Assembly: GCA_009914755.4 (NCBI GenBank)
Contig: CP068257.2
Location: 36,576,001-36,640,000, forward strand
Direction: 5' to 3'
DNA from: the human T2T-CHM13v2.0 reference genome, Homo sapiens
DNA: 64,000 bases
The notes beneath the pieces were generated by a model, which was given only the letters and a program-made list of their open reading frames with translations, searched no databases and had not been told where the DNA came from. Below are positions 1 to 64,000 of the stretch, piece by piece. A program made the position numbers and the translations under genes. Position 1 is the first letter of the stretch; each line of letters begins with the position of its first letter.

Positions 1-339
1 TATCTAATAGGAGGGGTTTAATTATTTTGTGTTGTTTTTCTTACTAGCCATATCTCCTTAAAAGTATAGAGAGTTGAAATTAGACATCATTTTTCTTTTT
101 ATCAGGCTAACTGAAGTCCAACTTTGAAGTTTTGCAATGCTTGTATTTTAAAGTGTATTGGCATGGCCCTGTTAGTTTCCTGTGGCTAGTTTACTAAGGA
201 GCTAATAAAGAAACATAGAGATTATGCTTCCATAATTATAACTTAATATGGATTTTAATAAAAATGGATTCCTTTATCATTCTCTGAATTTTATTTTGTG
301 CATTTAAAATATTATACTGAGGAGTCGTATCAGTTTGCT

Positions 340-700
340 TGGGCTGCTGTAACAAATACCACAGATGGGGTGGCATAACCAACAGAAATTTATTTTCTCA
401 CAGTGGAGACTAGAAGTCTGAGATAAAGGTATTGGCAGGGTTGGTTTCTCCTGAGGCCTCTCTCCTTGGCTTGTGAGTGACTGTCTTTTTGATATGTTCT
501 CACATGGTCATCCCTCTGTGTGTGTCTGTGTCCTAATCTACTCTTCCTATAAGGACAGCGGTCATATTGGATTAGGGCCTATCCATATGAACTCAATTTA
601 CCTTAATTTCTTCTTTCAAGGCTTTGTCTGCAAACATAGTCACATTCTAAGGTACTGGGGCTTAGGACGTAACCCCTTTTCTTTCTTTTTTAAAATTATT
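340..700 (+). repeat. Ancient MaLR-type LTR fragment (MLT1-like)
   Basis: Starts with 'gctgctgtaacaaataccacagatgggg...cagaaatttattttctcacag...agaagtctgag', has an internal '...tataaggacagcggtcatattggattagggcc' motif and ends '...cattctaaggtactggggcttaggac'. Related copies lie at 18425-18830 and 23870-24260. The family name is recalled from memory. Confidence 0.4.
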
Positions 701-1028
701 TTTATTTTTATTTATTTATTTATTTATTTAGAGATGGAGTCCCACTATGTCACCTAGGCTGGAGGGCAGTGGTGCAGTCTCTGCTCACTGCAACCTCCGC
801 CTCCAAGGTTCAAGTGATTCTCCAGCCTCAGCCTCCTGAGTAGATGGGACTACAGGTATGCACCACTGCATCCGGCTAATTTTTTTATTTTGAGGAGGGG
901 GTATTTTTAGTAGAGACAGGGTTTCACCATGTTGGCCAGGCTGGTCTCAAACTCCTGACCTCAGGAGATCCGTCCGCCTCAGCCTCCCAAAGTGCTAGGA
1001 TTACAGGCGTGAGCCACCACGCGCAGCC
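679..1028 (-). mobile_element. Alu SINE in reverse orientation, with a degenerate A-rich tail (appearing as T-rich) at 679-730
   Basis: Reads as the reverse complement of the Alu consensus: 'gagatggagtc..caggctggag..gcagtggtgc...cctcagcctcc...gggattacaggcgtgagccaccacgcgcagcc'. The (tttattt)n run at 679-730 is the degenerate poly-A tail. Confidence 0.9.
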
Positions 1029-1959
1029 TTTTTTTTTTTTTTTTTAACTTTCATTTTAGGTTCAGGGGTACATGTGCAGATATGTTATATAGGTAAACTG
1101 TGTGTCACAGGGGTTTGGTGTACACATAATGTTGTCACCTGGGTAATAAGCATAGTACCCAATAGGTTATCTTTCCTGATCCTCTTCCTCCTCCCACCCT
1201 CCACCCACAAGTCAGCCCCAGTGTGTGTTGCTCCTCTCCTAGTATCCATGTGTTCTCCTTGTTTAGTTCCCCCTTATAAGTAAGACTAGGCAGCATTTGG
1301 TTTTCTATTTCTGCATTAGTTCACTTAGAATTATGGCCTCTAGCTCCATCCATGTTGCTGCAAAGGACATGATCTCCTTCTTAGTTATGGCTGTGTAGTA
1401 TTCCATGGTGTATATGTACCACATTTTCTGTATCCAGTCTATCACTGATGTGCATTTAAGTTGATTCCATGTCTCTGCTCTTGTGAATAGTGCTGCAATG
1501 AACATACACATGCATGTGTCTTTATGGTAGAGTAATTTACATTCCTTTGGGCATATACCCAGCAATGAGATTGCTGGGTCGAATGGTAATTCTGTTTTAA
1601 GTTCTTTCAGGAATCGCTACACTGCTTTCCACAGTGGCTGAACTAATTTACACTCCCACCAGCAGTGTATAAGTGGTTCCTTTTTTTTTTTTTTTTTTGC
1701 AACCTCGCCAGAATCTGTTATTTTTTGACATTTTAATAATAGCCATTCTGACTGGTGTGAGATGGCATCTAATTTTGATTTGCATTCTCTAATGATTAGT
1801 GATATTGAACTTTTTGTCATATGCTTGTTGGCCACATATGTGTCTTCTTTTGAAAAATATCTGTTCATGTCCTTTGCCCACTTTTTAATGTGGTTTTTTT
1901 TTTCTTGTAAATTTGTTTAAGTTTCTTATAGCTTCTGGATGTTAGACTTTTGTTGGATG
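1029..1959 (-). mobile_element. L1 (LINE-1) 3' portion, minus strand; poly-A appears as T17 at 1029-1045
   Basis: Reverse complement of the L1 3' UTR and ORF2 C-terminus, for example '...ccagcaatgagattgctgggtcgaatggtaattctg...'. The minus-strand ORFs at 1305-1565 and 1617-1868 translate to L1 ORF2 C-terminal peptides. Confidence 0.85.
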
Positions 1960-2363
1960 TGTGTCCCTGCCCAAATTTCATATTGAAATCTAATCCCCAG
2001 TGTTGGAGGTGGGACCTGGTGGGAGGTAATCAGATCATCAGAATGAATTTCTCATGAATGGTTTAGTATCATCTTGTTGGTACTGTTCTCACAATAGTGA
2101 GTGAGTTCTCATGAGATCTGGTCATTTAAAAGTGTATGGCACCTCCCACTCATGCTCCTGCTTTTGCCATATGATATGCCTACTCACCCTTCAGCTTCCA
2201 CCATAATTGTAAGTTTCCTGAGGACTATCCAAAAGCCAAGCAGATGTCAGCTTCATGCTTCCTGGACAGCCTGCATAAACATGAGCTAATTAAACCTCTT
2301 TTCTCTGTAAATTATCAAGTCTCAGGTATTTCTTTATAGCAATGTGAGAACAGACTAATACAG
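1960..2363 (+). mobile_element. THE1/MST-like MaLR solo LTR nested inside the L1
   Basis: Matches the MaLR LTR consensus: 'tgtgtccctgcccaaatttcatattgaaatctaatcccc..gtgttggaggtgggacctggtgggaggtaatcagatcat...ttctcatgagatctgg...catgagctaattaaacctcttttctctgtaaattatcaagtctcaggtatttctttatagcaatgtgagaacagactaatacag'. L1 sequence resumes immediately after it. A 5-6 bp duplication of L1 target sequence (tggatg / cagatg) flanks the insert. Confidence 0.7.
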
Positions 2364-3250
2364 ATGCATAGTTTGCAAATATTTTCTCCCATTCTATGGG
2401 TCATCTTTTTTACTCTGTTGATAGTTTATTTTGCTAAGAAGCTCTAGTTTAATTAGAATCCATTTATCAATTTTTGTTTTTGATGTTACCGCTTTTGGGT
2501 TTTTTTGTTGAAATATTTGCCTGGTCCTATGTCTAGAATGGTATTTCTTAGGTTATGTTCCAGAGTTTTTAATAGTTCTAGGTTTTACATTTAAGTATTT
2601 AATCTATCTTGAGTTAATTTTTGTATATGGTATAAAGAAGGGGTCCAGGTTCAATCTTCTGCATATGGCTAGCCAGTTATTCCAGCACCATTTATTCATG
2701 GGGAATTTTTTCCCCATTGTTTGTTCTTGGCAAATTTGTCAAAGATCAGATGGTATGTGGCTTTATTTCTGGGCTCTCTTTTGTGTTCCATTGGTCGATG
2801 TGTCTGTTTTTGTACCACTACCATGCTGTTTTGGTTACTATAGCCCAGTAGTATAGTTTGAAGTTGGGTAATGAGATATCTCCAGCTTTATTCTTTTTGC
2901 TCAGTGTTGCCTTGGCTATTTGGGCTCTTTTTTTGGTTTTGTATGAATTTTAAAACAGTTTTTTTCTAATTCTGTGAAGAATGTCATTTGTAGTTTGATA
3001 GGAATAGCCTTGAATCTGTAAATTGCTTTGGGCAGTATGGCCATTTTAATGATATTGAGTCTTCCTATCCATGAGCATGGAATGTTTTTCCATTTGTTTG
3101 TGTTATCTTTGATTTTTTGAGCAGTGTTTTGTAATTCTCATAGAGATCCTTCACCTCCCTAGTTAGCTGTATTCCTAGATATTTTATTCTTTTTGTGGCA
3201 ATTATGAAAGGGATTGCATTCCTGGTTTGGCTTTCAGCTTGGATTCAGCC
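2364..3250 (-). mobile_element. Continuation of the same L1 (mid-ORF2), truncated at about 3250
   Basis: Collinear with the L1 consensus in reverse: '...gcaaatattttctcccattctatggg...ctagccagttattccagcaccatttattcatgggg...ccatgagcatggaatgtttttccatttg...'. Confidence 0.8.
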
Positions 3251-4559
3251 CCTTTTCTACATGAATATTGGAGGGGACACAATTAAGCTCCTCATAGTCT
3301 TTCGCTTTGTCCCTTCTTTGCTGTGTTGGGATGTAACCCAGCAAAGAGTCAACAGGGGAAGGCCACCTTCCATCTGTGTCCTGTCTTTCATGCGTAGGCT
3401 CCTCTCTGTGCTCTCCCCTCCCTCCCAGGTCACATGTACCCTGACAAAAGCCTTCCCATAGCCTTAGTCATCCTATGTTTGATGGGTACCCATAGGAGAA
3501 TGGTAGGCGGCAAGACCCTGAAGCCCTGATTTGGGAAATGACCTGCAGTCTTCAGTGCAGCACAGTTTTAGGAGTGGGCACCAGCTGTCAGTGCACATTC
3601 CTTCTGTTCCCTGAGCAGTTCCTTACCTCTGTCTTTGGTGTGAGGCTTCAGACTCTGTTGGATAAGCAGATGCCCATTAGGGGCAGTGCTTTGAATAGTT
3701 CATTTCAGGATGTTCAAATTGTCAGGGACATTTTATTACACACACACACAAACAACTGTAAGAGGTGGTATTTTTAAGCACTTCTTAAATGCCAGACACC
3801 ATTCTCTAATTTTACATGTTTTACTCAGTTAATCTTCACAACACTATGAGGTACACAAATGAATGTGAATGAATGCAATGAAACACGCACTTTCAGTCAA
3901 ATAAACCCGAGTGCTGGCCATTCTCCAGATTCATTCTTTGCCTGCTCTATGCCCAGGAGACTGACTCTGGCCTGCACTGCCCAGGCCCCCTTGCAGGAGA
4001 CTGCCCATACAACAGCAGCCAATGGGAGGACGAGAGCAGAAAGTAGAGGCAGTTTCCCCTTTTCCCGTGACAGAGCCTCACTGGGCCCAGACAATAGCAC
4101 TTCCTCTCTCCTTCCTTGAAACCTGGGGGTGGGAACAACTTCCCCCTATTGCTGTCATCTGGGAGCCTCCCCTTCCCTTGTCTGGGCCCTTATCCCTGCC
4201 CACAGCTCAGGAAACTTCTGTCATCAAAGGCTCTTCCTCTGCACAATTTGGGATGAACTGTTTCTTAGTGTATTCTTATCCCATACATTGAGCAACTCTC
4301 CTTTTATGTGTATATAATTTAGGAAACTTTTGTGTAAGTACAAAATGTGTGTGTACATATTTTTCTTTTCTCCCTTTTATTTATTTAAACAATGTTAAAA
4401 CAATCTGTCCCTCTTAATTTTACATTTTCCTCAGGTGCTGAAATAACAACTAAAAGTTGCTTGTATCTGCATTGTGGTTTCTGTGTGTTTGCCATCAGGG
4501 GAAAACTTCTTTGAATAAAATTTACATAAATTTAAACAACAAACACTATCTTAAACATC

Positions 4560-4574
4560 ATAACAAAGGTTTTA
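4560..4574. repeat. L1 target-site duplication, copy 1 (ataacaaaggtttta)
   Basis: The identical 15-mer occurs at 11927-11941, immediately beyond the L1 5' end. Confidence 0.8.
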
Positions 4575-7500
4575 TTTTTTTTAATTTTTAATTTAAATTG
4601 AATTTAATTATTTATATAATTTATAAATTTTATATATATTTATTAATATATTTATATATTTTTATTTCCATAGGTTATTTCCATAGGTTTTTTTTTATTT
4701 CCATAGATTATTGGGCAACAGATGGTATTTGGTTACATGAGTAAGTTCTTTAGTGGTAATTTGTGAGATTTTGGTGCGCCCATTGCCCGAGCACCCAATT
4801 TGTGGTCTTTTATCCCTCACCCCTTCCCACCCTTTCCCCCCAATTCCCCAAAGTCCATTGTGTCATTCTTACGCCTTCACATCCTCACAACTTAGCTCCC
4901 ACTTATGAGTGAAACATACGATGTTTGGTTTTCCATTCCTGAGCTCCTTCACTTAGAATAATAGTCTCCAATCTCATCCAGGTCATTGTGAATACCATTA
5001 ATTATTATACACAAACACACACACACATATACATATATCACAGTTTCTTTATTCACCCATTGATTTATGAGCATTTGGGTTGGGGTTCCACATTTTTGCA
5101 ATTGCGAATTGTGCTGCTATACACATGCATGTGCAAGTATCTTTTTCATATAATAACTTATTTTCCTGCGGGTAGATACCCAGTGTGGGATTGCTGGATC
5201 GAATGATAGTTCTACTCTTAGTTCTTTAAGAAATCTCCACACTGTTTTCTATAGTAGTTGTACTAGTTTACATTCCCACCAGCAATGTAGAAGTGTTCCC
5301 TGTTCACCACATCCATGCCAACATCTATTATTTTTTGATATTTTGATTATGGTCATTCTTGCAGGAGTAAGGTGGTATAACATTGTGGTTTTGATTTGCA
5401 TTGCCCTGACCATTAGTAATGTTGAGAATTTTTCCATATGTTTGTTGGCCATTTGTACATCTTCTTTTGAGAATTGTCTATTCATGTCCTTAGCCCACTT
5501 TTTGATGAGATTGTGTTTTTTTCTTGATAATTTGTTTGAGTTCATGGTACATTTTAGATATTAGTCCTTTGTCATATGTATAGATTATGAAGATTTTTCT
5601 CCCACTCTGTGGGTTGTCTGTTTACTCTACTGTCTGTTCCTTTTGTGTACAAAAGCTCTTTAGTTTAATTAAGTCCCAGCTGTTTATCTTTGTTTTTATT
5701 GCATTTGCTTTTGGGTTCTCGATCATGAAATCCTTGCCTAAGCCAATGTCTAGATGGGGTTTTCCAATACCATCTTCCAGAATTTTTATAGTTTCAGGTC
5801 TTAGATTTAAGTCCTTGATCCATCTTGAGCTGATTTTTGTATAAGATGAGAGATGAGGATCCAGTTTGATCCAGTTTCATTATCCTACATGCAGCTAGCC
5901 AGTTATCCCAGCACCATTTGTTAAATAAAGTGTCTTTTCCCCGCTTTATGTTTTTGTTTCCTTTGTTGAAGATTAGTTGGCTGTAAGTATTTGGGTTTAT
6001 TTCTGGTTTCTCTATTCTGTTCCATTGCTCTATGTGCCTATTTTTATACCAGTATCATGCTGTTTTGGTGACTATGACCTTACACTATGTTTTGAAATCA
6101 GGTAATGTGATGCCTCCAGATTTATTCTTTTTGCTTAGTCTTGCTTTGGCTATGTGGGCTCTTTTTTGGTTCCATATTAATTTTAGGGTTTTTTTTTGTA
6201 ATTCTTTGAAGAATGATGGTGGTATTTTGATGGGAATTGTGTTAAATTTGTAGATTGCTTTTGGCAGTATGGTCATTTTTCCAATATTGATTCTACTCAT
6301 CCATGAGCATTAGATGTGTTTCCATTTGTTTATGTCATCTATGATTTTTTTCAGCAGTATTTTGTAGTTTCCCTTGTAGAAGTCTTTTACCTCCTTGGGT
6401 AGGTATATTCCTAAGTATTTTACTTTTTTGCAGCTATTGTAAAAGGGGTTGAGTTCTTGATTTTATTCTCATCTTGGTTACTGTTGGTGTATAGAAGACC
6501 TACTGATTTCTGTACATTAATTTTGTATCTGGAAACTTTGCTGAATGCTTTTGTCAGTTCTAGGAGCATTCTGGAGGAGTCTTTAGAGTTTTCTAGGTAA
6601 ACAATCATATCATAAGCAAACAGCAACAGTTTGACTTCCTCCTTCCTCTTTACCCATTTGGATGCCCTTTATTTCTTTCTCTTGTCTAATTGCTCTGTCT
6701 AGAACTTCCAGTACTATGTTGAAGAGGAGTGAGAGTGAGCATCCTTGTCTTGTTCCAGTTCTCAGAGGGAATGCTTTCAACTTTTTCCCTTTCAGTATTA
6801 TGTTAATTGTGGGTTTGTCAGAGATGGCTTTTATTACATTGAGGTATGTCCCTTGTATGCCAATTTTTCTGAGAGTTTTAATCATAAAAAGATGTTGGAT
6901 TTTGTCTAATGCTTTTTCTGCATGTATTAAGATAATCATGTGATTTTTGTTTTTGATTCTGTTTATGTGATGTTCACATTTATTGACTTGCATATGTTAA
7001 ACCATCCCTACATGCCTGGTATACAACCCACTTGATCATGGTGGATTTTTTTTTTTTTTTTGATATGTTGTTGGATTCGGTTCACTAGTATTTTGCTAAG
7101 GATTTTAGCATCTATGTTCATCAGGAATATTGGTCTGTAGTTTTCTTTTTTGGTTATGTCCTTTCCTGGTTTTGGTAATAGGGTGATATCAGCTTCATAG
7201 AATAATTTAGGGAGGGTTTCCTCTTTCTCTATATTGTGGAATAGTGTCAATAAGATTGGTACCAATTCTTTGAATGTCTGGTAGAATTCTGCTATGAATC
7301 CATCAGTCCTGGACTTTTTGTTTTTGGTAATTTTTAAATTACCATTTCAATTTCACTGCTTGTTATTGGTCTCTTCAAGGTATCTAATTATTCCTGATTT
7401 AAGCTAGGAAGGTTGTATCTTTCCAGGAATTTATCCATCTCCTCTAAGTTTTCTAGTTTATGTGTATAAAGGTGTTCATAGTAGCCTTGAATGATCTTTT

Positions 7501-9044
7501 GTATTTCTGTGGTGTCAGCTGTAATATCTCCCATTTCATTTCTAATTGGGTTTATTTGGATTTTCTCTCTTCTTTTCTTGGTTGATCTTGCTAATGGTCT
7601 ATCAATTTTATTTTATCTTTTCAAAAAACCAGCTTTTTGTTTCATTTATCTTTTCTATTTTGTGTTTGTTTGTTTGTTTCAATTCTATTTAGTTCTGCTC
7701 TGGTCTTGGTTATTTCCTTTCCTCTGCTGGGTTTGGGTTTGATTTGTTCTTATTTCCCTAGTTCCTTGAGATGTGACCAGATTGTTTGTTTGTGCTCTTT
7801 CAGACTTTTTGATGCAGGCATTTGGGGCTATGAACTTTCCTCTTAGCACTGCCTTTGCTGTATCCCAGAGGCTTTAGTAGGTTGTGTCACTATTGTCATT
7901 CAGTTAGAAGACTTTTTAAATTTCCACCTTGATTTCATTTTTGACCCAATGGTCACTCAGGAGCAGATTATTTAATTTCCATGTATTTGCATGGTTTTGA
8001 AGGTTCCTTTTGGAGTTGATTTCCAGTTTTATTCCACTGTGGTCTGAGAGAGTGATTGATATAATTTCAATTATCTTATATTTATTAAGGCCCATTTTGT
8101 GGCCTATCATATGGTCCATCTTGGAGAAGATTCCATGCGCTGTTAAATATAATATATATCCTGCAGTTGTTGGGTAGAATATTCTGTAAATAATCATTGT
8201 TTATTTGCTGACCTTCTGTCTTGGTGACCTGTCTAGTGCTGTCAGTGGAATATTGAAGTCCCCTACTATTATTGTGTTGCTGTCTATATCATTTCTTAGG
8301 TCTATTAGTAATTGTTTTATAAATTTGGGAGCTCCAGTGTTAGGTGCATATATATTTAGAACTGTGATATTTTTCTGTTGGACAAGGTCTTTTACCATTA
8401 TATAATATCCCTCTTTGTCTTTTTTAACTGCTGTTGCTTTAAAGTTTGTTTTGTCTGACATAAGAATAGCTACTCCTGCTTGCCTTTGGTGCCCATTTGC
8501 ATGGAATGTCTTTTTCCACCCCTTTAACTTAAGTTTATGTGAGTCCTATGTGTTAGGTGTATCTCTTGAAGGCAGCAGATGGTTGGTGAATTCTTATCCA
8601 TTCTGCAATTCTGTATCTTATAAGTGGAGCATTTAGGCCATTTACATTTAACGTTAGTATTGAGATGTGTGGTACCATTCCATTCATCAGGTTGTTTGTT
8701 GCATGCATAACTTGGTTTTCTGTGTATGTGTTTTTTTTAATTGTATTTTTGTTTCATAGGTCCTTTGAGATTTACGCTTTAAGAAAGTTCTGTTTTGATG
8801 TGTTTCCAAGATTTGTTTCAAGATTTAGAGCTCCTTTGAACAGTTCTTGTAGTGCTAGCTTGATAGTGGCAAATTCTCTCAGCATTTGTTTGTCTGAAAA
8901 AGACTGTATCTTTCCTTCATTTATGAAGCTTAGTTTCACTAGATACAAAATTCCTGGCTGATAATTGTTTTGTTTGAGGAGGCTGAAGATAGGGCCCCAA
9001 TCCCTTCTAGCTTGTAGGGTTTCTGCTGAGAAATCTGCTGTTAA

Positions 9045-9440
9045 TGTGATCGTTAATACAGAGTGACAACTTGATTGGGTTGAAGGATGCAAAGTTTTGA
9101 TCCTGGGTGTGTCTGTGAGGGTGTTGCCAAAGGAGATTAACATTTGAGTTAGTGGGCTGGGAAAGGTAGACCCACCCTTAATCTGGATGAGTACCATCTA
9201 ATCAGCTGCCAGTGCAGCTAGAATATAAAGCAGACAGAAAAACATAAAAAGCCTCCACTGGCTTAGCCTCCCAGCCTCCATCTTTCTCCTGTGCTGGATG
9301 CTTCCTGCCCTGGAACATCAGACTCCAAGTTCTTCAGCTTTGGGACTAGGACTGGCTTCCTTGCTCCTCAGCTTATAGATGGCTATTGTGGAACCTTGTG
9401 ATTGTGTGAGTTAATGTTACTGAATAAATTCCCATACTCA
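9045..9440 (+). repeat. Unclassified interspersed repeat nested in L1 ORF1
   Basis: It interrupts the L1 ORF1 coding sequence; the ORF1 peptide resumes at 9749-9991. The sequence 'gggtgtgtctgtgagggtgttgccaaaggagattaacatttgagttagtgggctgg...ctaatcagctgccagtgcagctag...cccatactcatat' resembles a known MER/LTR-type consensus whose name I cannot recall with confidence. Confidence 0.4.
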
Positions 9441-9513
9441 TATATATCTATATATCTATATCTATATCTATCTGTCTATCATCTATCTATCTAGCTAGCT
9501 AGCTAGCTATCTG

Positions 9514-9558
<45 letters not shown>

Positions 9559-9745
9559 GTAGCTAGCTAGCTAGCTAGCTGTCTATCTATCTATCTATGT
9601 AGCTAGCTAGCTAGCTAGCTGTCTATCTATCTAGCTAGCTAGCTAGCTAGCTAGCTAGCTATCTAGCTATCTATCTAGCTATCTATCTAGCTATCTAGCT
9701 ATCTATCTATCTATCTAGCTATCTAGCTATCTATCTATCTATCTC
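9441..9745. repeat. Compound tetranucleotide microsatellite: (TCTA)n interleaved with (AGCT/TAGC)n
   Basis: Direct reading shows long runs of 'tatctatctatc' alternating with 'tagctagctagc'. The AGCT unit is self-complementary. Confidence 0.95.
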
Positions 9746-11926
9746 CTATTAGTTCTGTCCCTCTAGAGAACCCTGACTAATGCAATAGGTTACCTGGTAT
9801 TTGTGCCTCACAGCTCTTAAGATTCTTTCCTTCATCTTAACTTTAGATAACATGTTGACAATGTGACTAGGTGATGATCTTTTTGTGATTAATTTCTTAG
9901 GTGTTCTTTCAGCTTCTTGTATTTGGATGTCTAGGTCTCTAGCAAGGCCAGGGAAGTTTTTCTTGATTATTCCCCCAAATATATTTTCCAAACTTTTAGA
10001 TTTATATTCTTCCTCAGGAATGCCAATTATTCTTAGATTTGGTTGTTTTACATAATCCTAGACTTCTTGGAGGCGTCATTCATATTTTCTTATTCTTTTT
10101 TCTTTGTCTTTGTTGGATTGGGTAAATTTGAAAACTTTGTGTTCAAGCTCTGAAGTTCTTTCTTCTGCTTGATTCTATTGCTGAGACTTTCCAGAGCATT
10201 TTGCATTTCTATAAGTGTGTCCATTGTTTCCTGAAATTTTGATTGTTTTTTATTTATGCTATCTATTTCATTGAATATTTCTCCCTTCTCGTATCTTTTT
10301 TTTTTCCTTGCATTGGATTTTTCTTTTGTCTGGTGCCTCCCTGATTAGCTTAATAACTAACTAATCTTTTGGATTCTTTTTCAGGTAAATCAGGGATTTC
10401 TTCTTGGTTTGGATGCATTGCTGGTGAGCTAGTGTGATTTTTTGGGGTTGTTAAAAAACCTTGTTCTGTCATATTACCAGAGATGGCTTTCTCTGGTTCC
10501 TTCTCATTTGGGTAGGCTCTGTCAGAGGGAAGGTCTGGGGCTCAAGGCTGTTGTTCAGGTTCTTTTGTCCCACGGGGTGTTTCCTTGATGTAATACTCTC
10601 CCTATTTTCCTAGGGATGTGGCTTCCTGAGGGCCAAGCTGTAGTGATTGTTATCTCTCTTCTGGATCTAGCCACCCAGCAAGTCTACCAGGCTCCGGATT
10701 GGTACTGGGGATTGTCTGCACAGAATCCTGTGATGTGAACAATCTGTGGGTCTCTCAGTCATGGATACTAGCACCTGCTCCACAGTGGAGGTAGCAGAGG
10801 GGTGAAATGGACTCTGTGAAGGTTCTTAGCTGTGATTAATCCACTATTTTGGTGCTGGTTGGCCTCCTGCTGGGAGGTGACACTTTTCAGAGATCATCAG
10901 CTGTGGTAGTATGGAGAGGAACAGGCAGTGGGCAGGGCCCTAGAACTCCCAGGAGTATATGCCTTTTGTCTTCAGTTACCAGCATGGGTAGGGAAGAACC
11001 ATTAGGTGGGGGCAGGGCTAGGCATGTCTGAGCTCAGACTCTCCTTGGGCAAGGCTTGCTGTGGCTGCTGTGGGGTATGGGGGAGTGGTTCCCAGGTCAA
11101 TGGAGTTATGTTCCTGGGAGGATTATGGCTGCCTCTTCTGTGTCACGCAGGTTTTTAGGAAAGTGGGGGAAAGCCAACAGTCACAGGCCTCACCCAGCTC
11201 CCATGCACCCCAAAGGGCCAGTCTCACTCCCACCATGCCTCCCCGCAACAGCACTGAGTCTGTTTCCAGGCAGCGGGCGAGCAGGGCTGAGAACTTGCCC
11301 CAGGCTACCCACCTCCCAGCTGCAAAAGCAAGTGGGGCTTTCGTTCTTCCCCCACCGGTGGAGTCTGCACACTGGTTTCATGCCCTCCCCTGAATCTGGC
11401 CAGGAGACTTCTCATTCCGTTGGAATTGTTACAAAGTTCAGCTGGAGGTTTCCTTCTCCCTGTGGTCTTTTGCCAGTGCCTCTGGCAGCCCTCCTCAAGG
11501 ACCCCTGTGAGGCAAGGCAGAAATGGCTTGCTAGGGGATCTAGTGAGTCCACAGAGCTTTTCCTGCTGCTTCCTCTACCCCTGTATTTCGCTTGGCTGCC
11601 TAAATTGACTCACCTACAGGTAAGGTCAGAATCTTCTCCCATAATCTAGACCTTCAGGCTCCCCAGTGGGGGTCTGTGTTTGGGGGTGGACGATCTCCCT
11701 TTTTCACTTCCACAGTTTGGGCACTCACAGTATTTGGGGTGTCTCCTGGGTCCTGCAGGAGCAATTTGTTTTCTTCAGAGGTTCTGTGGGTTCTCTTGGC
11801 TTTCCTAATGTATTCCTGCGGTCATTGTGGAGCAAAAGTTCACAATTCAAGCCTCCACAGGCTGCTCTGTCCATCCGAGTGGGAGCTGCAATCTAGTCCT
11901 GTCTCCCGTCCACCATGATCTCCCCG

Positions 11927-11941
11927 ATAACAAAGGTTTTA
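11927..11941. repeat. L1 target-site duplication, copy 2 (ataacaaaggtttta)
   Basis: Matches 4560-4574. The paralogous block at about 16519-16545 shows the uninterrupted (empty-site) sequence. Confidence 0.8.
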
Positions 11942-12519
11942 AAAATGATAAAACAGAAAACAAATTATTGCAAAATGTCAGCTCCTGTAAATAAATCTAT
12001 GAATCGAGGGCTAAATTCATAAAACAAATTTTAAAAGTTTGAGTGGTGGTTTTGTTGAAGATTTTTTATTGTTGTATAAAACCAGTCGAAATTTCTTCAG
12101 GTAAATATTAAGTTACTTATGCAAATTTCTAATAACAGTTCATAGCATACAGAAAATGGCCTTTATTGCTTCAGATATCTCTGTGTTAAACTTCAATTAT
12201 GGCTTCAGTAATAGTGAATCTTTCCTTTAAATTAAAACACAATATTTATACTATATAATTCTAGGGGGGGTCCAAAGACATGGAAATAAAATAGTCATAA
12301 GAATTGAATGAAATAAAATTTTCCTTGAAAAACAGAAACAGAAATTATAATGCTATATCTATTTGAATAAGAGCAGCTAAATAACAGTAGCTAAACTAAA
12401 AAGAGATAAATCAAGATAACTTTAAAGAGATAGCCCAGGCTGCTGTGTCTCACTGTGACTGTGGGTGTTGAGGGCCCTGCTGCTGGGAGAGCTGAGTGAA
12501 ACCTGCTGGCCCTGAATCC

Positions 12520-13503
12520 CTAAGCCTCACAGCACCTCACTTCTCCTTGCTGGGAACCTGATGACTCAGGGGACCCCTGGTCCTTGTGGGCCTCTGTTGG
12601 CTGTACCTGAAGCAGCAGGAGCAAAGAACCCCTAGTAAAAGGCAGGAACTTGAACTCCATGTCAGCCAGGATCTGCCTACTGCAATCATCTTCTTTTCTT
12701 AGCTCCCGGAGCTTTCTCTCAGTGGACAGAACTGCCCTCCAGCTTTCCTGAGCTCTTTCCACACAGGCAAGAATCTCCTTCTGATAGAAGGAAGTGATTC
12801 TTTCCAATTCTTTGCTGATATTTTCAGCCATCTCCTTGTAGAGGCTGTGAATCTGCTGTGTGTATTCACATTTCTACACACGCTCAGAAGTTTCTTCTTC
12901 ATTTCTAACCTGTGTGTTTCCACCGCAGGTGATCTTCTCTGAAGTTGCGCTATGTGTTCTTGATGTGATTCAGGTAGGATTTGAAGCTTCAGCTGCAGGT
13001 TCTGGATCCCACCTGCAAGTTGGGAATTTTCAAACTGCAAAGACGCTTTCTCAGTTTGGAGATCTTTGATTTGTCCTGTGAGCTCTTCATTCATTGATTT
13101 TTTTTCCCACAATTGTCAAGCTATTTCTTGATTTTTCTTGACTTTCACAGAACACATTTAAGTCACCATCACCCAGGACGCTCTTCAGATGGCCTTCTGA
13201 CTGATAGTTGGGCGGGAGGGGCTGGGGCAGGCAGTCTTCATTTTCTGCTTTCCTCTTTAGCTGTACTTTCGAGTCCTCGTCACTGTGGTCCCTAGAGAAA
13301 TCTCCCAACTGCATGGTGTCCAGCAGGTTTTCAGCCATAGATTTTAATTGGCTCATGGTATCTTTCATGACCTGTTTTATTTGTGCATTCAAAGGTTTCC
13401 AGCTTTTCTTTCTCTCCTTCCTTTCCTGTACTGTCTGCTTCCATCTTGCAATTTCTTGGTCGAGCACTTCTGGACTTTCTGCTAAATGAGTGTTTTCATT
13501 CAA
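12520..13503 (-). pseudogene. Coiled-coil-like coding remnant: three consecutive minus-strand ORFs in different frames (13503-13087, 13112-12699, 12831-12520). Possibly a pseudo-exon of a duplicated gene family
   Basis: Nearly 1 kb of almost continuous open reading, with heptad-like charged and Leu-rich peptides ('...ELTGQIKDLQTEKASLQFENSQLAGGIQNLQLKLQ...', 'MAENISKELERITSFYQKEIL...'). There are two frameshifts. A degenerate paralog lies at 17140-17400 ('MAEDMNNELERITSFYQKEILFYEEELKKAGQQFC*'). I cannot assign a family. Confidence 0.3.
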
Positions 13504-15304
13504 ACTGTTATTTCCTTCTGAAGTTTTTCTCCATCCTTCTTTGATCCTTTTAAGATGTGTCCTGAATCAGTCACTTGAGAACATTTAGGAGACTCACTTT
13601 TCCATGCTTTTTCCAGAAAGCCGCCTGTGTCCTGCAGGGAAGACCTGCTCAGATTTGTATTAATGATTGACAAGCAGGGGGATTGTAATATTTAAGGTCT
13701 GTGGCAACTTGAGGGCTTCCTGGGTCTGTGTCTTTAGCCCAGTGTTCTGCCTGCCTTCTACATGGACCTCCTGAAGAGAACACCTTTTGTTCAGCTCTTT
13801 TCCTCTTCATAAAGTGCCTTGTTTCTTAATAATTAAGACCACACAGCAGTACAAACCAGGATCTCCCAGGGAGCCCTGGGGTTTATCTCATGATCTCAGC
13901 CTTCACCAGCTCTGTAGCCCCAGCAGCTCCAGAGCAGCTGGAGAGACATTTGGGGACCAGCAGCCCCTCTGTGGCTCTGCCTTTGCTTGCCAGTGGCCTG
14001 TGGGCCACAGCTGCCTACTCGGAACCCTGCGGAGCGTTCTGTCTCTAATGCTCACAAGTGCCTGGCAACCAGGATAGAAGATCAGTTGTGCTGGGGGAGG
14101 GGAGCCAGCCAGGTTGTAGAAACAGCATCCCTGACTTTGTTCTGCTAACTGTGCAGAGAGAGGTGATAGTCTCCGCCCAGGCCATGAGGGACCTGGAAAT
14201 GGCTGATGACACGGTGGAGCTCGGCCACACCAGGCCCAGCTGGCCCCACAGCAAACCAGAGGGTCCAAGTGGGTCCATGCCCTGTCCCTTCCTGTCCACA
14301 AGGGCCTCTCAGGGGACAGTGGTGGGGCCCATCCCTGGGTGAGGCTCAGTTTCCTGATTTCAAGTTTCCTTCCGCACAGGGAAGCTGGGTCCTGCCCACC
14401 AAGGTCCCAGGGATCCTCCTCTGAGGCCCCCTCTCTCCTTTGGGTTTAGTCAACGGAGAGGGAGATGGGGAGAGGACTGAAAGGTCTCCCCAAAGGTACA
14501 AGCTGAGAGACCTGGATTTGCAATGTAAGAACCCAGGAGAAATAAGTGGAACTGACGGGGTCTAAAATGTCACGGCTATTCTGTAAAGCAGGTTTGTCCC
14601 TGTTCCATCCAAGTGTCCTGAGTGAGCGGGACTCTGCTTCGAGGGTGTCAGGTTGACCCTGGCTCTTTCCCTTGTGTGGCCCTGCTATCTTTGGTACATG
14701 CCTCCCAAGGTGGCCCTGGGGACAGTCTCCAATCCACTGAGTCATCTTCAGAAGTCTGCATGCATCTGCAGAGGGGCAGGTCCTTCTCAGCCTGGATTCC
14801 ACTAAACCTCTTCCCCGGCAGAGTCAGGCTCAGAGCCTCCTCGTGCAGCCCTGGACTCTGCCGGGAGCAATTAGTCTCAGAATCTCGATCTGAGAGAGAA
14901 GCGAGCGAACTGGCAGCTGGGGCCAGTCTGGGGTCCTAAGGGTGTTGGGGTTCCAGACCCTCACAGGACATAGAGGGGCAGTGGAAGTGGCCCTCCCAGG
15001 AGAAGTCAGATCCCTTGCAGGGCCGCAGGACCCCAACTCTGCAAGGGCAACTGGTTGGTCTTTTAAAAGGATCAAAATGTGTTGAAGAAACGACAGTAAT
15101 GCCTAGAACACCAACCTGGCACTAAAATGAGTGAAACAGAGTTACAACCAGGGACCCGAGGAAGATCCAGGATATTTTGCTGAGTGAAATAGGAAGATGC
15201 AAAAGCACACATGTAGAGAGGAATCCACAAAAATCTCAAAGGACACGTACTCACTCCCTCCTTTGAAAGCAGAATTTGAAGAAGCAAAGAGGAGCTGCTC
15301 CCTG

Positions 15305-16045
15305 AGCTTCTCGCCTCTCCCTTCTCCTCCCTTCTCCCTTCTCCTCTCCCTTCCTCTCCCCTCTACTCCCCTCTCCTGGCTTCTCCTCTCCACTTCTCTC
15401 CTCTTTCCTCCTCTCTCCTCTCTTCTTCCCTTCTCTCTCTTCTCATCTCCTCCCTTCCCTTCTCGCCTCCCCTCCTCTCTCCTCTCCCCTCCTCCCCTCC
15501 CCTCTCCTCTCCCCTCCCCTCTCCTCTCCCCTCCCCTTTCCTCTACCCCTTCCCTCCTCCCCTCCTCTCCCCTCCTCTTTTCTCCTCTCCTCCCTTCCTC
15601 CCTCCCCTCCCCACTCCTACCTTCCTCTCCTCCTCCCTCCTTCCCTTTTTGCCTCCTTTCCCCTCGTCTCCCCTTCTCTCCCCTCCTCTCCCCTCCTTTC
15701 CCCTCCTCCTCCTTCTCTCCCCTTCTCTCCCTTCCTCCCCTCCTCTCCTCTTCCCTCCTCCCCTCTTCTTCCCTCCACTCCTCCCCTCCTCTCCCCATCC
15801 CCTCTCCCCCCTCTCCTCTTCCCTCCTCTCCCCTCCTCTCCCCTCCTCCCCTCTTCTTCCCTCCTCCCCTCCTCCCCTCCTCTCTACTCTCCCCTCTCCC
15901 CTCCTCCCCTCCTCTCTTCCCCTCTCCTCTCCCCTCCCCTCTGCCCTCCCCTCCTCTCTCCTCCTCCACTCCTCTCTCCTCTTCTTTCCTCCCCTCCTCT
16001 CCACCTCCTTCCCTCTGTCCTGTACTCTGCTCTCTCTTCTTCCAT
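15305..16045 (+). repeat. ~730-bp polypyrimidine (CT-rich, (CTCCC/CCTCT)n-like) low-complexity tract
   Basis: The plus strand is almost exclusively C and T. The overlapping 275-aa and 294-aa ORFs (EEGRG... and PLPSPP...) are translation artefacts of this tract. Confidence 0.95.
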
Positions 16046-16429
16046 GTTGTCTTTTCTTATATGTACTTTAAATATTTTTGATTTTGTTAATACAAGTACT
16101 GTGTATGCAATTCATACCTTTTTAGCAGACAGCTCACATGGACCCAAGTTGGGGTTAACATGCAGATTGTGCAGGGGTTCCCTGCGGATGCACCCCTGTG
16201 TGCCCTGATGTGGACCTGCTCCTTCCTGCTTCCTGGGCTCCAGACAGAAACACCGTACCCCTGCACCAGCCTCTGCCTCAGCTCTTCACAGTCAGCACAC
16301 CCTCCGCTTCCTGTCAGGGTGTTCTCTGCTGAGTCTGGTTATGGGATCCCTTTCTGTGCAGAGCCATGCTCCCGTGTCACTGTGTGTCACCTTCAAGCTG
16401 TCCCCGTGTGTATGCCTGTGTGAGAATAT

Positions 16430-17470
16430 GTGTGTGTGGGTTTGCCATCGAAGGAAAACCTTTATTTTGGCTGCTAACATTTGGAAACATTTAGAGAACA
16501 AACAATATCTTTTAAAAAACATCAAAGGTTCAAAAAAACAAGACAAGAAACAAACTGTTGTAAAATTTCAACTCCTCTAAATTTGTCTTAAATTGAACTT
16601 AGAACTAATCTAATAAAAATAGTATGAAGTTTCAATGGTGTGTTGTTGTTGTCTAGTATTTTTTGGCATTGTTTTTTAAAAACCAGTCAAAATTTATTCA
16701 GCTAAATATTACATTATTTGTACAGATTTATAATAATAGCTTACAGAAGTGAACTTTATTGTTTTCCATGTTTCTATTCATGTCCAATTTTGATGACAGT
16801 TTAAATCATAGTGGACCTGTTATTTAAATCAAAATATAATACTTATGCATATAATTTTAGAGGGTCCAATGATTTTGAAATAATGTATTCATAAGAGCTA
16901 TTTTAAATAAATGTATATTTAAAAATACAATTTTAGAAATTGTAGTACTATAAAACTTCAGAAAGAGAAATTGCACATCAATTAAATAACAGTAGCTTAA
17001 CTAGAAGATAAATGAAAATTACTTTTAAGGACGAAAACAAACAAATCATAAACTCTGAGTGAAACCTGCAGGTACCCCTGGATCCCTGAGCCTCACAGCA
17101 CCTGCCTCTTCCTTGCTGGGAACCTGATGACCCAGGGGGCCCCTAGTACTTCCACTCCTCTGTGAGCTGCGCCTGGAGCAGCAGGAGCAAAGGGGCTGCT
17201 TGGGAAAGGCTGGAACTTGAACTCCACATCAGCCATGATTTGCCTGTTGCCATCATTTTGTTGTTTTAGCTCATGGAGCTTTATCTCAGTCAGCAGAACT
17301 GCTGCCCAGCTTTCTTGAGCTCTTCCTCATAGAAGAGAATCTCCTTTTGGTAAAAGGAAGTGATTCTTTCCAATTCATTGTTCATGTCTTCTGCCATCTT
17401 CTTGTAGAAGTTGAAAATCTGCTGTGTGTAGTTCGTATTTCTGCACATGATGGGAAATTTCTTCTAGATT
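16430..17470 (-). repeat. Paralogous copy (block B) of block A (4480-4574 plus 11942-12900); lacks the L1 insertion
   Basis: Collinear similarity of roughly 75-85% by eye. For example 'gtgtgtgggtttgccatcgaaggaaaacc...acatcaaaggttc...' matches 4480-4574, and 'gagtgaaacctgcaggtacccctggatccctgagcctcacagcacctgcctcttccttgctgggaacctgatgacccagggggcccc...' matches 12490-12590. Confidence 0.6.
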
Positions 17471-18160
17471 TCTAAGCATAGAGGAACATAGTAATTTAAC
17501 AGGGAGATACAGAGTGAACACCCTTTTAATCAAATGATAAAATGATAAAAGTTAACATAAAAATATTAGGACAAGCTGACATCATGTACCTCTTGATATG
17601 ATGCACTGAAAAGAACACAACATTATTTCTATGATTTTCTGCCAATAATGCATAACCTGAATCTAACCATGAAGAAATAGCTGAGAACCCCAAGTTGAAG
17701 GGCATACCACAAGGTAACAGCCCATATTCTTCAAAACTATAAAGGTCAATAAAACGTAGAAAAGGCTGAATAATTATTTTGGAATTAAGGAGACCCAGGG
17801 GATGGGAGAGCCAAATGCAATACATGATGCTGGATTCTACCCTGGACCAGAAGAAAACTAGTTACAGATGAAATTATTTGGAAGACTCACAAAATTTAAA
17901 TATGGACAATGGATTAGGTAAGGATTGTGTCACTGTTAAATTCCAGTTTTGATCGTTGCATTCTGGTCAGGAAATGTCAAAATTTAGTGTCAGTGGGTTT
18001 AATAACTTCAACTTATTTCAAAACAAAGAGTTGCTAAAATTCTTCAACCATGATCCCTTCCTGACATTGTGGTCAAGCTATGTATGGCTCATGGTAGGTC
18101 TCTTCTCATTTTCTGGTGGGGTAGTTAATGTGAAAACACAGCAGGTAAAACCATCATAAA
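17470..18160. repeat. Unclassified old interspersed repeat that terminates block B
   Basis: The sequence character changes abruptly at 17470. The content ('...ggacaatggattaggtaaggattgtgtcactgttaaattccagttttgatcgttgcattctggtcagg...') resembles a mammalian-wide repeat consensus, but I cannot name it. Confidence 0.3.
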
Positions 18161-18424
18161 ACATCTTCAAGTTCTAACTTCCTTGAGTCTACCTATGTCT
18201 GAGAGTGTCCTCCAGGACATTTCAGGGAATATGGAGAACGTATTACTTGTGGATGTCCTTCTCCAATCAAGTCCTTCAATCCTTCTGTTCCTCCTGCAGT
18301 CTTCTTTCTGGCCAGTATGATGCCTGAACACACTCTGAGTCTAAAGAGCTTCTGGCACCTATGTTCTCTGCTGGCTTCCGTGAAAAGCTCTCTCTTTAAA
18401 TAGCCATAAACCTGGTAGCTTAAG

Positions 18425-18830
18425 ACAACTGAAATTTATTATTTTATAGTCCTCTAGACCTAAAGTCCCAAATCAAGGTGCCGGCCGGGCCATACTCCCT
18501 CTGAAGTCTCTAGGAAAAGGTTTTTCTTTGCTCCTTCCAGCTTCTGGTTGCTGTGAGCAATCCTGTCATTCCTTGGCTTGTGGCTGCACCCCTCCATTCT
18601 CTGTCTCCATCTTCCCATGGCCTTCTCTGTGTGCTTCTCTGTGTTCTCTAATCTATGGATACCAATCATGAATTTAGGGCCAATCGCAATACAGTACCCT
18701 CTCATCTTCATCCTTAACTAATTGCATCTGCAAAGACCTATTTCCAAATAAGGTCATATTCTGAGATTCCAGATGAACATGAACTTTTGGGGGCCATTAT
18801 CCAACCCACTACACCAGTCTTCACTGCCTC
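18425..18830 (+). repeat. MLT1-like MaLR LTR copy
   Basis: Contains '...tcccaaatcaaggtgccggccgggccatactccctctgaag...tccttggcttgtggctgcacc...ccatcttcccatggccttctctgtgtgcttctctg...atctgcaaagacctatttccaaataaggtcatattctgagattccagatgaacatgaacttttgggggcc', the same family as 340-700 and 23870-24260. Confidence 0.4.
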
Positions 18831-19976
18831 AATCAATTTCCATGGAGTTTCTCTGGATTATTTGAAAACCCCTAGCTTGGTTTTATTTCTCCTGGATTCC
18901 AAATTTTCCCTTTGAATAGGGCTCCTTCTCTCCACCCACAACTTAGAATTCTCTTCTCTCTGTCTCCTGTTCAACTTCCTTTTTCTTTATTCTGTATCTC
19001 ACAGAGACAGGCGGTATCCTTCCATACCCTTCCTTGGCTCCCAGGACCCACACCTGTTAAACATATGATGTGTCTCATATGTGGATTCTACCCAAGATCC
19101 TACAGAGGAAAGATTTGCTGGGACTGAGGTACGGTCCTAAAGAGTAAGTCAAGATCCTGCTCACAGACTCTCCAATTCTCATGGAGGACTGTGGCTTGTC
19201 AAGTAACTCAGAACCAGTGAATTTTTCTGTTCAACCCTATTCTAGTTATTTTGGCTCTAAGATAAAGAAAAATTAATTACTTGCATATTTGATCAACTGA
19301 AAAAATCCAGGCTGTATGTTTTGAGTCCTGATCAATTAGGACCACTTGCCTAAAGGAAACAATTTAATGATTTCCTTCACTTTAAAGTTGTGAAGAAATT
19401 CTGGCTGCCTTTCTCATTGCATCTTTATGAAGGCCAGACTTTATGAAAAAATAGTGATGATAGCAATAAGTCTGGAACTTGGTAATCGACAAAGCTCTGC
19501 TTTCGTGCTAAGTCTCAGGAGAGCTTTTCAGTACTCTATGAAGTATGGATTGGGCAGATCATCCTGCCAGCATTACAGACAGACGAGGAGACAATCATAC
19601 TGCTTTTGTTCTTGGACTGGCTCATAGTTTGGGCACAGGCATGATTAATTTGTTCATACCATTGTAAGACTCTTATCTCTAAAAGCACAAAGAGAACACA
19701 TCAGAAGTAGATCTTTACATGGAACAAAACCAACTAACCATTTTGCCCAAGGAGCGACTTTCTCATCTGTTTTTTTCTCATCTGTTTTTTTCTCAGTTTC
19801 CTTCTATTTCTATTTAAAAGGCAAGTTAAAAAAAAAAACAATAAGATAGCATAGTAGTGGAAAATAGCTCAGCCCTTACAGCAAGACATCCTAGGCTGAA
19901 TTCCATTTCTGCCACCTACTAACCTGATGAACTTGGGTAATTTCCTTAACCTCTCTGAGCCTCTGTTTATTCACCT

Positions 19977-20360
19977 GTGATATTGTTTGGCTCTGTGTCC
20001 CCACCCAAATCTCATCTTAAATTATAATCCCCACATGTCCAGGGAGGGACCTGGTGGGACATGATTGGATCATGGAGGCAGATTTCCCCTTTGCTGTTCT
20101 CATGATAGTGAGTGTGTTCTCATGAGATCTGATAGTTTTAAAAGTGCGGCACTTCCTTGCTCTCTCATTCTCTCTCTCTCCTGCTGCATTGTGAGATGTG
20201 CCTTGCTTCCCCTTTGCTTTCTGCCATGATTGTAATTTTCCTGAGGCCTCCCCAGCCATGTGGAACTGTGAGTCAATTAAACTTCTTTTCTTTATAAATT
20301 ACCCAGTCTCAGGTAGTATTTTCATATCAGTATAAGAATGCACTAATACAACCTGTAGTG
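19977..20360 (+). mobile_element. THE1/MST-like MaLR solo LTR
   Basis: Reads 'tgatattgtttggctctgtgtccccacccaaatctcatcttaaattataatccccacatgtccagggagggacctggtgggac...ttctcatgagatctgatagttttaaaagtg...cccagccatgtggaactgtgagtcaattaaacttcttttctttataaattacccagtctcaggtag...cactaataca', which matches the MaLR LTR consensus from start to end. Confidence 0.65.
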
Positions 20361-23300
20361 TGAACCTCAAAGTCAAGTTGAGAGGATTGAAGAAATGATG
20401 TAGATTATGTACCCTGTGTGACGCCTCTCATGTTATTCAGTGGTAGTTGGCTCCCTCTCCACACCTTCTTGGGAGATTCTAATTTTGTCGAAGGATCAGT
20501 CCTAGATCGCAGTGGCAGTGCTGACATTGCTGTAAACTTCAGGCCAATGTGGCAGCATACCATCTAGCCATATTGCAATGGAGAGGTCATGCAGGGGTAC
20601 TGTATGAATCAGTGCCCAGAGATAAAGGGGTGGTCTGTCCTCTGCTGCAAAGTAGGACAATGCTTGGTCTCCAGCTCTTCACCTCCTGGAAACTCACCCC
20701 CGTTTTGTGCTTGAATTCATGCTCTCTGAACAAGAGAAACTCATGTCATCTCTCTCATCCTGTAAAGCACTGCTGAGAACAATCATGCTAAAATAATTTA
20801 GAGAGAGAAAATGTTAAGCAAAGACTGTCAAAACAATACTCAAGAATACCAATAAGGAAGGCTGTTTTCAGTTAGCAAAATCTCCAACTAGGGGAGATTA
20901 AACAGCTCTTACAAAAGTGCGCGTTATACAACTATTTCATCACACGTTGAGAGCCAGCATCTCAGGATCCAGCCGTGAACCAACATCTGAAATACCTTTT
21001 CCCGTAATCCCCTTCATCCAAGAATAAACACTTTTAATGAAAGTCCCAAGAGGAAGTAAAAAAGAATTTGTTTTTCCAGTTTCTTTTAACAATCTTTCCT
21101 AAAATAGGGGGCTATTCTTGTTTGCACCTTCCTTATAACAGTTCAGTCAAATGTGGCCACTGCTACAGCTTCTAGCAAGTTCCCTGGGTGCAGAGAATTG
21201 GGAACTGGCACCTGCAAGACAAGCAGGCACCAGGATTTTGGGGGATTTTAATTTACTAACTACTCTTTATCCTTTTGGTGAGCTTGCATTTCAAACCTTG
21301 CCAAGAGACACATCTCCTTGAATTCTGCTGTCCTGTCTCAATGTGAAAGGCTTAAGAAGGATCATTTTGTTATTTCAAAACACTAGAGCAAATACTTCCA
21401 AGACTGTCTTGAAAAGTTCTTTGGAATTAACATCAAGCACTTACTATATAATGAAAGAGTCATGCATATACGATTGTTCTTTTAGCTGAGGAGTGTTTGG
21501 TAGTAATAATGGGAACAGAATTTGAGAGCCAGATTCTAAGCAGGAACGTAATAACAGACTTGAAGATAAAAAAAATATGGCTTTCCCTTAGCAGGAGGAG
21601 TTGTTGAAACCTGAAAAGCTCTGTTTATGGTTTTACCAGGAGCTTCTAACATCATGTAGAAAATGGATGTACAAATGTAATTAAACACAGTAACATGAAA
21701 CTGCGTGGAAAATTTGGCAGGGAATCATATTTTTTTCCTGATTATATAAGTAATACACATGTTCTTTGTGGAAAATATGGACATAAAAATATGGCATGTA
21801 GAAGAAAATTAAAATTATACAATTATACCACAAAATCATTTTCTGATGTATATATATTATTTTTCTAAAAAATTGTATTTATGCCCTATTCATATTTGTC
21901 CTGTTGCTTTTTGCTTTATGCTTAATTTAATCATATCTTTATATTGTAGTATGTGAACGGCTATCTCCCTAGGACACGTATTGCAAACATTGTTTTTCTT
22001 TAAGATCTAGAGTTTTATCTGAAACATTTATTTGAATCTTGCAATCCACTCCAAAACATACCCACATTTGTTTTACTATCAAATATGTAGCATATAAATA
22101 TAAAATGTAAACTGCATTGTAGATAAGTAAATATTATGTACATATAGACATAAAATATAAACTACAAAATTATAATATATAAAGCATATCAAAATAATAT
22201 TAATGAAATGTATGAAGCTGTACATAAATGAAAGATGCTATGTCCTCTTTAAAATTTTAATTTCATACCATTTAAACATATCTGCTTACCACATGCGTAA
22301 GAATTTCTTTGCCCAACTTGAAATAGCAACCTTAAAATATTCTATGTCACTGGAAAAAACTTGATGGCAATTTTTTATATACAACCCCACATGCACACAC
22401 ACCCACACGCAGAAGAACAACATCCATTTAGGGACTCCTTGGACAAAATTTCAAGTCTTGAAGAAGTAGGTTTACTCAAGCAAAACTAACCTCCTTTCCA
22501 AGTCTGGAATAGGTATGAGATGTCCTTTCACTAGATATAAATTTATCAATGTACAGAAAAACAAAATCGATGGGTCTCAATTTTTCACTGTAAAATTTCC
22601 TTCCTTAAATTTCATACAGTTTGGGCACCTGTTGTTCCTTGTTGGCCTGTAAGAAAATGAGTCACCATGTGCAAAAGATGAGCCATAGATCTGTTCAGAA
22701 ATAGTCACTCATGTTTGACATGACAGCTTGTTTTCCATATATTCTCTTGGTTGTTATTTTACATTGCATACATATAATAATAAAGTCATATTTTCTCCCA
22801 GCATGGCTTTCTAAGTGGAGTTAAATATATCAATATTTTATATCATACTTCACAGAGTGTCATGGCTTCCCATTTTGCCACCTGATCCAGACTGACAGTC
22901 ACCGCTGTAGGGGACCATACCATATACTTAGGCATGATAAAGGCCCATAGGTTGAAAGACAGAGAAGCATCCCTGACCCAGTAACTTACCATTTACTGGA
23001 GGAACGAGCCCAGCCTAGGCTGAAGAGCTAGTTGAGGAGGTGTCTCCACCACCCAACTCAACGAAGTCTAACATTTCACAGCTAGATCATCATTCCTTTG
23101 GCTTTAACCTGCAGAAATTGTATTGCTTCCCAAAATGCATATATAAGAGAGGTAAAGCCATACAATTTAATCAGTCATCTGCAATCGTGTTTCTCCAAAA
23201 GGGGTGGCCAGGCTGTCTGCATCAGTATCCTGGGGTAGGGAGGAGGAGGGTGGATGATTGATTGGAGATTTCTGAGTCCCATCATGAGAGATTCTTATTC

Positions 23301-23869
23301 TGTAGATCTGTGGAGGCCTCTGGGAGTCTTCATTTTAGCAAACATTCCAGGAAATTCCTGTGAACATTAGAATTTGAGAACCAATCATTTATACTCTGAA
23401 GTGAATGTACTTACGAATCCTTCCTTGAGAACAGAGGAGTTGCTTACTAATCTCTGGGGCGAATTCAGTGACCATCACTAACAGACAGAAAGAGGAATCT
23501 GGACAAAGCACAGGACAAACCTCACTTTTTCTGGAGTGGTCATCTATTAAGTGCTTTCTTGGAGAGGGTATAGTAATTGTATATTTCATATAAATACACT
23601 GTAGAAAGAGAAAAACAAATATTTAGATATTTGTGTCCCCTTCTGATTATCTACGAAGGGATTTACATGGCACAAATTAAATCTATCCACTCACCCTGAA
23701 GTTCTGTCCTTCCTTCAAGCAGGAGCCCCAGCAGAGTGGCCCAGGGCCAGCTGTTTTTAAGCAGCCTCTGAGAGCAACACAGCAGGTCCCACCCAGGAGA
23801 CCACAGAGCTATGGTGGGGGAAGCCACTTGCCTCCTGTATGAGTTCCCTGGGGTTGCTGTGACAAAGGA

Positions 23870-24260
23870 CACTGAGAGAGTGTCTCAGATAATGGACATT
23901 CATTGTCACACAGTTCTGAGGCTGGAAGTCCAAGATCAAGGTGCTAGCAGGGTTGGTTCCTTCTGACAGCAATGAAGAAGAATCTGTTCCTGGCCTCTTT
24001 TCTGGCTTCTGGTAGCCTTGGGCATTCCTTGGCTTGAAGGTGGTCATCTTCTTCCTATGTCTTGAAATCATCTTCCCTTCATGTGTCTGGCTCTGTGTCC
24101 AAATTTCCTCTTTTTGTAAGGATAGTGGTAATATTGGATTAGATCCCACCCTAATGGTCTTATCTTAAATTGATCATTTGCAAAGACTATTTCCAAACAA
24201 GATCTTATTCACAGGTACTGGAGATTAGGGCTTCAACATCTTTTGGGGGTCACGATTCAG
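23870..24260 (+). repeat. MLT1-like MaLR LTR copy
   Basis: Contains '...cacagttctgaggctggaagtccaagatcaaggtgctagcagggttggttccttctga...ggcattccttggcttgaagg...tccaaatttcctctttttgtaaggatagtggtaatattggattagatcccaccctaatggtcttatcttaaattgatcatttgcaaagactatttccaaacaagatcttattcacaggtactggagattagggcttcaacatcttttgggggtcac'. Confidence 0.45.
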
Positions 24261-25919
24261 CCCATCATGCCCCCTCTTCTCAGGTCTGTCTGAGGCTTGC
24301 TGCTCTGTCCCTTAGTGGCTGGGGACAGCATGCTTGCCTATGGCCATGCCTGTAGCTCCACTTTGCTCTGAGAGGCTGAGCAATGCCTCTCATCAGTCTT
24401 CCCACAGCCCCTTGAGTGGCCCAGCACCTACTCAGTGACCCATAGGGATCCGGTAGAAGGAGCAAATCACAGCAAGGCCATAAAGAATTTAAAGCTTAAC
24501 CCAGATGCTGAGCTGGGATGCAAAGCAACAAGCTAGAAAATTGACAGGCAGGCCCCAAATGGTCTTGCAGAGTCTAATGTCATCAGGTTTCTCTGTGATG
24601 TGGCTTTTATTAAACACTTCTTAATAATTTGTGTTATTACTTCTGAGCTTAGAAATGAATTATACTCATTCTCTGGAAATATTTTTAGACTTTGCCTCTA
24701 GGTCATGACCAATAAAAGGTTTAAATTCAAATACTGAATGATCCAAGGGCTCACTTCCTATAGAAATATCTTCATCTATGAGAATGATAATAGTGATAAC
24801 AGCAAATATCCATGGGGTGCCATAATTTATAAAAATTATGTGTTTTTACAAGAATTATTTACTTGTCACCTCAGAGGAAACTCAAAAGGAATATGACTAT
24901 TAGCCCTCAGCGGAAGCTGAAATGTATCACCTATCGTAAGGTATCTAGTCTATTTCCCATGATGTTTACTTTTTGTGTCCGAGAATGTTGCATACTCTCA
25001 TTCAAAGTCTTTCCCAGAAAGGACCAGTTGATAAAGCCACTGGCTCTTTCCAGCATCACGCCTGTACTGATGCCACAGTGGACAGCCTTTGATGCCACAG
25101 GACCACAGCTCAATCTCCTGATTGTGAGGAGAAGAGTGGGGGTGTTCTCACTGCCCCAGGGCATTACTAAAACAGGTTTGATCAGCAAGACATTAAACAA
25201 CAGAGATTAGGCTTAGGAATCTAATATGCCACTATGTGCTTACTGTTGTCCAAATATTAGGAAACACAATCCCAGATCAGTGGGTTAGATTTGTGTTCAA
25301 GGGGACAAGTTGGAATGTGATGCCCTCACTTCAGGTGAGCTCTCTTTACTTGAAACACTCTTAGGTTTACTGGAAGGACTCATTCTCGGGAAGTCACGCT
25401 CTTTTTTACTTAACGTCTTTCATCATGTTAAACATTTATTTTATATTCTCTTTCAGATTGGCTTCTTATTAACCCAGATTACTGAGGTTCTAATTCTATT
25501 TATTTTGTTCCCGCTGACCCTTAAGTGGAGTATATTGTGTCCTGGTATATTTTTATATACCAGGTTTTATATTTGCTTCTGCTAAGATTCCAAAGAGGCA
25601 TGTTTGTCTGGGAAAATCTGCAAGCTAATTTCTTAGCTAGGGAATTCCTGAACAAAGAAGGAAGTGAAAATCTGAGCCCCAACTTTGTGTTTGGAAAAGG
25701 GCTGCACTAATGGATTAGGAGATTCCTACCTTCACACCTAAACCAGGCAGAAAGGGATAGACTTCCCTGTTGCAATCCTGTGCTAATATGCAGGTAATTT
25801 TCTGGTCTTACCTTCAGAGTTCTGTCCTAATGGAGGAAATATCACTTCCCACTCTTGCTTTGTATGGTTCCGAGACCTCAACTTCTGTCCATGTATGGAC
25901 ATTGAAAATTTAGGTTTCT

Positions 25920-26216
25920 GGCTGGCATGTTGGCTCCATGCTTCGGGAGGTAATCCCACTACTTTGAGAGGACAAGGAAGGAGGATTGCTTGAGGCCAGG
26001 AGTTTGAGACCAGCTGGGCAACAAAGAAAGACCCCATTGCTACAAAAAATTTAAAGAAATTAGCTGAGCACAGTGGCATATGCCTGTAGTCTCAGCTACT
26101 CTGGAGGCCGAGGCAGGAGTATTTATTGAGCTCAGGAGTTTGAGGCTGCAATGAGCTATGATTCAGCCTGGGAAACAGGGAGAGACCCTGTCTCTATAAA
26201 AAAAGAAATAAAAATT
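25920..26216 (+). mobile_element. Alu SINE (diverged, older subfamily), plus strand
   Basis: Contains '...gaggattgcttgaggccaggagtttgagaccagctgggcaacaaag...gcctgtagtctcagctactctggaggccgaggcaggag...gcctgggaaacagggagagaccctgtctctataaaaaaag'. Confidence 0.85.
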
Positions 26217-27354
26217 AGTCTTATATGTTTCCAAAGCCAAAATCCACTCCATTCCCACCTGCAAGCATTAGGTCACATGTTTCTGGCACCTCGATTGAAA
26301 GCATTTTTTTTTTAATGCTATACAGCCTTTCTAAACATTTGCAGCATGAACATTTTCAGGTTATCCAGATTGTTGTCACGCTGACCACATACTCTGACAT
26401 TTCCACATCAGCATTTATAACCTCACCTGGGCTGTTTTTGAAGCTGAACTCAAGAATATTTCCTTAGATTCAGCATAAAGAATTGGAGAGCCAAAATATG
26501 AAATATATCCTCTTCTAAGAAATACTCCTAAAAGTAAAGTTAACACCTCAGGTGGCCCTCTTGGTGTTCTAAATGATGAATGGCATATCTGTATTTCTTC
26601 AATTAGTCCACCAATACCAAGGCCTCCGTTTTCTAGGAGGACTTGGGCACAGAACCATGGTACTGCGGCTTACAGCAGCAAGTGCAGTCCCATTAACAAC
26701 CAGCAGATGGCGTAAGTATAACCAGCCCCGAGGGAAGGGCCCAGCGCTCCTGAGATAGGAAAGGAGGAAGTCGTTTATTATTTAAAGGAGAGTTTGAGGA
26801 CGGACTTGAGCTGTGTGAAATTTGAGATATTCAGGGAAGCTGATATATGTTAATCTGTTCCAAGTAACACATGAAAATATCTTTTGCCAACCCAACTCTG
26901 TTTACTTTTTTAATTTCCTCAAAAGAAAAAAAGAAGTGATTGTATCAACAGTGGGACAGGAGGAAAAACAAGGAAAATATCCAAAGGCAGGGACAGAAGT
27001 CTGCAGGTTATATTAATAAAACATTTTAAGCAGGCAGGTCTTTCTTTGAAGGTGAAGCACCTTTCATTTGCTTGCCACTCTGAATAAAAATTACCCCTCC
27101 AAACACAAAATAAACACAACATTTACCATGCCCTGCCAACTTTGCCTTTGCATGGAGTTACCATGGACTTTCCTCGTTGTGAAAGGAACTCCAGCCCCTT
27201 CTGAACCTTCAACTGCAACTCTGAGCGGGTGAGAGTGCATCCCTACTTTCCCCACTGTTCTGGGGTATGGTAAGACAGGCTTGTCTAAATCCTGTCGACT
27301 CCAAGGACTTGTAGAAATTCCTTGTGAGACAAGAGTGGTTTGATAAATAATTCT

Positions 27355-27737
27355 ACCACAAAGACACGTGCAAGGGAATGTTCATTGCAGCCTTATTCAC
27401 AATAGCAAAGACATGGAATCAACCTAAATGCCCATCAATGACAGCTCAGATAAATAAAATGTGGTCCATGTATACCATGGAATACTGTGCAGCCATAACA
27501 AATGAATAAGATCATATCCTTTGCATGAACATGGATGAAGCTGGAGACCATTATCCTTAGCAAACTAACCAGGAACAGAAATCCAAATACCACGTTTTCA
27601 GTTATAAGTGTGAGCTAAATGATGAGAACTCATGAACACAAGGGAACAACAGACACTGGGGTCTACTTGAGGGCACAGGGAGGGAGGAGGGAGCGGAGCA
27701 CAAAAGACAACAATTGAGTATTGGGCTTTTAATACCT
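27355..27737 (+). mobile_element. L1 3' end fragment (plus strand), left part, interrupted by an LTR insertion
   Basis: Collinear with the L1 3' UTR consensus: '...tataccatggaatactgtgcagccataa...catggatgaagctggagaccattatccttagcaaactaaccaggaacagaaa...caattgagtattgggcttttaatacct', and broken at 'aatacct'. Confidence 0.75.
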
Positions 27738-28329
27738 TGAAGCAGAAGTTAAAAAGAGAAAAACGAGTTTTCCTGTACTTACTTGGCTGACTCACTCCAA
27801 GGCTAGCAGTAGGCAGGGCCCTAGTGGGGCCTTGATAACACTATCTGAAAAGCCAGAGCCCAAAGGAATGAGCTCCAGAGACTCTCCCAACACCTCCTCC
27901 CCCAAGCAAGTGTAAGAAAAACTGTTTCTTCGTATCAGTTTCCCCCTTTGAAATTCTTTCCCTATACCATTATCCTTTGATCTGCTCTCACAACTACTTT
28001 TGTAACTATTTCTGCAAGTTTGCAAGGATTTTGTAAGTTCTTGTTTTCCAGCTGTGCCATATGGTGAAGGTCACAAGACAAGCCTGAGTTGTAAAACATG
28101 TCGCTGTTTGGTAAACTGCCTTTGTTCTGCTTCTGTGAAGCTTGCTTGCCCGCCCTGCAGGTTTCACGCCACTAGCTGGCCAACTCCCTTCAGTTGCATG
28201 TATAAAAGTCAAGCCCTGTCTTTGTTCAGGGCTCAGCCTTTGGATGTTAATCTGCTGGGCCAGTGGCCACCTAAATAAAATCTTCCTGTTCCACCCATTG
28301 GTCTCTCCTGTCCCTTAATTCCCACAACA
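27738..28329 (+). mobile_element. Solo LTR of a class-I ERV family related to the provirus LTRs at 31516/36881, with a 4-bp target-site duplication (ACCT)
   Basis: It starts 'tgaagcagaagttaaaaagag', identical to the provirus LTR start when the provirus LTR is read on its own strand. Shared blocks include 'ctgtttggtaaactgcctttgtt', 'tgtataaaagtcaagccctgtctttgttcagggctcagcctttggatgttaatctgctggg' and 'aataaaatcttcctgttccacccattggtctctcc'. 'acct' is present on both flanks. Confidence 0.7.
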
Positions 28330-28437
28330 ACCTGAGTGATGAAATAATTTGTACAAGAAATCCCCGTGACATGAGTTCACCTAAGTAACAAACCTTCACA
28401 TGTACCCCTAAACCTAAAATAAAAGTTTAAAAAACTT
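28330..28437 (+). mobile_element. L1 3' end, right part, continuing after the solo LTR
   Basis: 'acctgagtgatgaaataatttgtacaagaaatccccgtgacatgagttcacctaagtaacaaaccttcacatgtacccctaaacctaaaataaaagtttaaaaaa' matches the L1 consensus 'acctaatgtagatgacgg...catggcacgtgtatacctatgtaacaaacctgcacgttctgcacatgtaccccagaacttaaagtataataaaaaa'. Confidence 0.7.
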
Positions 28438-31400
28438 TATGGTTTGGCTACCTCAGTTATCAAGGGTCTCATCCTACCTCACATGCTCCACATAGCAACA
28501 GAGAGGCACCCAGGCACAGGAGCACACATGCCCTCAGGTGCCCACACGCACTACATGGAGGGCTGCTTCAGTCTCTCCTTCCCTCAGCACCAGCATCCTG
28601 GGATTTCCCAGAGGAAAAAAAACGGGAGCCAGTCTGAGTGGTCAATGTTGAAGCACAGAGGGTTCAGAATGGATTTGCACAACAGATAGCTCTGTGTCTA
28701 GGAATATCCTGGTCTCCTTCACTCATGGCCCAGGTCATCTGGCTTTTGGGATGAGGGGTGCTACATGACACACAGGGCAGGATGTCAAGATGAAAAAGTC
28801 CAGTGTAGAGTTTAGTACCAGAAGAGAGAAAAAAATAGAAAAAAGTGTACAGATCAGGGTGTGATGACTTTGATGATGACCATTTCTTTGAATTGGGCAG
28901 GTTGGAAAAGAAAAATAAGCATTGGGTGGGGCAAGTGCAGGTTAATCTGGGAGAATGTGGAAAGGCACAATACAAAGTAAGAGACTGTATGTTGATCCCT
29001 GGAGATGTTCCTGAGGACACAGGGGATACTTCATTAGCATGTAGGCTCAGTGATAGAAAGGATTCATCATTTTGTTGCAGAGGAAAAGTTCATTGCTGTG
29101 AGATGTCCAGTTTTCATAATATGAAAAGAGCATATGACAATGAGTATTACTACTCAATGATGAGTAATATGTTTTTATGAATATGCATGTGTAAAACTGA
29201 GTTTTTTAATCATTATATTGAATGTGGTTTTCCTTACTCCCTCTTATTGCTGCAACTCTTTGTGAAAGTGATGCATTTCCCTTTATGAGTTACTGATTCA
29301 ACACCCTCTTGTCCAGTTTGTCACATTTTTCTCATTTCTGGACTCACAGTTCTAATTCAGTTTTCTCCTGGGGTTTCAACATGGTTAATTTTTTTCATTT
29401 GCTCCTTTTTCACCTTTGTTTTAAATAGTGGTAGAATAAATCACACACCTTCTTGCTTTGCTTGAAAATTAACTTTTGCATCTTCCAATCAATAGAATTT
29501 TTGTTTAGGTCCTTGAATACAGATTGAGAAATGTAATGGCTAAGTTACCAAAATCAACTAAATTCAGGTAAAACATTTTTGTTTTAATTCCATTAAGTCT
29601 TGTTTGGGTTTCTTTTTCCTTGCATAGGTATTAATAATACTTATTCTATTTCCAATCTACCATTGATAAAAGATAAATGCACTTTCATTTCTCTGAATAC
29701 TTCTATTTAGGAAAACCTACTAAATGTGCAGTGAGTAATTTTAATATTCTATTGAACACTCACTAAAATTGCAGTGCTGAGTATGATAGTTAAATGGAGA
29801 CCCAGAGGAGACCCCATCTGTGGACAGTTACAATTGTACTTAGACCATTTTCCTAACTGGGCTCTCCTTTAGTTCCAGGATACAAGCTGAAAGTAATAGT
29901 AATAGTCTACTCTTTAGATTTAATGTGAAAAATAAGGGCAAATGTTTAAGCTCCTAGAAATATAAAGTTGTCCAGGTTTTTAATGCTAACTTTGGTCATT
30001 TAAAAATAATTTGCAAGACAGAATCCCAAACCAGCTTTCTTACTAGTGATAGGGCCCAAACTGAAAAACTGCTCTCTGCTGATGCAGAAACAGACAGGCT
30101 CACCTTTTTTGATCGAAGTGAGTGGAAACTCCCCTGAAAAAGGAGGTTTTTAAGCAGCAACTAAACCTCAGCCCCCAACTGAAAAACACTGGAAGATCAG
30201 GGATTCCTGGAGGAAAGAGGTCCTGGACTTCAGCAATCGTCCTATTGGTTTAGGCTACAAGGTGCCCAAGCCAGCACCAGGCACCAATAGGCAAGCTGCT
30301 GCAGGCCAGGTCACCTTCACTCAGGATCCCTTTGTGGTTACCGGATGTCAACTGAGGAACGTGATGAGACAAGTCTCAATCATTTTATGAGATTTATTCA
30401 CCAAAGTTAAGGATGTGTGTCCGCAACACAGCCTCAGGAAGTCCTGATGACATGCGCCCAAGGTGGTTGGGGCACAGCTTGGTTTAATACATTTTAGGGA
30501 GACATGAGACATTAATCAATAAATGTAAGGAAGTACACTGGTTCTGTCCAGAAAGGTGGGGACAACTCAAAGCAGGGAGGGGACTTCCAAGTCACAGGTA
30601 GGTGAGAGGCAAAAGGTTGCATTCTTTTGAGTTTCTGATAGGCCTTTCCAAAAGGAGGCAATCAGAATCTGCATCTATCTCAGTGAGCAGAAGGATGACT
30701 TTGAAATAGAATGAGAATCAGATTTGCCCTGAGCAGTTCCCAGCTTGAAGGGGCCCAAGATATCTTCCTTTCACAAAGTCTTAATAGAAGCTGAAGGCTT
30801 CAGATTTAACCCAATTACTGCTGTTAAACATTGCATACAATGGTTCTCAACTAGGGGTGATTTTGACCCCCAAGGGACATTTGTCAAAGTCTAGAAACAG
30901 TTTGGTGATAACAGCTGAGGGAAGGGATGCTGTGAAATCTAGTTGGTAAAGGCCAAGGGTGTAGCATTCTGAAATACACAAAACAGCCTCTTGCTCCACC
31001 CAACAAATAATGATTTGACCCAAAATGTCAACAGCAACAACACTGATAAATGCTGCTACATTGAACTGTTTTTCTAAAAGTACTAAGAGATTAAAATTTA
31101 TATCACATGACTAATTTATGGGGATTAGAAGTTTTTAAGAGCTTTGTTAAGATATAATTCACATACCAAACAATTCAACAATTGAAGTATGTAATACAAT
31201 GGTTTAAGTTTGTTTACAGAATTGTGCAATTGCCACATTACGTTCTATATTTTAATCACCCCAAAAAGACAACTAGTACATTTTAGTCATCATCTCTCCA
31301 TCCTCCCTCTGATTCCCACCGTAAGCCTTAGCAACCATTCATCTACTTTCTATCTCTATAGTTCTGCCTATTCTGTACATTTCACATTGATGAAATTATA

Positions 31401-31515
31401 CAGTATGTGGCCTTTTGCATCTTGTTCTAGCATAATGTTTTCAAAGTTCATCCATGTTGTCTGTATCAGTATTTCATTCCATTTTATTGCCGAATAATGG
31501 GATTTATAACGATAC

Positions 31516-32056
31516 TGCTGCAGAAATCAGGAGAATGGAGAGACCACTGGATGGAAAAGGAGGATTTTATTGAGTGCACTCAGACCCGGCGGATTAACAT
31601 CCAAAGGCTGAGCCCTTAACAAAGGCAGGGCTTGACTTTTATACACACTTCTGAAAGGGGGCTGGATAGTTTGAAACAAGCTTATAGTGGCGCAAAATGC
31701 AGTGACACAAAAGCAGGTAACAAAGGCAGTTTATGAAACAGTGACAGACCTGTAACTCAGGCTTGTTTAAACACATCATGTGACTCCTGCTATGTGGCCC
31801 AGGTGGCTGTTATCTAGGCTTGCCCAAGCTTATCTTGTGTCCTTTGCTGTGCTGCCTGGATGGAAAGCAGGAACTTACAGAAACCAGCCACAGAAAACAG
31901 GAATTTGCAAACTTATGAAACTTGCCAGGGTATAGTGGCACATGGGGCCGGGGCAGGTTGGGGGGTGATGGGGGGCAGGGCTTCAGCTGCCTAAAAGAAA
32001 AAAAAATTGTTTTTCCTCTTTTTAACTTCTGCTTCATTACCCCCTTTGATGCTTTT
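31516..32056 (-). repeat. 3' LTR of the provirus (provirus sense is minus)
   Basis: Bounded by TG...CA. It aligns along its length with 36881-37386, with indels in the G-rich region around 31930-31990. Confidence 0.85.
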
Positions 32057-32059
32057 TAT

Positions 32060-32077
32060 AAATGAGGTTTAATAGAA
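32060..32077 (-). promoter_or_regulatory. Polypurine tract (minus-strand 'AAAAAGCATCAAAGGGGG') immediately 5' of the 3' LTR
   Basis: The plus strand reads 'ccccctttgatgcttttt' directly adjacent to the LTR edge. The junction '...AAAGGGGGTAATGAAGCAG' has the arrangement expected of an MLV-type PPT followed by the U3 start. Confidence 0.6.
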
Positions 32078-33749
32078 AGAATCATTATTATTTAATTCTT
32101 CATGTGAAGGTAGTTAGCTCTTTATTTGGCAAGGGTTAATATTTAGTTAGAGCCATTAGTTGAGTGGCAGTTTGTTTCTCTACAAGAGCCTCTGTAGCTG
32201 TTTGGATGTTCTTAACAAGGAGAGGTAGGAGACAAGGGAGTATGAGGCAGACTCCTAGTATGGCTAAAACTATTCCTACTAAGGTTTTAAATCCTCTGAG
32301 GGATAAAAACCAGCCCCCAAAGAGGGAATCTGAAGACCATCTTTTCCAAGCCTGGAATGGAACATGGGCTAATTTTTGGATTTTTGCAGTTATATTCTTG
32401 ATGACCTTTCCATTGTCATCAATCTCTAGGCAGCAGTTAGTTAAACTGAACTTTCCACATACCCCTCCTTCCTCAGCTAGGAGGTAGTTTAGGGCTAATC
32501 TATTTTAATAAATAGCATTCCTTATTTTTGTGGCTTGCTGGGCTAGCAGATTTAAGGCCTTTACTGTATCATTTGTAATAATTTTAAGTACTGCTTGTAA
32601 CCTTATGATGTGGTTGAGCATGTAAAGAGTTGTGTGGTATTCCCTACATTCCACCTTCTGCCCAGGTGGCTGGGCCATAATATTGGATTATTCTTTCAGG
32701 GGGCCATTAATCGTCCTTGCATTTCCCTATGGTTATGCCCCTTTTATTTCTCCTTTTAGTTTCATCATAGACAGGGTACCCTAAGGCTTCTCCTTGTTTT
32801 AAAGGGATTAGAAAGAAAGACGGTCTAATTGTTCCTAGTACACAGGCCCTTGGCCATTTAACTGGCAGTTGCCGATATGCCCACAGTCCACAAATTCAAT
32901 AGAGGCCGGAGGGTGCCTGTCAGGCATTTGGAGCTTCAAGTTGGTACCGAGAGTAGCATATTTATACCCAGCAAGGGCAAAAGAGGTCTTTACCCTGGGG
33001 AGGGGGCTGAGCAAAGTGGCAAAACAGCAGTAAAACACTAATATTATAAGGAAAGCTACTGGACTTAAGATTTCTAACCATATTGACTTCCCTGATGATG
33101 ACTCGAGTTTCGGCCATGTGTAAACTAGTCAGCTTCCAGGGTGACTAGAGCAGGGCTGTTGCCTCCTCGAGCTTCGGCCGTGCGTTGACTGGTCAGCTTC
33201 TGGAGTGACCAGAGCAGGGCTGTCATTGTCTTCAAGGGCAATTTGGTCCCGTCGTAGGATTGGCCAGCACAGATGGTCTGGATCCTGTTGGCTGGTCCAT
33301 TCATCTCAGGCCGCTGGCTTCAGCTGACTGTGGTGGATCCATGGTACAATTACTGCAACTGTAACGGCAGAGTGAGTGGGCAAGATTACAGTATGGGGCC
33401 TATCCCATATGGGTCTCAAAGTGGTTGGATTCCATTTTTTGACCTAAATAGCATCCCCGGGTTTGAAGGGGTGTGCCAGGTCTGTCAGGCTTATGGGCAT
33501 TCTTTCCCATACCCAGCCATAGACACACTGCATGGCTATCCCTAAAGCCTGCATTTGCCTTCTTAAAGTTAGTTCCCCTAGTTCATGGAGATCACCCTTA
33601 ACTTCACCTGTGATTGGGGTTGCCGGCCGAACAAGATTTCATAGGGTGAATACCTGGTTTGTTTGGTGGGGGTGCACCTTACTCAGAGGAGGACCATGGG
33701 CAAGACCTGATCCCATCTTAGATGGGTCTCTTGACAATATTTTTTTTAG

Positions 33750-34545
33750 TAGCATTTGAGTGTCCAGTTCATGCACTCTATGTTTTTTGAGCTCTGCAGC
33801 TGGTAGGCTGTGTGTAATTTCCATTTTATTTTTAATAGCCATACCAGTTCTTGAACTATTTCAGCTACAAGTGCTGGTCCATTGTCTGACCCAAGAGTTG
33901 GGGCAGTCCAAATCTTGGGATAATGTCTCTTAACATTACTTTGGTTACCTCCCGTGCTTTTTCTGTTTGGGTGGGGAAAGCTTTGACTCATCCTGACAAG
34001 GTGCAGAAGAGTACTAGCATGTACTAATAGCCCCCTGCTCAGGGCAGCTTTGTGAAGTCCATAAGCAGGTTTTCACAGGGTGTGGCTCCCATTTCCTAAA
34101 TTCCCAGGGGCCGAGTAGGTTATTATGGGTCATTCTGAGCACATGTTAGACATTGTTTGCAAACAGCTTGGGTGAGGGCAGTGAGCCGTGGCACATAGAG
34201 GTGGCATCCCAGTAGCGTTTGTAGTGCCGTTTTCCCCATGTGAGTCTCTTGGTGGAATTGTTTTACAAACTTAGGGGCCACCATTTCAGGGATGGCTAGT
34301 CTCCCATCAGAGAATTTCCACCATCCTCCTTCAGTGCATTTTCCAGTTTCTTGGGCAAACCAGGCCTTCTCATTTGGAGAGTAACTTGGGATCTCGGGGA
34401 GGGAAGGTTCTGGGAGGAGAAGCATAGCTAAGGATTCCTTTTCAAAGTGTGGAGTAATCATTGCTGTCCGTTTTGCCTCCCTGTCTGCCTTTCTGTTTCC
34501 TTTGGCCTCTAGTGTTCTTGCTTTTTGGTGCCCTCTGCAGTGCAT
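33750..34545 (-). pseudogene. ERV pol integrase remnants (disrupted)
   Basis: Minus-strand ORFs 34123-34545 ('MHCRGHQKARTLEAKGNRKADREAKRTA...QAVCKQCLTCAQNDP') and 33746-33991 ('...[39 protein letters not shown]') resemble the gammaretroviral integrase N-terminal and core/C-terminal regions. Confidence 0.7.
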
Positions 34546-34840
34546 AACAGCTACCTTCTTTGGGGCCTATACAGTGCCTAAGAGCTGTAAAATCTCCTCT
34601 TTGTATTTTATTTCTTTTTTTCCCAGCAGTTAAGAGTCCTCTCTCCTTGTATATAGCTTCATGAACATGCAATGTGGCAAAGACACATTTTTGTCTTTGT
34701 GATTTGGAATCAGTGTAAATATTGACCTTTTTGTCTCTCATCAGCAAAAGAGCCCTTGTTAGGGCCATTAGCTCTGCCTTCTGGGCTGATGCTCCGGTGG
34801 GCAGAGGCTGAGCCTCTATCACTGAGTCCAACGTTACCAC
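34442..34840 (-). pseudogene. ERV pol RNase H domain remnant
   Basis: The ORF peptide contains the 'AQKAELMALTRALLLMRDKKVNIYTDS' RNase H signature. Confidence 0.7.
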
Positions 34841-34899
34841 CGCATAACCTGCCCAACGGACCCCTTCCAGTATGAAACTGCTCCCATCTGTGAACTACT

Positions 34900-35656
34900 T
34901 AACAACTGGGTCCCTGAGGGGTTGGTCTGTAAGGTCTCCCCTACTCAAGAATACTTCATCTACCATTTTCACACAGTCATGGAGTGGGGTTCCCAGTTCA
35001 ATCAGGAGCAAGGTGGCTGGGTTAAGGGTGTTTACTGTTTCTAAAGCTATGTGGGGATTTTTGCATAGGAGTCCCTGGTACTGAGTCATTCCTGGATTTG
35101 ATAACCAGTGATGCCCTCTCTGGTTCATTAGAGTTATAACTGAATGTGGTAACTGGATGGTCAGCTGCTGCCCTAGAGTCAGTTTGTTAGCTTCTTGTGC
35201 CAGTAGGGCAGTGGCAGCTAGTGTCTTAAAGCAAGGAGGCTACCTTAGTGCCACTGAGTCTAGTTGCTTGGATAAGTATGCCACCAGGCGATGCCACAAT
35301 CCTATGAATTGAGTCAGGACTCCTACAGCCATTCCCTTTTGTTCATGGACATATAGAAAGAAAGGCTCAGTTATGTCAGGCAGTCCTAAGACTGGGGCCT
35401 GTGTTAAGGCTTCTTTGATTTTTTTAAATGCTTTCTCCTGGTCAGCCTCCCAGAGGAGGGGTTCCTTTTCTCTCCCCTTGAATCTGGCCATGTTCAGTAT
35501 AATAGAGGGGTCCCTGAGTTTCCCGGGGAGGCATCTGCAAAGCCCAGGCATGGCCAGACTGGAGGCAGCAGGCTTGATCATCCTGACTTTCCTCCTTGAC
35601 CTGGGGCAGTGGTTTTGATTTTTCTTTTTGAGGCAAGGCCCAGGGTTCGTTACCAT
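34900..35656 (-). pseudogene. ERV pol reverse-transcriptase C-terminal half (thumb and connection); the N-terminal half is deleted
   Basis: The ORF 35240-35656 peptide '...[72 protein letters not shown]' parallels MLV RT '...[69 protein letters not shown]'. Confidence 0.75.
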
Positions 35657-35873
35657 TTGAATTTGACTCCTCGGGGGCTGGCCTTAGTAAAGGTGGGTAG
35701 ATTGGACTGTAGGGAGGAGGGATTCCTATCTCCTCTGGTGATTCCTGCAGAACTGGTTTTTCCTGTGGCTTTCCCTTTGTTTCTGTAGCTGACAGCGAAG
35801 CTGATTTTTCTTTCACTTTAAGCTTGGCTTGAGCCACGGGTGTTTTGCCATAAGCTGTCAGGCAGAGCTGCAA
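35442..35873 (-). pseudogene. ERV gag p12-like region with a PPPY late-domain motif, fused directly to pol by a deletion
   Basis: The ORF peptide '...[23 protein letters not shown]...' is proline-rich. Confidence 0.55.
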
Positions 35874-35882
35874 CCACGCAGG

Positions 35883-36194
35883 TCAGTTTTGGACTATATG
35901 TAGCCATGAGTCAATATAAGGAAATTGGTCTGGATGCCCTGGCTGTCCTCCCACCCCAGTCACCACCTTAAATACATGGCCAATTGTTTCCCTATCTATA
36001 GTTCCTTCGACCAGCCATCTCACACCAAAAGAGGTCCATTCTATTTCACAGAGCGTTCTCAACCTCTGGGGGGTCAACTTGATCCCACAACACTCTGCAT
36101 AACTTTTCTTGAAGTTCTTTAACATACATTGTAATGGGGTGGGTTTCGACAGCTTCCTTCCCATTTCCTCCCAGTTATGACACAACTTATTCAC
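35883..36194 (-). pseudogene. ERV gag matrix (MA) domain remnant
   Basis: The ORF peptide '...TPLQCMLKNFKKSYAECCGIKLTPQRLRTLCEIEWTSFGVRWLVEGTIDRETIGHVFKVVTGVGGQPGHPDQFPYIDSW' parallels MLV MA '...[52 protein letters not shown]'. Confidence 0.7.
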
Positions 36195-36855
36195 TCTTTT
36201 ACTTTCTCTTCAGACTGATTAGACCATCTCCCTCATGGGAACTTTCAGATGCTGCTTAGCTTTAATGGAGGGTTCATATGAGTCCCGAACCTGGACCACC
36301 ACAATCACTGAATTGTGGGGTGCCTCCCTAAGCCATATGTGGTAGCCCCGGAGGACGTTTGCCACTAGTCCTGGTTGGTCCCACACTTTGCTAGGGGCGT
36401 ATGGTCTATGCTAAGAGACCTGTGGCCCCACACACTTCACTCCCCACATTGACTCCTTTTAGAACTGCCTCTTTCACATGCATTCACACACTTCCCTGCT
36501 CCCCATTCCTTTTCTCTGGGTGGGGTGTAGGTTTCATCCGACTTTGTGAGCCACTCCCACATCCTGGGTCAGACTACTCAGTGCACCCCTAGGAGTTGAT
36601 CAGGCTCCCCTTCTGTCCTTATGGGATGGGTCCTGTCTTGGGCCCCAAACCTTACCACGGTCCTGTGGCGCACTATCCCTGGAATCATCCTGTAATCCCT
36701 TAGATTCTGTTGCGCTGTCAGGGAGGGGTACTGGATCACGGAAGAACCAATCCCTTCTCTGGGTTTAAGTTCCCCGATGGCGTGCCTGAGGTCACAGGTC
36801 TCCCCCAGCTCAGGGCCCCAGACCCACAGGCAAAGGAGACAGCAAACCTGTCATC

Positions 36856-36877
36856 TCCACTCCTGGCTGGTTCACCA
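36856..36877 (-). promoter_or_regulatory. Primer binding site, tRNA-Arg-like (minus-strand 'TGGTGAACCAGCCAGGAGTGGA')
   Basis: Lies 3 nt downstream of the 5' LTR edge in provirus sense. It matches the complement of my recalled tRNA-Arg(ACG) 3' end (TGGCGAGCCAGCCAGGAGTCGA) at 19 of 22 positions. All three differences are CpG-decay-type transitions. Confidence 0.55.
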
Positions 36878-36880
36878 AAA

Positions 36881-37386
36881 TATTGCAGGAATGAGGAGAC
36901 TGGAGAGACTACTGGGTGGAACAGGAGGATTTTATTGAGTGTGCTCAGGCCCAGCAGATTAACAACCAAAGGCTGAGTCCTGAACAAAGGCAGGGCTTGA
37001 TTTTTATACACACTTCTGAAAGGGGGTTGGCTAGTTTGAAACAAGCTTACAGTGGTGCAAAACGCAGTGGCGTGAAAGCAGGTAACAAAGGCAGTTTATC
37101 AAACAGTGGCAGGCCTGTAACTCAGGCTTGTTTAAGCATGTCATGTGACTCCTGCTATGCGGCCCAGGTGGCTGTAATCTAGGCTTGCTCAAGCTTATCT
37201 TGTGTCCTTCACTGTGTCACCCGGATGGAAAGCAGGAACTTACAGAAACCAGCCACAGAAAACAGGAATTTGCAAACTTACAAAACTTCCCAGGATACAA
37301 TAGCACACGGGGTTGGGTGGGGGGTCGGGGTCTCGAGTTGCCTAAAGGAGAAAAATTTGTTTTTCCTCTTTTTAACTTTTGCTTCA
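36881..37386 (-). repeat. 5' LTR of the provirus
   Basis: A direct repeat of 31516-32056. The edge 'ta' at 36881-36882 is probably a decayed 'tg'. Confidence 0.85.
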
Positions 37387-37419
37387 ATACCACATTTTGT
37401 TTATACATTCAGCAGCTGA

Positions 37420-40400
37420 TGGGCATTTGGGTTGCATCCACTTTTTGGCTGTTCTGAAGAGTGTTACTGTGAACATTCATGCACAAATTTTTATGTGGAG
37501 GTATGTTTTTATTTCTCTTGGGTATATAACTAAGAATAGAATGATTGGATCATATAATAACTCTGTATTTAATATTTTGAGAAATTGCCAAAATTTTTCT
37601 TTTTTTTAATGTTACCACCCATAACGTTTGAACATTCCAATTTCTTTGCATCCTTGCCAACACATGTTATTATCTGTCTTTTTCATTATAACTATCCTTG
37701 TGGTTTTGAAGTAGTATCTCATTGTGGTTTTGATTTGCATTTCCCTAGTGGCTAAAGATGTTGAACATCTTTTCATGTTTTTATTGACAAGTTGTTTCTC
37801 TTCTTCGGGTAAATGTCTATTTAGATCCATTATTGTTTTTTAAACTCAGCTATTTATATTTTTATTGTTAAGTTGTTAAAAATTCTTCATGCAGTCTGGA
37901 TATGAGCCCATTATCAGATATATGATTTGCAAATATTTTCTCCCCTTCTGTGGATTGTCTTCTTTTCACTTTCCTGATTGTATTATTTGCAGCACAAAAA
38001 TGTTTAATTATACTATTGTCCAAATTATCTATTTTTCTCTCTTGTCAGTTTTTTTTTGTTTGTTTTTATTGTCATCTCTAACAGCAGTTCACAAAGTTTG
38101 CTTTCATGTTTCCTCTCAAGAATTTCATAGATTTAGCTCTTCTATTTAGGTTTATGACCTACCTCAAATTAATATAATGTCCTTAGTGAATTATCTTGGC
38201 ACTACTTATTGAAATTAAGTAGTTTACTTTTGGGCTTTCAATTTTATTCTATTGATCTATATGTTTATCCTTATGTCAATACCATACTGTTTTGTTTATT
38301 GTAGCTTTGAAATAAGTTTTGAAATCAGTGTGAGATCTTCAATTTAGTTCTTTTTCAAGATTCTTTTGGCTACTCTAGTTCCTTTGAATTCCCATATACA
38401 TTCTAGAATCACCATGTCAGTTTCTACAAAATAGCCATTTGGAATTTTGATAGGTATTGCATTGAATGTATAGATCAATTTGATGAGTGTTGCTATTTTA
38501 ACAATAACAACTCTTCCAATCCATGAACATGGGATGTCTTTCCCTTTATTTTGGTCTTTTAAAATTTCTTTCAACAACGTTTTGTAGTTGTACAAAGTGT
38601 TACATTACAGCATCATAGTATTCACTGTGAAAGTCTTATAATTTTTCATTAAATTTGTTCCCAAGTATCTTATTCTTTTTGGATGTTATAAATAAAATTG
38701 CTTTCTTAATTTCTTTTCAGATTCTTCATTGCTAGCATATAACAATGCAATTAATTTGTGTATATTTATCTTGTATAATGCAACCTTTCTAAATTAATTT
38801 ATTCTAATTATTAATAGTAGATTACTTAAAATTTCTACATACCAAATTATGTCGTATGTAAATATAAGAACTTTTCCTTATGTTTTTGCAATCTTAATTT
38901 TTAAGATTTATCTTGTTTACCCAATTTCCCAGGCTAGAACCTCCAATATATTGTTAAATAGAAGTAGTGAGAGTGGACACACTTATGCTGTACTTGAGCT
39001 TTGGGGAAAAGCATTCAGTCTTTCACCATTAAGTATGATATGAGCTGAGATTTTGTATTGTTTGTTTTGTTTTTGTAGATACCCTTCATCAAGCTGAAGA
39101 AGTTTTCCTCTATTCCTAGTTTATTGAATAGTTTTTTTTATCATAAATGGATTTTGGATTTTGTTACATGCTTTTTATGCTCTATTGAAATGACCACGTG
39201 TTTTTTTGGTCTTCTTTCTATTGATATGGGGCATTATATCGACTGGTTTTTTGGATGTTAGACCAGCATTATATTTCTGAGATATATCCCACTTTGTCAT
39301 AGTGAGTGTGTAATCCTTTTTGTATGTATCCATATTTAATTTGCTTGTATTTTGTTGAGAACTTTTGTGTTTATATTCGTAATAGATGTAGGTCTGGTTT
39401 TCTTGTGATATCTTTTGTTTTTGTGTCCATATAACCAACCTCATAAAATGAGCTAGGAATTGTTTTCTATTTTTTCAAAGAGTTTTTGAATAATTTTAAT
39501 AATCATTTGAATAAATAATGATTCTTTAAATAATTGGTAGAATGCACTAGTGAAATTATCTGGGTCTGGGCTTTTCTTCTGGGAAGTTTTAAAATTACTC
39601 ATTCATTAGAGGTTTTTTTTTTTTAAGATTTTCTATTTCCTCTTGAGTCAGTTGCAGTGGTTTATGTGTTTTTAGAAATTTGTCCATTTCATTTATGTCC
39701 ATGGCATACAATCTTTCATACCATTCCCTTATAATATGTTTTATTTCTGTAAGGTTAGTAATAATATTCCCTCTTTAATTCTCGATTTTAATAATTTGAG
39801 TCTTCTCTCTTTTTTTCTTAGTCAATCAAGCTGAAATTTGGTCAACTGTGTTGGTTTGACCAAGCAATCAACTTTTGGTTATTAAGTTTTGATATAACTT
39901 TTCTAATCTTTATTGCATTAATTAGTGCTCTATTTTTTATGTATTACTTTCTTATGCTTACTTTAGGTTTCATTTTCTCTTATTTTTGCAGTGTCTTAAG
40001 GTGGAAGTTTGGGTAATTGATTTGAGGTCTTTCTTCTTTTATAATGTAGATATTTATGGCTATACATTTTCTTCTAAACATTGCTTTAACTGCATCCAAT
40101 TCATTTTAGTTTGGTGTGTTTTTGTTTTAATTTATCTCAAAGGATTTCTGAATTTCCCATATGACTTCTTCTGTGAATCACTGGTTTTATTTATGAATGT
40201 GTTATTTAACTTCCAAATATTTATACATTTTTAAAATTTTATTCTATTATTAATTTCTGATTTGATTCCAATGTCATTGGAGAATATACTTTGCATTATT
40301 CAAACCTTTTAAATTTACTGAGGCTTGTTTTATGGCCTAGCATATGGACTGTCCTGAAAAAAGCTCCATGTACACTTGAAAAGAAGATGTATATTCTACT

Positions 40401-41105
40401 GTTTGTGGGCGGATGGTCTATAGATGTTTTTTAGTTCTAGTTTGTTATAGTGTTGTTTGTTTATAATTATATATCCTTTATAACCTTCTTCCCATTCTAT
40501 ACATTATTGAAAGTGAGATTTTGTAGTCCCTAACTATTATTGTTGAATTGTCTGTTTCTTCCTTCAATTCCATAAGTTTTTGCTTTATGTATTTTGGGAC
40601 ACTGTTGTTAGGTATTTATATGATTATAATTATTACCTTTTTCTCATAGATTGGCCCTTTTATCATTATTATGTGTCTTCCTTATCTCCACTAATATTTT
40701 CTGGTCTTAAAGTTGATTTTGTCTGATATTAGCATAACCACTCTGGCTCTCTAAAGTTGCTAGTGGCACGACATATCTTTTTTCATTCTTTTACTTTCAA
40801 CTTATCCTCTGTGGACAATATATAGCTGAATCTTGTTTTTTTATCCAATTTAACAACTTATGCCTTTTGATTTGACTGTTTAATCCATTCACATTGCATA
40901 ATTATTACTGTGATTGGATATATGTCTGCCATTTTACTCTTTGCTTTCTATATGTCTCATATCACATTTTGTTCCTCTGTTCCACCTTTATTACTTTCTT
41001 TTGTATTAAATTAATGTTTGAAGTATAATATTTTAATTTTTAGTGATTTTTAGTATATTTTTAGCTGTTTTCTTAGTGGTTGCCCTAGGGCTGTGTAGAC
41101 TGACT
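37420..41105 (-). mobile_element. Old L1 (L1M/L1PB-like), minus strand, covering the ORF2 C-terminus to ORF2 N-terminal/ORF1-like sequence; highly degenerate
   Basis: Contains 'gatgggcatttgggttgcatccactttttggctgttctgaagagtgttactgtgaacattcatgcac...' (L1 ORF2 3' region, reversed) and 'gtagtatctcattgtggttttgatttgcatttccctag...'. The minus-strand ORF 38344-38595 gives an L1 ORF2-like peptide ('...IPIKIPNGYF...'). Confidence 0.65.
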
Positions 41106-41215
41106 AAGAAAAAAGAGAGAAGACTCAAATTATTAAAATCAAGAATTAAAGAGGGAATATCATCACTAATTTTACAGAAATAAAAATTATTATAAGGGAA
41201 TAGTATGAACAGTTT
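41105..41215 (+). repeat. Inverted copy of L1 segment 39715-39830 (plus-oriented L1 ORF2 piece)
   Basis: The reverse complement of 41105-41215 matches 39715-39830 ('ctgttcatactattcccttataataatttttatttctgtaaaattagtgatgatattccctctttaattcttgattttaataatttgagtcttctctc') at roughly 90%. Confidence 0.6.
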
Positions 41216-41639
41216 ATATATTAACTTATCAGAATGATGTGTACTACCTTAATGCAAGTAAAATATAGACACTTTACTCTTACATAGCTCTATTCTCTCT
41301 TCCTCTTTTTTAATATTGTTATTATACATATTACCTATATATATGTAACGAACCTAAAAATATATTGTTATAATTATTACTTTATATAGTTTTATGTCTT
41401 TTAAAGAAGCTGAGAGAAGAAAGGAGAGAAATACGTATTTGTAGAATTTCTTTCATTAATCTTCTTATTTATCCTTTCTGAGTCTCTTCATTTATTTCCT
41501 GTGCATTCAGGTTACCAACAGTTGTCAGCTTCCTCCAACACAGCTCCACTCCCTTTCACCTCCTTTGGGCTCTTTTTGATAAATATGTTAGATTTTATCT
41601 TTGTTATAAGCCCTAGATTATATTTTGAGTGAAAGGTCT

Positions 41640-41880
41640 ACACCAAGCTTGTCCAACCTGCGGCCTGGGGACCACATGTAGCCCAGGATGGCTTTGAATG
41701 TGGCCCAACACAAATTCATAAACTTTCTTAAGACATTGAGGGTTTCTTTTTTTCTCATGAGCTATTTTTAGTGTTAGTGTATTTTATGTGGCCCAAGACA
41801 ATTCTTCTTCTTCCAATGTGGCCTAGGGAAGCCAAAAGATTGGACACCCTTGTGTCCAATTATTCTACACAATATAGAAA
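41640..41880. mobile_element. Candidate palindromic non-autonomous DNA-transposon (MITE-like) repeat
   Basis: Internal inverted symmetry: 'cctgcggcctggggaccacatgtagcccaggatggctttgaatgtggcccaacacaaattc' is mirrored by 'gtggcccaagacaattcttcttcttccaatgtggcctagggaagccaaaagattggacaccc'. It resembles a recalled human MER-type consensus, but I am not certain of the name. Confidence 0.3.
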
Positions 41881-42745
41881 AATGATTAGTTACTGCAGCC
41901 CTGGGTCCCTGGCCGACTAAAGAGAAACACCCAATAGAAACAACTTCCTTCTAGCAAGAATTAACAATGGTAATTAAGAGACTTTGTAACTTTGTGATCT
42001 GTTCAAAAGACTGCCCAAGGCTAAGCCTAAAGGAACTTTCCAAGTTATTAACGAGAGTTTCACAACTCTGGAGCCTTTTATGATCAGGACAGCAATGCAC
42101 TGAAACTATCACAACTGCTTCAATGTCTGATATTCCTATGGTTATAGAGAACCAACATGAATATTGCAGTTAGAATTACTAGAGAGCTCTTTTTCTTATA
42201 TAAACACTTCAACAAATATGAGTTTATGCATAAAGACATCTTTTTTCAGAAGCTGAATAATGAGCAAATCCTTTTTTACAATGTTTTATATTTTTGAATT
42301 TTAAAATTTGTTCAGCATCCTGAGTCAGACAAGTAAGAATGAAATCAAACGCAAATCTGGCAACAGAGATGTTTTGTGACTCATGAGTAAGCCATTCAGG
42401 TACAGACAATACCTGTCAGGCAGGTTGGGTGTGTTGCTAGATCACTTTCTCCATGCTCAAACACAGATATGATGTCTCGACACCCACATAAGGTATTTCA
42501 TGCTAAAATCAAGAAATACTGGGAGTTCCACTGAGACCTTAACTTTCAGGAAAAATAAAATCAGTGTACTCATTGAAGAGTAGCTATAATCACTCTTTGG
42601 ACACAGAAACGTTGCACTCTTTTTTGAAGGTTCTTTCTTGAAGCAGACGTTTCTTTCCATTTCTTTTTTTGTCAGAAAATCATTTCACAAACTGCTTTGA
42701 GATTTAACTAAATTTCTTATTTTTTTTTTTTTAAAGTTGAGCTGG

Positions 42746-43047
42746 GACTGGGCATGGTGGCTCACTCCTGTGATCCCAGCACTTTGGGAGGCCGAGGTTG
42801 GTGGATCAAATGAGGTCAGGAGTTTCAGACCAGCCTGGCCAACATGGTGAATCCTCGTCTCTACTAAACATACGAAAATTAGCTGGGCGTCGTGGCACGC
42901 GCCTGTAATCCCAGCTACTCAGGAGGCTGAGTCAGGAGAATGGCTTGAACCTGGGAGGTGGAGGTTGCAGTGAGCCAAAGTCGTGCCACTGCACTCCAGC
43001 CCAGGCAACAGAGCAAGACTTCATCTCAAGCAAAAAAACAAACAAAA
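42746..43047 (+). mobile_element. Alu SINE (AluS-like), plus strand, with an A-rich tail and a 13-bp target-site duplication 'aaagttgagctgg' (42733-42745 and 43048-43060)
   Basis: Contains '...ggcatggtggctcactcctgtgatcccagcactttgggaggccgaggttggtggatcaaatgaggtcaggagtttcagaccagcctggccaacatggtgaa...gcctgtaatcccagctactcaggaggctgag...'. Confidence 0.9.
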
Positions 43048-45420
43048 AAAGTTGAGCTGGAATTTGAGCTTATTTATTATTCCTTGAAAATCAAGTGTAG
43101 ATACCCTCGATTGCTACCATAGGGAGTGCCACAGCAAGAGCTCAGTGAGTATAATTTGTCCTCCTGTTTTTTTCTTTGTTTTGATTGCACATTTACTCTA
43201 TCAATAATATGAATGTTTCAAATTTTGTCTTTGAAATGTGGACTAGCAAAATTACTAAGATACTGAGTACTTAAAGTTACTTATAAAATACCGCTTAAAG
43301 ATATCAACATCTGTTCATCTGTAAAGCACTCTAGAAGTTGTTTGCAATTTTTACTGACAACTAAGTGAAATATAAAGATAAAACATTTGGATCTTTGATG
43401 AGCTTCAATTAGAAATGTTTTTTTCCAGAATATATCATTTTTCTAATGATAAATGGTTTAGATTGAGTTAATATTTCTGTTCCACAATTGTATTATTTCC
43501 TTTTGCCCATAGACTTTTTATTCATGCATTTCTTCAAAAAATAAATATTATATTGTTTCATCCCAATGCTTATATGGAGGCCCAGGAGGCTCTGCATCCC
43601 AACCCCTCTGTTTTCTGTCTTACCTGCCAGGTCAGGATGAGAAATGCCATTGGGCTTATTGAGGCAGGGATGGTGAGTCTAGCTTTCAGTTTCCTGTACC
43701 TGGCTGACATGATTTTCTTCACCGTCACTTGCTCTGGCTGGTATTTGTATCCATATAGAAAAATATAAACATAACAAAAGCTTTGGACAAATGAAATCAA
43801 ATTCTAATTCTATTAGAAGGCACCTGATGTCATTCTCTTAATGACTTTTTAGAGTATTACTGCACAAATACCCTCCACCAGGGGGTAGGGGAGGAAGCCT
43901 GTATTCTCCTCTGTCTGCATATCTAGTACTTTGCTAGTGGCTGACTTGGTGCTCCATAAACATGCCGTTTCTTCCTGACACTTTCATTTTCTTAAGCCCA
44001 TTAACAGCATGAGATAGACACATATGGGTGGATTCCCAAGTCAGATGCTTTGTTCTGAAACTATCTTTAAAATCTACTGTAGACTGATTTTCAGACCATT
44101 TTCCAGTGATGGAAACAGGCTCTCCCTGTGAATTTATGCAGCCTTGTTTCCCCTAACGTTTCACCCAAAATGAGGTTAGCCCTGGAAATTCCAGTGTCCC
44201 TTAGCTACAGGGGCCCTCCACTGAGAATGGCTTACTCCTATGTGTGGTACAAGTATTATGTTTGTTGCCTGTTCACATCCCAGGAAAAATACTGATTTCT
44301 GCTCCTGAAGTCATAAAAGATTATTCAATCATAAGCCTTATGTTTGGGATTATCTTCAACTATAAGCGGCTGCACACATTCAGCTTGTTCTTCCTGACTG
44401 AAGGGTCCAGAAGCAGACAGTCTATGGGTGGGAGGGTAACTCACAATGTCACCAGGGACCCAGTTCCTTTTCATTTCTACTCAGTCATCCTTGGCACAGG
44501 CGTGGTACTCTGTGTTACAAGAGGGCTGTTTGGTCCACCAGCAGCAAGAGGAAGGGAAAGGGGCAATGGGCAAAGATGACATGTCTATTGGCAAACTCTT
44601 CTAAAGAGATTTCCCAGAGGCAGGACGAACTTCTCACCCAAAATTTGGTTCAGATGTTGAGACTGATGATACCATATATGAATCCACTAAGAAAGTATGG
44701 AAAGGTTTATTGCTTACATAATGATCCAAAAATAGCTTTAGAATCCAGAGAAGAGAGACTGGCTTGGCGTTTATTGTGGGTAGAGATGAGGCTGGGGTGA
44801 AGGCTTTTGCACAGGGGTAGAGGCTTGTGGGGTTTAAATTTCCCACCAATTCCAAAGGAGGGAGCACCTGGGCCTTCTTTTCAGCTTCCTGGATATGGAA
44901 CAAAAGGAGAAGAGGGAGTAATGAGATTTGAATGCAGCCAGACATCAGAAATGTAGTCAGACTCTTTATTGCACTGTCTCAATACCCTTCTCCTGGCATC
45001 TTACAGCAGGCTGAGAAATGTGGTGTTTTAGTGGCCACAATGGAGGGCTGTTAGCACAGGAGTGCAGGATGGAGGTGAGCGGGGGGGCAGGCAGCAGACT
45101 CTGCCAGCCCAGCCATCTCGTCTTTCCTGCTGACCTCCATTCAAAGATGAAAAGTGACCTTGGCTGTCCACAAGGATCAATGGTGTTGAGGTACCTGGCT
45201 CACTTTTGTTACATAACCAAGTCCAGTGAACTACAGTAATGTAGCCTTTTCCAAAGCTTGAAGGAGCAAGAGGAAAACCATGAGAAGGAAGAAGAGAGCT
45301 ACCCTTTGGGACACAGCAGGGCCCAGTGAGTGTGTTCAGCTATAAATATGGGCATCCTAAAGATCCATCGCAATGGTATGTCCTTCTGTTAATTGCAAAG
45401 ACAAAGGGAACACACAAGTT

Positions 45421-45465
45421 AAAAACAACAACAACAACAAGAACAACAGTAACAATAACGATAGA
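45421..45465. repeat. (AAC)n microsatellite
   Basis: 'aaaaacaacaacaacaacaagaacaacagtaacaataac' read directly from the sequence. Confidence 0.8.
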
Positions 45466-45706
45466 AAGCAAAACAGCCTAATTCTGTCCTCTAGGCTGGA
45501 GACTGTAATTTTTTCCCCACCGTAGGATACTGTTAAGTTTATTCTAGGGTGAGTGGGTGCCCAAGGGAGGCAGTGAGTATGGCTGAAGTCACCTGGTGGC
45601 AGGGTGCTCAGGGATGGCCACAAGTTCTACACGGCCCTGCAGGACCTGAGTCTTTAGTCAGTTGGGAAGCTCTACCTTCTGCCCCAGCCCAAGAGGGTTG
45701 GGGCAG

Positions 45707-46126
45707 TCACGGATGTAGCAGTTTTCGTAATTCACAGGGATCCATGATGAGCATTGAGCAGGCTTGATTCTCACACACATACGCAGTGGCCTGGTCTTCC
45801 TGCCTTCGGAGGGTACTCAGGAAAGGCAGCCAGTGGGACAGGAAACTCGAGGGGTCCCCATCAGCCAGAATCAGCACCATGTTAGGAATGTAGACAGGGT
45901 GGACGCACTGCACCAGAACTTTGGTGTCCTTGGCCTGGCGGTCTCCACAGATGGTGATCTGCCTGAGGGTCTGCTGCTGGGCTGAGAGGGCACGGACCAT
46001 CTCCGGCAATGCCACCGGGACATGGTGCATGTGCTGGGAGAAGGCAGTCACTAGGCACACACACTTGTCCATCCAGTCCTTGTGACTCGTGAAGCTGTGC
46101 AACCAGAGCGGGTTGTGGGCTGACAC
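45707..46126 (-). CDS. Exon-like ORF whose C-terminus resembles the thioredoxin-domain SPATA20/YyaL (DUF255) family; it ends in a stop codon. May be a terminal coding exon or a pseudogene fragment
   Basis: A 139-codon ORF (it starts on GTG in the ORF track, and the frame is open a further ~30 nt upstream) that ends '...AYVCENQACSMLIMDPCELRKLLHP*'. The motif 'aYVCxNxxCSxPxxDxxEL' is what I recall for the C-terminus of this family. On the minus strand a polypyrimidine tract plus AG ('ctcttctcccctcttttccttccag' and 'cattacag') lies just upstream at about 46150-46190. The local sequence is richer in GC than the surrounding repeats. Confidence 0.4.
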   Translation of the reverse strand: MSAHNPLWLHSFTSHKDWMDKCVCLVTAFSQHMHHVPVALPEMVRALSAQQQTLRQITICGDRQAKDTKVLVQCVHPVYIPNMVLILADGDPSSFLSHWLPFLSTLRRQEDQATAYVCENQACSMLIMDPCELRKLLHP

Positions 46127-49100
46127 GGAATTGGCGCTGGGCTCTGGAGACTGTAATGTTTTAAACTCTAGGAGGAATGTCCTCTGAAAGATTGTTCAGA
46201 AGAGGAAGTTGTTTTCCCCACTGGAAGGAAAAGAGGGGAGAAGAGTCAGAATGATTAGATAAAAGTGCTTTCCAATATGTTATTGTCCAGAGCGTGGTGT
46301 AGAAAAACAAAAGTATAGTAAAAAATGATTCTCCCTTTCAGTTCTCTCTTTAACCTTTCTCTCTCTCTCACATTTTTGTACTCAGATGTTGCTCCCTGGT
46401 TAAAAATAATTCTGCAGTTGAAAAGCAAGTCACTTGGGAAGATCTGCAAGTTAAAGCCCTACCAATAGTTTTCAAATATGACAATAAATGTCTGGGTGGT
46501 GATGAAGGGTGACTTGCAGAAGCACCATTTTCCATTGAGAAGGTGGTTATTGGCTTGCTATTAGAGGAGGAAGAAAAGATCTATGTTTATGGTGCTGATG
46601 GAGAAGCGTTCAGAACTAGCTGCTTTTGTGTTTAATATTTCAGTGAGGCAGGTGTCCCTAAAGGCATGTTGACACTTACCTCTAAGGATTCAACCAGAAA
46701 TCTCTTTGATTTGACATTTATTTTACAACTTTGATGTTTGTGACCACTGCTCAGTTCCCACAGGTTGCTGTTTGACCACAACAAGGTCACAAAGCCACGA
46801 AGCCATAAAATATGTTCAATTCAATAGCTAGTTATGGCTCTCGGCTCAGGGACCCCACCTCCCCAAAAACTAGCAGTCTAGAGGACTCCCTTGGCAGAGA
46901 ATCTGAGCACATGCGTTCTGCAAAGCCTCTTCTGGGGTCCTGATTTATTTTTATTTTTTCACTTTCTCCCCTTTATTCTCTTGATGAGCTTCAAAAAAAA
47001 ATTCCATTGCAGCTGGCAAGGCCGAAAAGGTACTTAATTTCAACCACATTTTTGGTACCCTAGGAAAACTAATTAGAAATAATATACAGAGAACAAGGTA
47101 TGGCATAGATGCACAAGATCTTTGCAGGCCAGTGAGCAAACCAAAGATACGAGAAATCGTAGGTCTGCCAACCTTATCTTAAAGTAAAAAATTGAGTTAC
47201 AAACAAAATACAAGTGCCACCACTCCTAGTGTGGAGAAGTCAGCTTGGGCCCATATCCCAACTTTAAGTAAAGTAGAAAACATTTATTTTATGTCTGCTT
47301 TGCCGTGACTGCCCTACAGTGGAAACAGGACATTTTTGCCATGAATTTATCATTTGATGCAGATGTTTGGCTCAAGTTTCCTGATCTTGTCAGCAAAGTT
47401 GACGTTAAAACATTAGAACAAGAATTGTGGTTTATTTACGTTTTCTTACAAGGTGTAAATTTGCATATATGAGCTTTGTTTTTATTGCAGCCTCTTAGAG
47501 AGCCTCTAGTTTTGGAGTGTATGCCCTATTTTTTCTCCATGAATAGTTTGATAGTTGTACTTAAATTTATGGGTTCTTTCTACCTCTTTCTACCTTTATT
47601 TCTCCAAGTACCAGCACATTTTATTACAGTGATTGCTGCTTTCCTGTTATTTTTTTAATGGCCATCAAGAAATATAGACTCCCATCGTAGCATTGCAGGT
47701 GGCTAACCCCATCTTGACCTCTAGACTTTTCTAAGTCTGCAAAGAATAAAAACAAGGAGGAATTTGCAAAGTTCATCAAGTCTAGACCTTCCTTAGAGGC
47801 CTAATGATTATATTTGAAGCCACTCTGGCCAGTTTTCCTGATTGGAAATGGTTAAAAAGTAGCTAGGAAGTTCTGAAAAAGCAAAAGTGGTTAAGATAAC
47901 AAGTTAAGCATTAGCAAGGAAGTTTTTCTTGAGTTCAAGTATTAATACATGGTCTGGGCTTTAGGAGTAATTTTACACCAGTTGTCTGTTTTCCTTTCAG
48001 AGGTGGATGGAAAGTTGTTCTCAAAATGCATCTGAGTTGTTGAATATCCATTATGTTACAGGGAAGCCATTCCTTCTTCCAAAACAGTTTTAATTTTTAT
48101 GGAGTCTAAGTTAAAACAGGAACATTTATTTTCTTATGGGTAAAGTTCCTGGAATGCTCTATTACATGGATTTAGTACATTTTTTGACCAAATAACACTT
48201 GACCAAACATTATTTTCAAAATTGATCTCTCTTTAAAAAACAAAAAGATTTAAAAATATGGTTCCTTTTGCTGATGAGCATCATACTTTGGCATTTAGTC
48301 TGTAAAACCTTGGCATTTAGTCTGTCTTCCTGGAGCTCAGTTTCTTGAAATGCACATCTCGCATTCAGGGCTTTCATACTCAACAGGTGGTACCAGCCAC
48401 TGGTGTTCTGCTTATAATAAAAATGATACATGTGTATTAATATTGCTCTTGTAGTTAATAAACACACCCAAATCTGGTTAATTTGTTCAAATTATTGACA
48501 GATTCTCTGTGATTTACCAGGATTAATGAGTATGCAAATACAAGGAAGAATGCCCAGGATAGAGAACATCATGGAACATATTGTACTTTATTGTAAAATA
48601 AAAATAGCCCTGGACAGCCCATGGAATGCGTTCTAACAGCATAATCAGTTCTTTACTGTGGTTTTCCTGCCAGGCGGGGAGCCCTGTGTCACACAGGGTG
48701 GGTGCCAAGTGTCTGGTTTGCGCTTTGGTAAGATTTTTCTTTTTCTTCCTGATAATTTTCAGGTTTGCAGTTTCTCCAAGTGCAAAACATCCAAGCCACC
48801 TCCCTCTGCAGTGGAGTATTGATTTTGTTCTAGATTTCTCAGCAAAGGTTGGGATATTAGAGTTCAAAACACAAGTGGGCAGGGTGAGCCCACAGTCTCT
48901 GTGACGGGGCCTGCTGGACACTCCCAGTCTGCCGGCGAATGGCAGAGGCCTGGGACAGCACGGTGGAATTTTCATCTCGTGCAAATGAACTTGGCCTCTT
49001 AGATCCAGGTCCTCTGCTACCAACAGTGAATTTGTTACAGTGTGAAATGCTGAGGCAACTACCTAAATAAATCTGGGCAAAATATACTATCGAAGCAATC

Positions 49101-49167
49101 TGGGATTTCCACCCTTCATGAATTATCTCACATTTTAGTCTAAATTGTTTAAGAATGACTTGCTCAC

Positions 49168-49561
<394 letters not shown>

Positions 49562-50849
49562 TTATTCTTAACAGGCTGATGATCCTGGAGCCCACGGCCA
49601 CACTTCTGGGCTCTAGTCACCTCTAATCCACGTTGTGATAATTGGTCATTTTGTTTTGTGCAGGCAAGACTTGGATGTGCAATTTTCATACCATCTCTTG
49701 ATTGTTTACCCAAACAGAAAATGTAACCAGGGAACCAGCAATATGGTAGTTATGCACTTCCCAAATCAACTTGAAGTTGATCCTAAATGCACGCTGTTTC
49801 CACTGCTGCTTCTCTGATGCAGGTTCTGCCCCAGTGATAGTGAGCTGGGGTTACTGTGAACCAAGATTGCACACGGGGCTATATGTGGAAACTCCGACCC
49901 CATGGTGCCTGCCACACACTCACACACATACTCTTTGAGACCCAACCAAACCAGCACTCAGAGGCAAAGAGTTTAAAGAGGTGGGGCTTTATCCAACATT
50001 GGAACCATTTTAAATTCCCCAAGTAGCTCCATTTCAAGTTCTTCAGATGGCCTATGAAGATCGATAGGACGTCTTTCCCTAAGCCCTTGCCCTCGTGCCT
50101 CTCCTGACACACGCCCAGCATCTCTCTTCTGGAGGCCTTCCCTGCTAAAGCTCTTTCTGTGCAACTTCTTGGCTGACTCCTCCATCCCCAGGAGGCTCTA
50201 TCTAACAGCAGCCTCATCAGGGACACCTTCCCCTCCTGCCACCTGCTCTGTGTTCCCCCAGCCCACATCTTCATTACACAAACTATTTGTATGCTCACTT
50301 ATAAGCTTAAGGGAAAGAGACAGTAAGCTCGTCTGGGTAGGAAGTCTGTTTTGTTTACTGCAGTCTCCATATCCTATGGAAGGGTGCCGGGCCCACTGTA
50401 GATGCTAAATTAAAACCTGGTAAATGTTGAACAAATAAAATGATTAAATCAAATGGTGTAGTATGCAAGGAAGAAACAAAGATAGGGATTCAAGCCCTGC
50501 CTCTCTACCTGGCTGTGTGACTTCAGCTCAGTTATTGAACTTCTCTTGCTTTTAATCTTCTTATCATTATAATTACTGAGATTTGGGCCACGTTTTTAGA
50601 AAGTTAAGATTTTGGGTGGCTTTTTGAGCTTTGACACTTTAAAATTGTTTATCTTCTTTTCTGATTTTTTTTTTCCTGCTGGGCTGTAATTTTCTTAAGG
50701 GCAGGATTATTAAAGATGCATCTGTTTATTTCCTGAAATTCACAGGACAACACTTACACTCAGGTGCTCAATAATCATTTGTTGGAAATAACCTGTTTTG
50801 TTTTTTCCCCAGAAAGCCTGTTTCAAAAGGTGTATTTTATAGTATTTGA

Positions 50850-51249
<400 letters not shown>

Positions 51250-53049
51250 TAGCCTGAAAACAGCCATAAACAATTTGTGAACAAATGGGCATGGCTGTCT
51301 TGAAATGAAACTTTATTTGCAAAAAACAAATGGCAGGCTGCATTTGACCTGGGAGCTATAGTTTGCTGGCCCAGCACTAGACGGTTATTGTCATAAAATA
51401 ACCATTTTCTAAAAACGAACTCTTTGTTTCCACTGTGTTTCTGAGTAAGTTACATGAGATCATTTAAGTTTCATTTCTATTGTTGGCCATTTGTTATATG
51501 AATAAAGATTTGCTAAGTGACCCTCAAGCTTGGGTCTTTATTTCATTTTTAGATTATATAAGGCTTGACCCACTTAAGAAATGTAACCGTCTTTTTATTT
51601 CTCCTATTAATTTTTTTTTTGTCTTTGTGACTATCTTGTTTATACAAACTGAACCTGAGACAAAGCCGCTAGTGACTGCTTTTTGTGGTTAAACTGGTTT
51701 CGAACCCACCAAAGTCTAGAAGAGGGAAAGAAAGAATTGTACCAGATTTGATGTGTTTTGTGTAACGTAAGCCAGATTGTACCTCCTTCTCTCTCTCCCA
51801 GGTCTGTATACAACTTAGGACCAAGAGGTGGACTTTGGTGTCTTAGTTCAAGCTCTAAAAATACCAGGGAAGCAGGGACCACGGCACATCCCAGGCTTGG
51901 TGCAGAAACCTGACCTGAATTGGACCTTAAGATCAGAATATAGATCTATTGTCTTTCCTCACCTGGCTGTTACCAAACTAACTTCCGCATCTCCTGGGAG
52001 TGCTTTCTATTTCATCCAGGCAGTGCCCTTATCTGATCTGGAGTGGGTTTATCTCTGGGAGAGCTATTGAAGTGCCTGACAGGAGAGGACACTAAGAGTA
52101 CCTCCAGTCTCCAACTGCCTCCTCCGGCAGAACTGAGCAAGTCCTAACCATGCCAAAAACATCATTATCTCTGGTTCCATCTTAGTCCCTGCACACCCTA
52201 GGATTCAAGGACTCAAGTAAGTTGGGGAGGGGAACATCTTTTCACCCCTGGAAAACCTTGTCTCCTCCCAAGCCCTGGGAGGGGAGAACTGCTGCTAATG
52301 AGATGCTGGTAGTTAGTCTTGTAATTTTTACAGTATTATCTGCAGAATGAATGACTACCAGCAGGTACTCTGAATCTCTTTTCTTTCTAATAAGATGTAA
52401 TCAACGAACCAGATTGTGGCCTTGGAGCTGACCAAAGGATCAGCTAAAGGAATTGGACACATCCTGAGCTAGTTAACACATGGGTATTGTCGGTCTAAGA
52501 TGCTCTTTAGGGGCTAGTGACTCATTCATGATGTGCAGGAAATGGCACAGACACCTCCATGACCACAGAAGGTTTCTACAGGCGCCGTCATCACAGGGTC
52601 TACAAACAGAAGGAAGTCAGAGAGAGAGGCTCAGGGGAAGGCAAGGCGGGGCTGGAGACCTGGATTCTACGTCGGAGTTTACCGCATCCTGGTTCTATTC
52701 CCAAAGTCCTCTCTGTGTGGCCATATGCCTGATTCTCAGCCTGGCTTCATTCCAGTCATCTCAGGATCTTACAAACAACATTGATGTCCAGGCCCCACCC
52801 CAGACCAATGAAATCAGAATCTCTTGGACATTAAAAAAAAAAATGAGTGATTCTTTCTGGGTGATTCTAATATGTGGTCAGGGTTGAGGCCACTGCTTTA
52901 CTTCATTACATCATGACACTAAAAATACTACTGGAAAGAAAAAAGGAGGGCTACCATCTGCCTTCCAATCTCTTCAGCTGGGAACCTCTTCATAAGACTG
53001 TATCTGAAACCAGGATACGAGATCCTTATAAGTAATTCCATTTATAATA

Positions 53050-53250
53050 ACAAAGAAAGAAAAGAAAGAAAGAAAGAGAGAGAGAGAAAGAAAGAAAGGA
53101 GGGAAGGAAGGAGAGAGGAAGGAAGGGAAGGGAAAGAGAGACAGAGAAAGGAAAGAAGAAAGAAAGAAGGAAAGGGAAGAAAGAAAGAAGGAAAGGAAAG
53201 AAAGAAAGAGAGAGAAAGAGAAAGGAAGGAAGGAGAAAGAGAATGAAAGG
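53050..53250. repeat. (GAAA)n/(GGAA)n purine-rich microsatellite (about 200 bp)
   Basis: The plus strand is essentially all purine: 'aaagaaagaaaagaaagaaagaaagagagagagagaaagaaagaaaggagggaaggaaggagag...'. Confidence 0.95.
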
Positions 53251-54475
53251 TGTTTACAGCTGGAAATCAAACAGAACTTTGCCTGACACATGTTCATTTT
53301 TGGCCATTTTTGCCTTTTTTGTGGTGTGAACCATTAGTTCAGCCCAGTTAACCCTGAGACCACCCACAAAGACTGAATTCAGAGGTGGCTGTCCAGTACA
53401 GTGATTCAAGGTGAGGCCTGTGAAGTGAGATCAAGATTTGAATTTCTGCTTCTCAGTTCACCAACTATTTGACCTTGGGCAAGTGACTTAATTCAAGACT
53501 TAGTTTTATCATTTATAAAGTAAGAAGAATAATACCTGTCTTACATACTCTGATTTGTTGATATGATAGTCAATATGCTATAAGAATAAATTAATAATTA
53601 AATGACACGGTAGACATAAGGCATTTAAATCTAATTCCTGATCCACAGCAAACCTTCAACAAATAGCAGCTGTTATCATCAGAGCTAAAACGAATCATGT
53701 ATCTAGGCTAGGGTCTGGTTTCTTTGCTGTTTTGGATAATGGCTTAGGAATAAGAATAATGCCCACTGAAGAAGTCTTGATTTTTCTTAAAGCTCTAAGC
53801 TCACTAGAGTTTTTTGCGCGTTGCCAATTTCAATCAGATCCAGGAGTATTGGTTACTGTTGGCCTATATGATGAAGATTAACTTTTGGAAGAATCTTTCT
53901 GTGGAATGCAGGCCAAAAGAATTCTGAGGCTGCTTTTGATTTGCTTTGAGTTCGTTGCAGCTAATGTGAAGGATGCAAATATTTCTATATTCCCTACTAT
54001 CTGCTTGGGGTCTTCAAGAGATGAGTTACAGTGACCTGGAGGTAACATTTTAAAAATGTTAGTTAAGATTAGTGTTAAAAACACAGACAAAGTCTGAATC
54101 TCTCCAATGCTTGATTTTAATTTTTAAAAAAGAGGAACATATTACAAAGGAAGCAGAATTTCAACATAATCTTTAGATGGTAAATTATGTTTTACATTAG
54201 TCTGCATTATTACCACAATACTTGCACCTGGCTGGTATGAGGAGTGTGTGTGTGGGTTAAAGGGAGCTGTTATTTACCTGCTTATCTATCAGACTGGTAA
54301 TACCAATCTCACTCTGCAAATTTAACATCAGGGATTTACTGTTCATAATAGAATAAATGCATATTGAGAACCACACTTGAACTTAGCCCTTCTGACAGGA
54401 AACTTTCAAAGTTAGAAGTTACACTGAGCTTGAATTTTAAGAGAGAGGAAAAGTCATTTAATAAAACTAAAAAAT

Positions 54476-55092
54476 GAAGGATGGATGGATGGATGGATGC
54501 ATAGGTAGATGGATGGATGCATAAGTGGATGGATGGATGGATGGGTGAATGGATGGATGGATGGATGGATGGATGGATGGATGGATGGATGGATGCATGG
54601 ATGGATGGATGGATGGATGCATGGATGTATAGGTATATGGATGGATGGACAGATGGATGGATGGATGCATAGGTAGATGGATGGATGGATAAATGGATTG
54701 ATGGATGGATGGATGGATGGATGGATAAATGGATGTATGGCTAAATGGATAGATGGATAGATGCATAGGTGGATGGATGGATCGATGGGTAAATGGATGG
54801 ATGGATAGATACATAGGTGGATGGATGGATGGATGGATGGATGAATGGATGTATGGATAAACGGATGGATAGATGGATAAATGGATGGTTGGATAGATGC
54901 ATAGGTGGATGGATGTATGGATGAATGGATGTATGGATAAACGGATGGATAGATGGATAAATGGATGGTTGGATAGATGCATAGGTGGATGGATGGATGG
55001 ATGGATGGATGGATGGATGGATGGAAAGATGCATGCATGCATAGGTAGATAAATGGATGAATGGATATGTAGGTAGATGGATGGATTGATTG
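54476..55092. repeat. (GGAT)n-based minisatellite (about 620 bp), with interspersed 'gcataggtagat' variants
   Basis: Long runs of 'ggatggatggatgg'. The overlapping 138-aa to 194-aa ORFs ([11 protein letters not shown]...) are translation artefacts. Confidence 0.95.
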
Positions 55093-58000
55093 AATAAAAT
55101 GCTGAAGTTAATAGAATCCTCTGTTACTCTGTATGCCCATATGTTCTTCATGGCCACATGTAAGGTTAGCCTTATGATGAAAGATTGGCATCAGTATTGT
55201 CATTTTTATTTCAGCTTGTGCCTAGGTTACATGTTCTCATATGTTCCCCATAAACATTCACATGGTCCAGTGTGCAACTATGAAAGAAGCTTCCCATCAC
55301 CTGTGCCTCCCAATCTCACCCCACTCACTGCAATCTGAGGAAGAAATCCAACACCAAACAAACACTAGAAAGCACCTTGCTGGCGTGGGCTTCCTGTTAA
55401 CTAAACTAAAATTCCATCTCTAGGACTCAGTGAACTGACAAGTGTTATTGCTTCCAAACTTGGGCTATGTTCACTCCATCCAGGTGCATTTCTACAATTC
55501 AAGTAAACATTTTCACTGTAAACTTATTGCTAGTAAGAGCACACCACATCACAAGGAACAGCAAATAGCAGACATATCTTTGCGCCTTCACACAGCAGCA
55601 CAGAAATTATATCTGGTACTTGATTCAGTGTCAGGTGGTATAAGCACTTCATCAACAAATGAAGAACAGAAGGGGTAACTGAGCAGCGACAAATATTTCG
55701 TTAAGTTCTGTAACCAAGATAAGAGATAGATTCTCACACTTGATTGCTGGGAATACACACATCCTATAAAAGCCAAGAAAGTTAGAAAGTTAACTAAGTG
55801 GCACAAACTTTATAGCTTATCAGTACAATGCAAGGCACTTCAGGAAAACTGGCATGATAAAGCTTGGTTTCCTAGGAACAAGCTAATTAAATTATATTTA
55901 TTCAAGTAATCTAAACTATTTAACTATTCAAGTGGTTGGACAATAAAAGAACTAGAATAAGACTCAGAAAAGCCTAGTACCTACATTGCTCTCCCTGGGA
56001 GGTGCAGCAGCACTTTGAGGGCATGCAAATTGTTTAAGATATTTTAAGGCAGCTCAGGATCTCTGCATACATTCTAGTGAAAACAGCAGATCTTGAAGGA
56101 ACTGGAGTGCACGGCTTCTGTGTCCCACAATTCAAACATGAGAGGAGATGAGAACTCCTGTATTATAAGATGGCTTTGCACATGATTGTTCCTAGAGGTG
56201 AGTTTTCAGGCAAAACAGAGGGAGCTCCCTGTCTGAGTGCAACCAGCAGGAAGAGGACCTTGATGCTGGCCACCTTTGCCCCTCACCATGGAGCTGCATT
56301 CCCTGATGTCTTCTGACAGAACACACGTGGTGCAGGACAATTCCCATGCCTTCCCTTCTCCAAACTGCATAAGGACCCTGGGAGGTAAACTGTTTTTCTC
56401 AGTTCACTAGTGCAAAACCATCTCAGATAAGTCAATCCGCTTGCCTCAGATCATTGAGTTAGTAAGTAGCAGCTCTAGAATTTGAATCTATAGCTAAGAC
56501 CAAACCTACATTTCTCCCTTGCACCCCCAATGGACTTTACTCCTTGCCAGAAAGAAAGAATATAACCATTTAGTGTCCCAAGGCAAGAATTACAGCTTCG
56601 GTTCAATTTTGCTGTTGGTGTCCACACTGTAAAATGAGATTTGACTGGCAAGATAAGACATACCACTGAGCAATTTGAAAAACAAAACATAATGACTTTT
56701 GCCCAAGAGATTGCAATGATTGTTTAAATTGATAACCCAAGTACTCTTTCTGATGTGCGTACTAGGTGATATATGTTATTTACTGATTGATAAATGGTAA
56801 GGCTGCACCTTTAGAATTACTGCTGCCTACTAAGTACACACAGATTTCAGAAGGGAAGTAAGCAGAGGTGAGTTTTCAGTCATAACTCAACTATCACTCT
56901 GAGTTAGGGTGACCACAATGGCAAACCAAAGCCAGTGGAACAGAATGGATGACAGATAGGAAATATTCTCCAGCATGTGATCAGGAATAAATGCATGGAG
57001 GTGAAACAACTCCAGGAATTTTTCTTAATGAAGAAGTAAAGAAAACACAGTCACTGCATGTCTAGTCTGTATAGGTGTGGTCAAACACCAAGGAAACTAA
57101 AGACTGTATGTTTGACTTTAATTTCAGAAGCCTGACTTTGGCTCAGTCATAATTCTCTAGCTTTTATTCTTCAGGTCAGACAGTCAAGGAGAAGAAAAAT
57201 AAGAAAAACCAGTACCCTATTATTAGGCATTCTTTATCATCTCTTTTTCAGCTGGAGTCTCCATCATCTCTACGTGCACATTTGATAAGCTGAAGTGCAA
57301 TGATAGAATAAGATGATCTTGGACAGCTTTCTCTTTGAATTCATTTTTAGCTTAATGTATTTGTTGTGGCTTCTCTAGGAAATGTTTGCTGAATTAGCCC
57401 CTGTGCATTGCTAGGGCTGATAAGGAATAGTCAAGAGTTTGAGTTCACAACACCCTCTTTCTATACTCCTGCTAGTCCTTCAGTGTGAAGTCCCTTAGAT
57501 TTTTATGACAACTGGGCTGAGATCTTTCACTTTACGTAACTTAGCCAATTCGCATTGCTCAGTTTTTCCACAATAACTAGAATATTTGGCAAAAGGGCAC
57601 AATTTTGCAATGGGAAAGCTCCCAAAGTGAAAAACCTAGTTGTTTACCCAGTTCTGCTAATAATAAATACCCAAGATGAGACCTGGGACTTCTCCTAGGC
57701 CCTCTTGCATTGATGCCAGGTAGAAGGAGGGGTATTAGTGCAGAATCAGGGTTTGAATGACATTCTTCTCTGTGGATATTAGAGGGATAAACTGTATGGA
57801 TTGATAGGGAGGTGGTTCAGTATGTTACAAATGAGGACGTTATAGCCTAATAATATCACTACATGCTGGAGCAAATAAAGGGCCATAAAACATGCAGTGT
57901 GTACCCAGCTAGCTCTTCCAGAGGCCAAGAACTAAACTTGGAAAAGGGTGAAAGGGGCCTGATCTATGCTCAGGAATTGAAATGTCATAGCAAGAAATAT

Positions 58001-61000
58001 CAGTACAGAAGAGATCTGGAGGTTCACATGCTTCAGACAGTTTGATGGAACTTGGTGATGAAGGACGTGCCGGAATACAGCAGGTAGAATCAAACACCTG
58101 GCCTGTCCATTGATATTGCCAACTTGAAAGACAGATATCCCATTGGCTTGGTGATTTGTTTTTAAAGCTGAAATGTGTGATTGATCATCAGTCAAGCACC
58201 AATTGACCAATTGCTAAAATATGAAAATGGAAGGAAATGTAGAATGAATCACTACTTTTGTCTTCTCCAGTTGATCTTTGAAATTATTCAGGGTGATAAT
58301 CGCATTTTCTGTAATATTCTATTTCAAATATTGTAAAGTGGGTCTTGGAGTGTTGGGTTCAAAGTCAGTCTGTTGTAGGTAAGACGTGTCTGGCCATCTG
58401 GTAGAGATAGGGTCCACGGCACACATACCTCACAGTCTGGCCTAGGAGCCTCCCTGTACAGTTGATTCAGAGTTAAACCACAATAAGACAACAATAGAAG
58501 AGGTGGGGGGTAATACAAGCCAGCATGCCACACATTGATGAATGATCCGGCGAGGCTTTCAAAGCAAGGCGGGATTACTCTGGTTGCAGTGGGCTGGAGA
58601 AGGTAACTGTACTTAGCAGATATTGCTTTTCTATTTGCCAGCCCACACTGTCAACAGTGGAAAACAGTCATTATCATATCCCTTCTTTGACGGGAATTGC
58701 CACAAAATAGTTCACTTGGTAAAAGCCTGTCTGAGGTGAACCAGGAACAAACGGTGTGTATTTAACATGTGGTGTAAGGTTGCACCAACAATAAAGGAAT
58801 AAAGTTCAATTTGAATAAGGCAAGAGGAAACCGGATCACCGTTGGGTTCATGTCAGTGGTTGTTTCACAGTTTCTCAATTCTGAAGCCATGCTGCTGATA
58901 GGGACCTAGAATCACCAACTAACTCCAGTAGAAGTTTAAAGGACACTTCCATACGGAGCCCCTATAGAGAGAGGCGGGCACTTCATGCACCCAACTTTTA
59001 AGTATATACATTCCCACCTGACAAAGTTAGATTTTACAGATGCCGTGGCAAATGTGCACTCAGTGCTAACAAATTAGGATATCAGGCCTGTATTAATGCT
59101 TTCATTTTCCAATTATTTTTTATTGCATTTAACAGCTGACTTCAAAAGAGCTGAGGACACACAGAGGAATAGCGTGACCCATCATCGCAATTTGCCAGCG
59201 AGTAGGGGATTTCTTAGGATGTGGGACTTTAAGTGTTAAAAACCAGGGCAGTCAGTGGAAAATCAGGATTATTGGTCACCTTACAAAGGAATGACTTGGA
59301 GGTAACATTTTTATTAAGTAAGTTTTGCATTTTTGGATAATTTTTGAACCATCTCATTTAAGAAGAATGTGGATAAAATAGCTTCCATGTCTTCCTGAGG
59401 AGGAACGCTTTGTGTTGAGGATGGTGGGTGGTGGGAAGATGGGGAAGCCTCCAGTGGGAGGCTAGAGGTTGCTTTCAGCTCCATTTACTTCTCCCAAGGG
59501 AAAGCTAAAGGACAAGGGGAGACAGGCGATTCTATAACCAAAGCCATTTTTCTTGTGATTTCTTGCTGTCTAAACTCCATGAGGCTAAGGCTAGAGTTAC
59601 ATTGCTAAACTGTCCCAGAGATCAGATCACTTGGCTCTTTTAATCTTTACTTAAATAATCTTTAATTATTTGCTCTTCATTTTTCCTGGAATGTCAACAA
59701 CCCTACTTTGTCTCCACCTATGGAAATCTTGTGGGCTGCACTCAATTGTTCCCACCTCTGGAAGGCTACCTTCAAACTCCCAGGTAGAGTAAATTCCCCT
59801 TCCTGTGGGCTTCTAGAATATTATGGTCCTATAACACTTATCACACAATATCATGGTTAGCTATTTGTCCATCTTTCTGCTGAACTATAATTTACTCCAG
59901 TTTAGGAACTGGAGGGTCTTTGGAACTCAGCAAAAAGAAGACATCTGATTTAGTTACTAATCAAACTAAATTGACATGATACCAATAACAAAGGTTTCTA
60001 TTAGTAACAAGAAAGCCCTGCTAGGATTCTCCTGGCATTTTGAGGAAAAGACTATATGCATAATAAAATCTCGTGCATCTTAAATGGAATTCCACATTTT
60101 AGTGCTGAAATTCACGATTTTATTTTAATTGGGAAACTGACAAAGTGGAGGAGGATGGGAATATTGAGGGATTGAGGAGCAATGATTAGGGGTAGTAATA
60201 GCACCTGCACCATGGATTGCAAAGCATTCTATCACTCACAGGATTAACCATCATAGCCAGTGCTGCTGGGAGTCTTCCCCAAGCCCTGTGAATGTTCTGC
60301 ACTGCTTCTGAGAGCCCATTCCTGTGCTTCTCTGTGTGTATTAATTTTAACAGCCTGCTGCCCCTACCACCATCTTCATAAGATTGCCCTTGGGCTATGG
60401 GAGCCACTTCCATTTCCATTGCAGATGCAGGAAGCCAGAGCCCTTGGGAAATTGCATGCTCCCATCACCCTTTCTACTCTCAGTCAAAGACTGATGGGCA
60501 GCATCATGAAAGCCCAGCTCTCTTACCTAGGATGCTATTTTCACTCCAGAACTCCCTCCCCAGGATTAGGCAGGGACTGGGTCTTGTCCTTGTCCTAAAA
60601 TTGTACCCTGGCTTCTTCCCTTCCTGACTTGCTTTCCCCACACCACTTTGGGTTCCTCCTGGGAGTACTACTTTAATAAATTGCCTGCGCATTTTTGTCT
60701 CAACGTCTATTTCCATATAATCTACCTCCAGACAAGATTTTAATTTTGTGGCTTCCCAGGACAAGCTTCTTGCTAGAAAGACCCAAAGGCAAGTAGGTCC
60801 TCACCTCTGGCCTGTGAGGTCTGGAAATGGGTACACATTATGCTCCAAGACTCACCTATATTCCAAGGAATCATTTTCAATGCCTCTAGGATAAGGATGG
60901 TGAGAACAAACTGGAGACAGCTGGCCATATCATGATGCACCTGTGGAGGGCTCTTTAAGCTGCTAGATTCATGGAAGATTCTGAGGAAGTTTTAAGAACT

Positions 61001-64000
61001 GTTGTAAGCTTCCATAAATAGCTCCATATCTAACCCAACTTAAATAGAATTTATTCCAAGGTAAAAATATTTTTTCCCTCTCATCACACTTTAAGGTTTT
61101 TTATGTCTTGATTCAAGCCAAGATGAGGATTGGAAACATTATAGCATTTTTTTTTCTTTTTTGGAAATTATTCTTGGGAAACAGTTCTCTTGAAAAATTT
61201 GGTTCTTGTGAACTCTTCTGCCCAGTATTCAGATGTCATTTCAGATCTTCATAGAAAAATCCAGACTTCTATGTATTTTCTATGCAAATTTGACACAACT
61301 AAGAGTCTTTCCGTTAACTGTGGAGGTGGGGGTTGGGGAGCAGAAAGAAGTAAACACAACTTACTGAATAGTCATTTATATTTGTTTTTATCTTCGGCTA
61401 AAAGGTCAGTAAAATTAACCATGTTCAATTATGAAATGATTAGCTATGTTATTTCATGTAATCTTATACACTAGATTTCCCACTTTACTCCTTAGAACCA
61501 GAATTGTGAAACAAATTTTACTCATTGGATGAGAGAGAGATTGCATGGCAGAAAATATTATTTTGTCAGGATTAACAGTTTGTCCTATTTCCCTTAGTTA
61601 GTTTCAGAAATTTCCAGAAATACTTAGATCATTCAGTTGTTAAAGCATGCTTAACAAAGCCTGGCCTCTATGACAGAAGTCACATAGACGCGCATTTTAG
61701 AATTTCCCCACTCACCTCTCAACCCTGCAGTCATACATTTATAATGTCTCATCTCCTTTGGTAAACTGTCAGATCTGCAGCCTCAAAATCTAATTGTTGA
61801 CATATCACCAAATGAAAAGTAACAAAAACAGGTAAACATCACCAAAATGAAGAACATTGTCTTAGCATTTAAACTTTAAAATGTATTTCTACTACTCTGG
61901 ACTCATTTTTTCCTTCCATCATCTTTAAAATTGTTATAAATGAGTATCTGCTCCACTGTGTATGGTCCTGCAAGAACTAAAACTTCCCAGAGTATTAAAC
62001 TGTGGTTAAAATTCATGCAGTATGTAACTCGATGCTGAGAAGAAGCTACATATGCATATGTATGCTCAAAATATAAGAATTTAAGAAAAATGTACGATAA
62101 TGAAAAATGCATGGATTGAAAGTGAAAAGAGCTGTTTTGAGCTTCAATTCATCGCTCTGTAGCTGTGTGACTTTGCACAAATCACTTATCTTCTTTGGCT
62201 TCCATCTCCTTGCCCTTAAAATACAACTAATCATGCCTACATTTTGATCTGAGCATGGACTTAACAACATTTCTGGCAGTGTTTTACAAATTGAAAAAAA
62301 GGTGTTCAAATGTTAGTTTATTAAGTAAAGCTTAGGCTGGAAATACAGATTAAATATAAGGAGATAATTAAAGTTCCACGGTAACAAATCATGTCTTCCA
62401 TATGTAATCTTTTGTCAACCCACTTGACAAATATGCATATTTTTTGAGGGACTATGATGTGCCAGATATTGCTGGAAAGATGTTTGGTGAATAAGACAGG
62501 TACCATTGAGCTCTAGACTGGAACACAGATGGTAAATGGAAAAGCTTGAGGGCAACTTCAGACAGTGATAAGTGAGATACACAACAAAAGGAGTCTTGGG
62601 GCACGGACTTGGATCAGGACCAGATCAGATAAGGACCTCCCAGAGGAGGTGCCATTCAGGCTAGGACCTGAACAATGAGTCAGCTCAGTGAATGAAGGCC
62701 AGAGGGGACCATTCCAGGCCGAGGAAACAGCCCCTGCAAATCATCCCACCTGAGCAGCTGGTATATACTCAGATCCTTTAATTCTCAGTTTTCCCTCTTT
62801 CATCGTTCTGCACCTCTGTGCTTACCTGTTTTCTATGGGACTTTTAGCATATCCTCGCGGGAGGTCTATCTGATTCTAGACTCCGGGAGTACCAGCTCTA
62901 AGAAGTCCAAATCTCGTGTAGCTTCTTCATCCTCCTGCCCTGAACCCCTGGGAGCCCAGTGTCTTCTTTCCAGGGCCACCATTTATACTCCCAGGCTGAA
63001 AACGAGTCCCTTGCTTCCAGGGAAAGAAAGAGCAAAAGAGAAGGAGACTGAGGCATACCATCTCCACTGGGAAAACAGAAATGGAATGATTTATGCCCTG
63101 AGCTTTGAGTCAGGAGGGAGAGGGGGGAGAAAATAAGGAAGTCTCAGCCCTTCCTTCCTAAAGACAGAATGACACCCCATCCCTTCCAGCTCCCACTTAG
63201 TTCAAGCACCCAGAACAGCAGCAGCTGCACTTGGGGTGAATTGCGGAGCCCAGTACTCTGGGGAGAGGAAGTATCATTCATTTCCAACAGAAGCAAAGTG
63301 TTCCTCACCCTGTCTGCTCTATGTCAAACCAGATGCCGTGGTCTGGCCCCACCGACATGCCTGGGCAGGGGACGTGTGGGTATATCATCGTCTCCCATGG
63401 GAAACAGACCGTTTGCGTCTCTTGGCATTGCCTTTGGACCAGTGTAGAGGGCTCTCTCTAGGGGAAGTGCTTTTGAAAAACCCATTCCATCTCTTAGGAT
63501 TGACCACGATCCCCATGCAGTCTGGCCGTGAGAAGGCCAGGAGAGCACATGAGCCTTGGACTGGCCTCCCTTGATGTGGTGGCTGCAAGAGTCACTTTGC
63601 ATAGGATGGACATATAACCCCATTCCCGAAAGAAGCTTACTGCCTCTGCTTGCAGAGATCTTCCATTAGAAGCCTTCTTCAAGGATGGAATTCTGACCAT
63701 TTCTCATAAAGATGCCAGACTATGCAAGAATGCTGGAACTCAGATTCCAACATGTATCCCGAAGCCCAATTTCCATGATCCAGAAGAACCAAATTTTGCC
63801 CATGTCTATTCAGCTTATATATGTATATATATATATATAATATTTATCAGGGAAAGCAGGGCAATAGAAAAAAATCAGCTCAATAAAGGGGTTGAGCTAA
63901 AAACATGAGTTTTCCTCTGTGGCATTTTGCTTAGGTATGTTTGACATAGGTATAGTCTGTATGGATTCATTCTGATTCCACCAGGAGGGAAGAGATTTTG

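What the first reader, a model, noticed from the sequence alone, without database searches (positions are those of the whole stretch)
11942..13503. Duplicated ~1 kb block carrying minus-strand coiled-coil-like ORF remnants, with a degenerate paralog at 16430-17470. Possible terminal exon or pseudo-exon of a tandemly duplicated gene family
Copy A carries nearly 1 kb of almost continuous open reading on the minus strand (13503 to 12520) as three frame-shifted ORFs. The peptides are heptad-like, charged and Leu-rich ('NEELTGQIKDLQTEKASLQFENSQLAGGIQNLQLKLQ', 'MAENISKELERITSFYQKEIL...'). Copy B retains only the last ~35 codons ('MAEDMNNELERITSFYQKEILFYEEELKKAGQQFC*') and is truncated at 17470 by another repeat. 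The homology extends into non-coding flank (for example 'cctcacagcacct..cttccttgctgggaacctgatgac.caggggg.ccc'). That argues for a local segmental or tandem duplication rather than two copies of a transposable element. I cannot assign the peptide to a family. Candidates include a degenerate member of a multicopy coiled-coil family, or alternatively the internal region of an unrecognised ancient ERV or DNA transposon.
Basis: partly seen in the sequence, partly recalled or inferred. Interest (0 to 1): 0.5.

Follow-up and report, generated by a model that had tools for sequence, protein, structure and literature searches.

The report
Dead cTAGE5-like retrogene plus partial duplicate
The "coiled-coil ORF remnants" are the decayed remains of an old intronless copy of the ER-export gene MIA2/cTAGE5 in a primate genome, with a second, partial copy of its tail 4.5 kb away; this is an ordinary pseudogene, not a new gene or mobile element.

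Summary
Window 11931-12912 and 16523-17479 are direct repeats (80% identity in the coding-like part, 68% in the AT-rich tail), and the three minus-strand ORFs exist as described. The peptides belong to the MIA2/cTAGE5 (TANGO1-like) family. Their closest relatives are single-exon genes of about 500 aa, annotated "cTAGE5-like / cTAGE family member 15-like", in hippo, tree shrew, sifaka, canids, bats and ungulates (E 3e-57). Copy A is larger than reported. The whole gene-equivalent lies contiguously at about 13972-12496 on the minus strand, within a conserved unit 14620-11931. It has lost its start codon and carries at least 10 frameshifts plus stop codons. The homologous part of a real MIA2 gene is split into at least 12 exons over 27 kb, so the family is mRNA-derived (processed). 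The upstream flank is colinear with the hippo locus, so the locus appears old (inferred: before the primate/Laurasiatheria split). Copy B holds only the last ~140 codons plus the 3' flank. It is sister to A (497/500 bootstraps, K2P 0.23), has no poly(A) end, and no 5' part survives in the window. I read it as an old, local, DNA-level partial duplication. It is neither an ERV or transposon nor a terminal exon. Ordinary; low interest.

The parts
11931..14620 (-). Copy A, the full conserved unit: upstream conserved region, disabled single-exon cTAGE5-like coding region, and 3' flank. It is cut at 11931 by unrelated sequence.
   Evidence: One colinear DNA alignment to the hippo gene locus, L001 9502-12060 = window 14440-11931 (67%, 2627 bp). 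Tupaia L002 9735-11334 = 14146-12557 (69%). Sifaka L003 9578-9796 = 14620-14400 and 10809-12085 = 13199-11927.
12496..13972 (-). Coding-region equivalent of copy A (pseudogene body). The start codon is lost, and there are at least 10 frameshifting indels and several in-frame stops.
   Evidence: tblastn: P0001 aa 9-473 and P0002 aa 37-480 map to 13883-12472 in alternating frames. Codon-level alignment to the intact hippo and Tupaia CDS lists indels of 4, 1, 1, 10, 1, 11, 4, 5, 1, 1, 1, 7 and 4 nt, and shows ACA/AGA in place of the hippo ATG at about 13972. Stops are visible in the translations.
12520..13503 (-). They correspond to coiled-coil regions of cTAGE5.
   Evidence: ORF list. The joined peptide hits cTAGE5-like proteins at E 3e-57 and is 33% identical to residues 220-497 of the 806-aa MIA2 isoform X4 (E 3e-36).
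13973..14620 (-). Conserved region upstream of the former start codon (5' UTR or promoter-equivalent), shared with the hippo, Tupaia, sifaka and jackal genes.
   Evidence: Colinear blastn blocks. No CpG island is present (CpG observed/expected 0.15-0.26).
11931..12495 (-). 3' flank or UTR-equivalent of copy A (AT-rich). It ends abruptly at 11931.
   Evidence: Aligns to copy B 16523-17029 (68%) and to the hippo 3' flank. The alignment shows A switching to 'GGGGAGATCATGG...' at 11931 while B continues.
16417..17479 (-). Copy B: a partial duplicate holding the last ~140 codons (17479-17063, one frameshift near 17325, plus stops) and the 3' flank (17062-16417).
   Evidence: tblastn: P0002 aa 363-413 = 17478-17326 and aa 415-504 = 17323-17063. 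DNA matches: hippo L001 11087-12108 = 17478-16471, and Tupaia L002 10979-11334 and 11657-12109 = 17478-17123 and 16896-16417. Sister to A in 497/500 bootstraps. The 3' end lies at a shared CA-rich microsatellite with no poly(A).
14621..16416 (-). Spacer between B and A. It is the ancestral upstream flank of the gene, colinear with the hippo upstream flank, and contains a CT-rich low-complexity array at 15307-16043.
   Evidence: Colinear blocks: hippo L001 8826-8893 = 14787-14717, 8492-8587 = 15089-14993, 8247-8322 = 15352-15271, 7746-7916 = 16364-16199. TRF finds the array at 15310-16013.

Best explanation
Copy A is a unitary-type pseudogene. It is the dead, primate-lineage version of an old single-exon gene that arose by retroposition of a cTAGE5-type MIA2 mRNA. 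The ancestral product was a protein of about 500 aa with the cTAGE5 N-terminus, a membrane anchor and the two coiled-coil regions, but without the C-terminal proline-rich, Sec23/24-binding domain. That gene is still an open reading frame in hippo, tree shrew, sifaka, canids, bats, camels and other mammals. In this Alu-bearing primate it has lost its start codon and accumulated many frameshifts and stops, so it encodes nothing. Copy B is an old DNA-level duplicate of only the 3' third of the gene plus its 3' flank. It now lies about 1.8 kb upstream of copy A's conserved unit (about 2.4 kb upstream of A's former start codon), in the same orientation. It never had, or has since lost, the 5' two-thirds, and it is equally dead. 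Shown: family membership by homology, full extent, disablements, intronless state compared with a multi-exon parent, the A-B sister relationship, and flank colinearity with hippo. Inferred: retroposition as the origin, an age predating the split of primates and Laurasiatheria, duplication in the early primate lineage, and no present function.
For: [quoted passage not shown] One search finds 42 relatives of 300-540 aa, many named MIA2, CTAGE5-like or cTAGE family. Searches show that the long relatives are MIA2 isoforms, including the 806-aa cTAGE5-type form; the hippo protein is colinear with residues 1-513 of 806, including the N-terminus and membrane anchor (E 2e-40); the window peptide is 33% identical to residues 220-497. 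Extent and decay. Single-exon relatives: (1515, 1464 and 1488 bp for 504, 487 and 495 codons plus a stop). Processed origin; the lizard MIA2 gene spans 72.5 kb, and the homologous residues 1170-1655 lie in at least 12 exons over about 27 kb, whereas the window copy is contiguous. Old shared locus: with five colinear blocks over about 2.2 kb of hippo upstream flank. Primate host: an Alu sequence. Copy B. Sister to A with K2P 0.233, against 0.34-0.52 to other species. No poly(A), and a breakpoint at a CA microsatellite. No 5' remnant elsewhere in the window. No second copy near the gene in four other species. No anthropoid protein of this subfamily was retrieved, only sifaka and a partial mouse-lemur entry.
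Against: No poly(A) tail or target-site duplications could be shown for copy A, because its 3' end is cut at 11931, so retroposition rests on intron loss alone. The parental exon structure was shown in a lizard, not in a mammal. Orthology with the sifaka gene is doubtful: A-sifaka K2P is 0.49, larger than A-hippo at 0.34, so there may be hidden paralogy or very fast evolution. Hippo synteny rests on five short blocks of 68-78% identity. I could not check transcription, so a non-coding role such as a transcribed pseudogene is not excluded. I could not confirm the species or the existing annotation of the locus.
Confidence: 0.88

Rival explanations
1. Copy B is not a DNA duplication but an independent, 5'-truncated L1-mediated retrocopy of the transcript of copy A (or of the same source gene) that happened to land 2.4 kb upstream of it.
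For: B is 5'-truncated inside the coding region and extends to roughly where all family members' 3' flank similarity becomes hard to follow. B carries an AATAAA at about 16465. A simple tandem duplication would be expected to put the partial 3' copy downstream of the full copy, not upstream.
Against: There is no poly(A) or A-rich tail at B's end. The end lies in a CA-rich microsatellite that hippo, Tupaia and sifaka share at the same position, so it is ancestral flank rather than a tail. B's AATAAA is not conserved in the relatives. No target-site duplication is visible. The prior chance of a retrocopy landing within a few kb of its source, in the same orientation, is very small.
Confidence: 0.08
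2. One reading: the blocks are terminal exons or pseudo-exons of a multi-exon, tandemly duplicated gene family on the minus strand.
For: There are two same-orientation copies 4.5 kb apart, and copy B consists only of the 3' end.
Against: Copy A contains the equivalent of the whole protein, from the N-terminal anchor to the stop, in one uninterrupted block. Its intact relatives are single-exon genes. No further family fragments exist in 64 kb. Relatives have no tandem partner within 10 kb.
Confidence: 0.03
3. The blocks are internal sequence of an unrecognised ancient ERV or DNA transposon.
For: The sequence is repeated in the window, is flanked by LINE-1 material, and has broken ORFs.
Against: Pfam finds no gag, pol, env or transposase domains, only sub-threshold coiled-coil noise. 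The homologs are cellular MIA2/cTAGE5 family proteins with E down to 1e-57. There are only two copies, which are sister to each other. The flank is colinear with the hippo gene locus.
Confidence: 0.01
4. The locus is dead as a protein gene but retained as a transcribed, possibly regulatory pseudogene or lncRNA, for example testis-expressed like other CTAGE members.
For: About 650 bp upstream of the former start codon is still recognisably conserved with four other mammals. CTAGE-family members are known cancer/testis-expressed genes (PMC4949931).
Against: That conservation (67-78%) is no better than in the decayed coding region, so it shows no special constraint. There is no CpG island. No expression data were available.
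Confidence: 0.1

Closest known systems
MIA2 / cTAGE5 (TALI; TANGO1-like ER-exit-site proteins), the parent gene
   Same: There is colinear homology over the cTAGE5-specific N-terminus, the membrane anchor and both coiled-coil regions. The hippo relative aligns with residues 1-513 of the 806-aa isoform at E 2e-40, and the window peptide with residues 220-497 at 33% identity. In cTAGE5, coiled-coil 1 binds Sec12 and coiled-coil 2 binds TANGO1 (PMC4862334, PMC4565863).
   Different: The copy is intronless, whereas the parent is multi-exon. It lacks the roughly 290-aa C-terminal proline-rich domain that binds Sec23/24. It is only about 27-33% identical. In this window it is not an open reading frame at all.
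Short single-exon 'cTAGE5-like / cTAGE family member 15-like / MIA2-like' genes of non-anthropoid mammals (hippo P0002, Tupaia P0001, sifaka P0052, canid P0192-P0198, camel P0008, bats, deer, horse)
   Same: They share the same architecture and length, and are the closest sequence relatives (44-57% amino-acid identity, 65-77% DNA identity). They also share 5' and 3' flanks, and the upstream flank is colinear with hippo.
   Different: Those genes are intact ORFs with dN/dS of about 0.5-0.6. The window's copy A is disabled, and the window also has an extra partial copy B that none of the four examined loci has.
Primate CTAGE retrogene family (CTAGE1/4/6/8/9/15 and the MGEA6 pseudogenes)
   Same: These also derive from cTAGE5 by retroposition followed by DNA-based duplication, and they include many pseudogenes (PMC4949931 citing Zhang & Su 2014; PMC4565863 citing Comtesse et al. 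2001).
   Different: That expansion is dated to the Haplorhini ancestor, and from my own knowledge its members remain close to cTAGE5 and keep the proline-rich domain. The present copy is only about 33% identical to cTAGE5. It shares its locus with hippo and groups with non-primate short genes, so it belongs to a separate, older retro-lineage. I did not have human CTAGE sequences to test this directly.

Membership tests
MIA2/cTAGE5 (cTAGE) protein family | Significant sequence homology to the cTAGE5 coiled-coil regions | tested here: met
   E 3e-57 to a named cTAGE5 protein. E 3e-36 and 33% identity to MIA2 isoform X4 residues 220-497. Names confirmed.
MIA2/cTAGE5 (cTAGE) protein family | cTAGE5-type N-terminus with a single membrane anchor | tested here: met
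   A relic '...PRAPWEILVCTAV...' at about 13880-13840 aligns to 'PAFPWEILVCAVV' in hippo and 'FPWELVICAGV' in MIA2 isoform X4. It is no longer translatable.
MIA2/cTAGE5 (cTAGE) protein family | C-terminal proline-rich domain (Sec23/24 binding) | tested here: not met
   The alignment to the 806-aa isoform stops at residue 513. The short relatives end there, and the window sequence after about 12496 is AT-rich flank.
MIA2/cTAGE5 (cTAGE) protein family | Intact open reading frame (functional member) | tested here: not met
   The start codon is lost, and there are at least 10 frameshifts and several stops in A. B is a fragment with a frameshift and stops.
Processed (retroposed) gene copy | Absence of the parent gene's introns | tested here: met
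   The parent region lies in at least 12 exons over about 27 kb in lizard MIA2. The window copy and the hippo, Tupaia and sifaka genes are contiguous.
Processed (retroposed) gene copy | Poly(A) tract at the 3' end and target-site duplications | tested here: inconclusive
   A's 3' end is cut at 11931. The B and outgroup 3' flanks show no A-tract. The copy is too old for target-site duplications to be expected.
Processed (retroposed) gene copy | Located away from the parent gene | tested here: met
   No other MIA2 or cTAGE exons occur anywhere in the 64-kb window. The chromosomal position itself is not known.
Haplorhine CTAGE expansion (CTAGE1/4/6/8/9/15) | High similarity to cTAGE5 and an origin in the Haplorhini ancestor | tested here: not met
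   The copy is only 33% identical to the cTAGE5-type isoform. The locus is shared with hippo.
Local segmental or tandem duplication (A/B pair) | The two copies are each other's closest relatives, adjacent, in the same orientation, with a non-retro 3' end | tested here: met
   Sister in 497/500 bootstraps. Direct orientation, 4.5 kb apart. No poly(A).
ERV or DNA-transposon internal sequence | Transposon or retroviral protein domains, and many dispersed copies | tested here: not met
   No such Pfam domains. Only two copies in the window. A genome-wide count was not possible.

The most novel reading that the evidence does not exclude
The window preserves the corpse of a distinct, pre-boreoeutherian cTAGE5-derived retrogene: a ~500-aa membrane-anchored coiled-coil protein without the COPII-binding proline-rich domain. 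This gene is still kept open, under weak constraint, in many Laurasiatheria, tree shrews and lemurs, but was lost in anthropoid primates. If the living versions are functional, they would be natural 'PRD-less cTAGE5' proteins that could bind TANGO1 and Sec12 without engaging Sec23/24. The one description of CTAGE evolution I could access (a review's summary in PMC4949931) mentions only the haplorhine expansion.
Probability: 0.45. Interest if true: 0.25.

Novelty: already known. Interest (0 to 1): 0.1.

Why it matters
It matters little for the window itself. It explains a puzzling stretch of 'almost open' coiled-coil reading frame as a routine pseudogene of a known family, and it removes the ERV, new-gene and new-exon readings. 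One side observation has modest evolutionary interest. A PRD-less, single-exon cTAGE5-like gene appears to be shared at one locus by hippo and primates. It is open in many mammals and dead here. This is an example of lineage-specific loss of an old retrogene, and it adds to the view that CTAGE retrocopies are primate-specific.

Tried and rejected
1. Pfam scan of the three ORFs and a PDB sequence search gave only sub-threshold coiled-coil noise. The family has no Pfam model over this region, so absence of a Pfam hit was uninformative.
2. In one search the hippo and Tupaia results were mixed, because one file held both loci. This was redone separately.
3. Synteny with Tupaia, sifaka and jackal beyond about 700 bp upstream gave only interspersed-repeat matches. 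One colinear jackal block (L004 3697-3992 = window 18772-18470) may be synteny or a shared old repeat; this is undecided.
4. I looked for an 'empty site' for copy B in the outgroups. None was found, because hippo colinearity stops at 16364, about 50 bp short of B.
5. I searched for the tail of copy A beyond the sequence that cuts it at 11931 and found no match.
6. I searched for a 5' part of copy B split off by an insertion. nhmmer found nothing. The weak tblastn hits around 20300-20480 have E above 2 and no DNA similarity to A, so I rejected them as chance.
7. The bat MIA2 isoform P0102 was not on record for gene structure, so I used lizard P0185 instead.
8. The primary CTAGE evolution paper (Zhang & Su 2014) is not held, so I used only a secondary citation.
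9. From memory, the sequence at 11925 and below looks like an L1 5' end, and 17480-17900 looks like an old L1 3' region. Only the L1 ORF1 and RT domains at 8772-9197 and 6610-6993 were actually verified. The exact element boundaries were not.

Full report
**1. The observation**

The window is mammalian DNA. It contains Alu elements (for example 42748-43050, 'GGCTGGGCATGGTGGCTCAC...') and LINE-1 coding remnants, so the host is a primate.

Self-comparison confirms the reported duplication. Window 12492-12908 matches 17055-17475 at 79.9% over 422 bp. Window 11931-12427 matches 16523-17029 at 68.3% over 526 bp. Both matches are in direct orientation, and this region has no other copy in the 64 kb. 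A global alignment shows the similarity starting abruptly at A 12912 / B 17479 and ending at A 11931 / B 16523.

The three minus-strand ORFs exist exactly as described: 13087-13503, 12699-13112 and 12520-12831. They can be joined into one reading with two frame changes.

**2. What the peptides are**

Pfam and PDB searches gave only sub-threshold coiled-coil noise.

A search of the large protein collection with the joined 327-aa peptide returned three hits:
- 'cTAGE family member 15-like' of hippopotamus: E 1e-52.
- A rhinoceros hypothetical protein.

A second search, seeded with the hippo protein, found 42 relatives of roughly 300-540 aa. They come from camels, horse, deer, fox, bats, yak, pangolin, goat and sheep, and many are named CTAGE5-like, MIA2 or cTAGE family.

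An exhaustive HMMER search reached the long relatives. These are MIA2 isoforms, including the 806-aa cTAGE5-type form.

The hippo protein aligns colinearly, from residue 1, with residues 1-513 of that 806-aa isoform (E 2e-40). This covers the cTAGE5-specific N-terminus, the membrane anchor and both coiled-coil regions. The alignment stops where the proline-rich domain would begin. The window peptide is 33% identical to residues 220-497 (E 3e-36).

So the remnants belong to the MIA2/cTAGE5 (TANGO1-like) family. More precisely, they belong to a short subfamily that lacks the proline-rich domain.

**3. True extent and state of copy A**

tblastn with the Tupaia and hippo proteins maps residues 9-473 of 487 and 37-480 of 504 onto window 13883-12472, in alternating frames. 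At the DNA level the hippo locus aligns as one 2.6-kb block, L001 9502-12060 = window 14440-11931. The sifaka locus reaches window 14620. Copy A is therefore the entire gene-equivalent plus its conserved flanks, not a 1-kb piece.

Aligned to the intact hippo and Tupaia coding sequences, it shows three kinds of damage:
- The start codon is lost (ACA/AGA at about 13972).
- There are frameshifting indels of 4, 1, 1, 10, 1, 11, 4, 5, 1, 1, 1, 7 and 4 nt.
- There are several in-frame stops.

It is a pseudogene.

**4. Origin**

The hippo, Tupaia and sifaka genes are single-exon: 1515, 1464 and 1488 bp for 504, 487 and 495 codons plus a stop.

In a genuine MIA2 gene (lizard, 72.5 kb), the homologous residues 1170-1655 are spread over at least 12 exons across about 27 kb. 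A copy that is contiguous over all of these, and that begins with the cTAGE5-specific first exon, is best explained by retroposition of a cTAGE5-type mRNA. This is an inference. No poly(A) tract or target-site duplication could be shown.

The upstream flank of copy A is colinear with the hippo upstream flank in five blocks, out to 2.2 kb from the hippo start codon:

| Hippo locus L001 | Window |
|---|---|
| 9502-9982 | 14440-13974 |
| 8826-8893 | 14787-14717 |
| 8492-8587 | 15089-14993 |
| 8247-8322 | 15352-15271 |
| 7746-7916 | 16364-16199 |

Tupaia, sifaka and jackal share 400-700 bp upstream. This indicates a single old locus inherited by primates and Laurasiatheria, rather than scattered insertions (inference).

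The intact copies evolve fast but stay open, with dN/dS of 0.50-0.62. Among primates only strepsirrhines yielded annotated proteins: sifaka, plus a partial mouse-lemur entry. No anthropoid protein was retrieved.

**5. Copy B**

Copy B carries homology to hippo residues 363-504, in two frames with a frameshift near 17325 and stops (17479-17063). It also carries the 3' flank down to about 16417.

On 420 shared sites A and B are sister sequences in 497 of 500 bootstraps. Their K2P distance is 0.233, against 0.34-0.52 to hippo, Tupaia, sifaka and jackal. B therefore arose from A or its immediate ancestor within this lineage, long ago. I estimate tens of millions of years; that figure is an inference from the distance, not a dated result.

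B's 3' end aligns with hippo, Tupaia and sifaka through a CA-rich microsatellite that all four share. After that the outgroups still resemble each other, while B switches to unrelated sequence. There is no A-tract, and B's AATAAA is not conserved.

None of the four other loci has a second copy within 10 kb. No 5' part of B exists elsewhere in the window.

I conclude that B is a DNA-level partial duplication. Either it is a duplicative insertion of the 3' third, or it is what remains of a tandem copy whose 5' part was deleted. A 5'-truncated retrocopy is a minor rival.

The spacer between B and A (14621-16416) is ancestral upstream flank. It carries a CT-rich low-complexity array at 15307-16043.

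**6. Boundaries**

Copy A's 3' flank is cut at 11931. A LINE-1 lies on the same strand downstream, with the ORF1 dsRBD domain at 8772-9197 (E 1.4e-27) and a reverse-transcriptase domain at 6610-6993 (E 7e-9). That the L1's 5' end is the sequence starting at about 11925 is my inference from memory of L1 5' ends; it was not tested.

The sequence abutting B at 17480 could not be identified.

**7. Comparison with what is known**

cTAGE5 is a ubiquitously expressed ER-exit-site protein. Its coiled-coils bind Sec12 and TANGO1, and its proline-rich domain binds Sec23/24 (PMC4862334, PMC4565863).

The human family is known to include many pseudogenes (Comtesse et al. 2001, cited in PMC4565863). It also includes a retroposition-plus-duplication expansion dated to the Haplorhini ancestor (Zhang & Su 2014, cited in PMC4949931).

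The copy here is of the same general kind, a cTAGE5-derived retro-copy that later underwent DNA duplication and decay. It seems to belong to an older, separate lineage for three reasons:
- It is only about 33% identical to cTAGE5.
- It lacks the proline-rich domain.
- It shares its locus with hippo.

I could not test this directly against human CTAGE sequences.

**8. Verdict**

This is a real feature, correctly spotted, but ordinary: a disabled member of a known gene family with a partial local duplicate. The 'terminal exon' and 'ERV/DNA transposon' ideas do not.

Interest is low (0.1). The only mildly novel angle is the existence and anthropoid loss of an old PRD-less cTAGE5-like retrogene.

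Noticed in passing
window 5000-11925 (minus strand) and 1411-3242: A long LINE-1 lies immediately 3' of copy A on the same strand, with the ORF1 dsRBD domain at 8772-9197 (E 1.4e-27) and an RT domain at 6610-6993 (E 7e-9). A second L1 3' fragment at 1411-3242 is 71-73% identical to 5030-6477. The L1's exact 5' end (possibly about 11925, where copy A's flank is cut) was not verified.
   Followed up: partly
window 15307-16043: A roughly 700-bp CT-rich (CTCTC/CCCTC-type) polypyrimidine array with GC of 0.60-0.64 and strongly negative GC skew. It lies in the spacer between the two copies, inside the stretch that is colinear with the hippo upstream flank. It accounts for the GC-rich, skewed 14-16 kb bin. 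There is no CpG island (observed/expected at most 0.52).
   Followed up: partly
window 9441-9744: A (TATC)n microsatellite of about 76 copies inside the L1 region. The hippo locus also carries a TATC-type repeat (L001 6178-6333), which produced a spurious cross-match.
   Followed up: no
window 54479-55066: A large (GGAT)n microsatellite of about 147 copies at 74% matches. It accounts for the strong positive GC skew of the 54-56 kb bin.
   Followed up: no
window 707-1026, 42748-43050, 49168-49472, 50926-51223 (also about 25950-26214): Alu elements 77-84% identical to one another. They identify the host as a primate.
   Followed up: partly
window 31519-32047 vs 36884-37397: A 529-bp direct repeat pair at 85.6% identity, about 5.3 kb apart. 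Adjacent pieces (28078-28322) match in inverted orientation. It is probably an interspersed repeat family; it was not identified.
   Followed up: no
L001-L004; proteins P0001, P0002, P0052, P0192-P0198: The short (~500 aa), single-exon, PRD-less cTAGE5-like gene is an intact ORF in many Laurasiatheria, Tupaia and sifaka, with dN/dS of about 0.5-0.6. Canis aureus has two consecutively numbered loci (LOC144301943 and LOC144301944) encoding near-identical 508-aa products, which hints at a recent duplication there. The sifaka gene sits on an unusually long branch.
   Followed up: partly
L004 3697-3992 vs window 18772-18470: A 315-bp, 68%-identical match between the jackal upstream flank and window sequence upstream of copy B, in the colinear orientation. 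It could mean that synteny resumes beyond copy B, which would make B an insertion. It could equally be a shared ancient repeat.
   Followed up: no
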